Shown: positions 1 to 64,000 of the stretch, piece after piece
How the letters are laid out: each line of letters starts with the position of its first letter
How positions within the stretch are numbered: position 1 is the stretch's first letter
Source of the DNA: Candidatus Campbellbacteria bacterium
GTDB lineage: Bacteria > Patescibacteriota > Minisyncoccia > Phycocordibacterales > EsbW-18
Assembly: GCA_045863475.1 (NCBI GenBank)
Contig: BTUR01000001.1
Coordinates: 59,846-123,845 of the forward strand
Reading direction: 5' to 3'
Length of the DNA: 64,000 nt
Translations under genes and position numbers: made by a program
The notes under the pieces: model-generated
The model's input: only the letters and a program-made list of their open reading frames with translations
Told to the model about the DNA's origin: nothing
The model's database searches: none

Positions 1-205
1 TATGAGCTTGCAGTATAGCAAATTGAGTAAAAATGGCTCAACAGAGCCGTTTTTTGATATATACAATTAAGCTTAAAAAATGTTGTGGTGCGGGATTTTA
101 AAAACAAAATTGCAGGTTTTAATTGATGCACCTTTCAACAGAAAGTGCCGTCCCTCGGGGCGGCCTTTTGCGTACATGGGAACGTGTGCGCTGGAAGGCA
201 ACCAT

Positions 206-796
206 ATGAAAATCAACATCAAGACTCTACTCCCGAAGCTTTCTGCCAAGGTATGTGCGTTTGGTCTCATCACCTCATTCACGTCGTTTGCGAACTTCGG
301 AGTTATCAGCAATCCTATTCTCGTTGAAGCAGAGACGGAAGGGGAAACTGTGATTACTGTTAATGCAGACACTGAGGTTCTCTGGTTTGCCCGCGCAATC
401 TACTCGGAAACGAAAATTGCATCGGAGCAGGCGCTCGTCGCATGGGTTATTCGAAACCGCGTTGAATCTGAGCGATACCCGGACACATACAAAGAAGTTG
501 TGCTCCAGGCCAATCAGTTCTCCGGATTCTCAATCCGTGATGCGCAGTACCATGTGAACACAACGATGACGTTTGAGGACTCGAGCCCGTCGTGGGACAG
601 CGCGGTTGCCATCGCACAGGCGGTGTACACCGCTCCCGCGGCACTTCGCCCGCTTTCTGCAGACGTCATGCACTTCTACTCGCCGATTTCGGTTGTGAAC
701 ACGCCCTCATGGGCACAGGGACGCGAAGCAGACCACGTCGTTCGCGACACCAAGACCAACGGCATTCGGTTCGCCTTCTACGCAGACATCATCTAA
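206..796 (+). CDS. Cell-wall hydrolase, SleB/CwlJ (Hydrolase_2) family, with N-terminal signal peptide (start chosen at internal ATG 'MKINIK')
   Basis: Motifs LWFARAIYSE...EQALVAWVIRNRVES..YPDTYKEVVLQANQFS typical of SleB-like cell-wall hydrolases; hydrophobic N-terminus after MKINIK; first 42 codons of the track ORF look non-coding. Confidence 0.65.
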   Translation: MKINIKTLLPKLSAKVCAFGLITSFTSFANFGVISNPILVEAETEGETVITVNADTEVLWFARAIYSETKIASEQALVAWVIRNRVESERYPDTYKEVVLQANQFSGFSIRDAQYHVNTTMTFEDSSPSWDSAVAIAQAVYTAPAALRPLSADVMHFYSPISVVNTPSWAQGREADHVVRDTKTNGIRFAFYADII

Positions 797-810
797 CGAA
801 AGAAAAACCA

Positions 811-845
811 CCCCGCACGAAAAACGTGCGGGGTGGTTTTCGTTT
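811..845 (+). terminator. Rho-independent terminator (hairpin ccccgcacg...cgtgcgggg + T-run)
   Basis: GC-rich inverted repeat followed by ttttcgttt directly after stop codon. Confidence 0.55.
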
Positions 846-917
846 GCCGACAACCCTCCGGCGTGCTACAACTCCAAGCAGATTTTCGTTTTTTGACAGA
901 TAGGGAAAGGAGACACT

Positions 918-2291
918 ATGGGCCGGATGGGCGAACGAGCGGCGGCAAAGCGCAAGACACAGGAGTCGGCAACGCTCTTCTTCTGTCCGGTGCACAAGAG
1001 CCGGATCAGCAGAGAAGCATGTCTTGCGTTCTGTACGGCGCCGAAGAACAACGTTGATCGATGCACGCGTGAGTTCGCGTGCCCCTCCTCGTGGAGGCTG
1101 TGCTGGGCGTGTATCGCACACCACGGCCTCGGCGGACGCAGTAAACCCGTGGATGACCCGACCAAAGGTCTCTGCGAGTTTCACGCGGCAAAAGGCTTTG
1201 AAGCTGTGCCGACGTGGGTTGCGCAGGAACGCGAACGGTCACAGGGACATCACGGTTCTACAATCGACGAGATTCGGGAGCGGATCGAGAATCATAAGGT
1301 TGCGCGTAATGCGCCGAAACCGGAGGAAGAGGCGCCGCTTGCGACGGTTGTTCCACTCTCCGGTAACGGACACGCCAAGAAGGAGGATGACGGCCGGTAT
1401 CCGGTTGATGCCGTGCTTGAGGTCGACTGCAGTCGTGTACGACCGCTGAAGGACCAACCAAGATCGTATTTTGATGAGGAGAGGTTTAACGGCCTCGTCA
1501 ACTCAATCGGTAAGGTTGGTCAGCTTGAGATCGTCCCGGCGGTGTCGCTGCCGGACGGCACATTCCGTATCCGTGACGGCGAGCGTCGTTGGAGGGCCTG
1601 TACGAAACTCAGACGTAAGTTACGTATCATTGTGGTTCGGGAACTTTCGTACGAGGAAGAGGTTGAGCAGGCGGCGGTGCTGAACTTCAATCGCCAAGAG
1701 CATACACCCATCGAGAAGGCCCGCATCTTTCTACGGCTTCGCGACGGCGAACTTAAGCGCACGGTCGCAGAGATCGCGCACATGTTCGGTGTCACGACGC
1801 AGACGGTGTACAACCACATTATCCTTCTGGAGAAGCTTACACCGAAGGTTCAGGAACTGCTCGATCCGGTCCTGCAAGGTGGCATGAGGAACATCCTCGG
1901 GTCATCTATTGCGCAATACCTCACTGCTTTTTTCGATCGTCCGAAGAAACAGGAAGAGCTCGCGCAGAAGATTCTAAAGAACAAACTCAACCTCCGTGAA
2001 GCCAAGGTGCTCATCGACCGCGAAGCATCGAAACTCGGTATTAAGACTGGACGCGGACGTGAGGCGAAGGCGCACGACCACATCGTCATTCTCAAGCGGA
2101 TGCTCACGACCATGGGTGCGACACTCGACCGCTTCGAAGGATTTTCGGAGGAGGAGTGGCGGCGTCTGTGGGTGTCTCGTTCGTGGCTCGAGCGTGAGCA
2201 GATTGCCGAGAGACTCAAAAAACTCGAAGCGCGCCTCAACAGCTTGCGAGTCCACATCAACGAATCTCTCGGGCGTCCCAAGGATGCCTGA
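918..2291 (+). CDS. ParB/sulfiredoxin-like nuclease-domain protein with N-terminal Cys-rich (putative zinc-ribbon) region and HTH
   Basis: ParB-N motif ...RPLKDQPRSYFDEERFNGLVNSIGKVGQLEIVPAV...FRIRDGERRWRA; 8 Cys in first 90 aa; RBS aaggaga 7 nt upstream of ATG; no adjacent parA. Confidence 0.6.
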   Translation: MGRMGERAAAKRKTQESATLFFCPVHKSRISREACLAFCTAPKNNVDRCTREFACPSSWRLCWACIAHHGLGGRSKPVDDPTKGLCEFHAAKGFEAVPTWVAQERERSQGHHGSTIDEIRERIENHKVARNAPKPEEEAPLATVVPLSGNGHAKKEDDGRYPVDAVLEVDCSRVRPLKDQPRSYFDEERFNGLVNSIGKVGQLEIVPAVSLPDGTFRIRDGERRWRACTKLRRKLRIIVVRELSYEEEVEQAAVLNFNRQEHTPIEKARIFLRLRDGELKRTVAEIAHMFGVTTQTVYNHIILLEKLTPKVQELLDPVLQGGMRNILGSSIAQYLTAFFDRPKKQEELAQKILKNKLNLREAKVLIDREASKLGIKTGRGREAKAHDHIVILKRMLTTMGATLDRFEGFSEEEWRRLWVSRSWLEREQIAERLKKLEARLNSLRVHINESLGRPKDA

Positions 2292-2311
2292 CAACCTTTC
2301 TTTTCTATCGA

Positions 2312-2348
2312 GCGCGTCCCGGCTAGCCGGGACGCGCTCGTCTTTTTC
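2312..2348 (+). terminator. Rho-independent terminator
   Basis: gcgcgtcccggctagccgggacgcgc perfect hairpin followed by tcgtcttttt. Confidence 0.7.
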
Positions 2349-2365
2349 AAAAATTCTTTATCACC

Positions 2366-3244
2366 ATGGCGTATACTTTCCCCATGCTGCAGAATGTAAA
2401 ACTCTTTTTGTTCTCATTTGTACTTCTTGTGTTTGCAACGGGAAGTATTTGGTATGTCTTGCGCGACGTGGAGCGCGAGCCGACGCTCACGGTTGCGTTT
2501 CTTGATGTCGGACAAGGTGATGCAATTTTTATTGAGAGTCCATCGGGGAAACAAATGCTCATTGATGGTGGGCCGGATAAAAGTGTGGTGCGAGAACTCT
2601 CACGTGTCATGCCATTTTATGACCGCACGATTGATGTCGTCATTAACACACATCCTGACCGCGACCACATCGGCGGGTTACCCGAAGTGCTCAGACGCTA
2701 CCGTGTTGCGCAAGTGTTTGATCCCGGCGTGGAATCGGATTCAGGGACGTACGGGTACTACCGACAACTTATTGAATCAAAGGACATTGAATACATAGCC
2801 GCACGCCGAGGTCAGATAATTGATTTCGGTGATGGAACATATGCAGAAATTTTATTTCCCGACCGGGACCTCAACGGGATTTCAAATGACAATAATGCAT
2901 CGGTTGTTGCGCGTGTCGTGTATGCGAGCACGTCTGTAATGCTTACCGGCGACGCTCCGAAGAGTGTTGAGCAGTATCTTGCTGCACTCGGCGGTGATGC
3001 ATTGGATTCCGATATTTTGAAGGCCGGACATCACGGCTCGCGCACCTCAAGCGGAGAGTTGTTTGTCGTGGCGGTTTCTCCCGTGTGGGCAATTATCTCG
3101 GCGGGGAAGGATAATTCGTACAATCATCCGCACGAAGAGGTGCTGCAAATTTTTGCATCATCAAGTGTCGCAGTGTTGGGTACCTACGATCTCGGCACCA
3201 TTATTTTTGAAAGCGACGGAAAAGAGTTTGTTCTACAAAAATAA
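2366..3244 (+). CDS. ComEC/Rec2-related metallo-beta-lactamase-fold domain protein (stand-alone, membrane anchored)
   Basis: FLDVGQGDAIFIESPSGKQMLIDGG...HPDRDHIGGL...LKAGHHGSRTSS motifs of the ComEC C-terminal MBL domain; N-terminal TM helix. Confidence 0.7.
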   Translation: MAYTFPMLQNVKLFLFSFVLLVFATGSIWYVLRDVEREPTLTVAFLDVGQGDAIFIESPSGKQMLIDGGPDKSVVRELSRVMPFYDRTIDVVINTHPDRDHIGGLPEVLRRYRVAQVFDPGVESDSGTYGYYRQLIESKDIEYIAARRGQIIDFGDGTYAEILFPDRDLNGISNDNNASVVARVVYASTSVMLTGDAPKSVEQYLAALGGDALDSDILKAGHHGSRTSSGELFVVAVSPVWAIISAGKDNSYNHPHEEVLQIFASSSVAVLGTYDLGTIIFESDGKEFVLQK

Positions 3245-3245
3245 A

Positions 3246-3276
3246 AATCCTCCGGCATGCCGGAGGATTTTTAGTT
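3246..3276 (+). terminator. Rho-independent terminator
   Basis: aaaatcctccggcatgccggaggatttttag hairpin + T-run. Confidence 0.65.
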
Positions 3277-3281
3277 TGTGA

Positions 3282-3536
3282 TTATTTGAGTGCGCCGACT
3301 TTCTTGAGTGTCTCGTATGCACCTCGCTTGCGAATGGTCTTGAGGCCGCGATTTGAAACGGAGACATGGACGGACTTGCCGAGTTCTGGAATGTAGAGCT
3401 TGCGCTTCTGGATGTTTGCCTTGCGGCGGTTCTTTCCGCGTTTTACGCCAGGGTTAAATTGCGTCGCACGCGTTCGGTTGCTGTAGCGACCCGCTGTTTG
3501 AGTTGATTTCCCTGTAACAACGCATTTCTTTGTCAT
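3282..3536 (-). CDS. rpmB: 50S ribosomal protein L28
   Basis: MTKKCVVTGK...HVSVSNRGLKTIRKRG matches L28 family; start moved to MTKK ATG inside track ORF. Confidence 0.8.
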   Translation of the reverse strand: MTKKCVVTGKSTQTAGRYSNRTRATQFNPGVKRGKNRRKANIQKRKLYIPELGKSVHVSVSNRGLKTIRKRGAYETLKKVGALK

Positions 3537-3547
3537 ATAGCGTAGGT

Positions 3548-4225
3548 ATGCCGATACCAAACCGGCTCGCGCATGATATCATGAGGCGACATACTCGTAA
3601 AGTTCTTATGCCCGACCTCGTACAAGCCGCAATTACCATCGCCGTCGTCATTTTTTCCATCGTGTTGCACGAGGTCGCCCACGGCTATGCCGCCAATTAC
3701 CTTGGTGATCCGACGGCGCGGCTGTCGGGGAGGCTCACGCTTAACCCGCTGTCGCACCTGGATTTGTTCGGTTCCGTGCTCGTACCCGTGGTCACCTGGC
3801 TCTCCGGTGGTTTTATCTTCGGGTGGGCGAAACCGGTCCCGTACAATCCCTACAACCTGAAAGCAGCGAGGTTCTCGGAGGCATTCGTTGCCGCTGCAGG
3901 CCCAGCGACAAATCTACTGCTCGCTTTGGTCTTTGGACTCGCCATTCGTTTGTTCGGGGACATATTGCCGGACGGTGTTCTCTTTGTTGCGTTTATTGTT
4001 ACCGTTGCAAACATTGCACTCTTCATCTTCAACCTCATTCCCGTACCACCGTTAGACGGAAGTAAGATTCTTGCATCGGTGTTGCCTCTTCATGTTGCTC
4101 AGAAAATGCTCTCGCTTGAAAAATACGGATTTTTACTTGTTTTTTTGGTTATTCTCGTCGCGTGGCGTGTCATTTCTCCCGTTATTAGTGCGACTTTTTC
4201 ACTCATCACCGGTTTGTCGTTTTAA
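3548..4225 (+). CDS. Site-2 protease / peptidase M50 family membrane metalloprotease (start uncertain: 3530 TTG, 3548 ATG or 3581 ATG)
   Basis: HEVAHGYAA HExxH motif in TM helix, multiple TM segments, LDG motif near C-terminus; divergent from rpmB with only ~10-45 nt between starts. Confidence 0.6.
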   Translation: MPIPNRLAHDIMRRHTRKVLMPDLVQAAITIAVVIFSIVLHEVAHGYAANYLGDPTARLSGRLTLNPLSHLDLFGSVLVPVVTWLSGGFIFGWAKPVPYNPYNLKAARFSEAFVAAAGPATNLLLALVFGLAIRLFGDILPDGVLFVAFIVTVANIALFIFNLIPVPPLDGSKILASVLPLHVAQKMLSLEKYGFLLVFLVILVAWRVISPVISATFSLITGLSF

Positions 4226-4317
4226 CTTGTCCACATAAGGCTTTTTTCCGAAAAAAAGCCTTATTTTTCGTGGTATTATTTGGGGTGGCAACTGAAGCCG
4301 CCGATTTTTCATTGTTC

Positions 4318-7300
4318 ATGACAGAGCGAACACCTACAAAAGCGCTTCTCACCTCGATTTTCCTCCTCGGTTCGTTACTCGGACCTCTCTTTTCTGAGGC
4401 CGAGACGACTGTCGAAGACCCGTTTGCGACAGGGTCCACAACCCCCACACTCTTTGACCGATACGCAACATTTTCCGAAGGTGCGCAGGGCGTTATTTTT
4501 GGCGCATTTGAAAAAACACTCGCGGACGTTCTTGTCGGTTTTCGGTTATACGACGAATTTTCCGCCGGCGCGGAGCGGACGGTTCTCGATGGGTTTACCG
4601 CTTTTGCTGATGGTGCGCTGTCAGCAACATACACATACGAAAACGCAGCAAATATTTTGCATACAGCAACACTCGCGTCAGTGTCCGACGCCGTCGATTC
4701 TGTCGGTGGCAGTGTTGCGTTCGGCAGACGCAGCTATGTAACAGCTGTTGATACCGTGTTTGCATTTGCCGAACGCGCAGTCGTAGACACAACCGACGCG
4801 ACTGTTGAAAATGCGCAACGCATGACGCGTGTCGCGCGCTCACTTGTTTCGTTGGACACATTTGTTGTGCGAAGCACAACGGAAGAAGAAAAAGAAAAAC
4901 TAACTCCAAAACAAGAACCGACCGTCGTGATAAAAAATAATACACTCACTGCGTCAGGGGCTCTCGCGTGGAACACGCTTGGTGGCGTACCTGATGTTGC
5001 AATCGATGCTGCAAAAAATTCTCTCGCAGCAAGCGCAGAAGCAACAACGGGACTGTTTGAGCGCACGCGCCTCGCACTCCGACGCTGGCTTGGTATCGGG
5101 GATGACACAATGGTTGCTGTTCCGGGCACGAATACAACGACAGCCACAACGACGGTCATTGAGCGCATCGTTGAGCGCCCGACGACGGTCACGCAGGTGT
5201 TGCGAAGCAGTGGTGTTTCGTATGCAGACCTCATCAATGCAATTGCAGGATTACGAAACGAACTCCAGCCGCAGATAGACCTTGCGATGGAGCGTCCGCG
5301 CACGGTGTCGCATTCAGGTGATGACGATGATGATGGTGGTGATGGCGGAAGCAGCGGAGATGTAACTGAGGACGACTTGTCCGACAACTCCATTGAGGAC
5401 CTTTCCGATGTCGCTGCGATGACTGAAACATCCGGCGACCTGCTCTACTGGAACGGGGCAACATGGACGAACATCGCAACGTCGTCTTTGGGAATTTCCG
5501 GTGGCTCATCACAATGGACGACCTCCGGTTCAGATATCTACTACACGACAGGCAACGTCGGTGTCGGCACAACGTCGCCTGACGAGCGCCTGACGGTGGG
5601 CGGCAATATTCACGCAACGGGCTCCGTTGATATTGACTCAGGTTCCGAATATCAGATCGGCGGTACGGGGATTCTTACGCGCACGAGCTCGGGCGCCGTA
5701 CTGCTTGGTGACTACAACACGTCGGTCACGCGTGGTACAAACGCACTTGAACTCCAGTCAGCGCCCGGTGACACAACAAACTTCGCGCAAGGAAACAGCT
5801 CAATTGTCATCGGTATGTGGAACCGTGCGTCATCAACAAACGCAATTGCAATCGGTAACAGTAATGAAGCATATTCCGCCGATGACATTCTTGTCGGATA
5901 CGGGAACATGACGCGAGAGACCGCTGCAGCTGGAACACAATCGGACTCGACCATCTTTGGTCGCGCCAACGAAATCTGGAACGTAAATAACTCACTTGCC
6001 CTGGGTGACGATAACTCTCTGACCGGCGGATTTGCGGGGCTTGAGCGTCAGGTAGTTGTGGGCGCATCAAACTCTGTGGAAGGGGCGGGGTACACAAGCG
6101 TATTCGGCTACGACAACACACTCAATGCAGCATCGTCATACTTGTACGCGGTTGCGCTCGGTTCAACCAACATCCTCGGTACTACTCCGGCGTACTCGGT
6201 TGCTGTTGGTTCGAACAACGCACTCGACGGTGCGCGCACGGTTGCCGTCGGTTCCAATGTGTACGCCGGCGGTCCCGAGGCAATCGCCATCGGTGTCGAG
6301 TCGTCAGGTGGAAACATGTTTGCGCTCGGTTATCGCGCGATTTCAATCGGTGTGAATACGCAGGCGAACGCCGACGGCGCGATTGCAATCGGCAACGGCA
6401 TCGTCAACGCGGTTGCCTCGTCCACGCAGATCGGTCCGTCAGACACAGCGAAGCTCACTATCCTTGGTGCCACGGGTTCGGAAGGATTCGTCGGTATTGG
6501 CACGACGACGCCCGCGACAAATCTCGTTGTTGACGGCGACGTTTCAATCACTGGCGGGCTCTACGATTCCGGCACCTCGCTTGGTTCAAACGGCATGGTG
6601 CTTCAGTCAACAGGAACGGGTATCGACTGGGTGTCGACGTCATCTCTTAACATCACCCAAGACCTCTCCGCATACCTGACACTTGCCGACTGGTATGCGA
6701 CAACAACGGACGGACTTGCTGAAGGACTCACAAATCTCTATAACCAAACACACACAGGCGAGGTGACTGGGGCAACAGGTCTCACAATTGCTGATGATGT
6801 TGTCGATGAAGCGAATCTAAAAATAAACGCGGCCGTTGACGGGTATGTTATCTCTGCGTCGTCAACCGCATCTGGCGGGCTTGCGTGGGTCGCGACATCC
6901 AGTTTGGGATTTGGTAGTGGTTCCGGGGTTGTTGGCTCTGGCACAACAGGACAGGTTGCATACTACGCCGCGGACGGCACAGCGGTAACGGGAACGTCGT
7001 CTGTGTTCATTGCACCGAGCGGCAATGTGGGCATCGGTTCAACGACACCGTTGAGTGTGCTAACCGTATCAGGTCCTGCGGCAACAATCTCGATAGACAA
7101 CTCAAGTATCGGAGGTCGGATATACCAGTTGCGCAATGGGGTGTCACCCGTTGGTCGTTTCGAAATATTTGATGTCAGTGCAAATGAGACACGGCTTGCT
7201 ATAGACTCTGATGGAAAGACGGCTATTGGCACATCAACACCGATAGAAGACGCAAGGCTATTTATCTACGGTGGCGCGAATGTCGATATTCGCACAGCGG

Positions 7301-10300
7301 CAAACACTGAGAACGCAACGATTGAAGTACAATCCGATGACTTTGAGTCCAGTTTCCAGTCAGCATATCTCCAATACGTTGGGTCAGGTATCGCGGGGAA
7401 CGTGTTTGGCTCTGTCCCGAATGCAGATCTCGCCCGGCTCGTTTTTCAGGAGTCGGCGAACGCAGCGATATACACAACAAATGACGTCCCGATTATTTTT
7501 GGCATAAATAGTGCTGAAGTCGCACGCTTCAGTGGAACGAGCTTTGGTATCGGTACGACATCACCATACGCTACGCTGTCCGTTGCGGGTGATATTGCAC
7601 TGACTGGCGGTTTATACGATAGTACCGCATCGCTCGGTGCAGATGGCTTCGTGTTGCAGACAACAGCCACAGGTGTTGAGTGGGTTTCAACATCATCGCT
7701 TAACATCACCCAAGACCTTTCCGGCTACTTCACACTCGCTGACTGGTACGCAACAACAACGGACGGGCTTGCTGAAGGACTCACAAATCTCTATAACCAA
7801 ACACACACAGGCGAGGTGACTGGGGCAACAGGTCTCACAATTGCTGATGATGTTGTCGATGAAGCGAATCTAAAAATAAACGCGGCCGTTGACGGGTATG
7901 TTATCTCTGCGTCGTCAACCGCATCTGGCGGGCTTGCGTGGGTCGCGACATCAACACTTGGATTGGGTAGTGAGTTGTTTGTTGACGATGGAAGCACACT
8001 TCGCACAGCCGGTGGAGAGGCGGTGCAGGCCGACTACTTTATTGCGACATCAACATCTGCCACTTCAACTTTCCCGATTATTGCGGGAAGTTCTGCCGCA
8101 TCAGGAAATCTCATTTTGCAGTCAACGACCAACTCGACGAAGGGTCGCATCTATCTCGAGGGGACGAGTAACGGAACGGGCCTAGGCATCCGCATCAATA
8201 ATGATTCAGGAACTGCACGGCTCGAACTGTACAACGGGACATCGGGAAACGCAGCACACATTCTTGCCGGCACCATTCTTGGCTCAGCGTTTCGAGGTTC
8301 GGCATCGTGTTCATCCGCTCCGTGCTTCAGTATCAACCCGACGCAGGCATCATTTAACTCGGCGTACACCCTTGATTGGACGAGTGGCGCGTACAATGCA
8401 ACGCGTGACATCGGCCTCGCTCGTGTCAGTGCCGGTATTCTTGGTGTTACAGGTGGACTGACAGGTGGTGGCGCACTTTCCGCAAACTATTTTACTGCCA
8501 CGTCGACGTCAGCAACATCAACGTTTTCAGGTGTTCTGAGTGTTGCGGGTGCGCTCGCAGATGGCTCTGGTAGTCCTGGCGTTTCTGGCTACGTTCTTCA
8601 ATCCACCGGAACGGGAGTAGATTGGGTTTCGACGACAACGCTCGGATTGGACGGAGGTACGAGTTTGTTTGTTGATGACGGCACCACTCTTCGCACGGCC
8701 GATGGGGAAGCAGTGCAGGCGAGCCACATCATCTCCACATCAACCGCGACCTCCACTTTTGGCGGAGACATTTCGATAACCGGCGACATTGTTCCGACTG
8801 CGGACAACACGTACTCGCTTGGTGCTTCAACAACACAGTGGAAAGATGTTTTCATCGGTCCCGGGTCACTGTACATCAACGGACAGAAGGTGATTGAGGA
8901 AGACGGGTCGAACAATATTGTCGTATCGTCTGATATCAACCAGTCACTCGTCCTTCAGACGTCGGGGAGTGGTGATGTGGAACTTAATCCGACGGGGGCC
9001 GGTCTCATTTATCTCAAGGGAAATATTAACGTTACGGGCGGTAAGGTGGTTTCCACATCCGATAATTCATTACTTGAGTTTGAAGACGGCGTCCTTGCAG
9101 GAAATCTTGCAATTGACGGCAACGCAATTACCGCAACGAACACCGATGGAAGCATTTCACTGACTCCCAACGGTGTTGGTAATCTTCTGCTCACAAGTGG
9201 TAACTTTGGCATCGGCACGTCATCTCCATACGCAGACCTTTCCGTTACGGGTGACATAGCACTCACGGGTGGTTTGTATGACAATACGGCAACACGCGGT
9301 GTTTCGGGGTATGTCCTCCAATCCACTGGCACAGGAGTTTCATGGGTCTCGACGAGCTCCTTGAATATATCCGGCGGCTCTTCGCAATGGACAACGACGG
9401 GCTCGGACATTTACTACGCGACGGGACGAGTTGGTGTGGGCACGACGGCACCTGCGTTCACACTCTCGGTTGCCGGTGACACACTACTGGACTCTAACAA
9501 TATTCGTTTTGCATCCAGCTCCGCATCATCACTTACCGTCAGTTACCTTGCCGCTGCGACATCAACGATTGTAAACAACTCCGCGTTTTCGTGGACCCTG
9601 GCGACGTCAACGACTGCAACGCCTATCTTCCGTATCGACACCACATCTGGAGGCATGGCGACAACATCTATTGCCGGCGGACTGCTCATCAACGGCGGTG
9701 CGATTTCATACGACTACGGTGCAAACGAAACATCCATTGAGAAACTCAATCTCGGCAACATGGCGTTTGATGACGACGCCGGCATCGTTTCGTGGATTAA
9801 TCTTCCCATCACGGCGTCTCCGTCCATCGGCACTCCGCAGAGCTATTCCGCGCAAATTGATGACAATATCCTCCTGACTATTTATGGTGAGGCAGACGGT
9901 TCAGGTGGTGCACAGAATTTGCGTGTTGGTGTTGGTACATCAACGCCGTATGCGCGCTTTGCCATTATGGGTGCCGCTGGTTCTACTGATATATTCCAAA
10001 TTGCTTCATCAACCGGAGCGAGTGTTCTTACGGTGACAGCTGCGGGGAAGGTGGGAATTGGCACGACGACCCCGTACACGACGTTGGCTATCATTGGACC
10101 CGATGAAGCACCAACGACAGCGACGACAACCAACGGAGGACTCGGTATTCGTGGTACGGGAACAACAGTCGAGCTGACTATGGGTACGAACGTTGAAGGT
10201 TCAGAAGCATATGCATGGTTACAGGGTAAAAATTATGTGACACCAGGTATATACTATCCGATTATCCTTAACCAAAACGGCGGCAACGTCGGTGTAGGTA

Positions 10301-11100
10301 CCTCAACGCCAACTCAGACGTTCTCAGTGGAGGGGACGGTTGCGTTCAACGGACTCGGAACGGTTGGCGAGATTCAACCAGATGCACTCTGTATAGGCAG
10401 TGATGGAGAGGTAATGGTGAACACAGGAGCGACGGACTGCACCCTATCATCCATTCGTTTCAAACACGACGACCAAGACCTGGCCATCGGCTTAGACGAG
10501 CTCCTACAATTGCGCCCAGTGTCATTCGTGTACAACGAAATGGATGAACGAAGAGTTGGTTTTATTGCCGAGGATGTTGATGCTGTTTCAGGTCTCGACC
10601 CTCTCATCTTCCGTGAAGAAGACGGAACCCCGCGCGGTGTTCGTTATGGTGATATGGTTTCACTTGTCGTCAAATCAATACAGGAACTCAACTACAAGGT
10701 GGACCAGGCACTCGCGGCAAGCGGTGCAGCAATCCAAGGTGGTATCGCGCGATTTACGGAACTCATTGCGGACAAGGTTACGACAAAAGAACTTTGTCTG
10801 GATGATGTGTGTGTGACGCGTGACGAACTGCAAGAACTTCTTGATAATGCAAACATTGATAGCACGCCTCCAAGCGGCGGGGGAGACACAACACCGCCTT
10901 CAGGCACAACAACGCCGCCGACAGACGGGACGGGCACGACAACCGACCCCGCCCCCGAACCTGACCCGACCCCTGATCCGACGCCGGAGCCAGAACCAAC
11001 CCCGGAACCAACGCCGGAACCAACACCTGAACCTGAGCCAGAACCTGAACCCGAGCCCGAGCCAGAACCTACTCCTGAACCCGAACCAATAACCCCGTAA
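4318..11100 (+). CDS. Giant (~2260 aa) secreted fibre-like surface protein: signal peptide, YadA-head/Hep_Hag-like Gly-rich beta-repeats, repeated ~55-aa modules, peptidase-S74 intramolecular chaperone domain, Pro/Glu/Thr repeat tail
   Basis: Signal peptide MTERTPTKALLTSIFLLGSLLGPLFSEA; repeats like AIAIGNSNEAYS / SVAVGSNNALDG / AIAIGVESSGG; S74 motif SSIRFKHDD...LRPVSFVYNE...GFIAEDV...SLVVKSIQEL; C-terminal PEPTPEPEPEP. Confidence 0.8.
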   Translation: MTERTPTKALLTSIFLLGSLLGPLFSEAETTVEDPFATGSTTPTLFDRYATFSEGAQGVIFGAFEKTLADVLVGFRLYDEFSAGAERTVLDGFTAFADGALSATYTYENAANILHTATLASVSDAVDSVGGSVAFGRRSYVTAVDTVFAFAERAVVDTTDATVENAQRMTRVARSLVSLDTFVVRSTTEEEKEKLTPKQEPTVVIKNNTLTASGALAWNTLGGVPDVAIDAAKNSLAASAEATTGLFERTRLALRRWLGIGDDTMVAVPGTNTTTATTTVIERIVERPTTVTQVLRSSGVSYADLINAIAGLRNELQPQIDLAMERPRTVSHSGDDDDDGGDGGSSGDVTEDDLSDNSIEDLSDVAAMTETSGDLLYWNGATWTNIATSSLGISGGSSQWTTSGSDIYYTTGNVGVGTTSPDERLTVGGNIHATGSVDIDSGSEYQIGGTGILTRTSSGAVLLGDYNTSVTRGTNALELQSAPGDTTNFAQGNSSIVIGMWNRASSTNAIAIGNSNEAYSADDILVGYGNMTRETAAAGTQSDSTIFGRANEIWNVNNSLALGDDNSLTGGFAGLERQVVVGASNSVEGAGYTSVFGYDNTLNAASSYLYAVALGSTNILGTTPAYSVAVGSNNALDGARTVAVGSNVYAGGPEAIAIGVESSGGNMFALGYRAISIGVNTQANADGAIAIGNGIVNAVASSTQIGPSDTAKLTILGATGSEGFVGIGTTTPATNLVVDGDVSITGGLYDSGTSLGSNGMVLQSTGTGIDWVSTSSLNITQDLSAYLTLADWYATTTDGLAEGLTNLYNQTHTGEVTGATGLTIADDVVDEANLKINAAVDGYVISASSTASGGLAWVATSSLGFGSGSGVVGSGTTGQVAYYAADGTAVTGTSSVFIAPSGNVGIGSTTPLSVLTVSGPAATISIDNSSIGGRIYQLRNGVSPVGRFEIFDVSANETRLAIDSDGKTAIGTSTPIEDARLFIYGGANVDIRTAANTENATIEVQSDDFESSFQSAYLQYVGSGIAGNVFGSVPNADLARLVFQESANAAIYTTNDVPIIFGINSAEVARFSGTSFGIGTTSPYATLSVAGDIALTGGLYDSTASLGADGFVLQTTATGVEWVSTSSLNITQDLSGYFTLADWYATTTDGLAEGLTNLYNQTHTGEVTGATGLTIADDVVDEANLKINAAVDGYVISASSTASGGLAWVATSTLGLGSELFVDDGSTLRTAGGEAVQADYFIATSTSATSTFPIIAGSSAASGNLILQSTTNSTKGRIYLEGTSNGTGLGIRINNDSGTARLELYNGTSGNAAHILAGTILGSAFRGSASCSSAPCFSINPTQASFNSAYTLDWTSGAYNATRDIGLARVSAGILGVTGGLTGGGALSANYFTATSTSATSTFSGVLSVAGALADGSGSPGVSGYVLQSTGTGVDWVSTTTLGLDGGTSLFVDDGTTLRTADGEAVQASHIISTSTATSTFGGDISITGDIVPTADNTYSLGASTTQWKDVFIGPGSLYINGQKVIEEDGSNNIVVSSDINQSLVLQTSGSGDVELNPTGAGLIYLKGNINVTGGKVVSTSDNSLLEFEDGVLAGNLAIDGNAITATNTDGSISLTPNGVGNLLLTSGNFGIGTSSPYADLSVTGDIALTGGLYDNTATRGVSGYVLQSTGTGVSWVSTSSLNISGGSSQWTTTGSDIYYATGRVGVGTTAPAFTLSVAGDTLLDSNNIRFASSSASSLTVSYLAAATSTIVNNSAFSWTLATSTTATPIFRIDTTSGGMATTSIAGGLLINGGAISYDYGANETSIEKLNLGNMAFDDDAGIVSWINLPITASPSIGTPQSYSAQIDDNILLTIYGEADGSGGAQNLRVGVGTSTPYARFAIMGAAGSTDIFQIASSTGASVLTVTAAGKVGIGTTTPYTTLAIIGPDEAPTTATTTNGGLGIRGTGTTVELTMGTNVEGSEAYAWLQGKNYVTPGIYYPIILNQNGGNVGVGTSTPTQTFSVEGTVAFNGLGTVGEIQPDALCIGSDGEVMVNTGATDCTLSSIRFKHDDQDLAIGLDELLQLRPVSFVYNEMDERRVGFIAEDVDAVSGLDPLIFREEDGTPRGVRYGDMVSLVVKSIQELNYKVDQALAASGAAIQGGIARFTELIADKVTTKELCLDDVCVTRDELQELLDNANIDSTPPSGGGDTTPPSGTTTPPTDGTGTTTDPAPEPDPTPDPTPEPEPTPEPTPEPTPEPEPEPEPEPEPEPTPEPEPITP
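6718..6899 (+). repeat. Intragenic direct repeat copy A (~180 bp identical to 7768-7949)
   Basis: Identical DNA encoding AEGLTNLYNQTHTGEVTGATGLTIADDVVDEANLKINAAVDGYVISASSTASGGLAWVAT in both copies; antisense ORFs 6738..6944 and 7791..8006 share identical translations. Confidence 0.85.
7768..7949 (+). repeat. Intragenic direct repeat copy B
   Basis: See copy A; flanking ~80 bp diverged at synonymous and nonsynonymous sites. Confidence 0.85.
10860..11097 (+). repeat. Low-complexity (ccn-gaa/gag-cca) tandem repeat encoding TPPSG...PEPTPEPEPEPEP tail
   Basis: Visible short-period repeat cctgaacc/cgagcc; antisense translation is GSGVGSG. Confidence 0.8.
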
Positions 11101-11106
11101 TCTCCC

Positions 11107-14100
11107 ATGCGTTTTTCTCGTAGAACAATATATGTAGTAGTCGGGGTGATTGCGTTGATTGTTGCTTTGTACGCGCTGGTCACAACAGTGCGCGGTGATA
11201 CGTTTTTCGGAATTTCTCTGCGCTCGGGTTCTTTGAGCGACGGACTTATTGCGCATTGGACGTTTGACGGTAAGTACATGACACCGAATGTGCGGGATGC
11301 AGCCGGAAGTTACCACGGTGTATTAACAAACCAAACGGCAACGACAACACGTATCGGACGCATCGGGCAGGCGCTCGAATTTGACGGTGACAATGACTAC
11401 GTCAACCTCGGCACCATCCCGCTCAGCGACCCACTGCAGCTCTCTGACGATGTACTCACTATTTCTGCGTGGTTCTATCAAAAATCAGGGGGCGACAGCT
11501 TTCAACGCATTATCGACAAATCAAGCAACACGGGTGCGACAAACGGCTGGGCGTTTTTTGCCGACCCCAGTGATCCGAACTCCATATGGTTTCAATCTGC
11601 CGGTTCTGAACTTCGTTCCGCGGATAACGTCTACAATCAGAACGAATGGACACACGCGGCAGTCGTGTTTCGCGCCAATGATGTCAAAAAGATATACGTA
11701 AATGGCCAAGAGGTTTCGTTACAAACATCAAACAACCTAAACATCCCCAATTCAGCTGTCGGTGCCCGCATTGGTACGTGGTATAACGCCACGACGCGTG
11801 AATGGAACGGCTATCTCGATGATATCCGCGTGTACAACAGACTGCTTTCGGCAAACGAAATCAAGCGTTTGTACGGACTCGGCAACACGACGCGGATTTC
11901 AAAAACAATTTCTGTCGGCAGTATCGGTGCAACGGCCGACTCCGGGCTCGTCGGCCACTGGACGTTTGACGGTAAACACATGACACCGAATGTGCGGGAT
12001 ACCAGCGGGCAAGCGAATCATGGCGCACTCGCGAACTTTTCTGCTACGACCACTGCGATTGGCCGCATTGGTCAGGCACTTGAATTTGATGGATTGGACG
12101 ATGTTGTTGCTATTACACACAACAGCGTGCTCAATCCGTCGGGCAGTTATACCGTCGCGGCATGGGTATACCCACAAACCCTTCCTACAGTGAGCAACGG
12201 ACAATGGATTGGGATAGTTGCAAAAGGGAATACAGGGGAAACATCCGCGAGCAACCACCCATATGTTATCGCGTACCACCCTGTCGGTGGGGGAAGCCCG
12301 GTCGGCTTCGGTGTTGGACTCGAAAACAGCTCTGGATCAAACTGCAATGCATTTTCAAGTGATGCGGAACCAGCGGGAGCGTGGTATCACGTTGTCAGCC
12401 GTTTCAATGACAGTTCCAATGTGCTTGAAGTTTTCGTCAACGGTGTTTCTCAGGGAAGTGATGCATGTAGTTTAAGCCCCAACACTGGGAACTCGCGCCC
12501 TGTTTGGATTGGAGATGACGAACACACATCAGGACTTCGATTTGACGGTGTCATAGATGACGTCCGTATCTATAATCGCGCTCTTGTTGATGACGAAATA
12601 CAACGGCTCTACGATCAGGGTTCTGGCACCAGAATTACCTACACACCACCTGCGGAAGAAAACACTGCGCCGACGGTAAGTGATTCGGGGAGGAGTCCAT
12701 TTCACGGTGCGGATCTTGGCGGCTCTTCGTCCATAAAGCTCTTCATGAATACATGGACGGATCCGGAGGGGGATTCTATTGAATATTATTTTGAATTTTT
12801 CCAGAACGCGGCGTTTTGCAGTGGTGGAACAGGGATACTAAACAGTGGGTGGATTAGTGACCCAACAGCGACCGGAGGATTCACCGTAGCACTATCCGCT
12901 GGCAGCACATATTCATGGCATGTAAAGGCAAGGGACGAACACGGACTTGAGAGTGATTACAACGCCTGTTATGTGTTTACGAACAGTATCGGCGGCAGCT
13001 GTCCGTATGTGTTCGGTTGGGATGGAGAACAGTATCAATTCGAAGCAGATATCTACGGCTCCGGCGGCTTGGGGTACAAGAAATGGGGAGCATCCGACTT
13101 CGTGCAACCCTCTCCAAACAGGACGTATGTCCTGAAGTACGTAGAACCCCGAAATGGAGCGTTTGAGTGGCGCATCGTGGGTGACCTCAGTGAAATCAAC
13201 TACTTTGACCTCTTCCGTATGTATTCGTATTTTGTGCCGGAGGATCGTGACATCATCGTTGAGTCGCCGACGCTGGGCTCGGGTATGAGCGCGACGAGTA
13301 CGCTCCATACCATATCAACGGCACCGCTGTCGGCTCTGTCGGCGACGCGCCTTGATACGAACGAAGACGTTACGAGCGCTCTGTCAGCGCGCGACGAAGA
13401 CAAAGTCATCGTCAATAAGAACAAAAAAGAGACATATGAACCCGTACAAATAGAAGTCGATTTCGGCGACATCTCACGCTATTCGACGAAGAAGCTCGTT
13501 GTCGGCGGCTCAACAACGTACCCAACCACCGAAGAGGGTATCGCGCGCAAACAACTCTACGGTCGGGAGTGGGGTTTGTACGTGCAGGACGCGGCAGGGC
13601 AGTGGCAGAAAGTGCCGTACGAAAAATACAGCCCGACAAAACCGCTCTCATTCGAAAGTGTACTCGCCGTTGATATCTCAGACATCTTTATTTCGGAGAA
13701 CACAAAACTGCGCCTCGAGTACTTATATAAGGTATACGTGGATTACGTTGCATTGGACGTTACCGAGGATTTGCCGCTCGCGGTCGCCGAGGAACATCCA
13801 ATTACGTATGCTGACTTGCATGACTTTGGCGGATGGCACGATTTCGATAAGGATGGCAATGTGCCTGACTACTACAACGTTTCGCCACTTGAGGAGGATT
13901 ACGAGGATTTTCCGGGATACTACACCCGTTTCGGCGATGTTACTCCGCTTCTTGAAAAGCGTGACGACAAATTTGTTATTCTTGCGAAGAGAGACGAGAT
14001 AACCGTGAAGAACGCGCTACCCAAAATTGAACCCCCGACAGGATACAAGCGCGTGTACATGCTCGATGTGACCGGCTACTACAAGGCGCTCACCAAGACG

Positions 14101-14310
14101 ATGACGCCTATGACCGTTGAACCCATGCCGTTCTCGGGTATGAGTGCGTTCCCGTACCCTGATACGGAGCACTACCCGGACACGCCGGAGTATCAGGAGT
14201 ATCGGGCCAAATACAATACGCGGTACCTCTCTCCTGACACTCCAAGGAGCGGCTCCTCTATTACTGATGCGGCAAAGCGGCTCCTGGATGGCGTCCTTGG
14301 CGGGGAATAG
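11107..14310 (+). CDS. Membrane-anchored protein with two LamG-like (concanavalin A-like lectin) domains and a long Tyr/Pro-rich C-terminal region
   Basis: N-terminal TM helix; duplicated motif L(I/V)(A/G)HWTFDGK(Y/H)MTPNVRD..G..HG.L.N.(T/S)ATTT.IGRIGQALEFDG.(N/D)D(Y/V)V plus I(R/D)VYNR(A/L)L...EI.RLY; 7-nt gap after giant gene suggests one operon. Confidence 0.75.
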   Translation: MRFSRRTIYVVVGVIALIVALYALVTTVRGDTFFGISLRSGSLSDGLIAHWTFDGKYMTPNVRDAAGSYHGVLTNQTATTTRIGRIGQALEFDGDNDYVNLGTIPLSDPLQLSDDVLTISAWFYQKSGGDSFQRIIDKSSNTGATNGWAFFADPSDPNSIWFQSAGSELRSADNVYNQNEWTHAAVVFRANDVKKIYVNGQEVSLQTSNNLNIPNSAVGARIGTWYNATTREWNGYLDDIRVYNRLLSANEIKRLYGLGNTTRISKTISVGSIGATADSGLVGHWTFDGKHMTPNVRDTSGQANHGALANFSATTTAIGRIGQALEFDGLDDVVAITHNSVLNPSGSYTVAAWVYPQTLPTVSNGQWIGIVAKGNTGETSASNHPYVIAYHPVGGGSPVGFGVGLENSSGSNCNAFSSDAEPAGAWYHVVSRFNDSSNVLEVFVNGVSQGSDACSLSPNTGNSRPVWIGDDEHTSGLRFDGVIDDVRIYNRALVDDEIQRLYDQGSGTRITYTPPAEENTAPTVSDSGRSPFHGADLGGSSSIKLFMNTWTDPEGDSIEYYFEFFQNAAFCSGGTGILNSGWISDPTATGGFTVALSAGSTYSWHVKARDEHGLESDYNACYVFTNSIGGSCPYVFGWDGEQYQFEADIYGSGGLGYKKWGASDFVQPSPNRTYVLKYVEPRNGAFEWRIVGDLSEINYFDLFRMYSYFVPEDRDIIVESPTLGSGMSATSTLHTISTAPLSALSATRLDTNEDVTSALSARDEDKVIVNKNKKETYEPVQIEVDFGDISRYSTKKLVVGGSTTYPTTEEGIARKQLYGREWGLYVQDAAGQWQKVPYEKYSPTKPLSFESVLAVDISDIFISENTKLRLEYLYKVYVDYVALDVTEDLPLAVAEEHPITYADLHDFGGWHDFDKDGNVPDYYNVSPLEEDYEDFPGYYTRFGDVTPLLEKRDDKFVILAKRDEITVKNALPKIEPPTGYKRVYMLDVTGYYKALTKTMTPMTVEPMPFSGMSAFPYPDTEHYPDTPEYQEYRAKYNTRYLSPDTPRSGSSITDAAKRLLDGVLGGE

Positions 14311-14385
14311 GCCAGAGCGCTTGTACACGGCGTTTCTCTGTGGTATCTTTTTGACACCCGCAGAGGGGTTTTTTCTTGGAAACAC

Positions 14386-14799
14386 ATGGCGACAATTAAC
14401 CAGCTGACAAAGAAAGGTAGACGAAAGGTGGCGCGAAAAGCGAAGACCACCGGCCTTCGTCGTGGTTTCAACACGCTCACGAACCGTCCGACGCGATACG
14501 TCTCGCCGTTTAAGCGCGGTGTGTGCACACAGGTCAAAACAACGACGCCGAAAAAGCCGAACTCAGCTATCCGCAAGATTGCCCGTGTACGACTCACCAA
14601 CGGTCAAGAGATTACCGCATACATTCCGGGCATGGGACACAAACTCCAGGAACACTCGGTGGTCTTGGTGCGCGGCGGACGCGTGAAAGACATCGGCGTA
14701 CGCTACACCATTGTCCGCGGCACGCTTGACGCGGAAGGTGTTGAGAAGCGCATGAAGGGCCGCTCGCACTACGGAGCAAAACGACCGAAAGCTAAATAA
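14386..14799 (+). CDS. rpsL: 30S ribosomal protein S12
   Basis: Conserved S12 sequence (PKKPNSA(L/I)RK, GHNLQEHS-like, VRGG.VKD.PGV). Confidence 0.95.
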
Positions 14800-14807
14800 T
14801 TTTTACT

Positions 14808-15311
14808 ATGCGTCGCCGACTTAAAGAAAGAGAAAAACACCCCGTACGCCCTGACCGCGTTTACAACTCGGTTACGGTTTCTAAACTCATCTCGCACGTT
14901 ACAAAAGACGGAAAGAAAAGCACTGCACAGCGCCTCGTCTACGGTGCACTCGATCTGCTCAAAAGCGAGCACGATGTGAAGGAGCCTGCAGCACTCCTTG
15001 AACAAGCAATTCAAAACGCAGCCCCGACGATGGAGGTTCGCTCACGACGCGTGGGAGGTGCCAACTACCAGGTGCCGTTCCCGGTCCGACCCGAGCGACA
15101 ACTCGCACTTGCACTCCGCTGGATTTTGGAAGGCGCCCGCGCCAAGAAGGGAAGTGATTTTTCAAAACGACTTTCCGACGAGCTTTTTGCAGCATCAAAG
15201 GGAGAGGGGGGCGCAATGACCAAGCGCGAAAACGTCCACCGCATGGCGGAAGCCAACAAGGCGTTCGCTCACTTCGCATTTTCACGACAGAAGAAACCGA
15301 GCGTGCGATAA
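14808..15311 (+). CDS. rpsG: 30S ribosomal protein S7
   Basis: S7 family sequence; canonical position after rpsL. Confidence 0.95.
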   Translation: MRRRLKEREKHPVRPDRVYNSVTVSKLISHVTKDGKKSTAQRLVYGALDLLKSEHDVKEPAALLEQAIQNAAPTMEVRSRRVGGANYQVPFPVRPERQLALALRWILEGARAKKGSDFSKRLSDELFAASKGEGGAMTKRENVHRMAEANKAFAHFAFSRQKKPSVR

Positions 15312-15346
15312 ACGCCCTCGGATTTTCTGCATAATTCTGTTTTTTC

Positions 15347-17497
15347 ATGAACCGAGACTACCCACTGGAGAAGGTACGCAACTTCGGAATCGTTGCGCAC
15401 ATTGACGCCGGCAAGACGACTGTCTCCGAGCGTGTGTTGTTCTATACCGGCATGTCGCACAAAATCGGCGAGGTGCACGAAGGTGAAGCAACCATGGACT
15501 GGATGGAACAGGAGCGCGAGCGCGGTATCACCATTACCGCCGCGGCAACGACGTGTTTCTGGACGCCGTCTTACGAGGCGGACAACACGGAGCGCAAACA
15601 CCGTTTCAATCTCATCGACACTCCGGGCCACATCGACTTCACTATTGAAGTGAAGCGCTCACTGCGCGTGCTTGACGGTGCAGTCGTCGTCTTCGACGGC
15701 GTGTCTGGCGTCGAACCGCAGTCAGAGACGAACTGGCGCTATGCCGATGAAGGTAAGGTGCCGCGCATGTGTTTCATCAACAAACTCGACCGCACGGGTG
15801 CGTCATTTGAACGCTCCTACAAATCCATTCTTGACCGCCTCACGACGAACGCGGTGCGCATGCAGATTCCGATTGGTGAAGAGGACAAGCACGAAGGCGT
15901 CGTTGATCTCCTCACGATGAAGGCGTACTACTTCGAGGGAAACATGGGCAGTGTTATTCGTATTGATGAAGTACCGGAACACCTCACAGCCGATGCACAG
16001 AAATATCGTCACGAACTTATTGAGAAGATTGTTGAGCAGGACGAGGATGCAATGAACCTGTATTTGGAAGGGAAGGAGCCCTCTCTTGCGGAGCTTAAGA
16101 AGATTCTGCGCCGCGCGGTTATTGCAAACGCAATTACGCCGGTGTTTACCGGTTCAGCACTCAAGAACAAGGGTGTGCAGCTTGTGCTCGATGCGGTTGT
16201 TGATTATCTCCCCTCACCGTTGGATATTCCTCCGGCAAAGGGTATTGATCCGCACACTGGAGAAGAACTCGTGCGTCACGCCTCAGACGAGGAGCCGTTT
16301 TCGGCACTTGCGTTTAAGGTGCAGACCGACCCGTTCGTCGGACAACTCACGTTTTTCCGTGTCTACTCGGGAACGGTTGAAGCTGGCTCATACATGTACA
16401 ACGCGACAAAAGAGAGCAAAGAGCGTGTTGGCCGTATCGTGCGTCTTCACGCCAACGATCGTGAAGAGGTGAAGAAAGTGTTTGCGGGAGAAATTGCCGC
16501 CGCCGTGGGTTTGAAGGACACAACAACGTCGGATACGCTCTGTGACGAGAACAATCCGATTATCCTTGAGCGCATCAAGGTTCCGGAGCCGGTTATCTCA
16601 TTGCGTATTGAGCCGAAGACAAAAGCAGACCAGGAAAAACTCGGACTCGCGCTCAAACGTCTCTCGGACGAAGACCCGACATTCCGCGTTACGACTGACC
16701 CTGAAACCATGGAAACCATTATTGCAGGCATGGGTGAACTGCACCTTGAAGTGCTGGTGGAGCGCATGCGCCGCGAATTCTCCGTGGACGCAAACGTCGG
16801 CAAGCCGCAAGTTGCGTACCGCGAGACGATTACGGGCACGGCGGAAGTTGAAAACAAATACATCAAACAAACGGGAGGTCGCGGTCAGTACGGTCACGTG
16901 AAGCTTCGCGTCAAACCGATGGACACGACGATTAACGAAGAAGATTTGCCGAAGAACACGAAACGCGATGACGGTCTTGAGTTCATTAACTCCATCAAGG
17001 GAGGTGTCATTCCGCAGGAATACATTCCGGCGGTCCAGAAGGGTCTTCGTGAGGCGATGGATCGTGGTGTTTTGGCCGGTTACCACCTCGTGAACATCTC
17101 TGTAGATCTCTACGACGGTTCGTACCACGAAGTTGACTCATCTGAAATCGCGTTCAAAATTTCTGCTTCACAAGCACTCCAGGAAGCGGTACAGAAAGCA
17201 CGACCGGTGTTGCTCGAACCGATTATGAAAGTGGAGGTTGTGGTTCCGGAGCAGTTCATGGGTGACATTACCGGTAACCTCTCATCCAAGCGCGGACAAA
17301 TTCAGGGAATGGAAGACCGCGGACAACTCAAAGCAATCAAGGCATTTGTTCCGCTCTCCGAGATGTTCGGCTACACAACCGCACTTCGCTCCATGACGGA
17401 AGGACGCGGTAACTCAACGATGGAATTTGACCACTACGAAATCGTTCCAGACAGCGTTGCAAAGGGCATCATCGAAGCACGTGGTGCAGCTCGTTAA
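15347..17497 (+). CDS. fusA: Elongation factor G
   Basis: [13 protein letters not shown]1 motif, [11 protein letters not shown], full EF-G domain order; canonical str-operon position. Confidence 0.95.
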
Positions 17498-17522
17498 CTC
17501 TCCACCCGCATTTATTTTTGAG

Positions 17523-17562
17523 AACACAAAAACCGCCAAGCAAGGCGGTTTTTGTTTTTTTT
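17523..17562 (+). terminator. Rho-independent terminator after fusA
   Basis: aaaaccgccaagcaaggcggtttttgttttttttt. Confidence 0.75.
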
Positions 17563-17577
17563 TAAAAAAGGGGGGGT

Positions 17578-17611
17578 CTTGACGTTTTTTAGGTATACGC
17601 TATTGTGAACG
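17578..17611 (+). promoter_or_regulatory. Putative sigma70-like promoter (ttgacg-16-tattgt)
   Basis: -35/-10-like hexamers ~100 nt upstream of the 17718 ORF. Confidence 0.3.
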
Positions 17612-17717
17612 CTAAATTTGCTGTTCTTTGCAGACCCCATACTTCACCTCCTGGACCGCGTGGGTTCAGGGTTCGCTGTGATAGCAGGCGACTACCAGAA
17701 AGAAGAGGTGCTCAGAG

Positions 17718-18095
17718 ATGAAGAGATTCGTCCTCTGCGCGACGCTCGCGACGTTCGTCGCGGCGCTCGCCGTCTCCATCCCGGCCCAAGCAACGGACCC
17801 GAGTCCGCCGCTTGCCGAGTTGTCGATGGAGGCGCCGTACGCGCCCACCGATATCAATACCTTCTGCGAAGTCCAGATCGGCCTGACCCCTGCCATCCTC
17901 ACCGAGCACGTCCTCGTCCTGCCCGACCTCACCGGCGACCGTGTCGACCGCGACGTCGGCTGGGTCGACATCTCCGCGAACCCCTTCTTCGTGCGAACGG
18001 TCGACACAACGACCACTTCGAGCTCCATCGGCGCCGACCGACAGCGTGACACCGGCGAGAAACGAGGGGGCGCCCTGCGCGCCCATCCGACCTGA
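17718..18095 (+). CDS. Small secreted protein of unknown function on a high-GC (~66%) island
   Basis: Sec signal peptide MKRFVLCATLATFVAALAVSIPAQA; RBS aagaggtg; GC3-rich codon usage unlike flanking fusA; own promoter-like and terminator. Confidence 0.55.
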   Translation: MKRFVLCATLATFVAALAVSIPAQATDPSPPLAELSMEAPYAPTDINTFCEVQIGLTPAILTEHVLVLPDLTGDRVDRDVGWVDISANPFFVRTVDTTTTSSSIGADRQRDTGEKRGGALRAHPT

Positions 18096-18118
18096 CCAAC
18101 ACCACCAAGGCGAAGTAC

Positions 18119-18160
18119 GGGAAACCCCGAGTCCGAAAGGATTCGGGGTTTCTTCTTTTT
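18119..18160 (+). terminator. Rho-independent terminator
   Basis: aaaccccgagtccgaaaggattcggggtttcttcttttt. Confidence 0.65.
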
Positions 18161-18250
18161 GTATACGGGTTTGACTTCCATTTTTGAAGAGGGTAGTGTT
18201 GTCCTAGATTTTGCGGATTCTGGCTTGAGAGAGCCGAGGAGGGGGTAAAG

Positions 18251-18616
18251 ATGCCCAGGTACTGTCTCACGTTTGGGAACAATTACTTCGACAATGGACT
18301 CGAGAACGGGTGCGTCGAGGGCAACATGTGCCGAGTCATCTTCGCGGATGATGAGCAGGTGGCCAGACGAATTGGCCTGATTATGGAGGGTGAGGAGGTT
18401 AACGCCCACGAGACTCTCGGTCGGCTCCTCACGGTGAATGAGACAAAGGGCGAGATCAGTCTCAACTCATGGGATCCCGAGAAGATGATGGAGGAGGTGC
18501 TCCAAATTCTGATTACCCAAGGCGAAGAGGGTCTCCAGATTGCTCGAGGTGGCCAGGGTGAGCCAATCGGGTTGACACGCCTCGTGTCCACCGTGCCCGC
18601 CGTAAAGCTCGAGTAA
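18251..18616 (+). CDS. Hypothetical cytoplasmic protein (121 aa)
   Basis: Strong RBS gaggagggggtaaag immediately upstream of ATG; no signal peptide; followed by terminator hairpin. Confidence 0.5.
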   Translation: MPRYCLTFGNNYFDNGLENGCVEGNMCRVIFADDEQVARRIGLIMEGEEVNAHETLGRLLTVNETKGEISLNSWDPEKMMEEVLQILITQGEEGLQIARGGQGEPIGLTRLVSTVPAVKLE

Positions 18617-18624
18617 TACTGAGG

Positions 18625-18680
18625 AGCAGGACAACAACCGCCCAACGAGATCGTTCAATGAATCCGTTGGGCGATTTCGT
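18625..18680 (+). terminator. Rho-independent terminator
   Basis: ccgcccaacg...cgttgggcg hairpin followed by atttcgttttttt. Confidence 0.55.
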
Positions 18681-18699
18681 TTTTTTGAATCAAGGTAGC

Positions 18700-18845
18700 C
18701 GCACGATATTCCTGAGGGATTAGTGCTATATCGTGCGGCGTAGTACGAAGTGAGCTTGTTATTTGCAAAAACTCGCGGAGGCCGAAGAGGCCGAGTGTGA
18801 ACGCCCCGCCAACAGGCGGGGACGTGTGTTTTGCAAATAATCAAG
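18700..18845 (+). other. Inverted-repeat-bounded structured element: hairpin ccgcacgatat/atatcgtgcgg, then 12-bp perfect IR ttatttgcaaaa...ttttgcaaataa enclosing GC-rich nested stems
   Basis: Perfect 11-bp and 12-bp inverted repeats read directly; inner cgccccgcc aaca ggcggggacg stem; palindromic core TTTGCAAA in both arms. Confidence 0.4.
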
Positions 18846-18971
18846 CGAGCGGAGAGTTTATGTACTTTTTATGCAATGTGTGCTATCGTCGTTGCGCAGA
18901 GTCGTAAGGCTCTTTATTAGCTCTTTTCGGCAAGTATCGCAATACGCCGAAGAGGGAGAAGTTAGCATAGT

Positions 18972-19271
18972 ATGGAAGGAGCAAAATTGTACGTCGGCAA
19001 CCTTAGCTACGGAACGACTGAAGAGTCGATCCGCGAGCACTTTGGACAAGCTGGCTCAGTCGCATCAGCGACAATTATTCGCGACAAGATGACCGGCCGT
19101 TCAAAAGGTTTCGGGTTCGTCGAAATGTCATCTGCAGAAGACGCGCAGAAGGCAATTGAGATGTTCCACGGAAAAGACTTCGACGGACGCGCGCTGACGG
19201 TAAACGTAGCACGCCCGATGACGGAGCGACCTCCGCGCCGTGACAACTACGACAACGGTGGACGTTGGTAA
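18972..19271 (+). CDS. RNA-recognition-motif (RRM) RNA-binding protein
   Basis: RNP-2 LYVGNL and RNP-1 KGFGFVEM motifs; Arg/Gly/Asp-rich C-terminal tail. Confidence 0.8.
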   Translation: MEGAKLYVGNLSYGTTEESIREHFGQAGSVASATIIRDKMTGRSKGFGFVEMSSAEDAQKAIEMFHGKDFDGRALTVNVARPMTERPPRRDNYDNGGRW

Positions 19272-19282
19272 GCCACTCTCTT

Positions 19283-19362
19283 TGATTTTTTAAGAGCACG
19301 CGTCCGTTTCTACTGAAACGGCGCTCACGCTCGGGCTCTTCGCCCTCCGCAAGGCTCTTAAA
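19283..19362 (+). other. Second IR-bounded element (ttttttaagagc ... gctcttaaaaaa) enclosing hairpin ccgtttc tact gaaacgg
   Basis: 12-bp perfect inverted repeat flanking a GC-rich 57-nt core, immediately downstream of the RRM gene. Confidence 0.4.
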
Positions 19363-19375
19363 AAATAAAGTATCG

Positions 19376-19412
19376 TTTGATTGATAAAAACCTTGGGCTT
19401 TGCCCAAGGTTT
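19376..19412. terminator. Bidirectional rho-independent terminator
   Basis: gataaaaaccttgggctttgcccaaggtttttatc: 12-bp perfect stem with A/T runs both sides. Confidence 0.7.
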
Positions 19413-19482
19413 TTATCGTTTCTTTACAATTTTTAAGTGCAGGCATACCATTTATCATAGAAGTACACCAACGAGAGGAGGG

Positions 19483-19806
19483 ATGTGTATGTCCGTTTTG
19501 AGAGACCACGTGGTTGAGACGCTGATGGCTCACCGCTCTCAGATTCGACGCCTGCTTACCATCATGACTCCCAACCTTCCACGGAGGGCGAGCATGGTCA
19601 GGCGCATCAACACGCTGATCAATCAGAAGGAGCTTTCCCCAGAGTTCGGGGTGGGGCTCAAGATGGTTCTCCACGCCAGAATTCCTTCTGGGGCGAGGTC
19701 ACTCGTCGAGCTGGGGAGAACTGCAAGGCAGTTTCGCCATCTTCTGGAAGCAACAGATCAGTCGATGCAGATGACCAAGAAGGTGCACGTGCTCAAGGCC
19801 GTGTGA
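19483..19806 (+). CDS. Hypothetical protein (107 aa; alternative start ATG at 19489)
   Basis: RBS gagaggagg just upstream; intact ORF. Confidence 0.45.
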   Translation: MCMSVLRDHVVETLMAHRSQIRRLLTIMTPNLPRRASMVRRINTLINQKELSPEFGVGLKMVLHARIPSGARSLVELGRTARQFRHLLEATDQSMQMTKKVHVLKAV

Positions 19807-19949
19807 ACGGCTGTTTACCGAGGCTCGGGTTACCCCCGGGCTTCTTCTTTTCCCCATGATTTCCCCAGAAATATGAAGTGAGCCCAAAAGGCCTTATTTG
19901 AGGCCTCTAAAATACCTATTTTTACGGCCTAAAATAAGGCTAAATAAAC

Positions 19950-19977
19950 TTGACACGATACTTCGGCTGGGTATAAT
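19950..19977 (+). promoter_or_regulatory. Consensus sigma70 promoter (TTGACA-16-TATAAT), probable 23S rRNA promoter with A/T-rich UP region
   Basis: cttgacacgatacttcggctgggtataatggc read directly; ~320 nt upstream of 23S 5' end. Confidence 0.6.
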
Positions 19978-20893
19978 GGCCGTACTGAATATGATTACTT
20001 CAATTAACTGCATACCGCGGAGCATATAGATGCGAGCCCTTGTGGTGCGCCTCGAAACCCTCCGCTCAAAAAGCGGTTTTTTTGTTCTCATAGACAGTCG
20101 ATGACCTTTGACAACTGCATAAGCAATAAAGAATCAAATGCTTATTTCGCGCAAGCGAAGTAAGCGCAGGTATCTCGTGCGGCTCATCTAGCGCCGCGCG
20201 GGAATCAAACAACGTGTACCGCGCAGCGGTGTGTTGGTGCACGGAATCGCAGACGCATGTAGGTGCGTATGCGATAAAGACGGTTTTTAGATTTCCTAAC
20301 GGGAGATTTAAAGGGCGTATGGTGGATGCCTTGGTTCTATGTGGCGATGAAGGACGTGGTGTAACTGCGATAAGCTTCGGGGAGGTGTTAAGCAACCTTT
20401 GATCCGGAGATTTCCGAATGGGGAAACCCTGTCGAGTAACCCTCGATAACCGACGCAGCGATGCGCGGAGCATACCCTGGGAAGTGAAACATCTCAGTAC
20501 CAGGAGGAAAAGAAAACAAATGTCATTCCCTTAGTAGCGGCGAGCGAAACGGGAGCAGCCCAAACCACACTGTACTTGTATAGTGTGGCGTTGTAGGGCG
20601 GTAACGCCTGTTTTTAACAAGGAGAAAGTTACAAAATACATCTTTAGTCGAATGCGCTGGAAAGCGCAATCCCAGAAGGTAACAGTCCTGTAGACGAAAA
20701 AGATGTATCTTTCTAGTTACCGTTCCTGAGTACCTCAAGACACGAATAGCTTGGGGGAATCCGCCGGAACTAACCGGCAAGGCTACATACACATAGAGAC
20801 CGATAGTGAACTAGTACCGCGAGGGAAAGGTGAAAAGAACCCCGGAGAGGGGAGTGAAATAGATCTGAAACCATATGCCTACAAGGAGTCAGA

Positions 20894-21228
20894 GCCGAGC
20901 TCTACTTTTTGTTTTTAATTTTCTTTGAACATGTTGAAGGTACGCTCGTGCATATGCACGTTGTGTATCTGATACAAAACACGGTGAGCCACGAACTGTA
21001 CGTTGGTGTAACACGCGACCTTAAAAAGAGGTTGGTGACACATAACAGCGGTGCGGTTACGGCAACGCGACGCAGCGGCGAGTGGGTCTTGATTTACGCG
21101 GAGGCGTATCGAGATGAGCACGACGCGCGCGAGCGAGAGCATCACCTCAAACAGCGCGGCGCGGCAAAACGCGGCGTGTATGAAAGAGTTCGAAGAAGTT
21201 TCCTTGAAAACAAAAAGTAGAGCTTCGG
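20894..21228 (+). other. Intervening sequence (IVS)-like insertion in the 23S helix-25 region, closed by a ~17-bp stem (gccgagctctactttttg ... caaaaagtagagcttcgg)
   Basis: rRNA similarity is interrupted after CAAGGAGTCAGAGC and resumes at GCGTGCCTATTGAAGAATGAGCCAACGAGTT; the insertion termini are an almost perfect inverted repeat. Confidence 0.65.
20954..21220 (+). CDS. GIY-YIG nuclease-superfamily protein (UPF0213-like, ~88 aa) encoded inside the 23S insertion
   Basis: VYLIQN...ELYVGVTRDLKKRLVTHNSG...LIYAEAYRDEHDAREREHHLK GIY-YIG motifs; ORF exactly fills the loop, stop codon TAG lies in the 3' stem arm. Confidence 0.7.
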   Translation: MHVVYLIQNTVSHELYVGVTRDLKKRLVTHNSGAVTATRRSGEWVLIYAEAYRDEHDAREREHHLKQRGAAKRGVYERVRRSFLENKK

Positions 21229-22640
21229 TCATGGCGTGCCTATTGAAGAATGAGCCAACGAGTTTAAGTATGCGGCGAAGCTAAATCCTTTGTCGGATGA
21301 AGCTGCAGGGAAACCGAGTGTTAATAGCGCGTACTTTGAAAGCAAGGAGGTCGGACGTGTAGGTGAGCAATCACACACGCGTTCGGCATTCTCGCTTTCA
21401 AAAGGTCGTATACTTAAGACCCGAAGCTAGGTGAGCTACCCATGAGCAGGGTGAACTTTGTCGAAAGATGAAGGGAGGCCCGAACCGGTTGATGGTGCAA
21501 AATCTTCGGATGACTTGTGGGTTGGAGTGAAAAGCTTATCGAACCTAGTAATAGCTGGTTCTCTCCGAAACAGCTTTTGGGCTGGCGTACAGCGTACCTC
21601 TTGGGGGTAGAGCACTGGATGGTCCGGATAGGGAGAAATCTCGCTGGACCAATCAAACTCCGAATACCAAGAGTAAGTACTGTGCAGTTAGACCGTGGGG
21701 GCTAAGCTCCACTGGTCAAAAGGGAAACAGCCCTTGATCTCAAGTTAAGGTCCCTAAATCGATGCTAAGTGCAAGTCGAGGAGGTGAAATTTCTCAGACA
21801 CTGAGGAAGTTGGCTTAGAAGCAGCCATCTTTTAAAGAAAGCGTAACAGCTCACTCACTCAGAGATTTCGCGCCACAGACTATCGGGGCTAAGTATCGTA
21901 CCGAAACTGAGGATGACACGTGCGTTCGCGCATGTGTCGTGGTAGGAGAGCATTTCCATCTGCGATGAAGCCGAAGGCGTGAGCCACGGTGGAGCGATGG
22001 GAAGAGAGAATGTTGGTACAAGTAACCGCAATGCGGGTGAAATACCCGCACGCCGAAAAACCGAGGTTTCCTTCGCGATGGTAATCAGCGAAGGGTTAGT
22101 CGGGCCTAAGCGAATGGCGAAAGCCGGACGTGATGGACACACGGTTAATATTCCGTGACTCGGCTGTAATTCGATGGAGAGACGGAGTGAAGTATATATC
22201 GCACATTATTGGATTTGTGTCGGGCATGCGAGGAGGTCTGTTTGGCAAATCCGGCAGACACTACTCCAGAGGCATGTTCGGGAACCCAATCTACGGAACG
22301 GGGAACGATATAAAGCGCGCTTCCAAGAAAATCTTCTAAGGTTAATTACAGACGACCCGTACCGCAAACCGACTCCGGTGGTTAGCTCGAGTAGAGTAAG
22401 GCGAACGAGTGAGAGGTCCTCAAGGAACTCGGCAAAAAAGCGACCGTAAGTTAGCAATAAGGTCTGCCTGCGCAGCAGTGCGTGGGCCGCAGCTAAAGTC
22501 TTCCTGGCGACTGTTTATCAAAAACACAGCTCCCTGCGAACTCGTAAGAGGATGTATAGGGGGTGACACCTGACCAATGCCAGAAGGTCAAGTATGGAGG
22601 GTCTTCTCCGCAAGGAGAAGGCTGAGCTATATAAGCCCTG

Positions 22641-22702
<62 letters not shown>

Positions 22703-22765
22703 ACGCCGATGAGAACAAATGCTATGGTACGTAAATAGTCTGTGCGCATGGCGAAGTGCCACGTG

Positions 22766-23425
22766 CTATGCAGTTTCTTCAGGTGCGGCTGTTTCTCCTT
22801 CTCCCTCCGCAGTTTCATCCTTACCTTTCTTTTCCACTTCGATTGCATCCATGTCAATCGGTGCAACCGGCTCTTCGATTTCTTCTTGCGGCTGAGAAAT
22901 TGCGGCAACCACTTCGTCTCCTTCGTTGAGAATCGTAACACCTGCAGGCACGGGTATGTCTTTAATGACAACTTGACTGTCAAACGTTTCAAGCGATGAC
23001 ACATCAACAGTGAGCTCGTGTGGCAAGTCTTTTGGCATCGCCTCAACTTCCACCTCGTGCATCACCTTCACCAGTGTACCACCCAAGTTCTTAACTGCGG
23101 GCGCCTCACCTGTGAACAACAGCGGGACATCGATGCGAAGCTTCTTTCCTTTCTCGATAACGTAAAAATCAACGTGCTCAAATACATCCGTGACCGGATG
23201 TTTTGTAACTTCATGAACGAGCGCGTCTTTCGGCTCACCAACACCTTCCAGTGTGATGATGGATGATTCACCGGCCGAGCGGAACACTTTTTCAAATGTC
23301 TTGCGGTCAACTGCAATCGGCGTGGATTCCTCTTTCGGACCGTAAAAAACCGCCGGAATCTTGCCGCCTTTGCGCAAGCTCTCCGCGTTTCCTGCCTCTC
23401 GTTTTTCTACTGTAAGCGTCAACAT
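22766..23425 (-). CDS. rplY: 50S ribosomal protein L25 / general stress protein Ctc
   Basis: L25/Ctc family (LTVEKREAG..SLRKGGKIPAVFYG, two beta-barrel domains, acidic tail); start set to MLTLTVEKR. Confidence 0.85.
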   Translation of the reverse strand: MLTLTVEKREAGNAESLRKGGKIPAVFYGPKEESTPIAVDRKTFEKVFRSAGESSIITLEGVGEPKDALVHEVTKHPVTDVFEHVDFYVIEKGKKLRIDVPLLFTGEAPAVKNLGGTLVKVMHEVEVEAMPKDLPHELTVDVSSLETFDSQVVIKDIPVPAGVTILNEGDEVVAAISQPQEEIEEPVAPIDMDAIEVEKKGKDETAEGEGETAAPEETA

Positions 23426-23465
23426 AGGCGTCCTATACTCGCATAAAACCTCGCCGAAGGCAAGA

Positions 23466-24338
23466 TTAGAACCCCGCAAAAAGCTTCATGCGCTTCTCGA
23501 CGACCTCCTGGACTGCAACAAGCGCTTGTTTTGTGTATTTGTAGGGAGCAAGCTCGTCCGGGTTCTCCTGCAAACTGAGCTGGAGTGCTTTTCGGTACGC
23601 CTGTCTGAGTTCCGTGGAAACATGCACGAGCGCAATGCCGTTTTTGATGACCGCCGCGTAATCCTCGTCAGATGTTCCGGTGCCGCCGTGCAAAACGAGC
23701 GGGACAGCGACCGCACCGGCAATCTCTTTAACCCGTTCCGGGTTAAGCCGCGGATCCATACCGCTCTTCAGTGTTCCGTGAATGGTGCCGACCGCAGGAG
23801 CAAGCAGGTCAACGCCGGTTTCCTCAACAAATCGCTTTGCATCCGCCGCTGTCGTCATCATCTCGGAAGTGACCGCTGCTCCCTCGGGAAGCGCATCAAG
23901 CACTTGTGAACCGACACCAATAAATCCGAGTTCCCCTTCAATCAACGTCGCGCCTCCTTTCTCTTTTGCGTATGCGGCACACTCACGCGCCTTGGTAATA
24001 TTCTCCTCAAGTGAAAGTTGTGCGCCGTCAAAAATGACCGAGTCGAAACCAGCGTCAATTGCCTCCTTCACGCGCTCAACTGAATAGGTGTGATCGGCGT
24101 TAAGATAGACGGAGAGACCTGATTCTTCACGCGCTGCGCGCACCATTACGGCAAGTTCACGAACGCCGAACGCATCACGCTCGCCCTCTGACGCTCCGAT
24201 GACGACCGGAAGACCGGTTGCCTTTGCCGCGGCAACGACGGCGCGAAACATCTCTATGTTGCCGACGTTAAAATGGCCGACTGCCTTTCCCTGCGCGCGA
24301 TATTCTTGGAGCGTCTCTATAAGCGTCTGCATGCACAT
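23466..24338 (-). CDS. fba: Class II fructose-1,6-bisphosphate aldolase
   Basis: FbaA/tagatose-bisphosphate aldolase family motifs (VGHFNV, LHGGTG.SDED). Confidence 0.85.
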   Translation of the reverse strand: MCMQTLIETLQEYRAQGKAVGHFNVGNIEMFRAVVAAAKATGLPVVIGASEGERDAFGVRELAVMVRAAREESGLSVYLNADHTYSVERVKEAIDAGFDSVIFDGAQLSLEENITKARECAAYAKEKGGATLIEGELGFIGVGSQVLDALPEGAAVTSEMMTTAADAKRFVEETGVDLLAPAVGTIHGTLKSGMDPRLNPERVKEIAGAVAVPLVLHGGTGTSDEDYAAVIKNGIALVHVSTELRQAYRKALQLSLQENPDELAPYKYTKQALVAVQEVVEKRMKLFAGF

Positions 24339-24360
24339 ATTTTAGCACGGCGCCTGTGCT

Positions 24361-25380
24361 ATGATAGTCCTCATGAAGTACGACTTTATCGCCATCGGCG
24401 ACACGGTAACTGATGAATTCATCGAGGTAGATGACGTGCGCATTGATGTAAAACGCGATCCGGAGGATAAGGGCTACCAGGAAATCTGCTTCCGTTTCGG
24501 AGATAAGGTGTCCTATAAAAACGTTGAGACCGTGCATGCTGTCGGCAATTCCGCAAATGCCGCGGTTGCCGCAACACGTCTCGGACTCGCAACCGCATTC
24601 GTCTCCAATGTCGGCGATGATGAGCTTGGCGAGAAAATCCTTGAGACGCTCACGATGCAAAATGTTTCAACTGCATTTGTGCGCATTCATGAAGACATGC
24701 TGTCCAATCACCACTACGTATTGCAGTACGGCCCGGAACGAACCATTCTCATCAAGCACCAGCCGTATCCGTACGCATTGCCCGACATTGATGATCCTGC
24801 GTGGGTATACCTCTCATCACTCTCGGAACACTCGCTTGAATTCCATCACGAAATTGCAACCTACCTCGAAGCACACCCAAACGTAAAACTCGCGTTTCAA
24901 CCCGGCACGTTTCAGATTAAGCTCGGCGCCAAAGAACTCGCCGACCTCTACGCACACACGCACGTCTTTTTCTGCAACCGCGAAGAAGCGGGCCGCATCC
25001 TTGAAACAACTGAACTGGGAGACACACAAAAATTATTGAAAGATCTCTCGGCACTCGGTCCGAAGATTGTCATCATCACCGACGGTCCTGCCGGCGCATT
25101 CTCATACGACTCTGCAAGCGGCGAGATGCTCACTGTCCCCATGTTCCCCGATCCGAAACCGCCCGTAGACCGCACCGGCGCGGGAGATGCATTTTCTTCA
25201 ACCGTCATCGGCGCACTCGCGCTTGGAAAACCCTTATCTGAGGCCCTTTTGTGGGGACCCGTCAATTCCATGTCGGTTGTGCAGCACATCGGTGCACAGA
25301 AGGGTCTTCTCCCCCGAGAACAGATTGAAAAGCACCTCGCCGAAGCACCCGCTGGCTACGCGGTCACTACTCTGAGTTAA
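24361..25380 (+). CDS. PfkB-family carbohydrate kinase (ribokinase-like)
   Basis: N-terminal GD motif, GNSANAAVA, C-terminal DRTGAGDAF signature. Confidence 0.8.
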   Translation: MIVLMKYDFIAIGDTVTDEFIEVDDVRIDVKRDPEDKGYQEICFRFGDKVSYKNVETVHAVGNSANAAVAATRLGLATAFVSNVGDDELGEKILETLTMQNVSTAFVRIHEDMLSNHHYVLQYGPERTILIKHQPYPYALPDIDDPAWVYLSSLSEHSLEFHHEIATYLEAHPNVKLAFQPGTFQIKLGAKELADLYAHTHVFFCNREEAGRILETTELGDTQKLLKDLSALGPKIVIITDGPAGAFSYDSASGEMLTVPMFPDPKPPVDRTGAGDAFSSTVIGALALGKPLSEALLWGPVNSMSVVQHIGAQKGLLPREQIEKHLAEAPAGYAVTTLS

Positions 25381-25422
25381 TACCTGCTACAATGGCGGCA
25401 GACCTTTAAAAGGAGCCCTGCC

Positions 25423-26226
25423 ATGCGAAATAGTTTCGTTGTCGCCGCGCTCCTTCTTGGAGCGCTCTTTGACACCTCTTCCCCTCTTCTCGGACACACC
25501 GAAGAAGAACGGCGCACCGATCTCGTACAGGAACTCAGTGCATTCTTCGAAAAAGACTGGGTCCTCGACATCTTCAACCACCAAGACCTCTGTGCCGGTC
25601 GCGAGATTCCCATTGAACGACTACGGGGCGGTTGGCCTGAGCTTGAGCGCCAAGTACTCCACGAAGATTCCGTCGCTCGCGGCGTCGCGTTCTTCGAGGA
25701 ACACTATTTCACGCTGACAGGCACGAGCTATGCGCACCGAGACAAGACAAACACACTTCCGTTTGTCACGGTGGCAATTCTCCGCATCGAGTCCGATCTC
25801 GGTGAAAACCGCACCGGCACACCGGTCATACGAACGTTGTTCAACAAGTATCACAGAGCAACAGACGGGCCCGGCGGCAATGCACGTCGACGGTATATCC
25901 TTGAGCGCGAAATTGTTCCCTTCATGCGCATGGCGGCCCAAAGTGATTGGGACGTGTGCGGTATTCTGGGAACGCGTGCTGCAGCATTCGGCTATCCGCA
26001 TTTCATTCCGGAATCCCTGCGTCTCTCGGCTGACGGTGATGGTGACGGTACCATCGACCTGATGTGGAGCGTGGCCGACGCGGTCGCAAGCATCGGAAAC
26101 TACCTCGAAAAAACGGGGTGGCATCGCTCACCAAAGCAGTCGGTGTTTCGGTACAATCCCGACTGGAGGTATGTGCACATCGTGCTTTCGTACGCGAAAG
26201 CACTGGAAAGAGCTGTTAAAGAATGA
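25423..26226 (+). CDS. Lytic murein transglycosylase (MltB/SLT_2-like) with signal peptide
   Basis: VAILRIESDLG...GYPHFIPESL...DGDGDGTIDL...ASIGNYL pattern of SLT_2 family. Confidence 0.7.
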   Translation: MRNSFVVAALLLGALFDTSSPLLGHTEEERRTDLVQELSAFFEKDWVLDIFNHQDLCAGREIPIERLRGGWPELERQVLHEDSVARGVAFFEEHYFTLTGTSYAHRDKTNTLPFVTVAILRIESDLGENRTGTPVIRTLFNKYHRATDGPGGNARRRYILEREIVPFMRMAAQSDWDVCGILGTRAAAFGYPHFIPESLRLSADGDGDGTIDLMWSVADAVASIGNYLEKTGWHRSPKQSVFRYNPDWRYVHIVLSYAKALERAVKE

Positions 26227-26227
26227 A

Positions 26228-26265
26228 GAAGCCCCGTTTCGGCATGCCGGAACGGGGGTGTTTTT
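26228..26265 (+). terminator. Rho-independent terminator
   Basis: ccccgtttcggcatgccggaacggggg + tgttttt. Confidence 0.65.
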
Positions 26266-26482
26266 ATTCTTCTATTTTTTCAAACCGTCTTCTTCTCTGT
26301 CCTTCAATCTCTACTTCCTCCTCAAACATGGAGAGCGGTCGAACCCAGAGTTTTGATTTCGGATTATCGTAAAGCGCCTCGTAGACCACCAGGTCTTCGA
26401 GAGTTTCTGAGTGTTTTGCAACTCCCAGAACTCGATAGAGGTTCCCCGTCTTCGCGTGTTTGTATGTTCCCGGTGTCACCAT
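26264..26482 (-). CDS. DUF1653-family small protein (72 aa)
   Basis: GTYKHAKTGNLYRVLGVAKHSETLEDLVVYEALYDNPKSKLWVRP matches DUF1653 pattern; start abuts transketolase stop; upstream 200 nt of track ORF treated as non-coding. Confidence 0.5.
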   Translation of the reverse strand: MVTPGTYKHAKTGNLYRVLGVAKHSETLEDLVVYEALYDNPKSKLWVRPLSMFEEEVEIEGQRRRRFEKIEE

Positions 26483-26483
26483 A

Positions 26484-27473
26484 TTATTTTCTTGAAACCG
26501 CCCTCTTCGCGGCGGCGGCGATGGACTTCGCGTCCAGTTTGTAATGTTCCCAAAGCTCATCCGGCGTTCCTGACTGACCATACTGGTCGTGCACCCCAAT
26601 GAATTCCTGCGGCACCGGATACGTCTGTGTAAGAAATTCCGCAACCGCGGACCCCATACCGCCAGCAACTTGATGCTCTTCAATGGTCACTACCGCACCG
26701 CACTGTTTTGCAACACTTTCAATCGTCTTCTCATCCATCGGTTTAATCGTGTGGTTATTTACGACGATGGAACCCACTCCTTCATCTTGTAGTTTTTTCG
26801 CCGCGACGAGCGCGTTGTGTGTGAGCGCTCCGCATGCAATCAACGCAACAACAGGGCTCTCCGATTTCCATAAGATTTCCGCACGTCCGAGTTCAAACGG
26901 CGACGACAGTGTTGTAAATGCCGGACTTCCCGCACGCCCGAGACGGATATACGACGGGTTGTTCGTCCCCGCGATAGCAACGGTTGCCTTCCGTGCTTCT
27001 TCCGCGTCCGCGGGTACCACCACCGTCATGTTCGGCAGCATGCGCATAAGTCCGATATCTTCAAGTGCCTGATGTGTCGCGCCGTCGGGACCCACCGACA
27101 CACCCGCGTGGCTTCCCGCGATTTTTACCGGTACGTTGTTAAGCGCAATCGTCGTGCGAATTTGTTCGTTGTTGCGCCCAGGGGAAAATGTTGCATACGA
27201 CGTAATAAACGGAATCTTGCCGTAGTTTGCAAGACCGGAACCTACGGTCGCCAAGTTCTGCTCGGCGACACCGACTTCAATAAACCTCGTTGGAAATTCT
27301 TTATGAAACCATTCGGCACGCGTGGACTCTTCCAGATCAGCACATACGACGACAACGCGCTCATCCGCTTTTCCTGCTTCCACGAGCCCGTGCCCGAAAC
27401 CATCGCGCGTCGGCACCTTTTTGATGTCGTCGTTGAAAATCCCGTCAATGAGTTTTTGCTCTTTATTAATCAT
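26484..27473 (-). CDS. Transketolase, C-terminal (pyrimidine-binding) subunit of split enzyme
   Basis: FIEVGVAEQN...GPDGATHQALEDIGLMR motifs. Confidence 0.9.
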   Translation of the reverse strand: MINKEQKLIDGIFNDDIKKVPTRDGFGHGLVEAGKADERVVVVCADLEESTRAEWFHKEFPTRFIEVGVAEQNLATVGSGLANYGKIPFITSYATFSPGRNNEQIRTTIALNNVPVKIAGSHAGVSVGPDGATHQALEDIGLMRMLPNMTVVVPADAEEARKATVAIAGTNNPSYIRLGRAGSPAFTTLSSPFELGRAEILWKSESPVVALIACGALTHNALVAAKKLQDEGVGSIVVNNHTIKPMDEKTIESVAKQCGAVVTIEEHQVAGGMGSAVAEFLTQTYPVPQEFIGVHDQYGQSGTPDELWEHYKLDAKSIAAAAKRAVSRK

Positions 27474-28329
27474 TGTGTGATGCCTCTATTTTTCCCTTGA
27501 GGGTCCGCAATTCTTTCAAAAATTTCTTTTCTTCTTCTTTTGTCGGCGGTTTGCCGTGCCAGTGGTAGTCATATTCAATCTCTTTGACTCCCTTGCCGGC
27601 AATGGTGTGCGCGATGATAACCGTCGGGCGCTCAGAAATCGCGCGCGCCTCATCCACCGCGTCCACAAACGCCATGATGTTGTGCCCGTCCACTTCAATG
27701 ACGTGCCAGTTGAACGCGCGCCATTTGTCGGCGAGCGGCTCCAGGGGCATCACGTGCTCGGTTGTACCGCTGATTTGAATGTTGTTGCGATCAATGACCG
27801 CGGTAAGATTGCTGAGTTTGTTCGCACCGGCAAACATCACGCCCTCCCAGGTGTTGCCCGCCTGCAATTCCCCGTCTGACATCAGACAGTACGTGCGCCA
27901 TTTCTTGCCGTCGAGGCGCGCGGCGTACGCGTAGCCCGCGGCCTGCGAGAGTCCGGAGCCCAGCGGCCCTGATGTCGTCTCAACTCCGGGCAGGCGTTCG
28001 CGCTCGGGATGTCCCTGCAGTCTCGTGCCAAATTTTCGAAGTGTTTTAAGCTCTGAAAGCGGAAAGTATCCGGCGTGTGCCATCGCGGCGTAGCGAACCG
28101 GCGTAATGTGGCCATTGGAGAGAAAGAGCCGGTCGCGTTCTTCCCACGCAGGATTCTTCGGGTCGTGTTTGAGAATATGAAAATAAAACGCCGTAAAGAT
28201 GTCCGCCATGTCCAACGGTCCCGCGGTGTGCCCCGACCCCGCGTCTTCCAGCATATCAATCAGTGATATGCGAATATCATTGGCTTTCAATTCTAAATCT
28301 TTAATCTTGTCGTCAGAAAGATGTGTCAT
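27466..28329 (-). CDS. Transketolase, N-terminal (TPP-binding) subunit of split enzyme
   Basis: GSGHTAGPLDMADI, GHPE...GVETTSGPLGSGLSQAAG, MSDGELQAGNTWE motifs; 8-nt overlap with C-terminal subunit gene. Confidence 0.9.
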   Translation of the reverse strand: MTHLSDDKIKDLELKANDIRISLIDMLEDAGSGHTAGPLDMADIFTAFYFHILKHDPKNPAWEERDRLFLSNGHITPVRYAAMAHAGYFPLSELKTLRKFGTRLQGHPERERLPGVETTSGPLGSGLSQAAGYAYAARLDGKKWRTYCLMSDGELQAGNTWEGVMFAGANKLSNLTAVIDRNNIQISGTTEHVMPLEPLADKWRAFNWHVIEVDGHNIMAFVDAVDEARAISERPTVIIAHTIAGKGVKEIEYDYHWHGKPPTKEEEKKFLKELRTLKGKIEASHND

Positions 28330-28417
28330 ACGCTTTTGAAAGTATACCCCGTGAGATAGTTTTTTACATCTCACGGGGTATAACAAATCTCCCTACAAAT
28401 TCTTGACAAACCATGCA

Positions 28418-28960
28418 CTAATCAAGAATTAAATAACCACACCAAACATTGTTCTTATCGACACCAATCCCATCATCTCCATAAGCACATTCAAAATATT
28501 GAGATGACTCATCCAAATGGAATGTCTGGGCGTCTGCGCCCTCCAACAATACGATCCCGTGACCAGCCATCACGTTATCATAAAACCAGACGTATTTACC
28601 TGATTTAAAAAATTCTGGGTCACCTCCCTCGGAAAACTTTTTTCCTGATGTAAGACCAACCGCTTTTGAAAGTTCTATATCATAATCTTCCGGTTTAACC
28701 CAAGAACCATACACCTGACCATTTGATGTAATGACACAAAAATTTTTGTTGTATCCACAATTAACTTTTGATGTGTCTTTAGACTGGGAAAGCACACTGT
28801 TTAATGTACCCGCCCATTCTTCACTTGCTTGTTGTGTTGTATTTATTAATTTTTGTTTTTTTAAATAAACCAATGCCCCAACGAGGGTTAGAAAAACTAC
28901 AAGAAAAATAGCGACGTAGGTGGCCGTCTTAAATGTAATTTTCAAATCAAACGACTTCAT
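28418..28960 (-). CDS. Hypothetical membrane-anchored protein (AT-rich gene, ~38% GC)
   Basis: N-terminal TM helix; intact ORF; compositionally distinct from flanking genes. Confidence 0.45.
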   Translation of the reverse strand: MKSFDLKITFKTATYVAIFLVVFLTLVGALVYLKKQKLINTTQQASEEWAGTLNSVLSQSKDTSKVNCGYNKNFCVITSNGQVYGSWVKPEDYDIELSKAVGLTSGKKFSEGGDPEFFKSGKYVWFYDNVMAGHGIVLLEGADAQTFHLDESSQYFECAYGDDGIGVDKNNVWCGYLILD

Positions 28961-28972
28961 GTCTAAAAATTG

Positions 28973-29650
28973 TTATAAATTTTTTAAACGTTCAATGGTT
29001 GCCTTGATGTTCTCACTGCCGAATATTGCAGAACCTGATACGAGCTTCGTTGCGCCTGCGTCCACAAGCTGTGGTGCGGTCTCCTCGGAAACACCGATAT
29101 CAACGGCAATGGGAAGTTCCGGATAACGTGCGCGTATCTCCTCAATTTTCTCGTACACACGCTCATCCAACGAGACGCCGTGGTATCCGATATCATCACT
29201 GCCCATGCACTGCACAAAATCCGGCACGCCGTGCGCTTCAAGTATGGAGAACAACACCTCGTTGGGGGTACTCGGTGTAATCGCCCACCCCACTTCAATA
29301 TCTGCATCTTTCAGTTTCTTAAAAATATCCCCGTGAGCTTTGGTACTCTCAATGTGCACCACCGCTGCAGCAACGCCAACTCGTATCCACGTGTCAATTT
29401 CTTTTTCTGGCTCGTCGATGAGCAAATCCACTTCGTAGTTTATTTCATCCCACAGCGGCAACCCTTCGTCCTCAGATGCAAGCCGCTGCATGTGTCCGTC
29501 GTCGCCGTTGTACGGCCATGTTTTTGACGGCGCGTAGGTACCGTCCGCAACATCCAACTGCACACGCGACACAGAACTGCGAACCAGTCCCGCCTTCGCG
29601 GTTATGTCTTCGTAGGTATCAGGAATGATTGCCGGTACGACTTCAATCAT
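28973..29650 (-). CDS. rpe: Ribulose-phosphate 3-epimerase (divergent)
   Basis: QLDVADG..., VDIGVSEETAPQLVDAGATKLVSGSAIF C-terminal signature; start set at MIEVVP (8-nt overlap with rpiB end). Confidence 0.65.
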   Translation of the reverse strand: MIEVVPAIIPDTYEDITAKAGLVRSSVSRVQLDVADGTYAPSKTWPYNGDDGHMQRLASEDEGLPLWDEINYEVDLLIDEPEKEIDTWIRVGVAAAVVHIESTKAHGDIFKKLKDADIEVGWAITPSTPNEVLFSILEAHGVPDFVQCMGSDDIGYHGVSLDERVYEKIEEIRARYPELPIAVDIGVSEETAPQLVDAGATKLVSGSAIFGSENIKATIERLKNL

Positions 29651-30119
29651 CGAGTTTTTTGATGCGTCGAAGGTGACGCTCTTCTCCGGGAAAACGCATC
29701 GAGAGCCATTCCTCAACGACCGCACCCGCCTCCTCAGGAGAGACGAAGGATGCACCGATAGCAAGCACGTTTGCGTCGTTGTCTTCACACACCGACTCAA
29801 TGAGGCTCTTCTGCGGCCCTGTTTTTGCGGTTTGCGAATACGGCTCACGCTCGCCGTAGTACACCACCGAACGTACACCCTTTATGCGGTTTGCCGCAAT
29901 GCTTTCACCTTGGCCTGATGAACCGATGATGATGCCGCGCTCAGCATCACGGCCGGCAACGGAGTGCGCAACGGGAAATACAAAGTCAGGATAATCGTCG
30001 TTTGGGTCTAGTGCGTACGCACCGAAATCTTTTACCTCATGACCGAGCGATGTGATAAACGTTTTCAGCTGTTCTTTGAGGGCGAACCCCGCGTGGTCTG
30101 CTCCGATTGCTATTTTCAT
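29643..30119 (-). CDS. rpiB: Ribose-5-phosphate isomerase B
   Basis: MKIAIGADHAGF...GIIIGSSGQGESIAANRIKG RpiB/LacAB family. Confidence 0.9.
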   Translation of the reverse strand: MKIAIGADHAGFALKEQLKTFITSLGHEVKDFGAYALDPNDDYPDFVFPVAHSVAGRDAERGIIIGSSGQGESIAANRIKGVRSVVYYGEREPYSQTAKTGPQKSLIESVCEDNDANVLAIGASFVSPEEAGAVVEEWLSMRFPGEERHLRRIKKLDD

Positions 30120-30127
30120 ATAGATTT

Positions 30128-31147
30128 TTACAAGCTAGCTGACATTTTTCGCACATGCTGAACAAGTGTTGCGCAATAGCCGACTTCGTTGTCGTACCAC
30201 GACATCACCTTCACGAGATTTCCCGCAACGACGCGTGTCATGTTGCTGTCAACAATTGCCCCGTACTGCTCCCCGACGATATCTGACGACACGAGCTCGT
30301 CATCGGAAACTTTAAGGATCCCCTGCCAGCGCGCGTCTGCAGCCGCCTTACGCAAAATGTCGTTTACTTCCTCAGCGGTCGTGTCGCGTGAAGTTACCAT
30401 CGTCGTGTCGGCAATGGAGCCGACAATGACGGGTACGCGAACGGCGATACCGTCGAATTTTCCTTCCAAATCGGTAAGTGCTTTCGTCACCGCGATTGCA
30501 GCACCGGTCGTCGTCGGCACAATGTTCGCCGCCGCCGCACGTCCTTCACGCCAGCCGCGCGCATTCGGCGCATCCTGCAAACTCTGCGACTGCGTGTACC
30601 CGTGCACGGTGTTAAGAATTGCTTTTTCGACACCGAGCGCTTCGTGGATAACCTGAATTATGGGAGATGCGGCGTTTGTTGTGCACGATGCGTTAGAGGT
30701 GATATCACACGTCTTGAGTTTTTCTTCGTTGATACCCATCAGAACCGTCGCCACTTCGATACCGGGAACACTGTCGCCTTTTGCCGGTGCGGTAATGACA
30801 ACTTTGCTGGCACCCGCGTCGAGGTGTTGCTTTGCGTCCTCATACTTCGTGTAGTGTCCGGAGCTCTCAATGACAATATCGATATCGAGTTTCTTCCATG
30901 GAAGCTTTGCCGCCTCTTTTTCTTGCAAGAATGCGATATCTTTTCCGTTAATGGTGAGCACGCCGTCTTTTGACTCAACATCTATGCCCGATCTTCCGTA
31001 CACCGAGTCGTACTTCAGGAGATACGCAAGGTTGTGTGCGTCGCCGAGGTCATTGATGGCGACAATATCAAGTTCCGGATACTTGAGCGCGAGTTTCAAA
31101 AACGCCCTGCCGATGCGACCAAAACCGTTTATTGCAATGCGAGCCAT
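30128..31147 (-). CDS. gap: Glyceraldehyde-3-phosphate dehydrogenase
   Basis: INGFGRIGR, SNASCTTNA active-site motif. Confidence 0.95.
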   Translation of the reverse strand: MARIAINGFGRIGRAFLKLALKYPELDIVAINDLGDAHNLAYLLKYDSVYGRSGIDVESKDGVLTINGKDIAFLQEKEAAKLPWKKLDIDIVIESSGHYTKYEDAKQHLDAGASKVVITAPAKGDSVPGIEVATVLMGINEEKLKTCDITSNASCTTNAASPIIQVIHEALGVEKAILNTVHGYTQSQSLQDAPNARGWREGRAAAANIVPTTTGAAIAVTKALTDLEGKFDGIAVRVPVIVGSIADTTMVTSRDTTAEEVNDILRKAAADARWQGILKVSDDELVSSDIVGEQYGAIVDSNMTRVVAGNLVKVMSWYDNEVGYCATLVQHVRKMSASL

Positions 31148-31311
31148 ACGCGTGGGGATTAGTGAATGGTGAATAGTGAAAGGGACTACTGCAGTAAAAA
31201 GTATACCATGCAGGGACTGCGTTCTCGGTGTACGCTCGGAAAAATTGACACATCACTATTTATTGTGGTATCGTACGCACAGATTTTCGGACCTTCGAAA
31301 GGAGAACAGCG

Positions 31312-31587
31312 TTGAAAACGCTCGGTGAAGCACGCAAGCAGATGGAACGCCTGCGCATCAAGATGGCAATCTTCGGCGTCCACTCAGAGCACAAGCAGGA
31401 GCTCGAGTTTCGAGCCGAGGAGATCGTTCGGATCTTCATCGAGGAGAATGCTGTGGGTAAGGGAGTGAGCGCTCCTGATGACGGTGTGCTCGGCACCCGG
31501 AGCTCCGAGCTCCTCGACGCTACTGTCGAGTGGTTCAAAACCATCGAATCCACGTGGGTTCCACAGGAAGCCCTGGAAGTTTCCTGA
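31312..31587 (+). CDS. Hypothetical small protein (TTG start)
   Basis: RBS aaaggaga 7 nt upstream of TTG; followed by strong terminator; putative TTGACA-type promoter at ~31236. Confidence 0.4.
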   Translation: MKTLGEARKQMERLRIKMAIFGVHSEHKQELEFRAEEIVRIFIEENAVGKGVSAPDDGVLGTRSSELLDATVEWFKTIESTWVPQEALEVS

Positions 31588-31595
31588 CTCGCAGC

Positions 31596-31632
31596 ACACG
31601 AAAACGCCGTCCCGGCTTCCGGGACGGCATCG
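31596..31632. terminator. Bidirectional rho-independent terminator
   Basis: aaaacgccgtcccggcttccgggacggcatcgtttttt. Confidence 0.7.
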
Positions 31633-31636
31633 TTTT

Positions 31637-33040
31637 TTATGAAAGCTTTTCCTTGAGAAGCTTCGCGAGCACCCCGGGGTTCGCCGAACCTTTTGAGAGT
31701 TTCATGCCCTGCCCCACGAGGAACTGCAGCGATGCTTCCTTACCCGCTTTGTATTCTGCAACCACTTTTTCGTTTTGTGCGATAACGTCATCAACGATCG
31801 CGCCAATCGCACCTTCATCGCTTTGCTGCAGCAATCCTTCCCGTTCCGCAATTTCTTTCGGGTTACCGCCCTGGGCCACCATAACAGCGAGCGTATCTTT
31901 TGCGCCGCGTGATGAAAGTTCATTGCCTGCAACCATCCGAATCAATTCCGCGAAGTCACCGGGTGCCACGGTAATCTCTTGCGCACCTTTAAGCAATCCT
32001 GCGAGGTCAGCGGCAATGTAGTTAGCGGCAAGCAAAATCATTTTCGTATCATCACCGAGTTCTTTTGTAACCGCCTCGAAGAAATTGCCGAATACGACAT
32101 CGCCTCGAAACATATTCGCGTCTTCCTGCTTGAGTCCGAATGCGAGGTATCGCTCTTTCTTCTCCCACGGCAATTCCGGTAATTCTTTTTTGAGCGCATC
32201 AACTGAAAACTCGGGAATCTCGGAGATTTTCAGTTTCGGCAAATCAGGTTCCGGGAAATAACGATAGTCATGTGACGATTCTTTCTCGCGCTGTGAGAAT
32301 GTCTCACCTTTCTCATCGTCCCATCCACGGGTTTCCTGCACAATCTTTTCTCCCGCCTCAAGTGCGGCGATTTGCCGCTGTGTCTCGTACTCAATTGCTT
32401 TTTCCGCGGCGCGGAACGAGTTGATGTTTTTTATTTCCGTCTTTGTTCCTAGTGTGCCGTCTTTTGAGACCGAAATATTTACCTCAACACGCAAATGTCC
32501 TTTTTCCATGTCCGCGTCCGACACGCCGAGGTAGCGCAGTAGGAGCTGCAGCTCACGCGCAAAGTCGCCCGCCTCTTTCGACGAGTGAATGACAGGTTCG
32601 GTCACGAGCTCCATCAAAGGCACGCCGGCGCGGTTGAAGTCCACCAATGAGTGATCGCCCTCGTGCTGAGAGCGCGCCGTGTCTTCTTCCAAGTGAATAC
32701 GCGTCAGTGCAACGCCGTTTAAACTGCCGCCGGAGACCAGCGGATACGCGTACTGGCTGATTTGGTAACCTTTCGGGATATCAGGGTAAAAATAATTCTT
32801 CCGGTCGAATTCCGTGTAGTCCGCCAATGTTCCGCCGACGGCGACACCGACCTTCAGCACGTGCTTCACCGCCTCGCGGTTGATGACCGGAAGCGTGCCC
32901 GGATGCGCCATACACACCGGACACACGTTCCAGTTCGGACGCTTCTCGTCCGGGTCATTCTTTGAATCGCAGAACATCTTCGTCTGCGTTTTGAGCTCGG
33001 CGTGAATCTCGAGCCCTATCGTGGGCGTGTACTCCGTCAT
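31637..33040 (-). CDS. gatB: Asp-tRNA(Asn)/Glu-tRNA(Gln) amidotransferase subunit B
   Basis: GatB N-terminal IGLEIHAEL..., central and C-terminal YqeY-like domain. Confidence 0.95.
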   Translation of the reverse strand: MTEYTPTIGLEIHAELKTQTKMFCDSKNDPDEKRPNWNVCPVCMAHPGTLPVINREAVKHVLKVGVAVGGTLADYTEFDRKNYFYPDIPKGYQISQYAYPLVSGGSLNGVALTRIHLEEDTARSQHEGDHSLVDFNRAGVPLMELVTEPVIHSSKEAGDFARELQLLLRYLGVSDADMEKGHLRVEVNISVSKDGTLGTKTEIKNINSFRAAEKAIEYETQRQIAALEAGEKIVQETRGWDDEKGETFSQREKESSHDYRYFPEPDLPKLKISEIPEFSVDALKKELPELPWEKKERYLAFGLKQEDANMFRGDVVFGNFFEAVTKELGDDTKMILLAANYIAADLAGLLKGAQEITVAPGDFAELIRMVAGNELSSRGAKDTLAVMVAQGGNPKEIAEREGLLQQSDEGAIGAIVDDVIAQNEKVVAEYKAGKEASLQFLVGQGMKLSKGSANPGVLAKLLKEKLS

Positions 33041-33052
33041 GACCTCATTATA

Positions 33053-34045
33053 CTAGCGTCCTTCCAATTCGCCCATGCGCCGAGAAAGCTCGTCGGAGAG
33101 GTCTTTCAGCGACGCATCATCGTATATAGAAACCGTTAGTATCCGATCCTGCGGGATACCTGCGCGGGCAGAGAACTCTTTCTTCCGCTCCTGTACTTCC
33201 TCCGGCTGGAGTAAATCTGTTTTTGTCAGCAGGACGACTTCCGACTTATCGGAAAGCTCGCTAGAGTATTTTGAAAGCTCGCGGCGTACCGTGGTGTAGG
33301 CGTCAGCAGGATCTTCGTGCTCAAGTGAGATGCAGTGTACAACCATCTTCGTCCGTTTGATGTGACGTAAAAATTTGTGTCCCAATCCCCTTCCTTCCGA
33401 CGCGCCCTCAATAAGTCCCGGAATATCAGCGAGCACGTATCCGTACAAAACACCCAAAGAAGGATTAAGTGTGGTAAACGCGTACGCACCGACTTTTGCA
33501 TGTGCACCGGTGAGTGCGTTGAGTAAACTGCTCTTGCCCGCATTCGGCATACCAATGAAACCTGCGTCCACAACGAGCTGGAGTTCGATATCAACATCCG
33601 TTTCCTCACCCGGTTTTCCTTTCGTCGACTGTAGCGGTGTTACGTTACGTGAACCTTTGAAGTGTTCGTTGCCGTACCCGCCGTTACCGCCAACGAGAAT
33701 GGTTTCGCGCTGGCCGTCGGCAAGCAACTCCCACGTCTGCCCGGTATCCCGTCGCGTAACAATGGAACCCACCGGAACCTGGAGGATAAAATCCTCACCG
33801 TTGCGTCCCTCTTTACTGCGTCCTCCGCCGGGCGCACCGTCCTCCGCGTCATAATTCTTTTGGTCCATGTAGCGCTCAAGCACCGAGAGGTCACGAATGG
33901 CCTCCACAACAACGTCACCGCCGCGCCCGCCATTGCCTCCGGCCGCACCTGAAAACTCCTTGCCTTTCAAGTGCAGCCAACGGACAACGCCGTCGCCGCC
34001 GCGTCCCGCTTTTAGATGTAGATGTAGTTCGTCGATGAATGCCAT
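33053..34045 (-). CDS. obg: GTPase Obg
   Basis: Obg fold N-terminal Gly-rich domain (GGDGGRGG), G-domain GxPNAGKS. Confidence 0.95.
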   Translation of the reverse strand: MAFIDELHLHLKAGRGGDGVVRWLHLKGKEFSGAAGGNGGRGGDVVVEAIRDLSVLERYMDQKNYDAEDGAPGGGRSKEGRNGEDFILQVPVGSIVTRRDTGQTWELLADGQRETILVGGNGGYGNEHFKGSRNVTPLQSTKGKPGEETDVDIELQLVVDAGFIGMPNAGKSSLLNALTGAHAKVGAYAFTTLNPSLGVLYGYVLADIPGLIEGASEGRGLGHKFLRHIKRTKMVVHCISLEHEDPADAYTTVRRELSKYSSELSDKSEVVLLTKTDLLQPEEVQERKKEFSARAGIPQDRILTVSIYDDASLKDLSDELSRRMGELEGR

Positions 34046-34059
34046 GCGGACACTGTATC

Positions 34060-34087
34060 CTAGAGACGCTAAATAAAAAAGCGGCCC
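34060..34087 (-). terminator. Rho-independent terminator for the 34301..34088 gene
   Basis: Minus strand reads ggccccgtaactcgtaggggcc gcttttttatt. Confidence 0.55.
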
Positions 34088-34301
34088 CTACGAGTTACGG
34101 GGCCGGAGAGAGTGCGGGACGTACGTGCCGTCGCCGCGGAGGAAGGGACGTTCGGAGAAGACCGGCGGATGATCTTCGTACGCTCCGTCACAGACGGCGC
34201 AGGATCTTCCGTCGCGTTGCCCGCCCGGACCCGTGTCCAGCACGAAGGTGTGCCCGCGGCGGACCCGCGCTTCTTGAGACAGACTCTGGGACTGCGACAT
34301 G
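34088..34301 (-). CDS. Small protein (71 aa) of unknown function on a ~66% GC island
   Basis: Strong RBS ggaaggaggacac ATG on minus strand; terminator directly downstream; CxxC-containing; track ORF 34088..34462 trimmed to this start. Confidence 0.45.
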
Positions 34302-34361
34302 TGTCCTCCTTCCTTGAAAACTCTGCAGAAGCTATAGCATGAATGACCGCCTGTGTGCAAC

Positions 34362-35267
34362 TTATGCGGCAAGTGCGATTTCAGCAAGTTTAAGCGCACC
34401 TTCTTTACTGTCGGCAACCGCCATGAAACCTTCACGATGACAAAAGTATGCATCCGGAACACCTGTTACTGCCGCCAGCTCTGCCTCCTGCTTTCCGCGC
34501 CATGCATCCGGAAGAGGTTTTCTGTTGTCGTCATACATCGGAGGATCCACAACGCACACAAGCTGCCATCTGCCACCTTCGTGTTTGCGAATGAAGTAGA
34601 GTGTGTCGGGATGCGCGCCGAGAAACAGTGCGACGAGAATACGGTCAACGACCAAAGACTCGTCAAAGACAATGAGTTGTTTGTTCGGTGCTTTTTCGTA
34701 TGCGTCATCGACAATTGTTTTGATTTCAATCTCTCCTTTCGCCGAGACGATGAGCCGTGTCAAAATCTTCTTCGCAAGTTCGACGGCCTCGAGAAACCCC
34801 TCATCATTGCTCCTGCTCTCGCGCCACATCGGCTCGAAAAGCGACATGACATCTTGCACTAAAAACGGAGGGGTGTTGCGTTCATTGAGCGAGAAGAGTT
34901 TCGTGCCGTTATCGTACGCATCAACCTGCTGAACAAGGCGCGTGTCTATCCGGTCTGCTACTTCCTGCGAGCCGCACACCTGCACGCCGAACTTTTTCCA
35001 TACAAGCCCGAAAGACGCATACGGGATGCCGTTATCGCGCATGCCAGCACCAACTTCTTGGTGGTGGTCAAAGCGATTCTTTGCCTCGTCATAGACAAAT
35101 CCAACATCAAGCACGTAGTCGCCTGCATCAATGAGGGACTGGTCGCGCGTTCGAACGACTTCAATGTTGTCATCACCCAGTAACAGTGCGAGTGTGGCGA
35201 CGGCAAACACATCGTCGGCGTGAAAACCGGCGTTGTGCGTCACGATGCGGATTTTCTTTTCCGCCAT
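34362..35267 (-). CDS. MYG1/UPF0160-family metal-dependent hydrolase
   Basis: THNAGFHADDVFA...RTRD...DVGFVYD...DHHQ signature. Confidence 0.8.
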   Translation of the reverse strand: MAEKKIRIVTHNAGFHADDVFAVATLALLLGDDNIEVVRTRDQSLIDAGDYVLDVGFVYDEAKNRFDHHQEVGAGMRDNGIPYASFGLVWKKFGVQVCGSQEVADRIDTRLVQQVDAYDNGTKLFSLNERNTPPFLVQDVMSLFEPMWRESRSNDEGFLEAVELAKKILTRLIVSAKGEIEIKTIVDDAYEKAPNKQLIVFDESLVVDRILVALFLGAHPDTLYFIRKHEGGRWQLVCVVDPPMYDDNRKPLPDAWRGKQEAELAAVTGVPDAYFCHREGFMAVADSKEGALKLAEIALAA

Positions 35268-35272
35268 GGAGA

Positions 35273-35620
35273 TTAGTCGTTATCCGGAAGCAGTTTGTGG
35301 CCAACCCACACGACAACTGACACCAAGAGAGCACCGAGAAATGCACCGGTGAAACCAAAGACGTTAAACCCGTCAACAAAGTACGATGCGAGCCAGAAGA
35401 GTCCCGCGTTGATGACGAGGGTAAAAAGACCCAGGGTCACGAGGTTAATCGGAAGTGTGAGCAGTATGATAACCGGCTTCACAATAAGGTTGAGCACTGC
35501 GAGCACGACCGCAACGATGAGCGCGACGTAGAAACTCTCAACGGAAACGAATTGCGGCAGCAAGTATGAGGCCGCAAGTACCGCGAGCGCAGTAAGAATA
35601 ATCTTAAAAAGGATACGCAT
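35273..35620 (-). CDS. YvlD/DUF360 (phage holin 4_2 superfamily) small membrane protein
   Basis: 4 TM helices, LLP.F.V.SF..AL..A.VLA.LN..VKP......LP...TLGLF.LVINA pattern. Confidence 0.6.
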   Translation of the reverse strand: MRILFKIILTALAVLAASYLLPQFVSVESFYVALIVAVVLAVLNLIVKPVIILLTLPINLVTLGLFTLVINAGLFWLASYFVDGFNVFGFTGAFLGALLVSVVVWVGHKLLPDND

Positions 35621-35661
35621 AGAAATTGAAATTAACGGATAACGACTAAATAAACCTGAAA

Positions 35662-36339
35662 TTATTGTACCACCTTTTCCGGAGGGGTCGCGGGTGTCTC
35701 CACGAGTCGCGCGCGTCGCTTTCGGTGGTACAGATACGCACCAACAGCAATGAGAACGATGAGAAAAACGATGTTTTGGGTATTTTCAATGACCGTCGCA
35801 TATCGCTGGTAGATATGCGCAAATTCCCAACCCAAGAATCCCGACCACATTGAACGAATAATGGTTCCAAAGAATGTGTAGAGGGCAAACTTACCCAACG
35901 GCCAACGCACCAGACCTGAGAATACGTTGATGGCAACCGACGGCATGAGCGGGAATGAGCGCGCCAAGAAGAATACGACGTCATCCCACGCGTGCCCGCG
36001 CATATATGACTGTATCTTCTCAACATCCTCCCAGGAGAGTCCTGCGTAGCGACCATATCGTAGTACGAGCGGCTTCCCTCCCCAGTACACGACTCCGTAG
36101 ATAATGAGCGAGCCGAGGGTAAGCCCCACCGCAATCGGCAAGCCAACGTACAAAAACATTTTCAGAAATGCCGCCCAGGAAAATGCTTCACCTGCAAGAA
36201 ACACAAACCCTGCGGACACCGTCACGAGTGTTGAAGGTATCGGCGGCACGATTTCCTGTACAAACGCCAACAACAATACTCCCCACGGACCTAGACTGAG
36301 GAATATTGTCTGTATGTACGAGAGGAGACTCTCAATCAT
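35662..36339 (-). CDS. DedA/SNARE-associated (VTT-domain) membrane protein
   Basis: DedA-family topology and VTT-domain motif (F..E...PPIPS..V....G); 4-nt gap to secA. Confidence 0.75.
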   Translation of the reverse strand: MIESLLSYIQTIFLSLGPWGVLLLAFVQEIVPPIPSTLVTVSAGFVFLAGEAFSWAAFLKMFLYVGLPIAVGLTLGSLIIYGVVYWGGKPLVLRYGRYAGLSWEDVEKIQSYMRGHAWDDVVFFLARSFPLMPSVAINVFSGLVRWPLGKFALYTFFGTIIRSMWSGFLGWEFAHIYQRYATVIENTQNIVFLIVLIAVGAYLYHRKRRARLVETPATPPEKVVQ

Positions 36340-36343
36340 GATA

Positions 36344-38884
36344 TTACGCCGTTGGCGCTATCTTCCACTCACCACTTTCAAGCAAGCTTTCGGCTTTTTT
36401 GTATTTCATCTGTTTGGTTTCCTTGCCGTTGGTGACGGTCACGAGATCATTGCGGCCGATTTTGTCGTGCGCGACCGCCGGCACCGGTGCACCCGCAGCA
36501 GATGTGTCACCGCCGATCATTTGCAATTTCGCGCGCTCGCGACGCAAGTTCTCTTCTTCCTTGGCGAATGCACCGGCACCCACTTGTGGCAGCATTGAGA
36601 GAATGTTCGCACGCACCGCCTCCTGCATGGAGCGGAACGCACGGATGCCTTCTTTTTGGTATTCAACGAGCGGGTCACGCTGGCCGTACGCACGGAGATT
36701 GACGCTGCTGCGCGCATAATCCATCAGCTCGAGGTGGTCAATCCACATGATATCAATGGTCTGCAGCATGAGCCGGCGAACCGCTTCAAAAAACGCCTCA
36801 TCGCCGAGTGCGGTGCGCTTTTCTTGTATGAGTGCGTGCGTTGCTTCGTCGTCGCCGACCGCTTCAAGGAGTTCTCGCTCAATGTCCTCGTGCGTTCCGA
36901 GCACCAGTGCGCGTCGGTTGCTGTACACGGATGAGCGCTGTGTGTTCATGACGTCGTCGAATTCCAACACGTGCTTACGCACATCAAAGTTAAGACCCTC
37001 AATCTTCTTTTGTGCGCTTTCAAGCGACTTGTTGATGAATCTGTTTTCAATCGGCACATCTTCAGGGATGCCGAAACGGCCCATCATGCGCTTCACCACA
37101 TCTGAAGCGAACACGCGCATGAGCGAATCCTCAAGCGAAACGAAAAATTGCGTCTCGCCCGGGTCTCCCTGACGACCGGAACGGCCGCGAAGCTGATCGT
37201 CAATGCGTCGCGCTTCGTGACGTTCGGTTCCGAGCACGAACAATCCTCCCAAAGACTTTATCTCTTCGTGTTCCTCAGGTGTTGCCTTCACGCCGCCGAG
37301 TTTGATGTCGACACCGCGACCGGCCATGTTTGTCGCAACCGTTACCGATCCTTTCTTTCCCGCCTGTGCGATAACTTCACCTTCCTGCTCGTGCATCTTT
37401 GCGTTGAGCACGGTGTGCGGAATACCCTCGCGCTGTAAATGCATGGAGAGCATCTCGTTTTTCTCAACAGACACCGTACCAATCAAGACCGGCTGACCTT
37501 TGTCGTGCGCCTCTTTCACGCGCTTTGCTATCGCTTCAAATTTTCCTTTCTCGGTCTGATAGATGAAATCGTTTCGGTCGACACGTGCAGACGGCCGATG
37601 CGTCGGGACGGGAATAACCTGCAGTCCGTATACTTTGTAGAATTCTTCTTCGCTGGACAGCGCCGTTCCCGTCATGCCGGAGATCTTCTTGTACATACGG
37701 AAGAAGTTCTGGTAGGTGATGGAGGCAAGCGTTCGTGATTCTTCCTGAATGCGCGTGCCTTCTTTTGCTTCAATGGCTTGGTGCAAACCTTCAGACCAGC
37801 GTCTGCCCGGCTGAAGCCGTCCGGTGAACTCATCAACAATGACAACCTGTCCGTCACGCACGATGTACTCCTTGTCGCGTCGGTACAAGGCCTTTGCGCG
37901 TACGGCCGTTTCAAGGTGGTGCACGTAGCGGATACCCGCATCGGTGTAAATGTTCTCGATACCGAGCATTTTCTCGGCTTTTTCAATACCCTTGTCGGTC
38001 AACAGCACGGCATTTTTCTTTTCATCCACCTCGTAGTCCTCATCCGGCTGGAGTCGCGCCGCGATTTGGGCGAATGTTGTGTACAATTTCTCCCCTTCAC
38101 GCGTCGCGACCGAGATAATGAGCGGTGTGCGGGCCTCATCAATCAAAATAGAGTCGATTTCGTCGACAATGGCGAAGTTATGCCCGCCGTCCTCCGGCGT
38201 ACGCTGGGAAAGGTCCTCTTTGCGGTACACCGTGTTGTCCCGCAAGTAGTCGAATCCGAATTCACTGTTTGTTCCGTAGGTAATGTCGGCACCGTACGCT
38301 TCTTTTTTCTCGCACGGACGCAAAAATTCGTATATAACTTTGAACGCAGCAACTTCATCGCGCTTTTGATCCGCTTCTGAATGCGCCGGGTCATACAAAA
38401 ACGACTGTCGCTGACTGTTAACAACACCCACCGTTAGTCCGAGCGCCGCGTACACTTGTCCCATCCATACCGCGTCACGTCGCGCAAGGTAATCGTTCAC
38501 CGTTACGATGTGCACACCGTGTCCGGTGAGTGCATTAAGGTATGCAGGAAGTGTTGCGACGAGCGTCTTTCCTTCTCCGGTTCGCATCTCGGCAATTGCA
38601 CTTTGATGCAAAATCATACCGCCGATGAGCTGCACGTCGTAGTGGCGTTGTTTGAGTGTTCGCTTCGCCGCTTCGCGTACGCACGCAAACGCTTCTGGCA
38701 ACACGTCATCGAGCGTCTCGCCGGAGGCCAAACGCTTCTTGAATTCTTGCGTCTTGTCGCGCAACTCCCCATCCGAGAGTTTTTCAATAGTCGGTTCCAG
38801 GGCGTTTATCTCATCCACCTTGGCGCGCAGTTTCGCAACCGCTCTTGAAGCATCATCTCCGAAAATCTTCTTTAAAAAATCCAT
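36344..38884 (-). CDS. secA: Preprotein translocase ATPase SecA
   Basis: Full-length SecA motor domains, DEAD-like Walker motifs. Confidence 0.95.
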   Translation of the reverse strand: MDFLKKIFGDDASRAVAKLRAKVDEINALEPTIEKLSDGELRDKTQEFKKRLASGETLDDVLPEAFACVREAAKRTLKQRHYDVQLIGGMILHQSAIAEMRTGEGKTLVATLPAYLNALTGHGVHIVTVNDYLARRDAVWMGQVYAALGLTVGVVNSQRQSFLYDPAHSEADQKRDEVAAFKVIYEFLRPCEKKEAYGADITYGTNSEFGFDYLRDNTVYRKEDLSQRTPEDGGHNFAIVDEIDSILIDEARTPLIISVATREGEKLYTTFAQIAARLQPDEDYEVDEKKNAVLLTDKGIEKAEKMLGIENIYTDAGIRYVHHLETAVRAKALYRRDKEYIVRDGQVVIVDEFTGRLQPGRRWSEGLHQAIEAKEGTRIQEESRTLASITYQNFFRMYKKISGMTGTALSSEEEFYKVYGLQVIPVPTHRPSARVDRNDFIYQTEKGKFEAIAKRVKEAHDKGQPVLIGTVSVEKNEMLSMHLQREGIPHTVLNAKMHEQEGEVIAQAGKKGSVTVATNMAGRGVDIKLGGVKATPEEHEEIKSLGGLFVLGTERHEARRIDDQLRGRSGRQGDPGETQFFVSLEDSLMRVFASDVVKRMMGRFGIPEDVPIENRFINKSLESAQKKIEGLNFDVRKHVLEFDDVMNTQRSSVYSNRRALVLGTHEDIERELLEAVGDDEATHALIQEKRTALGDEAFFEAVRRLMLQTIDIMWIDHLELMDYARSSVNLRAYGQRDPLVEYQKEGIRAFRSMQEAVRANILSMLPQVGAGAFAKEEENLRRERAKLQMIGGDTSAAGAPVPAVAHDKIGRNDLVTVTNGKETKQMKYKKAESLLESGEWKIAPTA

Positions 38885-38899
38885 ATTTTAAGGGCTACG

Positions 38900-39060
38900 A
38901 AGGCAATTGTAACACAAATCCCGCCTTTCGGCGGGCGCGTAGTAAAAAGCGTATAAACACAAAACCCGCCAGAGGGGCAACGGGCGCCTTTGGCGCCCGT
39001 ATATTAAAAAGTGTGTAAACAAAAAATCCCCTGAGGGGATTTTTTGTATGTGGGACAAAG
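38900..39060. repeat. Three tandem repeat units, each GT(A/G)TAAACA-A-rich spacer + GC hairpin (cccgcctttcggcggg; gggcgcctttggcgccc; aaaaatcccctgaggggattttt), the last a bidirectional terminator
   Basis: Hairpins and repeated gtaacacaaa/gtataaacacaaaa/gtgtaaacaaaaaa leaders read directly. Confidence 0.55.
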
Positions 39061-39068
39061 CGGGGCGC

Positions 39069-39173
39069 TTACGCGCGACGTCGCTTCGTCGTCTTCTTGG
39101 CTGCGCGCTTCGTTGTTCGCTTCTTTGCCTTTTTTGCAACCTTGCGCTTCTTAGCTGCTTTCTTTTTTGCCAT
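39069..39173 (-). CDS. Possible 34-aa Lys/Arg-rich peptide (MAKKKAAKKRKVAKKAKKRTTKRAAKKTTKRRRA)
   Basis: ATG..TAA ORF below the 60-aa track cutoff; followed by the hairpin array; no clear RBS. Confidence 0.25.
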   Translation of the reverse strand: MAKKKAAKKRKVAKKAKKRTTKRAAKKTTKRRRA

Positions 39174-39339
39174 ATGTTTGTCGTGGTACCACGACTAAGT
39201 AGTGTTTGGTAATGTCGACCAACACGAACACACAACTAAATGTGTGTATGTTCTATATAAAGTATCGGACAAGTACGAACACAACACAATGATTTTTAAG
39301 GAAAAATGTGGATAACTTTTTCGTTGCGTGCAGAATGAC

Positions 39340-40389
39340 TCAGGTAAGCATCTGCGCTTCTCTTTCAATAACAATGTTCGTCGCGTCATGCACGCGTGTT
39401 TCAATTTTTTTTGCAAACGCGTCGACTTCCGCAGCTGTTGCACCTGCACGCGCACACAACACAAGCGGCTGTGTCGGAAAACAAAACACGTTTCCCTCAG
39501 CAGCTCCGTTAAGGTGCAGTACGGTATCCAGCACCCACGCCAAAAGCACCTTCACGCGTCCATCCCCCACCGGAAACCCTTTGATGCCAGGGTATTTCAT
39601 TTCTAAAGAAGCAAACTGCTCGGCCGAGAGTATCGGATTCTTAAAAAACGAGCCTGCGGTCCCTACCGTGCGCGGGTCCGGAAGCTTCCGCTCCCGAACC
39701 GAACGCACTGCGGTGCGCACCGCATCGGCGTCAGACGGCACTACTCCCCCGAAGTACGCTTCAATGTCTTTATATGCAGTGTTCGGTACAAACGTTTTTG
39801 AAAGTCGAAACGCAACACGTGTCACGACATACCGTTTTCCCTCAAGCGTTTTGAAAAAACTGTCCCGATATCCGAACGCACAGGCAGTGTTTGGAAATAT
39901 TTTTATCTCACGCGTATCCAACGAAATCGTTTCCACCCATTCAATTGTATCTTTCACTTCCGCGCCATACGCGCCGATGTTTTGTATCGGTGACGCACCG
40001 ACGGTTCCCGGTATGCCGGAGAGATTTTCAAGTCCGAATGCTCCATGTGCAATCGTGTCTGCAACAAACGTATCCCAGTCAACACCCGCACCCGCAATTG
40101 CACGCACCGCGTCATCTTGATCTTCGTACACAATACCCGGAATGCATATGCGAATGACAACGCCGCGCACGCCACGGTCACCGACGAGTATGTTGGAACC
40201 ACCGCCGATAATTGTTATCCGACCGTCTTGGTGGTGCGCGATGATGTCTGCCAACTCATCCGTGTTTTTCGCTTCATAAAAAATATCGGCGGGACCGCCG
40301 ATATGGAACGTGGTGTACGGAGCGAGCGCAACATTTGGGGTTCCCCCGTTAGAGATTGCCCATTCCGAATTCTTTTCAAAAATTGTCAT
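39340..40389 (-). CDS. murB: UDP-N-acetylenolpyruvoylglucosamine reductase
   Basis: FAD-binding PCMH domain motifs (TTFHIGGPA, IIGGGSNIL) and MurB C-terminal domain; start set at MTIFEK. Confidence 0.9.
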   Translation of the reverse strand: MTIFEKNSEWAISNGGTPNVALAPYTTFHIGGPADIFYEAKNTDELADIIAHHQDGRITIIGGGSNILVGDRGVRGVVIRICIPGIVYEDQDDAVRAIAGAGVDWDTFVADTIAHGAFGLENLSGIPGTVGASPIQNIGAYGAEVKDTIEWVETISLDTREIKIFPNTACAFGYRDSFFKTLEGKRYVVTRVAFRLSKTFVPNTAYKDIEAYFGGVVPSDADAVRTAVRSVRERKLPDPRTVGTAGSFFKNPILSAEQFASLEMKYPGIKGFPVGDGRVKVLLAWVLDTVLHLNGAAEGNVFCFPTQPLVLCARAGATAAEVDAFAKKIETRVHDATNIVIEREAQMLT

Positions 40390-40424
40390 ATCGATTCTGA
40401 TATATACATATCGAAGCAAAAATT

Positions 40425-40620
40425 AAGAACGGAAACGCATAGCGTTTCCTGTCTCTAACGGGGTTCCGTTCATACATGACCGGCGGGTGCGAAGCTCCAA
40501 TGAAATGTTCTATGTGAGTGCAGCCGCCGGCCATGCATAAAAAGAAACAATTCTATTGTACGTGCGACACAAAGTGAGTGCAACGGAAAAAACAAAGAGG
40601 CCTCGCCACCGATTTGGCGG
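40425..40620. other. Hairpin-dense intergenic region (ggaaacgcatagcgtttcc; ccggcggg...cccgccgg; gaggcct..ggcctc) ending in a minus-strand terminator
   Basis: Multiple perfect stems; minus strand reads ggaggccttgccgcc aaatc ggtggcgaggcctc tttgttttttcc. Confidence 0.35.
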
Positions 40621-40651
40621 CAAGGCCTCCGGAAATCTCAGGTTTGTCCTA

Positions 40652-41137
40652 CTACTCCGTTGCCTCTTCTATGATGACCTCAGACGCGGGCGGGAGTTGT
40701 TGTTCCGCTTGTGCCGGCTGTTGCTGTGCTTCGCCTTGGTTTTTCAGCGACTCCTCGTACTGCTTAATGGTTGCGATTACCTGCGAGTCAGCGCGTAGTG
40801 GTTGGATAAGCAGGATATGATCACGGTTGATGTGCATCTCGTCACGAGGGCCGTGCAGCTCAGACCCGCTCTTCTGCAACACAAATCCGGCCTGTCCCGC
40901 GTTCTCCACCTGTTGTAGGTAATACACGTTCTTCAGTACGACGTAGTCATAGCTCAGTGAGCCAACCTTTCCGAAAAAGACCTGGTTCGTATCAAGAAAA
41001 GCCGCGACGTATGTGGAGTTACCCAAAAGTGCGCTGTTGGTGTCGAGTGTTGAACGGTAGGTGTACCAGACCAGGCCGCCGAAAAAGCCGCCGAGGATGA
41101 TACCGAGTAAAATTGAGAGCCCTGATGGTTTACGCAT
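40652..41137 (-). CDS. Hypothetical membrane-anchored protein with Gln-rich acidic C-terminus
   Basis: Start chosen at MRKPSGLSILLGIILGGFFGG (TM helix); upstream part of track ORF discarded. Confidence 0.45.
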   Translation of the reverse strand: MRKPSGLSILLGIILGGFFGGLVWYTYRSTLDTNSALLGNSTYVAAFLDTNQVFFGKVGSLSYDYVVLKNVYYLQQVENAGQAGFVLQKSGSELHGPRDEMHINRDHILLIQPLRADSQVIATIKQYEESLKNQGEAQQQPAQAEQQLPPASEVIIEEATE

Positions 41138-41326
41138 AGTAGATAAAATTAAAAAACCCGTATGCATACAGTATATACGAGAGTGAGAGCGCACCAAAAG
41201 GAGTTGTGTACAATGTCTTTCCGGAAACGAAAACACCGCGCGGAGCGCGGAGCTTTCGTAGAACATCTGTGTAGTAGCTTAACACGCCACTGCACTCACG
41301 GGGGACATCATATCACAAAACGTTTT

Positions 41327-43594
41327 TTATTGCAACTCCCCCGAAGTTGAGGTGCCCGGTCCTTGGATTTGAATCTCTCTGCCAGACTGAACGGCGGCTT
41401 TCAATTCTGTTGCTTGTTGTGCGTACTCCGGAACAAATGCCGCGAGATCATCGGTCAGAACGAGCGCTTCCGTCTTCCTTCCCGCATTCGCCAAGTCGCG
41501 AATACCGATAAGATATTCATCTTTTGTTGCGTTAATGCGTCGCAGCTGTACTCGTTCCACTTCAAACGCGGTGATACGCGATGCCTCGGTATACGAGACG
41601 GGTGTTTTGTAGAGTGCCAGTGAAACCGGCCTGTCTCCAAGCAACCCTTCGGAGAACTGCATGAGCACCGTTTCAGCATCTGCGCGTTTTCCATGGAGGA
41701 ACAACGAAGCTACGTATCGCGTTGCTGCATCAGCACTCTCAGGGGCACTCTCCCAATATCGTTTAAAGATATCTTCTGACTCGGTTTTCTTACCTAAAAG
41801 TTCCAGCACAACACCGTACTCGGCAAGGAAAATCTGTCGGTGCGGGTTAACTTCAAAAAGCTCCGCAAACAGTCGTTCTGATTCCACGAGATTTCCCGTG
41901 CGTGCGTGGAAGACGGCAAGAAAGTACTTCGGACGCGTATTCAAGGGGTCTTCTGCAACACCCTGTTCCAGCTCTGCAAGCGTGCGCTCCAAATACTGTC
42001 GCTTGACCTCATTGGTTACCGTCGGATTATCAGTCGCAGCAACGGTAAATGCGAGCCGGTTCAATTGATACCGCGCTTCGTCATCAGCGACCGGATCCGC
42101 GATTGCATCGTTAAACATCTCCAGAGGCTCGGTGAGACTTCCTTTCTGCAGGGCAAGGACAGCGCCAATAATATTTTTGGATGCGCGGATGTGCGGAATG
42201 GTTGTCATGTACACGAGTACCAGTATCAGAAGTAACACTCCGCCGACAATGGTGTTTCTCAGCGACGAATCGGCAAACACCCCGTCGTTTTGTTGCCGTG
42301 TATTCTGTGCAACAGCAGACGCTTCCCCGCCTAAGCGCACGTACGTCGACGCTATGAATCCCAAAAATAAGAAGAAGAAAATATAGCTGATAAGATTGTC
42401 GAATACGAAGAGGTTGTGGACGAAGTAACCGGCAAGCAGCCCCGTTCCCAAGCTCCGCTCAGGCACAGAGAGCTGCGCCGACTTTCTCCAGAGAATATAG
42501 AGTGCAACGCCAAAAAGCGAGAGGTACGCGAGTAAGCCGACAACACCCGCGGCAATGAGCCAGTCCAAAAATACGTTGTGTGCCCGGTCATACCATGGCT
42601 CCTGCTGATACATCCGCGGATCGTAGTACTTACCGAACACAACGATAAAGTTGTCCTGCCCCCATCCCAAGATCGGACGCTCATAAAATCCCGGAAGCGC
42701 GACGCCATTCCACAGGATGAAGCGGGCTTCTCCGGAATCCGTGTAAATTGAAATATTTGCGAAACGGCTGAGAATCGGCCGTTCCTGCACGAACGACGAA
42801 TCTTTAAATGCGGTAAATACAGCCACGAGCGCAACGAGCGCCAGTATGACGCCGAGAGAAATTTTTCGCAGTCGCGGGTGCGCACCACCGCGCCACGCAA
42901 TCAGAAGTGCTGTGAGACCAAGACCGCCAAGAAGTCCGAGCATCGTACCGCGCGTACCGGTGTTGTAGAGCGCCGCGAATTGTAGAATAAGTGCAGTAAT
43001 ATAAAAAACGGCAGGTCCTTTTGAGCTGTGTTTCCGGTAGAGGAACCATAGCGTCAGGAACATGTGGAAAAGCATGTACACCGCGAGGTAAATCGCGTTT
43101 CCCATAGTTCCGTCAACGCGCACACCTGCTTGTGAAGGGTCAGAAACGCCGAACGCCTGCGCAAGTGCATAAAACGCCATAACGACGGATGCTGCGATAG
43201 ATGTATTCCAGAAAGCGCTCCATAAATTCTTTCGAGTCAAAACCGTTGAGCTCACAAGGAAAAATGCACAGAGATACAGAAACGTCACGAGTCCTTCCAT
43301 GCGCTCAAAGTTACTCCACAAACTGCGCTCAAAGTTCGCGCCGAAGATGTCTGCGACGGCAACAACACCGAAGAATGCGAGTACCGCCCAGAGCATTGGC
43401 GACTTCTTCGGCACATACGAGCGATCGAAAAACAAGAGTGCACACCACAATGCCAGACCGATACCGACAAGAATACGGAATGCAAAGGCTTTTCCGGTAA
43501 TAAACGGGAAATACATGGACCCCGTGACCAAAAACGGGATAAACGGAACAAGAAAGAGGGTACCGAGAATTCCCCACTCAAGATTTTTTTTCAT
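41327..43594 (-). CDS. O-antigen ligase/polymerase-like (Wzy_C) polytopic membrane protein with C-terminal TPR-like domain
   Basis: ~12 TM helices with large periplasmic loop followed by ~300-aa soluble helical-repeat domain. Confidence 0.6.
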   Translation of the reverse strand: MKKNLEWGILGTLFLVPFIPFLVTGSMYFPFITGKAFAFRILVGIGLALWCALLFFDRSYVPKKSPMLWAVLAFFGVVAVADIFGANFERSLWSNFERMEGLVTFLYLCAFFLVSSTVLTRKNLWSAFWNTSIAASVVMAFYALAQAFGVSDPSQAGVRVDGTMGNAIYLAVYMLFHMFLTLWFLYRKHSSKGPAVFYITALILQFAALYNTGTRGTMLGLLGGLGLTALLIAWRGGAHPRLRKISLGVILALVALVAVFTAFKDSSFVQERPILSRFANISIYTDSGEARFILWNGVALPGFYERPILGWGQDNFIVVFGKYYDPRMYQQEPWYDRAHNVFLDWLIAAGVVGLLAYLSLFGVALYILWRKSAQLSVPERSLGTGLLAGYFVHNLFVFDNLISYIFFFLFLGFIASTYVRLGGEASAVAQNTRQQNDGVFADSSLRNTIVGGVLLLILVLVYMTTIPHIRASKNIIGAVLALQKGSLTEPLEMFNDAIADPVADDEARYQLNRLAFTVAATDNPTVTNEVKRQYLERTLAELEQGVAEDPLNTRPKYFLAVFHARTGNLVESERLFAELFEVNPHRQIFLAEYGVVLELLGKKTESEDIFKRYWESAPESADAATRYVASLFLHGKRADAETVLMQFSEGLLGDRPVSLALYKTPVSYTEASRITAFEVERVQLRRINATKDEYLIGIRDLANAGRKTEALVLTDDLAAFVPEYAQQATELKAAVQSGREIQIQGPGTSTSGELQ

Positions 43595-43765
43595 CCCATT
43601 AGAAAGCAGGTCGCGGTCATCAGCCGATTTCGACACTGCAAGATTATCACTGAGTAATTGTCCTCCATTGAAATTACTGACCCCCGTATATTGCGACCGC
43701 GGCTTCTAACGGAATTCATATGAAAAACACTATACCACAGACAAAAAATCTACTGGAAAGCGGGA

Positions 43766-44485
43766 TTAATGCTTCTGTGCCCATACCGCGATTGCGGGAA
43801 ACAGAATTTCGCGTTCAGATTTGGGCATATGCAACAAGTACGGAGAGACATCAAATTCCCACTGCAAAACTCTTTCAGCAAGTGCTTTTTTTTCTTCTGT
43901 GTCGGCTATAAATGTCTTGAGAAACCGCTTGTGGTTAGGCATTTGATGATACGTCATGCGCGTCACCTGTGCTCCTTCTTGTTTAAGAATTTGCCTGACT
44001 TTTTCAGGATCGAGATAACACACGTATTTTTTCTCAGACAAAAGAAACGGGAGATTATTCCCCAAAAAAACCTGTAGGCGCTCCTTCAATGACGATGGCA
44101 GAAGCGAGTGTCCGAGGTCATAGCGATGAATAATGTATCCGCCGCTCTTTGTCAGCTGTACACTGTTTTTTAAGAATCGTTCAATCTGCTTTACATGCTC
44201 GAGAACGCTGAGGGACACGCAAAGATCAAACTGTGCTTCGTTACGTAGTGGTTCATATGCCAGTTGATTATAGATACGAACATTTGGAAAACGCGAGAGA
44301 AGTGCCCGTGCAGTATCGGCATCTTCTTTGCGCGGCTCAATACCGATGTACGAAAGTTTTGGAAACCGTTCAAGGAGCGGCAAAAAACTGCGCGACTGCC
44401 CACTACCCAGGTCGACGATACGCGTCGTCTCCCCAACTTCGAGTTCTCGTGCGATACGTTCGATAAAAAACTCTTTCGGCTGCAT
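43766..44485 (-). CDS. Class I SAM-dependent methyltransferase
   Basis: IVDLGSGQS glycine-rich motif I, IGIEP motif II. Confidence 0.7.
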   Translation of the reverse strand: MQPKEFFIERIARELEVGETTRIVDLGSGQSRSFLPLLERFPKLSYIGIEPRKEDADTARALLSRFPNVRIYNQLAYEPLRNEAQFDLCVSLSVLEHVKQIERFLKNSVQLTKSGGYIIHRYDLGHSLLPSSLKERLQVFLGNNLPFLLSEKKYVCYLDPEKVRQILKQEGAQVTRMTYHQMPNHKRFLKTFIADTEEKKALAERVLQWEFDVSPYLLHMPKSEREILFPAIAVWAQKH

Positions 44486-44545
44486 GATATTCGTACTATA
44501 TCATGGCAAGCAAAAAGTGCTCTCGTACGGTACACTAATGGTCGT

Positions 44546-45793
44546 ATGGAACAGATAAAACACCGTCTTATCGGCGCATTGCGTTGGAGCGAAAAATACA
44601 CGAAGACCGACATGGTGTATCTCGTTGGTAATAGTTTCTGGCTCACGGTAGGACAGGGCATCTCCTCTCTAGCATCCCTCGCGCTAATAATTGCGTTTGC
44701 TAACCTTCTCCCAAAAGAAACTTACGGGACTTACAAGTTTGTTCTCTCGGTGGCAAGTGTTCTTTCCGTGCTGACCTTGCCAAGAATGAACACCGCAATC
44801 ACACAGGCCGTTGCACGCGGGTATGAAGGTTCTCTTTTTGTTGGCACAAAAAAACGCGTTATTTGGGGTACGTTCGGTGCTATCGTCTCCTTTTTTGTTT
44901 CCCTTTATTATTTTCTGCAAGGCAACACTGAAATTGCAATTGCACTACTTCTTGCCGCAGCATTTCTTCCCATATTTGATACATTCGGCACCTGGAATGC
45001 ATATCTCCAAGGAAAACAGGATTTTAAATCCGGGGTGATTTATACCACAGTTGTGCACATTGCTTCTGTTACCATACTGTTTCTAACTATTCTTGCCACT
45101 GACAGTCTTCTTGCGATTGTTTTTATCTACTTTCTTTCATATACGCTACTACGCGCTTTCTTTTTCTATCTCACAGTCAAAAAATATACGCCAAATACCC
45201 TGATTGATCCGAGTACGTATTCCTACGGGAAACACCTGACGGCGATGACAGTTTTGAGCACTATCGTTGGACAATTGGACAAAATACTTCTCTTTCATTT
45301 TTTGGGAGCAGCCCAAGTTGCAACATACTCAATCGCCCTGGTTGTACCAGAACAAGTTCAGGGTATGCTTAGAAATGTCGGGGTGGTTGCATTTCCAAAG
45401 TTTGCTTCACAAAGTTTTGAGGATATAAAAAGAAATCTCTCCTTCCGGCTTGCACAATATGGTCTCTTCATAACTATTCTGACCATCCTTTATGTTTTTT
45501 TGGCACCGTTTTTATTTTCTCTTCTTTTTCCCGGATACAGTGACGGCATCCTGCTCTCGCAAATAGTTTCGCTGTCCCTTATTACCGCCTTGGTTGGGCC
45601 TGCCGTAGCAGCCCTAGAAGCTCAACAGAAAAAACAGCAACTCTACATGCTTCGAACCCTCTTTCCTGTTATAGGCATCGTTCTTTTTCTTGCCCTTGTA
45701 CCCACTTTTGGGATTTTAGGAGCAACACTTGCGTTTACTACCCTAAACTTCTCAAAACTCATCCTCTCACTCTTCTTTCTCTATAGGACATAA
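44546..45793 (+). CDS. Polysaccharide biosynthesis flippase (Wzx/MOP-family)
   Basis: ~12 TM helices, Polysacc_synt-like pattern; start trimmed to MEQIKHRL. Confidence 0.7.
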   Translation: MEQIKHRLIGALRWSEKYTKTDMVYLVGNSFWLTVGQGISSLASLALIIAFANLLPKETYGTYKFVLSVASVLSVLTLPRMNTAITQAVARGYEGSLFVGTKKRVIWGTFGAIVSFFVSLYYFLQGNTEIAIALLLAAAFLPIFDTFGTWNAYLQGKQDFKSGVIYTTVVHIASVTILFLTILATDSLLAIVFIYFLSYTLLRAFFFYLTVKKYTPNTLIDPSTYSYGKHLTAMTVLSTIVGQLDKILLFHFLGAAQVATYSIALVVPEQVQGMLRNVGVVAFPKFASQSFEDIKRNLSFRLAQYGLFITILTILYVFLAPFLFSLLFPGYSDGILLSQIVSLSLITALVGPAVAALEAQQKKQQLYMLRTLFPVIGIVLFLALVPTFGILGATLAFTTLNFSKLILSLFFLYRT

Positions 45794-45932
45794 CTTCCAC
45801 CTAAAATAAGTTGTCTGTACAAGTAAAGCTTTAAAAAACGAAACCAGGGTAGAAACCGCCTGTTCTAAAAGAGGAAAGTGGGTTACATTAGTATGGTTCC
45901 CATTAAAACGACGCCAATAGCAACTACACAAC

Positions 45933-46601
45933 ATGCAGAACAACACTCATTTCAGCAAAAAAAATAAAGACTATGAAGCTTACTGGAAGGACAGAATCGG
46001 AAGAAACAGAACTTACATAACACCGATTCATCGAAAAATTTTGGAGTTGGTCTCGAAAATAGCGAAGCCGGGTAGTGCCGTCCTTGATTTGGGGGTTGGT
46101 CCCGGCCACGTGTTTAGAGAATTACAAAAAGACTACAAAGTATACGGGGCGGAAATCTCTACCACAGTATTTGATCTTTATGACTTTCCCACCGAAAACA
46201 TCAAACATGTTGACTTGGAAAAAGAGATGCCCGCGTTTGATGGAAACCCAAACTTCTCCGTGATTATCGCAAGCCACATCATCCACCATTTTGATGATCC
46301 GCTGGCTTTCCTGCGTCGGGTTAAAGAAAAAATGGATAGCAACACTCGCCTCTTGGTGGCCACACCCAATACTGTATTTATAAACTACAGAATAAAATAC
46401 CTCCTTCTTGCTCAGTTTCCTGATCTTAGTCGTGCCCACGTCAACTACCTGACTCCACGTGAATATAGAAAATTATTCGAAGAGGCAGGTCTAGAAATTG
46501 AAACATTTGCAGGAATTAAGCATTACCCCCTCCTAGTTTTAAGCACAATCTTTCCCTCCCTGTTCTCACAAACACTATTCTTTGTTGTTAAAAAGGTCTA
46601 A
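45933..46601 (+). CDS. Class I SAM-dependent methyltransferase (AT-rich gene)
   Basis: VLDLGVGPGHV motif I, acidic motif II YGAEIS. Confidence 0.7.
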   Translation: MQNNTHFSKKNKDYEAYWKDRIGRNRTYITPIHRKILELVSKIAKPGSAVLDLGVGPGHVFRELQKDYKVYGAEISTTVFDLYDFPTENIKHVDLEKEMPAFDGNPNFSVIIASHIIHHFDDPLAFLRRVKEKMDSNTRLLVATPNTVFINYRIKYLLLAQFPDLSRAHVNYLTPREYRKLFEEAGLEIETFAGIKHYPLLVLSTIFPSLFSQTLFFVVKKV

Positions 46602-47201
46602 AACTACCTGTAGGGTTTTTTCTTCTCGCACAATCGATGCGGGAGTTTGAAAGTTTAAGTAATCCCAGTCAATGAAATAAATCTCTCCTTTCTCATTTAG
46701 GAGGATATTTTTAGCTTTAATATCCCCGTGTACGTATCCAAGATCGTGTAGCCTTGAAGTAAAATCTTGAACTTGTTTTTTAATTTTCATTCTTTCAGCC
46801 AGAGTTGGATTTTTTGCCAAAAAATCTTTCAGGCTTTCAGACTCTGTAATAACCTCAGTTAGTATTTTATTTTCAAAAAGAACGACTTTTGGAATATTGT
46901 TTTTTAAAACAACGTCCTCGGTTAGTTTCTTTAGGATTAGAAAACATTCCTTGTCCGGCAACCAATCAAGCCCCATTTTCTTGTGGTAAATCCTGGTAAC
47001 GGGGTTTTTAATTTTTATAACGAACCACTCAGGTTTCTCTTTTTGTTTTACCCTGTAAATAAAATGTGTTGGCTTTTCGTTTCCACAAAAAAAAGAGGTG
47101 ACGTCTAATCGGTTTTTAAACTTCAACTTATAAAAAAATAACACTGGAAAATAGAACAGAAACAGGATAATCTTCGATGTGTAAAGTAAAACACTGTTCA
47201 T
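46575..47201 (-). CDS. Kdo/WaaP-like lipopolysaccharide kinase-family (protein-kinase-like fold) protein, AT-rich gene
   Basis: LHDLGYVHGDIKAKNILL catalytic loop, YFIDWD metal-binding motif, N-terminal membrane anchor. Confidence 0.6.
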   Translation of the reverse strand: MNSVLLYTSKIILFLFYFPVLFFYKLKFKNRLDVTSFFCGNEKPTHFIYRVKQKEKPEWFVIKIKNPVTRIYHKKMGLDWLPDKECFLILKKLTEDVVLKNNIPKVVLFENKILTEVITESESLKDFLAKNPTLAERMKIKKQVQDFTSRLHDLGYVHGDIKAKNILLNEKGEIYFIDWDYLNFQTPASIVREEKTLQVVLDLFNNKE

Positions 47202-47228
47202 TTTCGTTTGATTTCAATAATCGACCGT

Positions 47229-47855
47229 TTATTTTTTTACAACAAAAAAATAACCAAGGGGCATGAAACGTGGAGAAAAGTGGCTATCTTTTTTTATCCA
47301 ACTAATCACCCTATCGAGGAAGCGCACAAGAAGCATCATACCTTCCTTGACCACAGCAAACCTATACAGACCGAATAGCGCGTGGTACAGCACGCTAAAA
47401 GCCCCCGTTCCGAGTGGTGAGACATGTATCTCGGTAAAACCGGCGTCTGCAAAAATACGTTCAAGCGCAGACTGAGTGTAACGAAAATAGTCGTCTGGAG
47501 ACCCGTGGACGTTAAAAAGAAACGGCGTTGAACCAACGAGTACGCCACCTTGTTTGAGTATGCGGAAGCTTTCATTAACCGCGTTTTGGTACCCAAACAA
47601 GTGCTCCAAAACATTGAGCATAATCACGCCGTCATAACTCTCGTCCTTCAAAGGAAAAGGTTTTTGTGCATCAAACGTCATGTCTATATCCACACCCTCC
47701 TTAATATTTGCGACCTGGATCGTATGTGTACCAGAAATAAGTTCGTGGTATCCAGATTTTTTATCTCCACCAACATCGAGTATTTTTCCGTTGATGGTTA
47801 GGTGCGACATGCACTCATATTGAAGCCTGCGAAGCAGTGAAAATGTTTTGGTCAT
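47229..47855 (-). CDS. Class I SAM-dependent methyltransferase (Methyltransf_11-like)
   Basis: ILDVGGDKKSG motif I; ATGA start/stop overlap with upstream methyltransferase. Confidence 0.7.
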   Translation of the reverse strand: MTKTFSLLRRLQYECMSHLTINGKILDVGGDKKSGYHELISGTHTIQVANIKEGVDIDMTFDAQKPFPLKDESYDGVIMLNVLEHLFGYQNAVNESFRILKQGGVLVGSTPFLFNVHGSPDDYFRYTQSALERIFADAGFTEIHVSPLGTGAFSVLYHALFGLYRFAVVKEGMMLLVRFLDRVISWIKKDSHFSPRFMPLGYFFVVKK

Positions 47856-48493
47856 AGCGATGCAATAAAAATAAGGTCGAAAGCAAAGAGGCCAGGTAGC
47901 CATCGCGCAAGTTTTCGGTATTTTCCAAGTCCGATAATTTGGACAGAGGAAAAATGCAGACGCAACATCGCACTGAGTTCTGAGACCGAAAAATGATTTA
48001 TATGTGTCGGATCAGCGAGAGGTGTATTTCTCTTATTCCCCAAAAAAAGCCGGATTCTGTTCTTGATGCTAAACGCGTTCGGTACAGAGCCGATGAACAT
48101 GCCGTTTTCCTTAAGGGCAGCGCGTGCCCGTTGTATAACCTTATTCGGATAATACAAATGTTCAAGTATCTCTCCCGCGACAACAACATCAAAACGCCTG
48201 CCGCCTAGTTCTCCCCAGTCACCGTTAAGATCGAAGCTTTCGGTCTTGATACCCAAATCCCGCCGAGCCTTTTCGAGAAGCCGCTCGTCAATATCAACTC
48301 CAAGCACTTCGTTATGCTTCGAAAAATGTTGCGTAAGCGTACCATCCCTGCATCCGATATCCAGAACCTGCTTCCCCGACCCGATAGTTTGCGATAATAC
48401 TTCGCCACGCTCTTTTTCAAAAACAGAAAAACCGTCCCGTTGGCGTGAGCGGTGGTGTTCTTCGTACATTGTTTTTAGTGTGTTTGTGGTCAT
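47852..48493 (-). CDS. Class I SAM-dependent methyltransferase
   Basis: VLDIGCRDG motif I, FDVVVAGEILEHL. Confidence 0.75.
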   Translation of the reverse strand: MTTNTLKTMYEEHHRSRQRDGFSVFEKERGEVLSQTIGSGKQVLDIGCRDGTLTQHFSKHNEVLGVDIDERLLEKARRDLGIKTESFDLNGDWGELGGRRFDVVVAGEILEHLYYPNKVIQRARAALKENGMFIGSVPNAFSIKNRIRLFLGNKRNTPLADPTHINHFSVSELSAMLRLHFSSVQIIGLGKYRKLARWLPGLFAFDLIFIASL

Positions 48494-48514
48494 AACAATC
48501 TCGCCCGAAATATT

Positions 48515-49207
48515 TTATATAATTGTTTTTTTAAACATACAAACAATCGGGTTTCTACGGACACGTAGTGCTCGATGTTCGATCAAGTGTAACCCATAAC
48601 GGGCAAAAAAGTCACGGACACCGAGTATTCCGAAATGATACGATTTTCCGATACCACGCCTATATTCCTTATAGCGCTTTATCGACCGTAAAACCGAAGT
48701 CAAAAAGATGGAAAGAGACATATTATTGACGAAATCGGCAATAAGCAGGCCATCCTTCTGTAAGATGCGCGCAACCACCGGGATAGCATCTTTATGGGTT
48801 GCGGCCGACGCAAAACCTGTTGAAATAATTATCTGCTGTGATTCTGCTCCGAGAACTTGTTCGGCTTGGTACACATCAAGCACTGAAAAACGGAGTCCGT
48901 TCTCCGACATGCCCGCGTTGCACACCTGCTTCCTCGTACGCTCGATGCAGCGTGGGAGTAAATCGGTAAAATGGTACGAGAAAGACATCGCGTGTTCCTT
49001 AAGAATCTTAATGACGCAGATTCCGACGTATCCATTCCCACACCCTATCTCTAAAATATCGTAATGCGGTAATTGTTGTGCTATAAGCCACCGCGCGATA
49101 AGACGTGCTTCCTTTTTTTGAATACGGCGTTGACGAAGCGTATTCCATCCTTCAAAACGCACATACTCTTTCTCCCACACATCTACTTCACCGAACTTAT
49201 TTTTCAT
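48515..49207 (-). CDS. Class I SAM-dependent methyltransferase
   Basis: ILEIGCGNGYV motif I; ATGA overlap with upstream GT4 gene. Confidence 0.7.
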   Translation of the reverse strand: MKNKFGEVDVWEKEYVRFEGWNTLRQRRIQKKEARLIARWLIAQQLPHYDILEIGCGNGYVGICVIKILKEHAMSFSYHFTDLLPRCIERTRKQVCNAGMSENGLRFSVLDVYQAEQVLGAESQQIIISTGFASAATHKDAIPVVARILQKDGLLIADFVNNMSLSIFLTSVLRSIKRYKEYRRGIGKSYHFGILGVRDFFARYGLHLIEHRALRVRRNPIVCMFKKTII

Positions 49208-50232
49208 ATGCGATGTTGTGTAGCTAACCGAAGCACGGCCATCTTCTTCTGTATCAACACTGGAAGTGAATGCTCCTGTTGGACATACAAGTGCGTGTTA
49301 TGTTTCACCTGCGGTTGTTTTATCACCGTCGCAATCGATTCTGCGTCTTGGTCCGCAACAACAACCCCAAGAACCGAACTGAAAGCGATATTCGTACTCA
49401 CCACGGGAATGTTCATCGCAAGCGCCTCAAGTACTGCCTTATCCATACTCCCCGTCTGACTCGCCTGGGCAAAGACATCAGCCTCAGCAAGAAAGTGCGG
49501 CAAGTCAGTGTACACGACCGCACCGGCAAAGTGGACTTTGTCCGCAATCCCCCTTCTCCCCGCCAGATCTTCAAGTCCTTTTTGGTACCGCTTCTCACCT
49601 TCGGTTTGTGCCAATCCGTACAGATAGAGTTCCGCCTCAGGATTCGTCTGGAGCACAATGGAAAGAGCGTCAATGAGCACGTTGATGTGTTTGACTGAGC
49701 TTATTCTCCCCACTGAAACAATTCTTAACGCACCGTCCTTCCTCACCATTCCCATTGGTTTGAAAAGTTCAGTGTCGATTCCCTGCCCGACAATGTGAAC
49801 TTTTCTGCTTGCAATGCGGAACCCGTCCGGAGAAGACGTAAAGGCGATATTGGTCAGTTTCTCCGCGAGGCGCATTGATGTACTCACCGCACCGTGTGCA
49901 TACCACCAGGAAACCGTCTTCCCGAGACACCTCCACACCAACGCCCCAAGAATCACATAAATCTGATTCATGTGCGCATACACGGCGTCGTAGTTCTTTC
50001 GCTCCCGCCAGATGTATGTGTAAAACCGTCGTACATATTTCATACGCGAAACGCCGCCCTCTTTCCCCAATGAGAGCACGCGCACGTTCTCCGGCAGGTG
50101 GTGTTCTCCCTCGTAGAGACAGACGACAATGATACTTTCGCACTGTTTCGCAAACGCTTCCACCCATCGATGAAAGAACCCGAGTACCGGGTCCCGTACA
50201 TCCATTTTTTGGGTCAGAATAAGCAGTCTCAT
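49204..50232 (-). CDS. Glycosyltransferase family 4
   Basis: GT-B fold with C-terminal Glycos_transf_1 motif (E..G....EA). Confidence 0.8.
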   Translation of the reverse strand: MRLLILTQKMDVRDPVLGFFHRWVEAFAKQCESIIVVCLYEGEHHLPENVRVLSLGKEGGVSRMKYVRRFYTYIWRERKNYDAVYAHMNQIYVILGALVWRCLGKTVSWWYAHGAVSTSMRLAEKLTNIAFTSSPDGFRIASRKVHIVGQGIDTELFKPMGMVRKDGALRIVSVGRISSVKHINVLIDALSIVLQTNPEAELYLYGLAQTEGEKRYQKGLEDLAGRRGIADKVHFAGAVVYTDLPHFLAEADVFAQASQTGSMDKAVLEALAMNIPVVSTNIAFSSVLGVVVADQDAESIATVIKQPQVKHNTHLYVQQEHSLPVLIQKKMAVLRLATQHRI

Positions 50233-50253
50233 TGAACTTTGGTTGAAGTGTTT

Positions 50254-51405
50254 CTATTTTGCGCGCCTGGAATGACTGATTCGCTCTAGAAATTCCGCGA
50301 GCGGGCGCTGATAATCGAGAACCGTTTTCCCGCCATACATTTTTTTAAACTGCTCTCGAATCGCCTGTGACATGGATGCAATTGTATCCGGAGGGTTATA
50401 CAGCCCGTGGAGAGCACTCAGCCACACAGCAACATCAGCCCCCTGCGGAAGCACACGCCCCGTAACACCGTCAATAATCAAATCCTTGATACCGCCGACG
50501 TCGCTGGTAATAACCGGCATTCCCGCAAGCGCTGCTTCCATAAAAACCCGCGGAAAACCCTCATAAAAGGACGTGAGTATGAGTACGTGATGCGTTCCGT
50601 ATACCGAAAGAATCTCATCTCTGTTGAGAACACCCCTATCACCTACAACAGACGCGGCACCCGACCGTGTAAGGCCCGCTACAAAATCTTTTTTACGTGT
50701 GCCGTCACCAACAAGTGTAAACCGAACCGCACCGCCAAACTCACCATGCGCTCTAGCAATCACTTTCTCAAGGAGATTTAAATTCTTTTGTTTTTCAAAG
50801 CGACCGATAAAGAGAACTTTCAGCGGCGGAATGTCCGGAGTTGAGCGCGAAAGATTTACAAGAGCATCTGCGTTTGCTGGAAACATGGGTTTGAAAAACA
50901 CCTTGTTTCCGTAAGTAATCCTGAGGTGATCAACCGTCTCGGGACCGTCTGTTTGTATAGCGTCAGCACGTCGGAAAACAAACGGAGCTATGACAGCACT
51001 GATGCGACGTGCAACTGATTCCTTGGTAAACGCGCGGTTACGTATGTCCGTACCATATACCCCGACTGAAAATGGAATTTTGCAGCGTCGTGACAACAGC
51101 CACGCGACAACACCAAGCCAAAACGGATCTTGTGCGTAGATGACGGTAAAGTTTCCGTGCATAGCAACACGGCTAGCCTTTCTCCAGAGAGAAAAAAGAC
51201 CGAGTGGTTTACTACGATACGGTACAGGGTGTACAACAACCGAAGGGCGTACTTCCCTTGCATCAACCGGGATACTTCGTCCAACAACAAGTATCTCTAC
51301 CGACTCATACAGTTGCGCGTACTCCTCCATACGGCGCGCCGTATCGCTGGAAGGATTGAGTACGGACACATCCGTCGAGAGTATGAGGGCTTTGCCGTAT
51401 TTCAT
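50254..51405 (-). CDS. Glycosyltransferase family 4
   Basis: Glycos_transf_1 domain motifs (SFYEGFP..FMEAAL.G.PVI). Confidence 0.8.
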   Translation of the reverse strand: MKYGKALILSTDVSVLNPSSDTARRMEEYAQLYESVEILVVGRSIPVDAREVRPSVVVHPVPYRSKPLGLFSLWRKASRVAMHGNFTVIYAQDPFWLGVVAWLLSRRCKIPFSVGVYGTDIRNRAFTKESVARRISAVIAPFVFRRADAIQTDGPETVDHLRITYGNKVFFKPMFPANADALVNLSRSTPDIPPLKVLFIGRFEKQKNLNLLEKVIARAHGEFGGAVRFTLVGDGTRKKDFVAGLTRSGAASVVGDRGVLNRDEILSVYGTHHVLILTSFYEGFPRVFMEAALAGMPVITSDVGGIKDLIIDGVTGRVLPQGADVAVWLSALHGLYNPPDTIASMSQAIREQFKKMYGGKTVLDYQRPLAEFLERISHSRRAK

Positions 51406-52403
51406 ACCAAGAGATTAGTAAACTCTCGCGCAATGTCTTTATATGAATGTACAAAAGAGAATTCCTGCACGCGCCCCTGGAACGTTTTGTAGATGGTGTC
51501 ATTGCACATCTGCACCACAGCATCTGTAATAGCTACCTCATCAAGCGGATCAACATACAACACGATGTCGCCGAGCCGCTCTGTCAGACCCGTTTCTCGC
51601 GTAAGAATTACGGGTTTGCCGTACGACAGCGCCTCAGACACAAGGTTGGGTGATATGTCCCCAAGCGAGACCAAAATAGCGCAGTAGCACCGCTTGAGCG
51701 CGGTAAGTGTCTCTTCATGCGACACATCAAATCGCATATCCAATAGTGCAGTAGGAGCTTTTTGCTTTGCAAGTACAAATGCACGCATCAGCGTATCTGT
51801 GTTCTTCCATTTCAAATCACGGACGATGCATACAAAATCCTTTCTGGACGGCTGAACCGCCTCATCGGTCTTCTTTTGGAATGCATTTTCGATAATGGAC
51901 GTTTCCTTTGCATCAAGGTTATACGGTTCCTTCCACACGCGCCGTTGATATTCCGAGTTAAACACGATGTGGTCAGCGAGTGAGAGCGCCCATTGCATTA
52001 AACGGAAAATTGTTTGTTCTTTTTTGTTGAAATACCGATGGCCTGTATAAAATTCAGAGAACAGTACTTTGTTCCCTGTCCGCTCTACATATTGCTCCCA
52101 TAAAAAGTCGCCGCCCGTGCGGATAATCATTTTTTTACCGAACCATTTTTTCATCAGCGCGACCGGCACTGCGACTGAAAACGTATCCATGACGATGGTC
52201 GCATCCGCCCACAGGTATGCAGGGAGCGTTTTCAAAAAATACACAGCGTGACGCATCCCCGTTGGGAGCCATCGCTCCAACGTAAATGTCCGCACGGCAA
52301 CTTTGTGGCCAAGTAGTTTGAGTTCTTCACGCAAACTCTTCGCGTAATAGGAAGGGCCGCCGGCATGCGGCGGATAAATACCTGTTGCTATCAAAATCTT
52401 CAT
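51402..52403 (-). CDS. Glycosyltransferase (GT-B fold, GT4-like, divergent)
   Basis: MKILIATGIYPPHAGGPSYY N-terminal GT4 motif; ATGA overlap with downstream GT4. Confidence 0.65.
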   Translation of the reverse strand: MKILIATGIYPPHAGGPSYYAKSLREELKLLGHKVAVRTFTLERWLPTGMRHAVYFLKTLPAYLWADATIVMDTFSVAVPVALMKKWFGKKMIIRTGGDFLWEQYVERTGNKVLFSEFYTGHRYFNKKEQTIFRLMQWALSLADHIVFNSEYQRRVWKEPYNLDAKETSIIENAFQKKTDEAVQPSRKDFVCIVRDLKWKNTDTLMRAFVLAKQKAPTALLDMRFDVSHEETLTALKRCYCAILVSLGDISPNLVSEALSYGKPVILTRETGLTERLGDIVLYVDPLDEVAITDAVVQMCNDTIYKTFQGRVQEFSFVHSYKDIAREFTNLLV

Positions 52404-52423
52404 TATTCTGGATTATCGCATAT

Positions 52424-52445
52424 TCCAATGTTCTTAAGAACATTG
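52424..52445. promoter_or_regulatory. Perfect 9-4-9 palindrome CCAATGTTC TTAA GAACATTGG ~20 nt upstream of the 51402..52403 start codon
   Basis: Read directly; no flanking T-run, so operator-like rather than terminator. Confidence 0.4.
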
Positions 52446-52449
52446 GAGG

Positions 52450-52665
52450 AATAAAAAAGGTCCTCCGTGCATCGAGTCGAAGGGCCAGACAAACCCACTC
52501 CTTCGCCTATAGCTCCCGGAGGGAGACGACGAAGGGGGTGCCGCATTCCCGCGGAGACATGCGGCCGACGCAAGGCGACCGGGGGAACCTCGGCTACCGG
52601 TTTGACCGGAGCTTCACAAACGACCACGGAGGACGCCTTGAGCGTACGCGAGTAAACTCTCAAAA
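52450..52665. other. ~215-nt GC-rich (~63%) hairpin-rich non-coding island interrupting the glycosyltransferase operon
   Basis: Stems ggaggaataaaaaaggtcctcc, gccgcattcccgcggagacatgcggc, ccggtttgaccgg; no convincing ORF or RBS. Confidence 0.3.
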
Positions 52666-52680
52666 GCAAGCCGTTTTCTA

Positions 52681-53841
52681 CTACACCGCAGAGGCAAACA
52701 CTTCTTCGTTCACCCGGCGAGCAATGGTGTCCCAGTTGTAAGTTGTTGCGATGCGCTCAGCACCGTTTTTGATAAGCGATAAGCGAAGTGTCTCGTCTGA
52801 GAGAATTTTGGAAAGTGCCTGTGCAATAGAGTCGGGGTCACCTGCGCGGGCGAACACCCCCGTGACACCGTCCTCCAGAAAGTCAGGAATACCGCCGACC
52901 GGTGTTGCAACAACAGGTACGCCGGCCGCCATCGCCTCAAGAAAGACGATACCGAAACCTTCCGACAGTGGTGTACGCGCGTACACATCCGCACTTGCGA
53001 CAAGTTCACCAACCTTTTCATGTAGTACGTGTCCAAGAAACGTAACGCGTTGTTTAATCCCGTGTTCCCGCGCGAGTGCCTCAAGCGACACGCGACGGCT
53101 TCCGTCGCCGGCGACAATGAGATGCGCGTCGGGAATCTTTGCAACAGCCGCAATAAGATCCTGCACACCGTTCTTGTGTTCAAGGCGCGATGTTGTCACA
53201 ACAAGCTTTGCATCAAGTGGCACCTTGTATGTCTCTCGTACACGTCGCTTCCCCGCCTCGTCCAACGGTTTGAATACGTCCGTTTCCACGCCGTTGGGAA
53301 TCATGACGCACGTGCTCACGCCCTGATTTCTAAAGTGCTTGCACAAATCATTGCTCACCGCATGGCACACACGCGCGCGTCGGTAGACCGCACGCTCAAC
53401 CGCCATCTGTAGACGAACGAGAAAACGTGCCTCCGGATGATAAATAGTAAAGTCGGCCGACTGAATGGTGATGACGTACGGAACGTGCGTAAAAAAAGAG
53501 ACGCACATACAGACGATACCGCTGAAAAATCCGTTGGCGTGCAGTAGCGGCCGTGAAGTTTTCCGGACCGCACGAACAGTCTGAAAAAACAAAATCGGCA
53601 GCGCGGTCAGCACATACCAATACGAGCTGTACGAAAGGTTGGAAAGCGGATACAGCGATGCGGTACGATCAATGTGCAAACGGCCATCTGTTTCGCGCGT
53701 CGGTGTTCCTGCCACGCGTCCGGTAATGATGCGGATATCCATGTCTTGAGACAACCGCTGTGCAATATTTTGTACGAATACCTCAATGCCGCCAATAACG
53801 GGCGGATAGTGTAGAATCGGTATGATGAGTGTAAAACGCAT
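52681..53841 (-). CDS. Glycosyltransferase family 4
   Basis: N-terminal IPILHYPPVIGGIEVFV, C-terminal Glycos_transf_1 motif EGFGIVFLEAMAAGVPVV. Confidence 0.8.
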   Translation of the reverse strand: MRFTLIIPILHYPPVIGGIEVFVQNIAQRLSQDMDIRIITGRVAGTPTRETDGRLHIDRTASLYPLSNLSYSSYWYVLTALPILFFQTVRAVRKTSRPLLHANGFFSGIVCMCVSFFTHVPYVITIQSADFTIYHPEARFLVRLQMAVERAVYRRARVCHAVSNDLCKHFRNQGVSTCVMIPNGVETDVFKPLDEAGKRRVRETYKVPLDAKLVVTTSRLEHKNGVQDLIAAVAKIPDAHLIVAGDGSRRVSLEALAREHGIKQRVTFLGHVLHEKVGELVASADVYARTPLSEGFGIVFLEAMAAGVPVVATPVGGIPDFLEDGVTGVFARAGDPDSIAQALSKILSDETLRLSLIKNGAERIATTYNWDTIARRVNEEVFASAV

Positions 53842-54849
53842 ATGATTACCTTTCATCCAACAGTATCGCTCCTAGAACTTGGTGCAACGCTTTTTGGAAG
53901 CGCTCCGAACCCTGAAAAGCGCCTTACTGAGCTGTTTCCGGGTCATCATAGCATACTTACCGACTCCGGACGCTCCGCACTCGCCGTCATCATAGAAGCC
54001 CTGCACCTGGAAGGCACGCGTATGGCGGTCCCCGCGTTTCTGTGCACAAACCTGCTCCCCGTGCTCACTCACTACCGCATCGAGCCGGTATTTATCGACA
54101 GCGAGCCGGGAACATTCCAATTCCACGCGAGTTCGTACGCGGGAGCATTTCAAAGCGCACTCGTCGTTGCAACATACGGACAGATGCCCGACGCGACGCT
54201 CATTGAAACTCTTGAGCGCCGTAGTGTCCGCGTCATTGAAGACTACGCGCACGTTCCATTGCCGAATACTCCCGAAAATTTCTCGCGCCCGCGCTACTAC
54301 AGCATTGCAAAGACACTACCTGCCCCCGATGGCGGTATTGCGCTTCTCCCCCGAGAATACGCGTATGAAAAAACATTCCCGCGCGCGCAGTGGACACCCG
54401 GGTTTCTAAAAAACACTCTCAAGCTCTGGCGCGTCGTAGCAGCATTCTTATTCCGAGTACGTATTCTTGTGCATAAAACGGAGACGCAGCCACCCGCATG
54501 GCACGGTATCACCGCAATGGCGTCTCTTTCGCGCCGCTGCTTGGGCCGCACACTTGCAAAAGGCAGCCGTTTTTCTCCCGCACCCTACGCGTACTGCTAC
54601 CCTTTGCTTCTCTCCAACCCGGAGCGTGCGCAGCAAACACTTTTCAAAAACGGCATCATCGCCGAGCGCATTTGGAATCCGATTATCGCAGGGGCGCACA
54701 ACGCGCACGCGTTCCCGAATGCGTATGAAAAATCAAACACGACACTGTGCCTTCCGCTGTGGCACATAGACAGCGACACGGCGCTGGAAACATACGAAAA
54801 GAAACTACAGAACGTACTTGCCGGCGAGTTTGCTGGCTTTCGGCAGTAG
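53842..54849 (+). CDS. DegT/DnrJ/EryC1/StrS-like (aminotransferase fold) protein, short and divergent
   Basis: SGRSALAVII..., PAFLC, and YYSIAKTLPAPDGG resembling the SF.xxK..xxGEGG PLP-lysine block; start codon abuts divergent GT4 start. Confidence 0.45.
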   Translation: MITFHPTVSLLELGATLFGSAPNPEKRLTELFPGHHSILTDSGRSALAVIIEALHLEGTRMAVPAFLCTNLLPVLTHYRIEPVFIDSEPGTFQFHASSYAGAFQSALVVATYGQMPDATLIETLERRSVRVIEDYAHVPLPNTPENFSRPRYYSIAKTLPAPDGGIALLPREYAYEKTFPRAQWTPGFLKNTLKLWRVVAAFLFRVRILVHKTETQPPAWHGITAMASLSRRCLGRTLAKGSRFSPAPYAYCYPLLLSNPERAQQTLFKNGIIAERIWNPIIAGAHNAHAFPNAYEKSNTTLCLPLWHIDSDTALETYEKKLQNVLAGEFAGFRQ

Positions 54850-55755
54850 TACAAGCGGAATGAGTCCCCAGAGAGCGCGCAGCGGCGAACGGCGCGCTTT
54901 TTCGTGTGCGGAGTTATCTGTGATTGTGTACATACCGCACGGTGTCCCGCGCCACCCTTCCTTAAACGTTTGCAGTGGAGAGCCCGCGCGAACGCCGCCG
55001 AGAAATACTGATTGAAAACCGCGCTTTTGATACTCAGCAAGTGCATGGAACAACAGATGGTGCGGTGCGTGAAGGTTCTTACCTGCCCTGTCGGATGCGC
55101 TTATAAAATAGTGCGCGGTGTTTTTCTCGGTAAGAAACACAGAGGCAGCGCGTGCGTTGCCATTTACCAGAAAAAGATACACATCGTCGTGCGAAAAATG
55201 CGCAAACGTGGAGAACGGGAGTGCAAACGCTTTGGCCGCGCGCATCGTCCTGAGATACAGCCGATACGCGTCGCGCATGTCGCGCGGAGTTTGTGCGGTC
55301 CTGATGGAAACTTCCTGCGGGACTTCCTCTGAGAGGATGTGCCGCAAGGTTTTACGTATTGACTCAACTCCAAAGTTCGGGAGCGCAATGCGATAATCCA
55401 TCACATCGGGTTCCAGGTCACCGCGGTCCGCAACGGGACAAAAGCTTTCGTGCACGCGAAGTGTGCATGACGGCCCGAAAAACGCGAGACAATCATCACG
55501 GAATTTTGAGAGTAAGAGTGGTTCACCAGAAAGTGCGACGACGTCACCGCCGTCTGAAAACGGCACCGTCGTAGCGCGTCCACGAATAGCTGCAACACGC
55601 ACCGCATACCCGTCGCGATACAAAAAATACTTGAAATGAATATACGGAAACGCAGAGGAAAGCGCGTCCTCCCACGCACGCTCCAAAAAAGGAGACCGTT
55701 TCCCGACAAGCGCGCCCCATGCGTTTCGATCTGTAATTTCCTTAAAAGGACTCAT
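54805..55755 (-). CDS. FemAB-like / GNAT-fold acyltransferase
   Basis: YFISASDRAGKNLHAPHHLLFHALAEYQKRGFQSVFLGG characteristic of FemAB/Acetyltransf_6 family. Confidence 0.55.
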   Translation of the reverse strand: MSPFKEITDRNAWGALVGKRSPFLERAWEDALSSAFPYIHFKYFLYRDGYAVRVAAIRGRATTVPFSDGGDVVALSGEPLLLSKFRDDCLAFFGPSCTLRVHESFCPVADRGDLEPDVMDYRIALPNFGVESIRKTLRHILSEEVPQEVSIRTAQTPRDMRDAYRLYLRTMRAAKAFALPFSTFAHFSHDDVYLFLVNGNARAASVFLTEKNTAHYFISASDRAGKNLHAPHHLLFHALAEYQKRGFQSVFLGGVRAGSPLQTFKEGWRGTPCGMYTITDNSAHEKARRSPLRALWGLIPLVLLPKASKLAGKYVL

Positions 55756-56612
55756 GTTGTTTTTGAAACCTGTTCGGTGTACTCCTTCATGGTCACGATA
55801 TCAAGCAGTCCTTTGTCACGAAGAGAACACGCATGCGCAAGTACTCGTTCAAAAATCTTAAGCTGTGTCTCGGTGTCATACGAGAAGTTGGACGGATGAA
55901 ACCACAAATGGAACACCTCGCCGCGTGTAACGGCCTCATCAATGCCATACCGCATTTTTCGCACGAGCTGTGAAGGCGGCAGGAGCTTCTGCAGACCTCT
56001 GCGTGTGATGAAAAAAAGGCTGTCGGGGATGTTGAGCAGTCCCGACTCATGCCGGCGCGGCGTGTGCGTGCGCGCAATCGGCAGCCAGAAATCCAAACCG
56101 CGCCATAACGGCTTCGTTATTTTCGGGAATCGGTCGTACCACGTTTTCGTGACGCCGCGATATGCGCGTATGCCGTTTTCTTTCAACACGTCGTAATGCC
56201 CTTCTTTGTTGCGCGGGAAGATAAACGATGCGAACGGAAACCCGCGCGCTTCGTGGATAGCTTTTGCTCGGCGGATATCGGCAAGCGCCACGTCCCTTGA
56301 AGCGGCATCAAACAGCGTGTGCTCAAACGAGTGGCTCGCAATTTCGTGTCCTGCCGGAGAGGAGGCTATCGCATCAACGAGGTGTTCCGCGTCATACCAC
56401 GCAAGATCGTCTCCATGGAAATCTTTTTCAAGAAGATGCGCGACAATAGCCCACGTCGCAGGAACGTTGTACGTTTCAAATGATTTCAGGAGCTTTTTGG
56501 TAATAGCGGCTTCACCACGCATGCGCTCAAAGTCGGCCGATGTCAGGTTCCAGTCGGTAAATCCCCATGCGTATTCGTAATCAATACTGATGATGAACGT
56601 GCCGCGTCTCAT
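55752..56612 (-). CDS. Polysaccharide deacetylase (NodB/CE4 family)
   Basis: TFIISIDYEYAWG (Asp-Asp region), HSFEHTLF His motifs; ATGA overlap with FemAB-like gene. Confidence 0.8.
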   Translation of the reverse strand: MRRGTFIISIDYEYAWGFTDWNLTSADFERMRGEAAITKKLLKSFETYNVPATWAIVAHLLEKDFHGDDLAWYDAEHLVDAIASSPAGHEIASHSFEHTLFDAASRDVALADIRRAKAIHEARGFPFASFIFPRNKEGHYDVLKENGIRAYRGVTKTWYDRFPKITKPLWRGLDFWLPIARTHTPRRHESGLLNIPDSLFFITRRGLQKLLPPSQLVRKMRYGIDEAVTRGEVFHLWFHPSNFSYDTETQLKIFERVLAHACSLRDKGLLDIVTMKEYTEQVSKTT

Positions 56613-56782
56613 ACGGTGCTCCGGTAAGCCGGTTGCACCCTCATCCTAGCACATCGTCTTCTATGATTTCGATGCCGTCTGCAAGCGACGCTCGCTCGTT
56701 TTTTTGCAGTGATTCAAAGAATCGTACGGCCAAAACTGCACACATGCCGCCAAAAATTCCGATGAATACTGAAAGCAGCATA

Positions 56783-57886
56783 TCAGCGTGACGCGACAGT
56801 TTTTCCGCTCGGCAAAATCAAGTCAATCCGGTCGCCTTCTTCGGGAGCCATGTCGGTAATAACCGCAGGAAATGGAATACTCGTGTTTGGTGCAAGTAGT
56901 GTCGCGTTTGGGAATGAAAATGTTTTGTCTTCTTTCTCGCCTGATTTCAGGCGCAGTTCCCAACCGGAGAGATCGAGTTCGTACTCACTTTCATTCCGTA
57001 CTGTTATAAAACCGCGCGGGCCGTACACGACGTCCCCTATCGACACGGCGGGTTCCGTGACACGCACTACCACTTTATCGCGTGACTTCTGCTCTTTTCC
57101 GGAAACCGAGAGTACCGCCGTGTACGTGCCCGGGAAATGGTAGATGTGGTGCACGCTCGCTCTCCTGTCGGTTGCTCCGTCACCGAAGTTCCATGAGTAC
57201 CGTGCAAACTCGAGGCGCTCCCCTTTCTCATCAACACCGTAACCGTCAAAGAATGCAGATGCACCGGCGACCGTGCCGATATCAGGACCGGCATACGAGA
57301 ACGCCCGCTGCACGTAGCCATTGGTTGTTTTTGCGGTCGATGTCTTCTTTGTAGTGCTTGTTCCGGCCACCTCACCCGACTCCTTCTCTTTTTTTGTGTT
57401 CTCGGTGCTGTTTGCCGCACGCGGTGTGGGAACACCTGTAATCCACGAGCCGTCCCCCTGGCGCTGTGCCGTGTGTTTTGTTGTATTGTCGCCGCCGAGT
57501 GACCAGTTCTCACCGCTTTGTACTTCATCAATCTTTGTACCAGAAGCATCACTAAGTGTCAGATGCTCCGTGTCGTTGCCGATTGCTCCGGTAAATATAA
57601 GATCCGCCGGAACATCCGGCACGGACGCGTCATCACTGCGCTCCAACAAAAAGTAGCCACCGGCCTCGATGACACCGGACAGTGCAATGGAGGGCGCGCC
57701 GTCCTCCCCGGAGAGCCGCCAGCCATCAAGCGACATGTGATCGGTGCCGTCGTTGTACAGCTCAATCCATTCGTCGTTTGCCGAAACCGACGTTCCCATC
57801 CAGGCAACTTCGTTGATAACAACAGCAGCCCCGGCCGAAAGTGGCCAGAGTGCGATGCATGTAAACAAAAAGAATGCGTGTTTCAT
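56783..57886 (-). CDS. Secreted protein with lamin-tail domain (LTD), PKD domain and second LTD-like domain
   Basis: Signal peptide; VVINEV...NDEWIELYN.G...LDGWRL (LTD); YSWNFGDGATD...HIYHFPGTYTAVLSVSG (PKD); LDLSGWELRL. Confidence 0.7.
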   Translation of the reverse strand: MKHAFFLFTCIALWPLSAGAAVVINEVAWMGTSVSANDEWIELYNDGTDHMSLDGWRLSGEDGAPSIALSGVIEAGGYFLLERSDDASVPDVPADLIFTGAIGNDTEHLTLSDASGTKIDEVQSGENWSLGGDNTTKHTAQRQGDGSWITGVPTPRAANSTENTKKEKESGEVAGTSTTKKTSTAKTTNGYVQRAFSYAGPDIGTVAGASAFFDGYGVDEKGERLEFARYSWNFGDGATDRRASVHHIYHFPGTYTAVLSVSGKEQKSRDKVVVRVTEPAVSIGDVVYGPRGFITVRNESEYELDLSGWELRLKSGEKEDKTFSFPNATLLAPNTSIPFPAVITDMAPEEGDRIDLILPSGKTVASR

Positions 57887-58081
57887 CCCGTTAGAGAAAG
57901 GAAATGCAAAACATTTCCGCGGTTATTTAAAATAAACCAAACTTTTTTAAAGCCGGTCTATACGCCTCCCGTCCGAGATTACGACTATCTAATCTCTAAC
58001 GGGATTCATACGCACGCACGATACAGAATCGGATATGAAAAAAATATAAGGACTGAGTGGCTGCGTCCCTTAGGGACGATT

Positions 58082-59869
58082 TTAGTTTTTTTCGTCGCGT
58101 TTAAAGAGATCTTTCAGGACGTGTTCTGGAACTTCTTTTGGTTGTTGCTTCTCCTGCTTCTGTTGCGGCGGTTCAGTTTTTTCCGTCTCTCGGCGCGGTT
58201 CTTCTTTCGGTTTTTGCGGTGCCGCAGGCGGAGGTGTCGGTGTTTTTTCTGCAGCATTCGCTTGTACGTCACCGATAACCGCGGAAAGTGCCGCGCGTAA
58301 GTCAGAGAGGTGCGCTTGTGACGGCCCCTTCTCTTTTTTCACGTGTTTGTGTTTTTGTTTGTGCCGATCTGCATCGTGACGGAGATTGGAAAGCGACACC
58401 GCTGCACGCAGTTGTGTCTCTCGATCAACAGCGGGTGCCGGAGCAGGTGCCGGGCCCCTGTGAGCGTGCTCGGGTCGCTCTGTGCGCGGCTGCTGCGGCC
58501 GACGCTCTTCTCGGCGAGGGCCGTGATTCCCGTGTCCCTCACCTTCTGGTCGAGGTTGCGCGCTCTTGCCGAAGTTTTTTTGGTGCCATTTCAAAATGTC
58601 GTTCTCCACAACGGCGCGCGGATGCGCGAATTGCGCACGTGAACGCGCGATAGAAACGTCACGGTATGAAATGTGCGGCACGGTAATCGGCGGCAGCGTA
58701 CGCGCGGAGAACGGCGAGGACGCCATGCCGTCAATCATGAGCTTGAGATAAATCTGGTAGCGGTCCAGGTTCACAAGGTCTTCGGCGGTAAATGCCGGCG
58801 CGTACTCCTTCTCAAGATATTCGGCGTCAGTCGCACCGACACGAAATGTCATCATGGTGCCGACGTTGCCGAACACGGCGGCGCGTACTTCCTCGGACAT
58901 TTGTTCAATGTACTGGTGCGCGATGGTGAGGTTGAGCTTGTACTTGCGAGCTTCCGAGAGAATGTCGGCAAACGACTCGTTGGCAAATGACTGAAATTCG
59001 TCCACGTACAGATAGAAGTTCGGCAGCTTTTCAAGTTCCGGCTCGCGCAAATCAGCGCGTGACATCGCGGCGAGGTAAATCTTCGTGATAATCATGGAAC
59101 CAAGGAGGTTCGCACTGTCCTCACCCACCTGCCCCTTTGAGAGGTTGATGATGAGAATCTTTTTCTTGTCCATGATTTCGCGGATGTTGAACGTGGACTT
59201 CGGCTGACCGATGATGTTGCGGATAACCGGATTGGCGGTGAATTGTCCGACCTTGTTTTGAATTGCCGGTGTTGCCTCTTGTGCGAAGCGGTCGGTGTAG
59301 TTGGCAAACTCATCTTCCCAGAACGATTTCACACCCGGGTCGGTAACGTGCGAAACAACTTCCTTGCGAAAATCTTTGTCCGCGAGCATGCGGTTAATGC
59401 CAAGCAGTGTTGAGCCCGGATACTCCAGGAGGGCGAGAATGGTGTTGTTGAGAATGTACTCCATGCGCGCCGACCATGCATCCACCCAGATTTTTTTGAA
59501 CGCCGACATCAAACCCGCCGCAACGAGGTGGCGCTTGTCCGGTCCGATATCTTCCATGACGTTGAATGACACCGGGTTGGCGAGGTCAAACGGTGCAAAA
59601 TACAGCACGTCGTCAACGCGCTCTTTGGGAATGTAGTCGAGGAGTAAGTCGGCGCTCCGTCCGTGCGGATCAATAAACGCGAACCCTTCGCCGTTTTGGA
59701 TATCCTGAACGGCCATGTTCTCCAGGAGTACAGACTTACCGACACCGGTCTTACCGATGACATACACGTGGCGCGTACGGTCTTTCGCCTTAATGCCGAA
59801 TTTTACCCGTTTGCTGCGATAATCGGTCTCGCCGATATACGTGATGCGGTTTGGGTCGTAGGAGGACAT
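58082..59869 (-). CDS. P-loop ATPase of the VirD4/TraD/HerA-FtsK (DUF87-like) clade with long disordered Pro/Glu/Lys-rich C-terminal tail
   Basis: Walker A HVYVIGKTGVGKS, Walker B NFYLYVDEFQ, sensor TIAHQ; low-complexity tail ...PRREERRPQQPRTERPEH...KQEKQQPKE; start set at MSSYDP. Confidence 0.55.
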   Translation of the reverse strand: MSSYDPNRITYIGETDYRSKRVKFGIKAKDRTRHVYVIGKTGVGKSVLLENMAVQDIQNGEGFAFIDPHGRSADLLLDYIPKERVDDVLYFAPFDLANPVSFNVMEDIGPDKRHLVAAGLMSAFKKIWVDAWSARMEYILNNTILALLEYPGSTLLGINRMLADKDFRKEVVSHVTDPGVKSFWEDEFANYTDRFAQEATPAIQNKVGQFTANPVIRNIIGQPKSTFNIREIMDKKKILIINLSKGQVGEDSANLLGSMIITKIYLAAMSRADLREPELEKLPNFYLYVDEFQSFANESFADILSEARKYKLNLTIAHQYIEQMSEEVRAAVFGNVGTMMTFRVGATDAEYLEKEYAPAFTAEDLVNLDRYQIYLKLMIDGMASSPFSARTLPPITVPHISYRDVSIARSRAQFAHPRAVVENDILKWHQKNFGKSAQPRPEGEGHGNHGPRREERRPQQPRTERPEHAHRGPAPAPAPAVDRETQLRAAVSLSNLRHDADRHKQKHKHVKKEKGPSQAHLSDLRAALSAVIGDVQANAAEKTPTPPPAAPQKPKEEPRRETEKTEPPQQKQEKQQPKEVPEHVLKDLFKRDEKN

Positions 59870-59945
59870 GGATTTCAAAGACTGTGGGTCCCGCGCGGCG
59901 GCGGACCAGCTAGAGTTCAGTATAAAGCACAAATGAAAAAGAAAA

Positions 59946-59977
59946 AGCGCCGAGCTGTCTGAGCAGACAGCTCGGCG
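59946..59977 (-). terminator. Strong rho-independent terminator for the minus-strand small-gene operon
   Basis: gcgccgagctgtc tgagca gacagctcggcgc (13-bp stem); minus strand followed by tttttctttttcattt. Confidence 0.75.
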
Positions 59978-60006
59978 CGAACCCCGCGTCCTTCCTCAGT
60001 AGTTGA

Positions 60007-60456
60007 TCACAGCGATAGGCCTCCTTGGTTGACCCTGTCTGCGTTGACGTTCCTGACGGCGCCACGTGCAATCTCTTCGACGGTCGCGAGATCGTGCGGG
60101 TCTCCCCACACCCACCGCACTTCTTTGACATCACGCCATGCACCAAGCAGGTGCGGGTACGCGTCCGGTTCGACGGTAAACAATCTCCAGTCGTCGTACA
60201 CAACGAAGCGCCACGGATGGCGGCGCCAGTACGTGACCTGCACCCCGTCGTGGTTCTTGAGGCGCTGTTGAACAACGTGCTCCGGCATCAACGTATCGCA
60301 CGGAGTCACAAACAGCATCCAGAGCCGAATCTCCTCTTTGGACGAAAGACCGCGAATCGGCGCTCGCTTGAGAAGCCCTCGCCAGTACTCATACCGTTCC
60401 ACGGGATGATTCCCGATGACGACGTCCTCCAAGGGACGTGGTCTGTTGTAGAGCAT
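60007..60456 (-). CDS. Hypothetical protein (149 aa), Trp/Arg-rich
   Basis: RBS ggggggtgg 5 nt upstream of ATG (MLYNRPRP); ~58% GC; terminator downstream. Confidence 0.5.
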   Translation of the reverse strand: MLYNRPRPLEDVVIGNHPVERYEYWRGLLKRAPIRGLSSKEEIRLWMLFVTPCDTLMPEHVVQQRLKNHDGVQVTYWRRHPWRFVVYDDWRLFTVEPDAYPHLLGAWRDVKEVRWVWGDPHDLATVEEIARGAVRNVNADRVNQGGLSL

Positions 60457-60584
60457 TGATCCACCCCCCGACTTGTCGGTAATGCTGTCTTGAAAAATGT
60501 GCTTCTGCACACTACCCTACTCTGCAAAAACACGAAAATCAAGAACGCCGTCCGGGGTTAGCCCGAGACGGCGTTGAAGAACAG

Positions 60585-60824
60585 TCATGATTCGGTTTGG
60601 CATCCATCGCGCCTGATACGCTCGCCGCGCACACCGGCGAAGAGCCAGACGGCTTTCAGAAGAAATGCTTCCTTCCAGGTCCCCGACGACACCGCCGTCG
60701 CACCGTATTGCACGAGTGTGTCAGCAAGTGCAATGACCCAGATGAACGTAACCAGGGACAGCGGAATGAAAAAGAGTCCCGTGCCGGAGAGCGCGTACCC
60801 GAATGGCACAAGAAACTTCTTCAT
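60585..60824 (-). CDS. Small two-TM membrane protein (79 aa)
   Basis: RBS ggaaggtgag; ATGA overlap with upstream ORF stop; hydrophobic helices. Confidence 0.45.
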   Translation of the reverse strand: MKKFLVPFGYALSGTGLFFIPLSLVTFIWVIALADTLVQYGATAVSSGTWKEAFLLKAVWLFAGVRGERIRRDGCQTES

Positions 60825-61063
60825 GCGCTCACCTTCCTGCACCAGATGGAGATGGCCTTGGAACCTTTCTTCCACGTAACCCTCCATCCGCGTTCCTTGT
60901 ACATCTTGAAGAGACACTGCAACACTTCCGCCGGCAGACCCGTCGGCGAATCCCACCGGCCAACGGTCAGCAAACCCGTGTTGATGGAGCCCTCGAGATA
61001 CGAGAGCATCGCCGGCAGATTGTTTTGGCAATCCAGATGATCCTGCACCGATACGACGCGCAT
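60821..61063 (-). CDS. Hypothetical small protein (80 aa)
   Basis: Strong RBS gggagggag immediately upstream of ATG; 57 nt after hydrolase gene stop. Confidence 0.45.
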   Translation of the reverse strand: MRVVSVQDHLDCQNNLPAMLSYLEGSINTGLLTVGRWDSPTGLPAEVLQCLFKMYKERGWRVTWKKGSKAISIWCRKVSA

Positions 61064-61119
61064 GACTCCCTCCCTTTCCGTTGAGGTACGTTTCTGAAAA
61101 ATCTGCCCCCTACAGTGCC

Positions 61120-62481
61120 CTACCGCCCTGTCGGTGTCAAAGAGCTGCCGGTGGCAGTCGCTTCATGGAGTGCAGCGCGTGTGTACGTGTTGCCTGCATC
61201 CCACAGCGCCCAGGAGGTCAGTCCTGCGTCGTATGTTGCCTGCATCTGTGCACGAACCATCTCAGGTGTATACGTCGCGCCGAGGTCAAAGTCCTGCAGC
61301 CAAGGGCGCATTTGTAGTACGTTGATGTTGCCATGTCCTTTGTTTGCCTGTGTACGCAAATAGGTGGCTTCGGTTGTTGTTGCGGTTGAATTTTTTGCCT
61401 CCGCCATAGCACGCACGCGCCGCACCGCCTCGTCCATAGAATACTTCACCACTTCGTACGGGGAGCTTGCCGGTTTTGCAATCCCGATGAATCCTGCGTT
61501 GTAGTGCGACGGGTACACCATCGGCATCACGTAATCAAAGTACGGGAGCGCGCGTTCAAGCAGCTGTCCGATGCCGAGATCGTCGCGGTTCGTTGTTGTG
61601 TACCCAAAGAGATCAACGGAGAGCACCGGGCGCGGTTCATCGTCTGAGAAAATATTGCGCACCGAACGCAAACCCGACGTCGGTGCCTCGCCCGTATCAA
61701 GTGCTTCGTAGAGATATGCGAAAAAAGTTTCGAGCTCCACATCTTTCGGCTTGCCCTCAGAGAGCGTGAACGCGATATCTTTCATGTTGCCGTCGGACGG
61801 ATAGCGCACGTAGTCGTAGTTAAGTTCATCAAACCCGAGTGCGTATGACTCACGCGACAGTTCAATGATGTAGTCCCAGAATGGACGCGCACCGACATCG
61901 ATAAATGACAGTCCTTTGTGGTCCGTCCAGACAACCGACGTGTCACTCTCTTTCTTCACCGCGAGTTCCGGGTGCAGTTTGCTGTAAAACGGATCTTGGA
62001 ACACCGTAATGCGTCCGACGACGTAAATATTTTTGCCGTGGAGCATTTTGATGAACTCTTTCATGTCACGCGCGCCACACGCGTCAGATACGGACGGTGC
62101 AAGCACCGGATTATCGGTCGTAAAGGCGATTTTTCCGGAAAAATCCTTGATGTCAATGATAACGGCGTTGAGTTCGGTCTCATCAATGAGCTTTACGAGC
62201 TTCTCGCGAAACGACGGTGTGCCGACGACACACTGCGTCATGTAAATTGCCTTGAGCGGGTCGGGTGTCGGGAGGTGCACCACGTCAGAGGCGGGCTTTT
62301 TTTCCTCTTCGTCAAACGTCGCGTTCTGTGCCTTCACTTCCTGCTGGTTGTATCGGTATGAAAAAATCTGCGGTCCGATGAAAAAACCAACAAGGAAGAT
62401 GACGACTGCCACCAACGATGCCCAGAGGAGCACCGGAGAGAACCATCGTATATGTTTACGCGATATGGGTTGTTTCATCAT
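61120..62481 (-). CDS. Putative TIM-barrel glycoside hydrolase-like protein (DUF4015/GHL-type), N-terminal signal anchor
   Basis: TM anchor ...LLWASLVAVVIFLVGFFIG; NAVIIDIKDFSGKIAF, GRITVFQDPFY motifs typical of DUF4015 family; start set to MMKQP. Confidence 0.6.
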   Translation of the reverse strand: MMKQPISRKHIRWFSPVLLWASLVAVVIFLVGFFIGPQIFSYRYNQQEVKAQNATFDEEEKKPASDVVHLPTPDPLKAIYMTQCVVGTPSFREKLVKLIDETELNAVIIDIKDFSGKIAFTTDNPVLAPSVSDACGARDMKEFIKMLHGKNIYVVGRITVFQDPFYSKLHPELAVKKESDTSVVWTDHKGLSFIDVGARPFWDYIIELSRESYALGFDELNYDYVRYPSDGNMKDIAFTLSEGKPKDVELETFFAYLYEALDTGEAPTSGLRSVRNIFSDDEPRPVLSVDLFGYTTTNRDDLGIGQLLERALPYFDYVMPMVYPSHYNAGFIGIAKPASSPYEVVKYSMDEAVRRVRAMAEAKNSTATTTEATYLRTQANKGHGNINVLQMRPWLQDFDLGATYTPEMVRAQMQATYDAGLTSWALWDAGNTYTRAALHEATATGSSLTPTGR

Positions 62482-63109
62482 GTGATACTTCTTGCCGCAG
62501 TGTCCCGCCATACCGCAGATATAATCCCCAAGCGATATAAAACAGTCCGATGCCTGCTGAAATCCATTGCTTCCAGAGAAGCGGAATGCCGATGACCTGC
62601 GTCAACAGGAGCACCACACCAAGCAAAACGAGTGTGCGTGTTTGTTTGCGGTTCATGGGGATAAGTATAGCGTGCAGAACCAAAATATTGTAGTGTGAAT
62701 TACAGACGAACCGCGAAGCATGCGCTTCGCAGAAAGGAGAGCACCATGAGAGCGTGGAGGGGATGATGCGTAGGCACACCCGCAGGAAAACTTCCAACTT
62801 CGGCAAGATGATCGACCGCGGTATCTGGATTCGCCACAGGTACATCCAGAACGGCATCCGCCGGCGCATCATCGATGGACGACGCAGTTACATCGTCCGG
62901 GCTCACCGTGGAAGGAGCACCTCACATCGGTGCAGGAGCACCGTCACCAACATGAAGGCCCGTACCATCTAGGGGGTGATCCGGCGCCTCGGCGCCATAT
63001 CTGCCGCCGACGGGGCGGTGCAGGGTCCCACCGCAACGGGTAGTTGCCGCAGCACCATCCGCAACACTCTCCTGCCACCACGGCCGTCTCGATTCCGAGG
63101 CGGCCGCGT

Positions 63110-63805
63110 TTATTTTCCAGAAACAATCACCACAAATTCCCCTTTTTGCTTCTCTGTGTTGTCTTCAAAATATTTCAGTACCTCTTCGGCACTTCCGCGC
63201 ACTACTTCTTCGTAAATTTTGGTCAGTTCGCGCGCGATGACGACAGTTTTTTCTTTCGGCAGAACATCCGAAAGTGACGCGAGTGTTTTCATGATGCGGT
63301 GCGGTGATTCATAGAAAATCATCGCGCGCTTACTCTCCGCAATCTCTTTGAAGAGTGTTTGGCGTCCTTTTTTGTGCGGCAAAAACCCTAAGAACACAAA
63401 ATCCGCAACGGGCACGCTTGCAATGGAGAGCGCTGCAGTGAGCGCCGAAGGACCGGGAATAACTTCAATGCGAACATCCGGCATTTTCTCCCGAACGACT
63501 GACACCACGAGCCCGCCCGGGTCCGATACGCCCGGCGTTCCTGCATCAGAGACGAGCGCAACCTTCTTCCCCTCAGTTAGTGCTCCCATCACTGAGCCGA
63601 TTTTTGCGTGTTCGGTGCGCGCATTCAAAGATGTCGTGCGTGTGTGAATGTCGTACTTATCCAGCAGGCGCTTCGTTACTCGTGTGTCTTCACAAAAAAT
63701 AACGTCCGCCTCTTTCAAAATGCGCAACGCGCGGAGCGTCACGTCTTCCAAGTTGCCTATCGGCGTTCCCACCACGTAAAGCGTTCCGAGTATTTCACTT
63801 GTCAT
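63110..63805 (-). CDS. rsmI: 16S rRNA (cytidine1402-2'-O)-methyltransferase
   Basis: LYVVGTPIGNLEDVTLRALRILKEADVIFCEDTR tetrapyrrole-methylase-family N-terminus; start trimmed to MTSEILG. Confidence 0.85.
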   Translation of the reverse strand: MTSEILGTLYVVGTPIGNLEDVTLRALRILKEADVIFCEDTRVTKRLLDKYDIHTRTTSLNARTEHAKIGSVMGALTEGKKVALVSDAGTPGVSDPGGLVVSVVREKMPDVRIEVIPGPSALTAALSIASVPVADFVFLGFLPHKKGRQTLFKEIAESKRAMIFYESPHRIMKTLASLSDVLPKEKTVVIARELTKIYEEVVRGSAEEVLKYFEDNTEKQKGEFVVIVSGK

Positions 63806-63825
63806 ACGGGCACTATACATGAAAC

Positions 63826-63852
63826 CGAAACGCCCCGCGAGGAATCCTCGCG
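63826..63852 (-). terminator. Rho-independent terminator for gene entering from window end
   Basis: cgccccgcgaggaatcctcgcggggcg with T-run on minus strand. Confidence 0.5.
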
Positions 63853-63872
63853 GGGCGCGAAACGAACGGAGG

Positions 63873-64000
63873 TTAGACGACGTATGTCTTGAGCAACTGA
63901 TCATCGAGATCCAACTCCTCACCGAGAGCACGCGCATACCCGAGAGTCCTACGGGCGCTCCTCTCATCGCCGTATGAGGTGTACGCTTCGGCGAGCTGCT
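63873..64000 (-). CDS. 3' end of a CDS continuing beyond the window (unknown product)
   Basis: Open minus-strand frame to window edge, stop TAA at 63873-63875. Confidence 0.3.
   Translation of the reverse strand, partial: QLAEAYTSYGDERSARRTLGYARALGEELDLDDQLLKTYVV

What the first reader, a model, noticed from the sequence alone, without database searches (positions are those of the whole stretch)
18700..19412. RRM gene flanked on both sides by structured elements bounded by perfect 12-bp inverted repeats
Upstream, ttatttgcaaaa...ttttgcaaataa encloses GC-rich nested stems and is preceded by an 11-bp perfect hairpin. Downstream, ttttttaagagc...gctcttaaaaaa encloses another hairpin and is followed by a perfect 12-bp bidirectional terminator. 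Both arms of the upstream IR contain the palindromic core TTTGCAAA, which is operator-like. The elements could be small ncRNAs, MITE-like insertions or insulators around the RNA-binding protein gene.
Basis: seen in the sequence. Interest (0 to 1): 0.5.

Follow-up and report, generated by a model that had tools for sequence, protein, structure and literature searches.

The report
Paired structured elements flanking RRM gene
The two "inverted-repeat" elements on either side of this small RNA-binding-protein gene are two diverged, oppositely oriented copies of one undescribed ~100-nt folded element. It recurs next to the same gene in related ultrasmall (Patescibacteria) bacteria, keeps its three-armed fold through many compensatory mutations, and has no known function.

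Summary
All four repeats are real. The upstream element (18751-18848, + strand) and the downstream element read on the minus strand (19374-19277) are homologous. They share an identical ~30-nt core, and 13 of their 35 base pairs differ by compensatory double changes.

Covariance-model searches found 9 copies in 7 Patescibacteria genomes. Six lie beside the orthologous RRM gene: four upstream and two downstream in this orientation. A seventh lies downstream of an RRM gene but points at the 23S promoter. Two lie elsewhere (recA/efp, ruvC).

On an unfitted alignment of 7 copies, 95% of cells pair (49% or less when slid). 27 of 36 pairs show double changes. The stems vary while the junction and loops are nearly invariant. 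The element strand folds better than its complement in 8 of 9 copies.

There is no Rfam match. TTTGCAAA is not conserved, so the operator idea fails. The outer repeats covary rather than keep their sequence, which argues against a MITE.

Upstream copies end just before the RRM promoter. Both window copies point into the gene, each behind a terminator-like hairpin. Best guess: a new strand-specific structured RNA that acts on read-through or antisense transcripts as a boundary, processing or protein-binding element. Function is untested.

The parts
18636..18681 (+). Terminator-like hairpin plus T-run after the lineage-specific ORF 18251-18616.
   Evidence: Inverted repeat I6; terminator scan; MFE structure.
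18698..18739 (+). 12-bp perfect hairpin (GCCGCACGATAT / ATATCGTGCGGC) on the 5' side of copy A. It has no T-run. It is not part of the homologous unit, but other copies carry a hairpin at the equivalent place.
   Evidence: The alignment with L010 shows that homology starts only after this hairpin.
18743..18860 (+). Copy A of the three-way-junction element. The covariance-model match is 18751-18848. P2 arm is about 18772-18799, with invariant CGGAG...GAAGA...CGAG. P3 arm is about 18801-18825. Tandem G.A boxes GUGAGC / GCGAGC lie at the foot of P1.
   Evidence: (107 bits).
18861..18889 (+). Inferred RRM promoter: -35 TGTACT (18861-18866), 17-nt spacer, extended -10 TGcTATCGT (18881-18889). It is conserved in all relatives, with or without the element.
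   Evidence: Read from sequences. This is an inference from sigma-70-like consensus and conservation. The transcription start is not mapped.
18898..18960 (+). Conserved RRM mRNA leader. Hairpin 1 is 18898-18913. Hairpin 2 is 18921-18956, with an invariant apex GUAUCGCAAUAC and the Shine-Dalgarno GAGGGAG (18952-18958) in its 3' arm.
   Evidence: alignment of the window with L003, L005 and L125.
18972..19271 (+). RRM-domain RNA-binding protein gene, 99 aa. Another gene caller used the alternative TTG start at 18987, giving 94 aa.
19277..19374 (-). Copy B of the same element, read on the minus strand. Its 3' end lies 6 nt from the RRM stop codon.
   Evidence: (112 bits). A degenerate orthologous copy occurs in L125.
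19383..19417 (.). 16-bp perfect hairpin with a flanking A-run and T-run. It is the intrinsic terminator of the RRM gene and looks bidirectional. It lies on the 5' side of copy B, in the same position as hairpin 18698-18739 relative to copy A.

Best explanation
The RRM gene is bracketed by two diverged copies (62% identical) of one undescribed structured element of about 100-120 nt. The copies are inverted and both point into the gene.

The fold is a three-way junction:
- a long A/U-rich closing helix P1, with a tandem G.A box at its foot;
- an arm P2 with an invariant GGA/GA internal loop and a GNNGA loop;
- a GC-rich arm P3 with a bulged A.

The fold is strand-specific and maintained by selection. 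The family is low-copy, occurs in a clade of Patescibacteria, and is recurrently linked to the RRM gene.

The most likely mode of action is inferred, not shown. The element works as RNA carried on transcripts that leak through the adjacent terminator-like hairpin. On the upstream side these are read-through transcripts from the upstream genes. On the downstream side they are antisense transcripts. There the element would act as a boundary element: a processing site, a stop site or a protein-binding site. Candidate routes are RNase III-type cleavage of the >20-bp P1 helix, or recognition of the invariant purine-rich core by a protein, possibly the RRM protein itself. The result would be to insulate the RRM promoter and gene from incoming transcription on both sides.
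For: Shown:
- The two window copies are homologous in opposite orientation. The core pattern matches twice against 0 expected. All 35 pairs are kept and 13 are compensatory.
- Searches with covariance models R1 and R2 found 9 copies in 7 genomes.
- On an alignment not fitted to the structure, 95.2% of cells pair, against 49% or less when slid. 27 of 36 pairs have double changes. 0 of 500 shuffles reach the observed values.
- The stems are variable (P1 3/32 and P3 0/20 positions invariant). The unpaired core is conserved (12/20 invariant).
- The element strand is more stable than its complement in 8 of 9 copies. It has 22 G.U pairs against 6. For L125 the energies are -30.1 and -16.1 kcal/mol.
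- The RRM link is recurrent. Four upstream copies end 8-10 nt before the conserved -35 box (window, L056, L053, L114). Two antisense copies lie just after the RRM stop codon (window, L125). One more lies after the RRM terminator in L114.
- Most copies have a terminator-like hairpin on their 5' side.

Inferred: transcription by read-through, the insulating role, and protein or RNase involvement.
Against: - There are no expression data.
- No sigma-70-like promoter was found upstream of any copy. None was predicted on the minus strand near copy B.
- A bidirectional-looking terminator sits just upstream of copy B, so it is uncertain how much minus-strand RNA covers that copy.
- Close relatives L003 (RRM 92% identical) and L005 (89%), and also L050, L116 and L121, lack the element. 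It is therefore dispensable.
- Two copies (L010, L081) are not near any RRM gene.
- Most RRM-linked copies were retrieved through the RRM gene, which biases the apparent association.
- A simple insulating hairpin would not need a conserved core. The core points to a specific partner or activity that is still unidentified.
Confidence: 0.45

Rival explanations
1. A small non-coding RNA, or cis element, that is the specific binding partner or autoregulatory target of the adjacent RRM protein. The analogy is partner RNAs encoded next to their protein genes, such as ssrA-smpB or Y RNA-rsr.
For: - At least three independent placements at the RRM locus: upstream copies, the window/L125 downstream copy, and the L114 downstream copy.
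- Invariant purine-rich single-stranded core.
- Strand-specific fold.
- Precedent of an RRM-gene-linked motif, Chlorobi-RRM (PMC2864571).
Against: - Upstream copies lie before the inferred RRM promoter, not in the mRNA.
- No promoter or terminator of its own is recognisable.
- L010 and L081 copies have no RRM gene within 4-8 kb.
- Many RRM orthologues lack it.
Confidence: 0.2
2. A MITE-like or other small mobile DNA element. The outer inverted repeats would be transposase-recognised ends, inserted by chance on both sides of the gene.
For: - It is found at non-homologous sites: the RRM locus, recA-efp and ruvC.
- The L010 copy is 91% identical to the window's upstream copy, with sharp homology boundaries at 18743 and 18860.
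- Presence and absence vary among close relatives.
- Both orientations occur.
Against: - Terminal repeats are not conserved in sequence but covary: 14 of 18 P1 pairs have double changes. This is the opposite of what transposase recognition requires.
- Internal stems also covary.
- Only 2 copies occur in 64 kb and 1-2 per locus elsewhere.
- Exact-pattern scans of 596 Gb of genomes and of the metagenome collection gave one true hit each.
- No target-site duplication was seen. The flanking GCGAGC boxes are better explained as a tandem G.A helix.
- No transposase gene is nearby.
Confidence: 0.12
3. A new self-cleaving ribozyme or ligand-binding RNA. It would be a small three-way junction with an invariant core whose cleavage or binding ends or processes read-through transcripts.
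For: - The conservation pattern is typical of ribozymes and aptamers: variable covarying stems with an invariant junction and internal loop.
- It occurs in both orientations and in odd intergenic contexts.
- The size is about 80-100 nt.
Against: - No match to any Rfam ribozyme or riboswitch, even at E <= 10.
- P1 is long and stable, with no evident expression platform.
- The position is upstream of promoters rather than in 5' UTRs.
- There is no biochemical evidence.
Confidence: 0.08
4. A DNA-level element: a cruciform or single-stranded-DNA structure, or a recombination site, recognised by a DNA-binding protein. The inverted pair would allow inversion of the RRM cassette.
For: - The elements lie outside the inferred RRM transcript.
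- The long A/T-rich perfect repeats could extrude as cruciforms.
- The window has an inverted pair and L114 a direct pair flanking the gene.
- G.T and tandem G.A pairs are also tolerated in DNA.
Against: - The strand-specific asymmetry means only one strand folds well, which is poor for a cruciform.
- The two orientations lie 500 bp apart, so they cannot both sit on the lagging-strand template.
- Single copies occur elsewhere.
- No recombinase is nearby.
- No inverted-orientation variant of the RRM cassette was seen among relatives.
Confidence: 0.07
5. Operator sites (TTTGCAAA palindromes) for a transcription factor that controls the RRM gene.
For: TTTGCAAA occurs in both arms of the upstream repeat. 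The repeat lies close to the promoter.
Against: - The motif is not enriched: 3 matches in the window against 2.4 expected.
- It is absent from the corresponding stem in 6 of the 7 other full copies. In L010 it survives in only one arm (TTTGTAAA in the other). In the rest the stem has different, complementary sequences.
Confidence: 0.01

Closest known systems
Chlorobi-RRM RNA motif (Rfam RF01697; Weinberg et al. 2010, PMC2864571)
   Same: A conserved structured motif genetically linked to genes for small RRM-domain proteins in one bacterial lineage. Its function is unknown.
   Different: There is no sequence or structure match (no Rfam hit at E <= 10). It belongs to a different phylum. Chlorobi-RRM is listed as a candidate cis-regulatory element, which from my own knowledge means the 5' UTR. 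The element here ends before the inferred promoter, also occurs antisense downstream, and occurs away from RRM genes.
Structured intergenic repeats such as ERIC, Correia (CREE) or REP/BIME elements (own knowledge)
   Same: Short intergenic imperfect palindromes between genes. They occur in either orientation, are often next to terminators, and affect mRNA processing or stability when transcribed.
   Different: Those families are multi-copy with conserved terminal sequences, and ERIC and Correia have TA target duplications. This element is low-copy, its ends covary, it is a three-way junction, and it has an invariant internal core.
Tandem or backup terminators and RNase III processing stems (own knowledge)
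   Same: The position is immediately after a terminator hairpin and before the next promoter or gene end. The closing helix is long (>20 bp).
   Different: Only the window's upstream copy has a U-tract after a GC hairpin. A terminator or an RNase III site does not need a conserved junction and core.
Kink-turn (k-turn) motifs (own knowledge)
   Same: Invariant tandem G.A/A.G next to a bulge, between two helices in arm P2. In L056 and L114 the sequence fits the full k-turn consensus (CUC-UCG-GA-GCCC / GGGC-GA-GAG).
   Different: In the register supported by covariation (pair 32-53, G-C to U-A) the bulge is 1 nt, not 3. The geometry is untested.

Membership tests
Any Rfam 15 family (including Chlorobi-RRM RF01697; hammerhead, twister, twister-sister, hatchet and pistol ribozymes; 5S rRNA; riboswitches) | Covariance-model score at or above the family's gathering threshold. 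| tested here: not met
   The whole window at gathering threshold gave only LSU rRNA. Region 18600-19480 at E <= 10 gave only weak chance hits, mostly on the terminator hairpin. The best hit on the element was b55 at 16.4 bits against a gathering score of 70.
cis-regulatory 5'-UTR element / riboswitch | Lies within the 5' UTR of the regulated gene, sense strand, with an expression platform. | tested here: not met
   Upstream copies end 8-10 nt before the conserved -35 / extended -10 promoter. Three copies are antisense to the adjacent gene. The promoter is inferred, not mapped.
MITE | Terminal inverted repeats conserved in sequence among copies (transposase binding sites). | tested here: not met
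   The outer stem differs between copies with compensatory changes: 14 of 18 P1 pairs have double changes.
MITE | Target-site duplication flanking each copy. | tested here: inconclusive
   No TA or other consistent duplication was seen. The flanking GCGAGC boxes pair as a helix with tandem G.A. Filled and empty sites are not alignable.
MITE | Many dispersed copies per genome. | tested here: inconclusive
   2 copies in the 64-kb window, and 1-2 per fetched locus. Complete genomes could not be scanned.
Intrinsic (Rho-independent) terminator | GC-rich hairpin directly followed by a U-tract. | tested here: met
   Met for 19383-19417 and 18636-18681. It is NOT met for the three-way-junction elements as a family. 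Only P3 of copy A is followed by a weak U-tract.
Transcription-factor operator | Palindromic sequence conserved at orthologous sites. | tested here: not met
   TTTGCAAA is not conserved in L056, L053, L114, L081 or copy B. It is not enriched in the window.
Kink-turn | Canonical stem, 3-nt bulge, tandem sheared G.A/A.G, non-canonical stem. | tested here: inconclusive
   The GGA/GA internal loop is invariant in 7 of 7 aligned copies. The 3-nt bulge fits only L056 and L114up. The covarying pair 32-53 implies a 1-nt bulge.
Integron attC site | R''/R' core sites (RYYYAAC ... GTTRRRY) at the ends of an imperfect palindrome, next to a promoterless cassette. | tested here: not met
   By inspection of the sequences, there are no GTTRRRY / RYYYAAC boxes at the ends. 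The RRM gene has its own promoter. No integrase is nearby.
Conserved structured RNA (generic criterion) | Base pairs maintained by compensatory substitutions well above shuffled and slid controls. | tested here: met
   95% of cells paired, 26-27 pairs with double changes, 0 of 500 shuffles, and slid controls at 49% or less. R-scape is not available here.

The most novel reading that the evidence does not exclude
The element is a new class of catalytic or protein-recruiting RNA. It would be a self-cleaving ribozyme, or a specific docking site for the neighbouring RRM protein. Placed behind leaky terminators, it would cut or stop read-through and antisense transcripts. That would make it a dedicated RNA-based transcription-unit insulator in the ultra-compact genomes of Patescibacteria.
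Probability: 0.12. Interest if true: 0.85.

Novelty: new variant of a known kind. Interest (0 to 1): 0.62.

Why it matters
Patescibacteria (CPR) make up a large share of bacterial diversity. Almost nothing is known about their non-coding RNAs or about the function of their abundant small RRM proteins.

This is a compact element of about 100 nt with unusually clean covariation, an invariant core with two tandem G.A motifs, and no Rfam counterpart. It shows a repeated genetic link to an RRM gene that sits just upstream of the 23S rRNA gene.

If it is the RNA partner or target of the RRM protein, or a transcript-boundary device, it would give a first handle on post-transcriptional control in these organisms. 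It is small enough for direct biochemical testing: cleavage, probing and protein binding.

If it proves to be only a structured selfish repeat, it would still be an unusual one, because its ends evolve by compensation.

Tried and rejected
none beyond chance.
- **Rfam:** scanned at gathering threshold on the whole window and at E <= 10 on the region. Nothing relevant.
- **tRNA/tmRNA scan:** none in the window.
- **Exact look-up of the RRM protein:** not on record. The 94-aa version gave contigs 100% identical to the window, so no variation was gained.
- **Core-pattern scans:**
  - viral contigs gave 1 chance hit;
  - 596-Gb genome set gave 43 hits, of which 1 was real;
  - metagenomes gave 55 hits, of which 1 was real.

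  The rest were GC-rich chance matches rejected by the covariance model.
- **Promoters:** I looked for a sigma-70-type promoter upstream of each copy and on the minus strand near copy B. None was convincing.
- **P2a register:** the first register (UCGCG/YGUGA) showed no covariation and only 82% pairing. I replaced it with the register from the unfitted alignment.
- **Full k-turn reading:** it fits only two copies.
- **Hairpin 18698-18739 as part of the homologous unit:** it is not, because homology with L010 starts after it.
- **Neighbouring small ORFs as a shared mobile island:** no homologues in any other fetched locus and no Pfam domains.
- **Other ideas rejected:** 5S rRNA or rRNA mimicry (no covariance-model hit in the 23S or elsewhere), attC, and boxA resemblance of GCTCTTAAAAAA (wrong place, before a terminator).
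- **Literature searches:** no description of this motif was found.

Full report
**1. Observation**

The region was read directly and scanned for inverted repeats.
- All four features exist: the upstream repeat TTATTTGCAAAA/TTTTGCAAATAA (18759-18770 / 18829-18840), the preceding hairpin (18698-18739), the downstream repeat (19282-19297 / 19354-19369) and the terminator hairpin (19383-19417).
- Two details need correcting. The preceding hairpin is 12 bp, not 11. The terminator repeat is 16 nt perfect, not 12.
- The gene between them (18972-19271, +) encodes a 99-aa RRM_1 protein.
- The flanks fold far better than shuffled sequence (z = -7.0 and -8.9).
- Among 26 inverted repeats of at least 12 nt in the 64-kb window, these two are the only good ones with a wide spacer outside the 23S rRNA gene.
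- The 12-mers and the TTTGCAAA palindrome are not repeated elsewhere in the window beyond chance.

**2. The two elements are one family, in opposite orientation**

- The upstream element on the plus strand aligns with the downstream element on the minus strand over about 100 nt.
- The shared core is GCGGAGGsCGAAGAGsCCGAGyGTGArCGCC. It matches exactly twice in the window, against 0 expected.
- RNAalifold on the pair gives a three-way junction. All 35 pairs are kept in both copies, and 13 differ on both sides.
- The copies are only 62% identical, so neutral divergence of a duplication cannot explain an intact fold.
- A covariance model (R1), run without filters over the window, finds only these two copies (112 and 107 bits). 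The next hit scores 15.7 bits and is a plain hairpin.

**3. Relatives**

- The RRM protein's best homologues are from Patescibacteria/CPR, including Parcubacteria-type lineages.
- The window is 100% identical to two Logan contigs.
- Fetching the loci of RRM orthologues and scanning them with R1 or R2 gave more copies:

| Locus | Coordinates, strand | Position |
|---|---|---|
| L056 | 2301-2399 (+) | upstream of RRM |
| L053 | 2257-2370 (+), enlarged P2 | upstream of RRM |
| L114 | 1394-1490 (+) | upstream of RRM |
| L114 | 1959/1961-2057 (+) | after the RRM terminator, about 55 nt before the 23S promoter |
| L125 | 884-978 (-), degenerate | same place and orientation as the window's downstream copy |

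- Orthologous loci L003, L005, L050, L116, L120 and L121 have no copy.
- Two exact-pattern scans were independent of the RRM gene. Each gave one true hit among chance GC-rich matches. L010 lies between recA and efp, antisense. L081 lies between ruvC and a small acidic ORF.
- Neither of those loci has an RRM gene.
- In total there are 9 copies in 7 genomes.

**4. Structure and selection**

- On a MAFFT alignment of 7 copies that was not fitted to any structure, RNAalifold recovers the same architecture.
- Counting gives 95.2% of cells paired, against 31-49% when the partners are slid. 27 of 36 pairs have double changes. 0 of 500 column shuffles reach the observed values. The model-fitted alignment agrees.
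- Stems P1 and P3 are almost free in sequence (3/32 and 0/20 invariant positions). The unpaired core is conserved, with 12 of 20 positions invariant.
- Notable invariants are a GGA/GA internal loop in P2, a GNNGA loop, a bulged A in P3, and a second tandem G.A at the foot of P1 formed by flanking GCGAGC boxes. The tandem sheared G.A pairing and the k-turn likeness are my interpretation.
- The element strand folds better than its complement in 8 of 9 copies. It carries 22 G.U pairs against 6. In L125 the difference is 14 kcal/mol.
- The folded strand is therefore defined. For the downstream copies it is the strand antisense to the RRM gene.

**5. Anatomy around the gene**

- All relatives, with or without the element, share a box ATG(G/T)ACTTTTTAT followed 16-17 nt later by TGnTAnnnT. 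I read this as the RRM promoter. In the window the -35 is at 18861-18866 and the extended -10 at 18881-18889.
- The four upstream copies end 8-10 nt before the -35. They are therefore not in the RRM primary transcript unless upstream transcription reads through.
- Downstream of the promoter is a separate conserved leader. It has two hairpins, the second holding the Shine-Dalgarno sequence in its 3' arm.
- The antisense copies (window, L125, L010) sit between the stop codon of a convergent gene and that gene's terminator hairpin.
- In element orientation, most copies have a terminator-like hairpin on their 5' side. The hairpin 18698-18739 and the terminator 19383-19417 are thus positional equivalents. 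However, the hairpin is not part of the homologous unit. Homology between the window's upstream copy and L010 (91% identical) runs only from 18743 to 18860.
- In the window both copies point into the RRM gene.

**6. Mechanism**

What is shown: a strand-specific, selected three-way-junction fold with a conserved core; low copy number; repeated placement at the RRM locus; and a position behind terminator hairpins.

What is inferred:
- The element acts as RNA on transcripts that escape the preceding hairpin.
- It then serves as a boundary, through processing, stopping or protein binding, that shields the RRM promoter and gene from both sides.
- This reading explains the inward orientation, the lack of own promoters, and the placements before other promoters (the 23S promoter in L114, and L081) and against recA in L010.
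- It does not explain why the core is so conserved. That points to a specific partner, with the RRM protein an obvious candidate, or to catalysis.
- I put about 0.45 on the boundary-RNA reading, 0.2 on an RRM-partner small RNA or cis element, 0.12 on a mobile element, 0.08 on a ribozyme or aptamer, and 0.07 on a DNA-level site.
- The operator idea is contradicted by the data.

**7. Comparison with known families**

- There is no Rfam 15 match, even at E <= 10.
- Chlorobi-RRM (RF01697; PMC2864571) is the nearest precedent in concept, but it is unrelated in sequence, structure and position.
- ERIC- and Correia-type repeats resemble the element in context. They differ in copy number and in having conserved ends.
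- Literature searches found no description of this motif.
- I class it as a new family within the known kind 'conserved structured intergenic RNA motif'. Its unusual twist is a paired, inward-facing arrangement around an RNA-binding-protein gene.

**8. Limits**

- There are only 9 copies, several of them related by descent.
- Most RRM-linked copies were found through the RRM gene.
- Complete genomes could not be scanned.
- Promoters and terminators are consensus-based.
- There are no expression or biochemical data.

Noticed in passing
window 20299-22833 (+); ORF 20909-21220: The 23S rRNA gene stands alone. No 16S, 5S or tRNA gene occurs in the 64 kb. It carries an insertion after about model position 583 that encodes a GIY-YIG nuclease-like ORF. 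The whole match is only 2535 nt for a 2925-position model (1436 bits), so some rRNA regions must be reduced. Relative L056 also has a GIY-YIG ORF at the same relative place.
   Followed up: partly
window 18898-18960: The RRM mRNA leader is conserved in the window, L003, L005 and L125. It has two hairpins. The second has an invariant apex GUAUCGCAAUAC and holds the Shine-Dalgarno sequence in its 3' arm. This could be a translational control or thermosensor-type structure. More distant relatives have a different leader.
   Followed up: partly
window 17718-18095, 18251-18616, 19489-19806: Three small ORFs (125, 121 and 105 aa) surround the RRM gene. The first has a signal-peptide-like N-terminus. 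They have no Pfam domain and no homologue in any fetched relative. In L003 the EF-G gene is followed directly by the RRM gene with a 148-nt spacer. The window lineage has therefore gained about 1.3 kb upstream and about 0.6 kb downstream.
   Followed up: partly
L114 1394-1490 and 1959-2057: In this relative the RRM gene is flanked by two copies in direct orientation, not inverted. The second lies after the RRM terminator and about 55 nt before the 23S rRNA promoter.
   Followed up: yes
L125 884-978 (-): This is a degenerate, AT-rich (28% GC) orthologue of the window's downstream copy. The invariant core is lost and the fold has collapsed to a long hairpin. The stem is still kept on the antisense strand only, through 6 G.U pairs (-30.1 against -16.1 kcal/mol).
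   Followed up: yes
window 4270-11100 and 11107-14310: Two giant ORFs (2276 and 1067 aa) lie upstream of rpsG and fusA. They are not rpoB/rpoC. They have a Peptidase_S74 (endosialidase chaperone) C-terminal domain and Laminin_G_3 / sialidase-like domains. They are probably large surface or adhesion proteins.
   Followed up: partly
window about 20000-23000: Cumulative GC skew peaks near 22 kb. Gene orientation switches there from mostly plus to mostly minus. The ribosomal protein L25/Ctc gene (22766-23479, -) overlaps the 3' end of the 23S match by about 70 nt.
   Followed up: no
window 44000-48000: This stretch has clearly lower GC (0.40-0.43, against about 0.52 elsewhere). It may be a foreign or island-like segment.
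   Followed up: no
window 19353-19366: GGCTCTTAAAAAA, the 3' arm of the downstream repeat on the plus strand, resembles the rRNA antitermination boxA consensus GCTCTTTAACAA. It lies before a terminator and about 600 nt upstream of the 23S promoter, so it is probably a coincidence.
   Followed up: no

Follow-up and report, generated by a model that had tools for sequence, protein, structure and literature searches.

The 64,000-nt stretch of Candidatus Campbellbacteria DNA analysed here (hereafter the window) carries, inside a 23S rRNA gene, a 334-nt cassette (20895..21228, + strand; bounds set by homology to the arms of related elements, CCGAGC...GCTTCGG) which is probably one copy of a selfish cassette family spread across the CPR, a reading in which we infer both its excision and the role of its nuclease. 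Cassettes of this family consist of a terminal inverted repeat hairpin of 20-29 bp with a minimal UPF0213/Slx1-like GIY-YIG gene as its loop. The family changes sites and has non-autonomous derivatives, and its shared architecture and spread seem to be new to the literature.

The cassette at the tip of 23S helix 25

Consistent with the original prediction, which had put the insertion in the helix-25 region, alignments to the Rfam LSU_rRNA_bacteria model and to E. coli rrlH place the cassette at the tip of this helix: the long insert opens directly after model position 583, in the helix-25 hairpin, and its site corresponds to E. coli 23S 540 to 559. The 5' arm of the closing stem (20894..20930, + strand; containing the family motif CTACTTTTTG) faces a 3' arm (21188..21229, + strand) which also codes for the C-terminus of the encoded protein (..SFLENKK) and its stop codon; together they form 25 bp, a 1-nt interruption and 11 bp. 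In the RNA fold, 20894-20918 pairs with 21204-21229 over the 25 bp, with a single bulged T at 21224, and 20920-30 pairs with 21188-98 over the further 11 bp. Folding, which had been proposed as a check, thus returned an extended stem, and the fold has an MFE of -158 kcal/mol (z = -8.2 against 100 shuffles). The near-perfect inverted repeat noticed earlier is present but had been measured too short, at 17 bp: 20898-20918 and 21204-21224 match over 21 nt at 95%, and the folded stem has 25 bp. The cassette stem continues the host helix. A small palindrome from the stem-loop list, CGTGCATATGCACG (20947..20960, + strand), lies around the start codon. The 17-nt arm sequence occurs at two places only in the 64 kb, both at the cassette, for a chance expectation of 0.17 matches. 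Neither extra arm copies elsewhere nor ORF-less copies of the cassette hairpin were found within the 64-kb window and, as the window holds no second arm copy, mobilisation in trans is visible in the relatives only.

The usual sites of the intervening sequences (IVSs) of bacterial 23S rRNA are helices 9, 25 and 45 (PMC4990558). The cassette has the marks of such an element, in that it replaces the tip of one of these variable helices, has complementary termini forming a stem of about 20 bp or more, and contains no self-splicing ribozyme. A group I or group II intron was rejected, as no Rfam intron matched at E<=0.01 (over 17000-26000 the LSU model was the sole match at this threshold) and there is no room for a ribozyme, the arms and the ORF taking up all 334 nt. 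In the absence of any ribozyme, we therefore regard the cassette as an IVS-type selfish insert and not as an intron.

The host is the 5' two thirds of a 23S rRNA gene (20299..22703, + strand; Rfam LSU_rRNA_bacteria 1436 bits, blastn and pairwise alignment to rrlH), with a promoter-like site upstream (19950..19977, + strand; TTGACA, 16 nt, TATAAT, 12/12 matches in a consensus scan). No 16S, 5S or tRNA genes were found in the window. Window positions 20834-21855 were recovered at 99.9-100% identity in the Logan assemblies of runs DRR491768 and DRR491769 and, since the same insert is present in two independent assemblies, the cassette is not an assembly artefact. Homology to 23S ends at about 22705, corresponding to E. 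coli position ~1958, and the window contains neither a peptidyl-transferase or sarcin-ricin motif nor any later 23S motif. This truncation is most likely an assembly chimera and not biology, because the contig changes partner exactly at 22703/22704 in independent assemblies; the probable chimeric junction (22703..22704) lies outside the cassette. Indeed, two independently assembled contigs (L120 and L121) equal the window at 100% from its right-hand side down to 22703/22704, where L121 stops and L120 runs on into an SLT-domain gene with a signal peptide, intact there but truncated in the window. A truly split or truncated 23S was rejected on these grounds, and when the 5' leader was tested for pairing into a processing stem with the sequence past the break, the result (-64) did not rise above the shuffles (-59.7±5.9). 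The DNA to the left and to the right of 22703 may thus not be genomic neighbours, and the completeness of the host 23S cannot be judged on this contig on account of the probable chimera.

A selected GIY-YIG gene as the loop of the hairpin

The loop ORF (20954..21220, + strand; NCBI GMU73889.1, whose source according to NCBI is a Candidatus Campbellbacteria MAG) encodes 88 aa counted from its ATG, or 103 aa from a TTG at 20909, and its TAG stop (21218-21220) falls inside the 3' arm, as had been predicted. Pfam GIY-YIG PF01541 matches it with E=5.1e-16 and 59 bits (cut-off 22.6), so that failure against a GIY-YIG profile, named beforehand as a result that would count against the prediction, did not occur. 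NCBIfam assigns no family to the 88-aa protein above its cut-offs. Compared by sequence with solved structures, it comes closest to two UPF0213 proteins, BH0048 and EF2693; Slx1 and the I-TevI catalytic domain rank next, and a profile of the family matches the solved UPF0213 structures 1zg2 (E=2.8e-12) and 1ywl (1.2e-7). An AlphaFold model (pLDDT 91.8) resembles BH0048 as well as the nuclease domain of Slx1 and the catalytic domain of I-TevI, with 1zg2 as top Foldseek match, the ranking by fold thus agreeing with the ranking by sequence. By both sequence and fold the protein resembles UPF0213 (BH0048/EF2693 type), in line with the claim of an intact UPF0213-like nuclease of about 88 aa. The Y...R...E core described in the original prediction is conserved: Y5, Y16, G18, R26, H30 and E50 are invariant among 24 homologues, and N31 is kept in at least 90%. 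According to Pfam and the model, the protein is a single compact domain, with no separate DNA-binding domain or linker. A tblastn search for the cassette nuclease against plasmids gave no match.

At E<=0.001, a sensitive protein search returned 2636 relatives; identity to the three closest homologues in the index is 50-53%, and among these one lies at another 23S site and one in 16S. We fetched 28 loci from CPR genomes, with an 8-sequence alignment as query, and 80 from metagenomes, and placed the relatives by blastn against the E. coli 16S and 23S. Nearly all of the 28 genomic relatives are in CPR-labelled MAGs, with one labelled Bdellovibrionales and three 'bacterium' only.

The family elements are 301-339 nt long, with terminal stems of 20-29 bp and a stem motif reading 5' YCC(A/C/G)(G/T)C-NN-YA(C/G)TTTTG(G/A), its complement standing at the 3' end; the window copy reads CCGAGCTCTACTTTTTG. 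Over 27 stems, 94.6% of cells are paired and compensatory double changes occur in 19 of 22 pairs, a covariation that none of 500 shuffles matched and that no slid register came close to. Stem mismatches, counted by eye, comprise about 10 G-U against 6 A-C and show no clear bias, so that selection on the sense RNA and selection on a DNA repeat are inseparable here. Like that of the window, the family 3' arm codes for the protein C-terminus (typically ..K-S-G/E-A-G), and often for the stop codon too.

An intact, ATG-started ORF of 78-118 aa is present in 80 of 84 distinct elements, and dN/dS has a median of 0.17 over 178 pairs, the highest value being not above 0.43. The family ORFs are therefore under purifying selection, which answers the other objection foreseen with the original prediction, that of an ORF not conserved in related genomes. 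Taken together, the intact ORFs, the low dN/dS and the invariant catalytic residues indicate a working gene. A -10 box (at least 5/6 matches to TATAAT) is found in 46 of 76 elements, compared with 6.9 in shuffled controls; its end is separated from the ATG by 5-9 nt, most often 6-7 nt, and 26 of the 46 boxed elements have TG at the extended -10 position. With a box so close to the ATG, an internal promoter giving a leaderless mRNA is to be expected. The window copy has TACGCT in place of the box (20941..20946, + strand), degenerate with 3/6 matches to TATAAT, and the consensus scan scored no promoter-like site inside the cassette.

Spread over sites, miniature hairpins and prepilin inserts

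Inside rRNA genes lie 99 of the 110 relatives, every one on the rRNA sense strand, and they occupy at least 10 site classes. The region of helix 63 (23S ~1704/1770) holds 75 of them, all site frequencies being biased by the use of a single peptide pattern to gather the relatives. Other 23S sites are ~130/157, ~227, ~270/293, 560-668, ~2397/2408 and just 5' of the gene, and the 16S sites fall in two regions of the 5' domain. Three relatives have RNase P RNA as host (L023, Rfam E=1e-25; L030, Rfam E=3e-20; L058, assigned by its flanks). One further locus (L005) bears a tRNA-like sequence which scores 56 bits in Rfam and which ARAGORN does not call. Among the 110 relatives, the window alone has an ORF-bearing copy exactly at 540/559.

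Several observations speak for movement between sites. The closest relatives of the window protein (L033, 58%; L004, 54%) lie in 16S and not in 23S helix 25, and the arm sequence closest to that of the window, CTACTTTTTGTTTTT, also comes from 16S elements. In 17 of 76 cases an element and its nearest neighbour by protein occupy different sites, such cross-site neighbours including 23S ~2400 and helix 63 (69%), 23S ~227 and helix 63 (77%), and RNase P RNA and helix 63 (66%).

The same rRNA genes also contain ORF-less miniature hairpins of 41-129 nt with the family arm motif, of which 39 were found; helix 25 itself holds such miniatures in related genomes (L013/L057, L024 and L015). Their arms match the ORF-bearing element of their own genome at 10.4 of 12 positions and those of other genomes at 8.9 of 12 (permutation p=2e-4). 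Elements with terminal inverted repeats and ORF-less derivatives sharing them recall insertion sequences and MITEs, the derivatives being here a feature of the relatives only. Inspection of the flanks by eye revealed no target-site duplication next to the arms at rRNA sites, GGNTTYAC standing on both sides in the pilin genes only, and there is no known transposase family, GIY-YIG being no known bacterial transposase.

In more distant relatives, the GIY-YIG sequence forms one reading frame with a type IV pilin-like protein, inserted at the leader peptide. On the 5' side, the gene starts ATG AAA AAA GAA AAA GGT TTT A and passes into the 5' arm CCCCGCACCATTTTT; on the 3' side, the GIY-YIG ORF is followed by the 3' arm AAAAATGGTGCGGGG (K-N-G-A-G) and by the in-frame host sequence TTTACCCTAATTGAA (F-T-L-I-E). 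Orthologous pilins without insert (72-74% identical) were found, one of which (P0162) begins MAMKKEKGFTLIE. The arms of the pilin inserts are homologous to rRNA-type arms (CCCAGCACCACTTTTTGG). The pilin insert is an insertion at the level of DNA and not of RNA. The second IVS protein family, 23S_rRNA_IVP, likewise forms an N-terminal extension where prepilins have their leader.

Known systems, proposed mechanism and rival readings

GIY-YIG ORFs in rRNA insertions of CPR bacteria have been published. Tsurumaki et al. (2024, J Bacteriol, PMC11270868) count 30 of them (15 in 16S and 15 in 23S), none in group I or II introns and scattered over poorly conserved sites, together with many short non-intron insertions at classical IVS sites; the first mention is credited there to Brown et al. 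2015. The original prediction was thus wrong, or at least overstated, in calling such an insert unusual. Since the window insert likewise has a CPR host, an rRNA insertion of at least 100 bp relative to E. coli, a PF01541 ORF and no intron model, it is a further example of the reported kind. Both sets share host group, host genes, Pfam domain, absence of an intron and several poorly conserved helix-tip sites, but in the text searched that account gives ORF counts and positions only, and a terminal stem, miniatures, a -10 box, RNase P RNA or prepilin hosts and a parallel with Ssn nucleases are not found in it. More widely, the covarying stem, the miniatures with genome-matched arms, the -10 box, hosts such as RNase P RNA and prepilins and a link to Ssn are all absent from the open-access literature searched, which, apart from the Ssn paper discussed below, also contains nothing directly relevant on a link between GIY-YIG and prepilins or on these cassettes as hairpins or MITEs.

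Contrary to the assumption made in the original prediction, classical IVSs are not in every case non-coding: in Leptospira, Coxiella, Brucella and Xanthomonas their loop contains an ORF in sense orientation (S23p, Pfam 23S_rRNA_IVP), and the helix 45 IVS of Coxiella burnetii is 428 nt long, with a 28-bp stem, a sense ORF and excision by RNase III (PMC4990558). The cassette resembles these elements in replacing a variable helix tip, in its stem (25-28 bp), its sense loop ORF, its size (300-450 nt) and its want of religation machinery. It differs in that the classical loop ORF encodes the four-helix-bundle S23p (PF05635) and that of the cassette a GIY-YIG nuclease, and in that the Coxiella ORF is decaying and probably unexpressed whereas the GIY-YIG family is under purifying selection. 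RNase III excision is demonstrated for the Coxiella IVS and would, by analogy, apply to the cassette.

The Ssn nucleases with their hairpin repeats are, judged by layout, the closest functional analogue of the cassette. As described by Chenal et al. (2025, PMC11893778), these enzymes (cd10448) are monomeric, single-domain GIY-YIG proteins of about 90 aa (94 aa for SsnA), whose genes are bracketed by hairpin repeats (NTS/SRM) with many ORF-less copies elsewhere in the genome. The hairpin is bound solely in single-stranded DNA, with a cut made beside it; any loop insert is tolerated, as is even a hairpin split into two strands, and the succession of repeat, gene and repeat is compared by the authors to an insertion sequence (PMC11893778). 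The 88-aa protein fits the same type of single-domain GIY-YIG protein of about 90-150 aa. However, each flank of an Ssn gene is a complete hairpin of 20-50 nt, whereas the flanks of the cassette are the halves of one hairpin with the gene as its loop; Ssn repeats are intergenic and number hundreds, whereas cassette elements are few and inside RNA genes; and the likeness concerns layout and not clade placement, the best solved relative of the cassette protein being UPF0213. REP/RAYT, IS200/IS605 and MITEs also combine a nuclease gene with hairpin repeats, or short ORF-less derivatives with matching ends, but the REP/RAYT and IS200/IS605 enzyme is an HUH transposase instead of a GIY-YIG protein and, unlike in IS/MITE systems, the cassette targets are helix tips of structural RNAs, with no target duplication seen at RNA-gene sites.

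We therefore propose the following scheme for the cassette as an IVS-type selfish element. A continuous RNA duplex of at least 25 bp at a classical IVS site is an expected substrate of RNase III, which would cut the long duplex in the pre-23S so that the cassette is discarded without religation, leaving a 23S split at helix 25 as with the IVSs of Salmonella, Leptospira and Coxiella. A hairpin with a nuclease gene as its loop fits the enzymology of the Ssn proteins, for which reason we suggest that the 88-aa nuclease may recognise its own stem in single-stranded DNA, as Ssn nucleases do; the resulting DNA break would then promote the copying or retention of the cassette and of the ORF-less miniatures. 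In most relatives the ORF would be transcribed from its own -10 box into a leaderless mRNA, and expression of the window copy would depend on the rRNA transcript since its -10 box has decayed.

Tentatively, and leaning slightly against it ourselves, we also put forward that the family represents an undescribed class of mobile elements, made of a DNA hairpin and an Ssn-like GIY-YIG loop gene with a leaderless promoter, which mobilises miniatures in trans and settles only where host processing removes the element. Such niches would be the helix tips of 16S, 23S and RNase P RNA, where the element could be cut out as double-stranded RNA, and the prepilins, whose leader peptide would be cut off by prepilin peptidase at G|FTLIE. 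Given that 23S_rRNA_IVP shares the prepilin leader position, this class could explain the origin of the classical rRNA IVSs.

Several other readings were weighed against a selfish, excised cassette. It could instead be kept in mature 23S rRNA, where it would enlarge helix 25 at the surface, its ORF read from an internal promoter or unexpressed. Helix 25 is variable and solvent-exposed, the cassette stem stacks on the host helix, and most relatives, having their own -10 box, need no processing for expression. Brown et al. are said to have found in 2015 that rRNA transcripts are without the CPR rRNA insertions, which counts against this reading. We hold it to be unlikely, as every tested bacterial IVS with a stem of at least 20 bp is cut out by RNase III (PMC4990558). 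It is also quite improbable that the protein has been domesticated to trim incoming single-stranded transforming DNA and modulate recombination, like SsnA/NTS in Neisseria, with no self-propagation. CPR bacteria are thought to depend on DNA uptake, and the strong purifying selection on the protein and the Ssn-like layout, in which a gene for a single GIY-YIG domain goes with hairpin repeats and with copies lacking the ORF, point the same way, but the copies are few and occur in structural RNA genes and prepilin leaders only, where host processing should remove inserts, a placement typical of a hiding parasite and not of a genome-wide regulatory repeat.

A classical homing endonuclease would recognise and cut the empty helix-25 duplex site, to be filled by repair. 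GIY-YIG is a homing-endonuclease family, the rDNA flanks are conserved between species, and the protein has weak matches to a model for endonucleases of group I introns and to the catalytic domain of I-TevI, with which it shares the catalytic fold and the residues Tyr, Tyr, Arg and Glu. We nevertheless judge homing very unlikely: unlike I-TevI-type enzymes, the 88-aa single domain lacks a linker and a DNA-binding domain, and the cassette has neither an intron nor a single conserved target site, close relatives lying at no fewer than 10 unrelated sites without common flanks, including RNase P RNA and a pilin gene; Tsurumaki et al. also placed GIY-YIG outside spread by homing (PMC11270868). Excision of the stem from the precursor rRNA by the GIY-YIG protein itself would account for a stem whose sequence is conserved beyond pairing, which suggests a sequence-specific reader. 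We know of no RNA-cleaving GIY-YIG enzyme, the pilin-gene relatives would be left unexplained by RNA processing, and SsnA neither bound nor cut RNA (PMC11893778), so that this reading has very little to recommend it. Finally, the chance that we are dealing with a group I or II intron, with an artefact of assembly or with a native expansion that happens to contain an ORF is close to nil, even though CPR rRNA genes are intron-rich (PMC11270868) and the contig is probably chimeric 1.5 kb downstream: no intron model matches, the insert is identical in two independent assemblies, and an ORF recognised by Pfam, whose family is under purifying selection, is no chance reading frame.

The selfish cassette that we favour bears on practice as well as on biology. 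Small sequence-specific nucleases of this kind could become tools for single-stranded DNA, as proposed for Ssn, and the cassettes lengthen and probably fragment CPR rRNAs, which affects rRNA-based surveys and assemblies. The nature and movement of rRNA IVSs have been open since the early 1990s, the loop ORF having been proposed as a mobility function by Ralph and McClelland in 1993 (as cited in PMC4990558). The cassette and its roughly 100 relatives offer a concrete test system for the mobility of IVSs, comprising a selected 88-aa nuclease, a defined 22-bp hairpin as its expected substrate and ORF-less derivatives. By analogy with Ssn, the activity to be expected of the cassette nuclease would be the cleavage of single-stranded hairpin DNA.

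The 23S rRNA gene of the window and its surroundings

The 23S gene that carries the cassette (a hairpin with a GIY-YIG ORF in its loop, 20895-21228, at the helix-25 tip) is preceded by a promoter-like site of its own at 19950-19977, in which TTGACA and TATAAT are separated by 16 nt and which corresponds to the perfect consensus. No 16S, 5S or tRNA genes were found across the 64-kb window. The interval from fusA to the 23S gene holds small protein genes, including a putative RRM-like RNA-binding ORF recognised by eye (18972-19271). Upstream of rpsL, rpsG and fusA are two very large ORFs, at 4270-11100 (2276 aa) and 11107-14310 (1067 aa), the latter with two Laminin_G_3 domains. Compared with the E. 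coli 23S rRNA, the gene also contains a 56-nt insertion near position 291 (20588-20643) and, near position 660, a hairpin with 32-nt arms (21335-21402); the arm motif common to the relatives of the cassette is absent from both.

Homology to 23S rRNA stops at E. coli position ~1958 (22703-22704 of the window), and the window matches two independent assemblies only to the right of this junction. One of these assemblies runs past the junction into an intact gene of 473 aa encoding an SLT-domain protein with a signal peptide (MRTDYLRTIAFVLIGVLLSTPVFAAKK), which is truncated in the window at this very point. From these sequence comparisons, the window contig appears to be chimeric at 22703-22704.

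Multiple hairpins in 23S rRNA and RNase P RNA genes

Among the relatives of the cassette found in other genomes and metagenomes (loci designated by L-numbers), single 23S genes contain, in addition to one ORF-bearing copy, between three and six hairpins that lack an ORF, measure 52-129 nt, share the family arm motif and sit at different helix tips. ORF-less copies number six in L024 and five in L013, and those of L006 are located at 1938-2040, 2604-2711, 3253-3354 and 4393-4494. Two GIY-YIG ORFs were found in each of the loci L005, L013 and L057.

Relatives are also inserted in RNase P RNA (L023, 3977-4279 and 4691-4787; L030, ~1664-1976; L058, 1147-1468). Two of these hosts were assigned to the Rfam class A family (L023, E=1e-25; L030, E=3e-20), both with scores below the gathering score because of their inserts. 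In L023, helix P3 is replaced by the ORF-bearing copy; close to the 3' end of this RNA there is another copy, which has identical arms but no ORF.

A tRNA-like sequence at helix 25, and relatives outside rRNA

In L005, a Parcubacteria 23S gene, the helix-25 insert (3774-3872; edges GTTGCAGA...TCTGCAAC) contains a sequence resembling a tRNA, which gives 56 bits with the Rfam tRNA model but no ARAGORN call, has a CCA end and is apparently interrupted. Host enzymes, namely RNase P and RNase Z, might be able to remove this insert as well. More distant GIY-YIG relatives, not located in rRNA, were found ~110 nt 3' of a tRNA gene (L027, 2839-3096; L028 and L029, 4001-4260) and are preceded by a different GC-rich repeat structure (GCCACG...CGTGGC). 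Cassettes with typical arms also occur at places that match neither rRNA nor any Rfam family at E<=0.01 (L072-L074, L096 and L102); for some of them, the distance to a tRNA gene is a few hundred bases.

GIY-YIG and 23S_rRNA_IVP at prepilin leaders

In dozens of CPR proteins, a GIY-YIG domain is fused in frame, at the N-terminus, to a prepilin (N_methyl, G|FTLIE), as at L113 (456-1214), L114 (1501-2226) and L116 (1501-2211) (proteins P0024, P0155, P0173 and P0023). At the DNA level, the prepilin leader is interrupted by a hairpin cassette whose arms are homologous to the rRNA-type arms, and insert-free orthologous pilins were found (P0157, P0158, P0162). The GIY-YIG and pilin parts would presumably be split by prepilin peptidase. 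Orthologues of the same pilins (P0170, P0178, P0184, P0186, P0199) carry, as an N-terminal extension up to G|FTLIE, 23S_rRNA_IVP (PF05635), which is the second family of proteins known to be encoded in rRNA intervening sequences (IVSs). Since GIY-YIG and 23S_rRNA_IVP are both found at prepilin leaders, each of the two IVS ORF families occupies the tips of rRNA helices as well as the leaders of prepilins.

Follow-up and report, generated by a model that had tools for sequence, protein, structure and literature searches.

A GC-rich island between MYG1 and obg in a Candidatus Campbellbacteria genome is probably a lineage-restricted small-protein gene

The CPxCG-type small zinc-finger proteins of haloarchaea are an example of prokaryotic micro-proteins that consist of a single zinc-finger or zinc-knuckle domain. 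Actinobacteria have the small WhiB (Wbl) proteins, whose cysteines follow the pattern C-Xn-C-X2-C-X5-C. A second point of reference concerns how the position of a transcription terminator affects its efficiency: when one lies only a few base pairs past a gene in E. coli, the ribosome translating that gene represses it almost completely (PMC4824070). A third is provided by the taxonomically restricted orphan small ORFs of uncultivated bacteria, which lack homologues beyond a narrow clade and are recognised mainly by genomic context (compare the novel gene families catalogued from uncultivated taxa, PMC10849945). Here we analyse a short GC-rich island in a 64 kb stretch of DNA (the window, meaning the whole stretch analysed) from a Candidatus Campbellbacteria (Paceibacteria) metagenome-assembled genome (MAG). 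On balance we judge it probable that the island is a genuine, lineage-restricted and fast-evolving small protein gene, expressed from its own signals.

The neighbourhood lies on the minus strand throughout, in the order secA, a VTT/DedA-like membrane protein, a holin-4-type membrane protein, MYG1/UPF0160, the island, obg and gatB. MYG1/UPF0160 (35267..34362, family match 1e-67) ends in a TAA stop at 34364-34362, and obg (34045..33053, GTP1_OBG match 1e-40) begins with an ATG at 34045, in agreement with a first-pass annotation, made from the letters alone, that had placed the island between these two genes. Read from the sequence, a putative -35 hexamer, TTGCAC (34355..34360, minus strand), lies 1 nt past the MYG1 stop, with a putative -10 hexamer, TATAGC (34331..34336, minus), 18 nt downstream; a consensus promoter scanner made no call at TTGCAC-N18-TATAGC. 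The Shine-Dalgarno (SD) sequence GGAAGGAGG (34305..34313, minus) stands 4 nt ahead of an ATG at 34300, and both sit right at the 5′ edge of the GC-rich island. The open reading frame that follows (34088..34300, minus, stop included; TAG at 34090-34088) encodes the 70-aa protein MSQSQSLSQEARVRRGHTFVLDTGPGGQRDGRSCAVCDGAYEDHPPVFSERPFLRGDGTYVPHSLRPRNS, with one CxxC (C34-A-V-C37). The GenBank submitters called the same gene, and its product is identical to their hypothetical protein AMXMBFR44_1030. The frame ends in an intrinsic terminator (34071..34105, minus) composed of CGGCCCC, a 10-nt loop and GGGGCCG (hairpin 34105-34082), followed by CUUUUUUAUUU. The ribosome-binding site, ATG and terminator of the first-pass annotation are thus all present, as GGAAGGAGG-N4-ATG and a hairpin of 7 G-C pairs followed by U6AUUU. 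Its "71-aa CxxC protein" is right about the CxxC, a single pair formed by C34 and C37, and one residue too long, the stop codon having been counted. Taken together, the promoter-like element, strong SD, ATG and intrinsic terminator would make up a self-contained expression unit.

Upstream of the ~58 long ORFs of the window an SD is almost never present. AAGGAG or GGAGG occurs at proper spacing at only ~4 gene starts in the 64 kb (918, 18251, 25423 and 34300), and AAGGAGG as such is not enriched (9 found, 5 expected). These four SD-led starts include accessory or orphan genes, and most housekeeping genes of the window have no SD (for example upstream of 15347, 31637, 33053..34045 and 36344..38884). 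In several of them a -10-like box precedes the ATG by 6 nt, for example in gatB (TATAAT-N6-ATG) and obg (TACAGT-N6-ATG). As far as can be read from these start regions, the pattern suggests widespread leaderless or SD-independent initiation among the genes of the window; a literature search on SD usage in Patescibacteria returned nothing directly useful. The phrase "strongly translated", applied to the ORF in the first pass, extrapolates from the SD match alone.

The coding sequence has a GC content of 66.7%, compared with 51.6% for the window, 54.6% for obg and 52.1% for MYG1, so the contrast first described as ~66% against ~53% in the flanks holds (52–55% for MYG1 and obg). Ranked against every 213-bp segment of the 64 kb, the island lies at z = 2.8, in the top 0.28%. 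Five other stretches also reach ≥64% GC, and the island is a tail event and not a unique one. GC at the three codon positions of the ORF is 0.69/0.55/0.76; the order GC3 > GC1 > GC2 is the usual coding signature of GC-rich genes, and the other frames show atypical orders. The open frame alone proves nothing, because a 70-codon open frame has a chance of ~20% per frame at 67% GC (calculated from base frequencies) and three of the six frames are largely open across the island.

The compositional likeness to an earlier island downstream of fusA is also correct. That island (17718-18095, plus strand) holds a 125-aa signal-peptide ORF with 66.9% GC, a GC3 of 0.85 and an AAGAGG SD, and terminators flank it at about 17535-17560 and 18125-18160. 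Its protein shows no sequence relationship to that of the 70-aa ORF, found only itself among 5.8 G proteins and matched no Pfam or PHROG family. Departures of the opposite compositional sign occur in two low-GC patches (29–41%, in a window of 52% GC) at 28250-29000 and 46500-47250, the first of which contains a 180-aa ORF at 28418-28960 with 37% GC; these patches are possibly foreign or accessory segments.

With Obg as the anchor, 160 related loci were fetched. MYG1 and obg are adjacent in this order in 95 of the 160; the spacer between them has a median of 36 nt, whereas that of the window measures 316 nt. In two lineages, L002 and L005 (the latter also fetched as L083), the spacer holds a small ORF on the same strand, and across the window and these two the ORFs in the slot are 70–97 aa long. 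Both relatives have a promoter-like element, TTGnnn-N17-18-(C/T)ATAG, right after the MYG1 stop: the hexamer directly past the stop is TTGCGC in L002 and TTGACA in L005, and the -10 equivalents are CATAGT and TAGAGT. Each ORF has a strong SD and is followed by a terminator and then by TACAGT. The close relatives L001, L003 and L004 have spacers of ~10–20 nt from MYG1 stop to obg ATG, with no ORF.

The L002 and L005 proteins (P0005 and P0004) match each other by BLASTP with E = 6e-5 and share the pattern C-x2-F-x3-4-GG-x6-C-x2-C-x2-P-Y-x2-H-R. The window protein retains F19, G26, G27, C34, C37, Y41 and H44, and its GG-x6-C-x2-C-x3-Y-x2-H segment (codons G26–H44; 34169..34225, minus), a candidate metal-binding knuckle, has spacing identical to that in both relatives. 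The first family cysteine is absent from the window copy, which has G16/H17 there, and only C34, C37 and H44 are conserved ligands. In pairwise BLASTP the window ORF gave E = 0.02 against L005 and no match against L002. Because these pairwise scores are weak, two HMM controls were run without the window sequence. A profile built from L002 and L005 only ranked the window ORF about 5th among non-self hits in 18,836 six-frame ORFs, with an E-value of 3.6; it scored 8.8 bits, as high a value arising in only 4 cases when its own sequence was shuffled 5,000 times. Of the 18,836 six-frame ORFs (1.3 M residues), none but the family ORFs carries the relaxed motif GG-x(3-8)-C-x2-C-x3-Y-x2-H, a count to be read with the caveat that recognition of the motif was in part post hoc.

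In a neighbour-joining tree of Obg and MYG1, the window is sister to L002, followed by L003 and then by L001 with L004, and L005 lies outside. This fits an old resident gene with vertical descent and at least two losses, or alternatively two gains. Independent assemblies of the L002 organism (L161 and L162) are 100% identical to L002 in DNA and so uninformative on variation. The first-pass annotation had proposed comparing obg–MYG1 regions between genomes, naming non-conservation as the refuting outcome; the small ORF, the Cys/His motif, the SD and the terminator are all found in L002 and L005.

Insertions recur at the MYG1–obg junction in Paceibacteria. In L006 (3508-4000) and L105 the junction holds four-helix-bundle proteins of the 23S-IVS type, unrelated to the window ORF; in L010 (3432-4000) an ORF of 118–129 aa that has an internal duplication and a strong SD; and in L131 and L151/L153 larger inserts. 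The unrelated cargo of the slot (L006, L105, L010, L131 and L151) is not GC-elevated.

Searches of Pfam, NCBIfam, PHROGs and PADLOC with the 70-aa ORF gave no match, and no Pfam family, WhiB included, matched it even at E ≤ 10. Sub-threshold noise for the ORF and its two relatives comprised zf_DPOE_2 (E 0.11, a family member's best Pfam score), a PHROG HNH family (0.049) and phrog_11394 (0.067). An exhaustive phmmer search of 1.84 billion representatives returned the protein itself and two repeat proteins, which we judged to be chance hits, matching via the fragments 'SYEDHP' and 'FLRGDGTW'. Only the three known members were recovered when 5.8 G proteins were searched (k-mer/HMMER), whether the query was the single sequence or a three-sequence profile. 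Neither tblastn against plasmids and phages nor a scan of viral contigs matched the ORF. A profile search of the PDB yielded nothing credible for the family; a designed beta-trefoil lectin (E 0.012) was rejected, as its three repeated weak matches do not include the cysteines. In other bacteria the genes for L27 and L21 often lie upstream of obg; ribosomal protein L27 was considered as a candidate, as was RbpA, and both were set aside for want of motif similarity by eye. From these comparisons the family appears to be tiny, with three known members and a conserved core limited to F-x3-6-GG-x6-C-x2-C-x3-Y-x2-H.

AlphaFold2 runs on three-sequence alignments reached a pLDDT of 51 with the window copy first and 57 with the L002 copy first. 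Both predicted, at low pLDDT, a strand-strand-short-helix arrangement around the CxxC, and values of 51–57 were too low to justify a fold search. The models suggest, with low confidence, that the conserved core folds into a beta-hairpin followed by a short helix, an arrangement that would suit a small metal-binding knuckle. Outside the core the protein is rich in Gly, Arg, Pro and Ser and probably disordered. Judging by its motif it is possibly a zinc knuckle; the window copy has no first family cysteine, and "CxxC protein" is therefore not yet upgradable to "zinc finger". Its position between MYG1, a homologue of an RNA exonuclease, and Obg, a ribosome-assembly GTPase, is suggestive. Guessing from this neighbourhood, the product might be a zinc-knuckle-like adaptor that binds an RNA or protein partner, maybe in a ribosome-biogenesis context shared with MYG1 and Obg. 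The 70-aa ORF is otherwise an ordinary hypothetical small gene.

Several of these results could also be accommodated by an ORF that does nothing, the island being GC-rich spacer DNA or what is left of an old insertion, its open frame a by-product of GC content and its SD and motif resemblance fortuitous or decaying. Open frames are cheap at 67% GC, and the island has three. The protein is an orphan in searches of 1.84 G and 5.8 G proteins, its AlphaFold2 model is mostly disordered, its first family cysteine has been lost, and the gene is missing from L001, L003 and L004. Against this, an SD-N4-ATG stands exactly at the start of this frame in an SD-poor genome, and the codon-position GC pattern matches the same frame. 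The motif and its spacing are kept in comparison with L002 and L005 (p about 1e-3 against shuffles), and the full promoter-SD-ORF-terminator architecture recurs in three lineages with DNA beyond alignment. We consider a non-functional ORF unlikely, and a functional small protein gene remains the preferred reading.

The terminator of this gene stands in a mildly intriguing relation to the stop codon. Its 5′ arm (34105-34099), 10-nt loop and 3′ arm (34088-34082) are followed by C-U6-A-U3 down to 34071, with a folding energy of -15.5 kcal/mol (z -1.9; 4 of 200 shuffles fold as well). A simple scanner missed it because the 10-nt loop exceeds the scanner's 8-nt limit. The TAG stop lies across the boundary between the hairpin loop and the 3′ arm; the stop-in-loop layout is also seen in the sister L002, and in L005 the stop lies 13 nt ahead of the hairpin. 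The start of obg, which has no SD, follows ~20–25 nt past the U-tract. Because the hairpin of the terminator contains the stop codon, termination should be weakened by ribosomes that complete the ORF, and part of the small-gene transcription could continue into obg through the ribosome-occluded terminator. TACAGT (34052..34057, minus), 6 nt ahead of the obg ATG at 34045, is a possible obg -10 box, and the hexamer recurs past the terminator of all three loci (window, L002 and L005); by analogy with TATAAT-N6-ATG at gatB, TACAGT-N6-ATG may be a leaderless-type obg promoter. A stop codon embedded in a terminator just upstream of obg offers a testable case of translation-dependent read-through.

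This layout raises the question of whether the act of translation, rather than the peptide, is what matters. On such a reading the ORF would be a leader whose translation into the terminator sets read-through to obg and ties it to translational capacity, the peptide being unimportant. The stop in the terminator loop (window and L002) or 13 nt before the hairpin (L005) fits well, as do the position of obg, ~20 nt past the U-tract and lacking an SD, and the published position effect of terminators near stop codons (PMC4824070); a strong SD would moreover favour tight ribosome–polymerase coupling. However, 70–97 codons is long for a leader peptide, and the conserved Cys/His/Tyr/Gly motif is unexpected if only translation counts. 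The ORF has no regulatory codon runs and there is no alternative antiterminator, the transcript as a whole folding at z = -0.28. All three loci have a -10-like TACAGT box past the terminator, which could give obg a promoter of its own, and most relatives express obg from a tight MYG1–obg junction without any such device. We regard an attenuator in which the peptide is unimportant as distinctly unlikely, and continue with the protein gene.

The GC content of that gene was examined further by comparing its GC3 with that of ORFs simulated with host codon usage, amino acids being kept. The window ORF (GC 67%, flanks 52–55%) has a GC3 of 0.754 against an expected 0.561 (z 3.3); the L002 ORF (GC 62%, flanks 49–50%) 0.758 against 0.438 (z 5.5); and the L005 ORF (GC 55%, flanks 41–46%) 0.609 against 0.364 (z 4.9). 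The GC excess is thus a property of the family and not confined to the window genome. The flanking Obg proteins are 68–75% identical among the three lineages, and DNA alignment of the three intergenic inserts was no better than for shuffled sequences except for terminator-like similarity. With DNAs beyond alignment and Obg diverged to this extent, synonymous sites should have equilibrated long ago, so that a frozen signature of horizontal transfer does not explain the GC3 excess. RNA structure does not explain it either (fold z = -0.28, -1.35 and -2.16 for the window, L002 and L005). Candidate causes are selection acting on the nucleotides or mRNA of a highly expressed unit, and repeated exchange within an unsampled GC-richer gene pool. 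An excess of GC at synonymous sites in three lineages, in spite of saturating divergence, is a feature that could repay follow-up.

The first of these causes can be combined with the terminator layout. The promoter-SD-ORF-terminator unit would then be a conserved cassette that makes obg expression report translational capacity, and the GC3 excess would reflect nucleotide- or mRNA-level selection, as opposed to history or protein function. We rate this combined proposal as quite improbable.

Recent horizontal acquisition from a high-GC donor, with the GC content as a frozen donor signature shared with the fusA island, would account for a GC content 15 points over the flanks and a GC3 of 0.76 (0.85 in the fusA island). 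It would also suit an SD-led start unlike those of most native genes, and a slot that took unrelated inserts in other lineages. But no homologue was found in GC-rich organisms, plasmids, phages or viral contigs, and the fusA-island ORF is likewise an orphan. The island borders have no repeats, integrase or target duplication; in particular, neither direct nor inverted repeats that would convincingly mark an insertion scar were found on either side. The family also occupies the same slot in a sister lineage and in an outgroup, which implies old residence, and GC3 is still z = 3.3–5.5 above host expectation when a frozen signature should have decayed. A recent transfer is accordingly very improbable in our view.

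Scarcely credible is the last reading, a structured non-coding RNA or 3′-UTR element of MYG1 with an incidental ORF: a GC-rich intergenic stretch ending in a hairpin would suit it, but the minimum free energy (MFE) of the putative transcript is no better than that of shuffled sequences (z = -0.28; 78 of 200 dinucleotide shuffles fold equally well), the L002 and L005 counterparts reach only z = -1.35 and -2.16 against -4.44 for another spacer of the window (62873-63112), and Rfam, searched over the whole window at the gathering threshold and over the region at E ≤ 10, has nothing relevant at the island. The evidence favours a small protein-coding gene over 3′-UTR or RNA structure here.

The spacer just mentioned (62873-63112, minus) is a third GC-rich intergenic stretch, with up to 68% GC, flanked by a 138-aa membrane ORF and the gene for an RsmI-like methylase. 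Its predicted fold has an energy of -123.2 kcal/mol (z = -4.44; 0 of 200 shuffles as good) and an MFE structure identical to the centroid. It contains no convincing ORF and matches no Rfam family, and is a candidate novel structured ncRNA. The same searches placed a 23S rRNA at 20299-22833, where the full bacterial model (positions 1-2925) is matched in only 2,535 nt; such a shortened LSU rRNA is consistent with a CPR bacterium. At the Rfam gathering thresholds the window showed neither a 16S nor a 5S rRNA.

How does the small gene between MYG1 and obg compare with the systems described at the outset? The cysteine spacing of its family, C-x15-17-C-x2-C-x6-H, and the small size and GC richness of the gene recall WhiB. 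Unlike WhiB, the fourth ligand is a His at +6 and not a Cys at +5, and the G[VI]WGG turn is missing. A WhiB-like identity was rejected: the fourth Cys and GVWGG are absent, there is no match to PF02467 at E ≤ 10, and the host is not an actinobacterium. The likeness to pyrBI-type attenuation, which is purely geometric, and to terminator suppression near stops (PMC4824070) lies in an ORF that runs into a hairpin upstream of obg, with a strong SD that favours coupling. In contrast to pyrBI-type leaders, the 70-aa ORF is far longer and carries a conserved Cys/His motif, with no regulatory codon run or antiterminator evident.

Zinc-finger micro-proteins share several features with this family: fewer than 100 aa, a single CxxC knuckle with distal ligands in an otherwise low-complexity chain, and a stand-alone gene with its own signals, in families that are often lineage-specific and unannotated. 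The window copy differs from them in having only three clearly conserved ligands and no zinc-finger match in Pfam or the PDB, and the family motif, C/H-x(1-2)-F...GG-x6-C-x2-C-x6-H, is not the paired CPxCG of the CPxCG zinc fingers. The product may work like a small zinc-knuckle micro-protein, but with an incomplete ligand set in this copy and no matching profile or structure it is not classed as one. If real, the gene adds another taxonomically restricted micro-protein family to the large unannotated pool of the Patescibacteria/CPR. Like the orphan small ORFs of uncultivated bacteria (compare PMC10849945), it is confined to a narrow clade and recognised mainly by its genomic context; it stands apart from them in having only three known members and in the persistent GC3 excess that all three display.

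Follow-up and report, generated by a model that had tools for sequence, protein, structure and literature searches.

The window, that is, the whole 64,000-nt stretch of DNA analysed here, carries on its minus strand two genes for family 4 glycosyltransferases that are separated by a non-coding gap of 277 nt (52404..52680). The upstream gene, GT1 (52681..53856, minus strand, 391 aa), matched Pfam Glycos_transf_1 at 2.6e-41, and the downstream gene, GT2 (51402..52403, minus strand, 333 aa), is the first gene of a tightly ATGA-coupled block in which no obvious internal terminators were seen. The neighbourhood encodes further glycosyltransferases, methyltransferases, a deacetylase, a FemAB-like protein and a DegT-like aminotransferase, and the operon makes a cell-surface glycan that is probably important for host attachment. 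The source is a Patescibacteria MAG, and NCBI lists its proteins under Candidatus Campbellbacteria (AMXMBFR44). An earlier examination of this DNA from its letters and open reading frames (the sequence-only reading) had pointed to a 277-nt non-coding gap among genes that overlap by 4 nt. The extent of the gap between GT1 and GT2 was exact, and the 4-nt overlaps were seen in the genes downstream of GT2. The figure of ~63% GC given for the gap applies to its structured core (62.8%) but not to the gap as a whole (55%, compared with 52% for the window). The description of the gap as hairpin-dense was borne out by folding the whole gap against shuffled sequence, with z-scores of -4.9 (gene strand) and -3.8 (opposite strand). 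The same reading had overlooked that the genes lie on the minus strand, and also that, compared with close relatives, the whole gap has been inserted.

The insertion was recognized by comparing the GT1/GT2 junction among related lineages. In L003, L009, L010-13 and L015, the two genes overlap via ATGA with zero gap, and in the outgroups L037 and L041 the gap is only 16-17 nt. The closest comparison is with L003, a MAG contig labelled Saccharibacteria, whose GT1 and GT2 proteins are 73% and 71% identical to those of the window; the lengths and termini of both proteins are the same as in the window, and GT1 ends in '..AV' in both. Because close relatives keep the gapless ATGA junction, the 277 nt of the window constitute an inserted intergenic cassette, in which we distinguish a putative promoter, an RNA, a putative terminator, a relic start codon, a palindrome and a putative GT2 promoter. 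Gaps of 220-245 nt were found at the same junction in L005, L006/7/8, L014, L035/36 and L040, and L039 retains only the 5' half of the RNA, at a contig end. The RNA is thus carried at the same GT1/GT2 junction by seven lineages (the window, L005, L006-8, L014, L035/36, L040 and, in part, L039), which are closely related to each other and effectively represent four to five independent ones. All known copies were located via the flanking proteins, so that this sample is biased towards a GT2-adjacent context. In L015, the operon also contains a GIY-YIG ORF.

The gaps have in common a core of ~175 nt, made up of long invariant blocks plus variable stems that compensate. In the window, the covariance model, the compensatory pairs, the fold z-score and the lack of a conserved ORF point to a structured non-coding RNA of ~183 nt on the minus strand (about 52634..52452). 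Consensus and single-sequence folds gave six helices arranged in a three-way junction with linkers of 3-7 nt. A 14-bp terminal helix, P1, joins both ends of the RNA: its 5' strand, GUCCUCCGUGGUCG (52621..52634, minus strand), pairs with the 3' strand, CGAUGCACGGAGGAC (52460..52474, minus strand), which may double as a terminator stem. P1 continues into P2, a long irregular helix that covaries, and the junction above P2 bears P3, with the invariant hairpin P3a, and the hairpin P4. The hairpin within P3 follows the pattern CGGYCGA-loop-UCGG.CCG, and the junction strand (C)ACCCC was invariant in 6/6 complete copies.

Covariation analysis on the homologous intergenic regions, which the sequence-only reading had put forward as a check, showed that the structure is conserved in relatives. 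In the seven-sequence alignment, standard pairing was found in 96.5% of cells. Compensatory changes occurred in 23 of 62 pairs, compared with 7.1 ± 2.0 in shuffled controls and 1-6 in controls with slid partners, and covariation was present in every helix but the invariant hairpin P3a. In the divergent copy of L040, P1 is kept via four compensatory pairs, and the single-sequence folds of the window core and of L040 reached the same architecture (z = -5.5 and -6.2, respectively). Such numerous compensatory changes, both at 72-78% identity (the window, L005 and the L006 group) and in divergent L040, imply that the fold has been under purifying selection, as far as can be judged from the alignment.

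The covariance model R1, which was built from the first four lineages, gave the window copy 177 bits for the minus strand, against 7 bits for the opposite one. Together with many conserved G-U pairs, this difference places the RNA on the gene strand. Elsewhere, R1 scored the other complete copies at 188-215 bits, the divergent L040 copy at 75 bits and the truncated L039 copy at 44 bits. A protein-coding reading of the gap was rejected, since the copies differ by indels, L040 has stop codons in all six frames and no frame is conserved. Of the options raised from the sequence alone, a novel structured RNA has therefore gained strong support from the compensatory changes in seven lineages, the strand preference and the lack of an Rfam match.

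The search against Rfam 15 covered 4227 models, spanning riboswitches, 6S, SRP, RNase P, tmRNA, ribozymes and group I/II introns, and presumably including those of EAR/epsC and HEARO. At gathering level, only 23S rRNA was matched in the window. When the gap and the L005 and L006 copies were searched at E<=10, only chance matches of 8.7-16 bits were returned (miRNA, CRISPR-repeat, viral-pseudoknot and viral-IRES models). The Infernal/Rfam scan suggested earlier thus left the gap without a match at gathering thresholds or at E<=10. ARAGORN predicted no tRNA or tmRNA gene in the window. Rfam 15 and ARAGORN were both empty in the gap, in agreement with the original remark that it has no tmRNA, RNase P, SRP or 5S signature. 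No description of the gap RNA was found in the literature on structured RNAs of Patescibacteria or Parcubacteria and on 6S RNA. Several known element types were also considered and rejected. A tRNA with an intron, a retron, a DGR template, a bridge or omega RNA and a group I/II intron were discarded, as no gene for a reverse transcriptase, recombinase or TnpB lies next to the gap, an exon context is lacking and the window contains no similar repeat. A MITE or IS-derived element (including IS200/IS605 PATEs) was not supported, given a single copy in 64 kb and no terminal inverted repeats, and 6S RNA was discarded since the fold is a three-way junction without a central bubble and the Rfam 6S models were silent.

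The RNA is present in one copy in the 64-kb window, as judged by blastn, nhmmer and the covariance model. Neither blastn nor nhmmer found further copies in the window, and R1, run over the 64 kb with filters off, returned only short terminator-like hairpins beyond the gap copy. A second covariance model, R2, had no match in any of the RNA-less loci. Two scans of the viral_contigs collection gave 0 matches, and blastn gave none in phage and plasmid records. One strict pattern yielded 19 matches in JGI metagenome contigs, all of which fell by chance in coding DNA rich in GC; as the divergent L040 copy later showed, remote members would have escaped so strict a pattern. Taken together, the alignment and the searches strongly support the gap RNA as a new, previously undescribed family of structured non-coding RNA backed by covariation. 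The family is solid but narrow, comprising a Campbellbacteria-like clade of Patescibacteria and one genomic context.

Promoter-like and terminator-like signals were found at the two ends of the RNA. On the minus strand, a putative -35 box, TTGCTT (52664..52669), is located 17 nt upstream of a putative -10 box, TACGCT (52641..52646). The cTTG of the former and the gTAnnnT of the latter are invariant in the seven lineages, so that cTTG-(17 nt)-TAnnnT is present in 7/7, with a spacer whose sequence itself is not conserved. In the other lineages, the -35 box reads TTGATT or TTGGAG and the -10 box TACTAT, TATTGT, TACTGT or TACTCT. The -35 box overlaps the GT1 stop codon in five lineages, and the end of the -10-like motif is 7-8 nt from the first base pair of P1. 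At the other end, a U-run, UUUUUUAUU (52450..52458, minus strand), comes directly after P1 and may form the tail of a putative intrinsic terminator; five or more U straight after P1 were seen in 6/6 complete copies.

The promoter consensus scan called nothing at the RNA promoter site, where the hexamers are weak (7-8/12 consensus positions). The terminator scan called nothing at P1/U-run, which it cannot call because the 'loop' is a folded domain of ~150 nt, outside the canonical definition. As the consensus scans call nothing, the putative promoter and terminator are proposed from cross-lineage conservation only. We suggest that the RNA is probably made as an independent transcript with paired ends, extending from ~52634 to ~52452. 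The conserved promoter-like and terminator signals tilt the choice between an sRNA and a cis-regulatory RNA, both of which had been offered for this gap, somewhat towards an independent transcript. A conserved alternative pairing of the antiterminator kind was not found across the seven sequences, and the sole candidate, CCCUC/GGAGGG, is broken in L040.

A further promoter-like element precedes GT2. In the window, a putative extended -10 element, TGcGATAAT (52412..52420, minus strand), lies 8 nt before the ATG and may serve as a leaderless or near-leaderless GT2 promoter. In every RNA-bearing lineage, a -10-like hexamer is located 6-8 nt upstream of the GT2 ATG (TAYTAT or TATAGT, with TGcGATAAT in the window), and the background for such a hexamer at such a distance is 9/51 gene starts in the window. 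SD sequences are scarce (8/52 starts in the genome stretch), and other leaderless-looking starts exist, e.g., TATAAT-6-ATG at 33040. In L006 and L035, only ~15 nt lie between the U-run and the GT2 -10-like box. From the conserved hexamer, the rarity of SD sequences and the other leaderless-looking starts, we infer that GT2 would restart as a leaderless mRNA, with the cassette terminating the upstream unit.

Since the genes are on the minus strand, the palindrome of the gap lies downstream of the RNA. It had been described as a 9-4-9 palindrome centred ~30 nt before the next start codon. The palindrome is real and its centre was measured at 32 nt upstream of the ATG, but its size had been understated, as it forms a perfect 24-bp palindrome, TCCAATGTTCTTAAGAACATTGGA (52424..52447), with the two halves TCCAATGTTCTT|AAGAACATTGGA. 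A search for additional copies, which had been proposed along with it, found no second copy in 64 kb. The palindrome remained the only match in the window when up to 3 mismatches were allowed (0 expected by chance), and pairs of its half-sites occur at chance level (2 found, 1.2 expected). It makes up an extra ~30 nt found only in the window copy and is absent from all six related RNA-bearing cassettes, and its right arm abuts a relic start codon, GGAATATGCGA. Counted from the start of the putative GT2 promoter, the palindrome reaches from about -18 to -41 and covers the -35/spacer region, a position compatible with an operator. It adjoins the relic start codon and so may be a template-switch or recombination scar; it could therefore be either an operator or such a scar. 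The gram-positive LexA (Cheo) box is GAAC-N4-GTTC, and a LexA reading of the palindrome was rejected because the order here is GTTC-TTAA-GAAC, the opposite arrangement.

The relic (52416..52426, minus strand) reads ATG CGA, then TAA, is identical to L005 around its GT2 start and sits 18 nt upstream of the real GT2 start of the window. GT2 starts with ATG CGN (MR) in the other RNA-bearing loci and with ATG AAR (MK) in the RNA-less loci, in which the ATGA overlap demands this start. The GT2 of the window also starts with MK (ATG AAG). At the left edge of the window cassette, a ..GCTTGC.. stretch resembles the donor GT1 end and -35 box. Considering the MK start, the donor-type relic and the ..GCTTGC.. 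edge together, it looks as if the intergenic cassette plus a few flanking bases had been copied into an L003-like ATGA junction. A search for a target-site duplication between the GT1 end and the GT2 start revealed only a shared TTGAT-type hexamer, which was unconvincing, and no terminal inverted repeats were found around the cassette.

The flanking genes were compared as well. On a tree of GT2, the lineages that carry the RNA do not form a monophyletic group. Among L006, L014 and L035, identity is 94-98% for the RNA cores and 83-86% for the GT1 3' ends, whereas the GT2 of L006 is only 73% identical to those of L014 and L035; the identity of the L006 RNA thus follows GT1, not GT2. The GT1 of the window is of a different type, with a nucleotide identity of only 55-57% to the other GT1 genes. 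By these sequence relationships, the locus is a mosaic and the cassette looks exchangeable between strains.

On balance, we lean towards the explanation that the gap is a compact gene, complete in itself, whose product is a structured non-coding RNA of a new family. This RNA would be independently transcribed and stable and would split the operon, and it may be trans-acting or derived from the GT1 3'UTR. According to this proposal, a sigma-70-type promoter (TTGCTT-17-TACGCT) would start transcription at ~52634, the first nucleotide of P1, and the RNA would fold as a P1+P2 rod topped by the junction with P3/P3a and P4. The GC-rich P1 followed by the U-run would end the transcript at ~52452, which would leave a closed, exonuclease-resistant RNA of ~183 nt. 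Since P1/U-run would stop transcription of the operon, GT2 and the later genes would need to restart, presumably as a leaderless mRNA from a -10 element of their own located 6-8 nt ahead of the ATG; in the window, the putative GT2 promoter region would additionally bear the lineage-specific 24-bp palindrome. Once released, the stable RNA may act in trans by binding a protein or a ligand. Several observations speak against an independent transcript: the promoter match is weak, at 7-8/12 consensus positions; a terminator stem that closes a multibranch loop of ~150 nt is unconventional; in all known copies the RNA directly precedes the same GT2 orthologue, as a cis-regulatory leader would; and the family is rare, with a single genomic context among its known members.

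A cis-acting leader, i.e., a riboswitch or attenuator, would combine the internal promoter with a P1-closed aptamer that acts as the terminator, and a metabolite (a nucleotide-sugar or an envelope precursor) or a protein would decide read-through into GT2 and the downstream glycan genes. The order of promoter, complex conserved fold, stem plus U-run, 25-55 nt and gene is the classical layout of such leaders, all copies are directly upstream of the GT2 orthologue, and a covariation-supported multibranched fold with invariant junction and hairpin nucleotides is what aptamers show. If the -10-like box is not a promoter, the ~15 nt from the U-run to this box in L006/L035 would make read-through the simplest way to express GT2. 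However, the spacing between the conserved hexamer and the GT2 ATG suits a leaderless start, the seven sequences yielded no mutually exclusive pairing that is conserved and hence no expression platform, and the terminator stem would be P1 itself. The RNA also matches none of the known riboswitch classes, and in close relatives the same genes get by with plain ATGA coupling and without it. We regard such a leader as possible but doubtful. The RNA-less relatives with the same operon likewise count against an EAR- or put-type element for processive antitermination, which would be made within the operon transcript or from the internal promoter and would bind the transcribing RNA polymerase so that terminators in the long glycan operon are ignored. 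The setting is the same as that of the Bacillus subtilis EAR, which is intergenic inside an exopolysaccharide operon (PMC7858274), and this genome clearly makes use of intrinsic terminators with U-runs. The gap RNA, however, ends in its own strong stem and U-run and has no Rfam match even at E<=10, and the downstream genes are ATGA-coupled without obvious internal terminators, all of which makes antitermination of this type quite unlikely.

The cassette might also have no cellular function, being a selfish or neutral insertion: a small cassette that is mobile or is spread by recombination, or else what is left of a lost gene. Its structure would then stem from the mechanism of mobility or simply from GC-rich composition. 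Such an origin would be in keeping with the patchy presence of the cassette, which is not monophyletic on the GT2 tree, with the mosaic locus in which the L006 RNA follows GT1 and not GT2, with the donor-flank relics (GGAATATGCGA and ..GCTTGC..) in an otherwise L003-like ATGA junction, and with the GIY-YIG ORF in the same operon of L015. It is at odds with the many compensatory changes that keep the structure and with the conservation of the promoter and terminator signals. There is also only one copy in 64 kb, with no terminal inverted repeats or clear target duplication and no match in the phage, plasmid and viral collections, and we consider this explanation unlikely. In yet another explanation, the palindrome would be the functional centre, acting as a local transcription-factor operator for GT2, and the hairpins would be incidental. 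The operator option of the sequence-only reading has become weak: the location over the putative TGcGATAAT promoter, about -18 to -41, is a classic repressor position, and a perfect 24 bp is far beyond chance, but the palindrome is missing in all other lineages that conserve the RNA, has no second site in 64 kb (half-site pairs are at chance level), adjoins the relic start codon as a template-switch or recombination scar might, and has no regulator gene identified nearby. That the palindrome is what the gap is there for seems very improbable.

Patescibacteria (CPR) have tiny, gene-dense genomes, and to our knowledge almost nothing is known about their non-coding RNAs. A non-coding cassette of 230-280 nt that is kept by compensatory evolution inside an overlap-coupled operon argues for a selected function. 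With a six-helix fold of ~183 nt, invariant nucleotides in hairpin and junction and nothing related in Rfam, the RNA is a candidate ribonucleoprotein, riboswitch or ribozyme. If it truly splits or regulates the glycan operon, it would provide a handle on surface control in uncultured bacteria. We tentatively entertain a more far-reaching view, in which the RNA would belong to a new class of regulatory RNAs that respond to a ligand or a protein, either as a riboswitch or by modifying RNA polymerase. It would control the surface glycan of episymbiotic, genome-reduced Patescibacteria, would have been acquired and exchanged between strains as a cassette and would use its closing helix as a terminator as well. 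At present, it stands as a narrow new RNA family from seven closely related lineages in a single context, not as a broad discovery.

Among known RNAs, the gap RNA shares with 6S, 4.5S/SRP and RNase P RNA a long terminal helix formed from both ends, a GC content that is high for the genome, a single copy and the appearance of an independent unit. However, it is not a rod with a central bubble, it lacks the SRP domain IV and the RNase P P4 motifs, and none of these families was matched in Rfam. Unlike housekeeping RNAs, it is missing at this locus in sister lineages, a patchy distribution, though it could reside elsewhere in those genomes. With raiA, OLE, HEARO and the GOLLD/ROOL-type motif RNAs, it has in common a complex covarying multi-helix fold, a narrow range, an unassigned function and a non-coding nature. 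What sets it apart is that none of them was matched in Rfam 15, that OLE, GOLLD and ROOL are larger, and that all its known copies lie at a single junction. Transcriptional riboswitches resemble it in the order of promoter, aptamer-like fold, terminator with U-run and gene, and in the conserved junction nucleotides; in the gap RNA, however, the closing helix P1 would be the terminator stem, no conserved antiterminator was found, no class matches, and the RNA is absent in close relatives.

By genomic context, the nearest analogue is the EAR element of Bacillales. In Bacillus subtilis, EAR is a structured RNA between epsB and epsC that mediates processive antitermination on the eps operon (PMC7858274). 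The gap RNA has no sequence or structure similarity to EAR, as judged by the lack of an Rfam match, and differs from it in having its own promoter-like signal and an end formed by a stem and a U-run; it is a three-way junction RNA of ~183 nt from Patescibacteria. The two share their setting, as both are conserved structured RNAs located between genes of an operon for exopolysaccharide or glycosyltransferases (PMC7858274).

The closest genome to the window in the species-level collection, represented by locus L003, carries the label 'uncultured Candidatus Saccharibacteria', but in NCBI the window's own proteins are assigned to Candidatus Campbellbacteria. One of the two assignments is probably incorrect, given that the genomes are fully syntenic here and share 71-73% protein identity.

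Upstream of GT1, the glycosyltransferase gene that precedes the 277-nt gap, lies a gene block (56783..57886 and upstream in the window, minus strand) that recurs in seven relatives' loci (L001, L006, L010, L014, L037, L039, and L041). The block comprises an LTD+PKD domain protein, accompanied in most of these relatives by an ORF of 30-47 aa, and in the loci that extend far enough (L001, L006, L037, and L041) a TrwB-like coupling ATPase is encoded upstream of it. In the window, three extra genes, encoding a deacetylase, a FemAB-like protein, and an opposite-strand DegT-like protein, are inserted between the LTD+PKD block and GT1. The DegT-like ORF (53842..54849, plus strand) overlaps the 5' end of annotated GT1 (52681..53856, minus strand) by 15 nt, and a public gene call gives GT1 386 aa from a start at 53841, versus 391 aa as annotated. 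The downstream ATG is therefore probably the true GT1 start.

Motifs resembling Shine-Dalgarno sequences were found at only 8 of the 52 naive gene starts in the window, and several starts (e.g., 33040, 43636, and 52403) have a good -10 hexamer located 6-8 nt 5' of the start codon. Examples are TATAAT-6-ATG at the minus-strand gene 31637..33040 and TGATAAT-6-GTG at the minus-strand gene 41327..43636. This combination suggests that leaderless mRNAs are frequent in the genome.

A 23S rRNA gene was found at 20299..22833 on the plus strand (1436 bits with the Rfam bacterial LSU model). Its 2535 nt span the full model (positions 1-2925), and thus the 23S rRNA looks markedly shortened. No 16S rRNA, 5S rRNA, or tRNA genes were found across the 64-kb window; with neither a 16S nor a 5S gene beside the 23S, the rRNA genes of this genome appear to be unlinked.

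Relative L015, which lacks the structured RNA found in the window's gap, carries a small ORF of 84 aa with a GIY-YIG domain (4071..4325) within the same glycosyltransferase operon, a hint that mobile elements target this locus. In the RNA-bearing relative L006, a palindromic repeat of its own (GAGGTTTAACCTC..GGAGGTTAAACCTC, ~2766..2800), also present in L007 and L008, overlaps both the stop codon of GT1 and the -35 region in the putative promoter of the RNA gene. This palindrome is lineage-specific and analogous to the perfect 24-bp palindrome of the window (52424..52447); the two are located at opposite ends of the RNA cassette.
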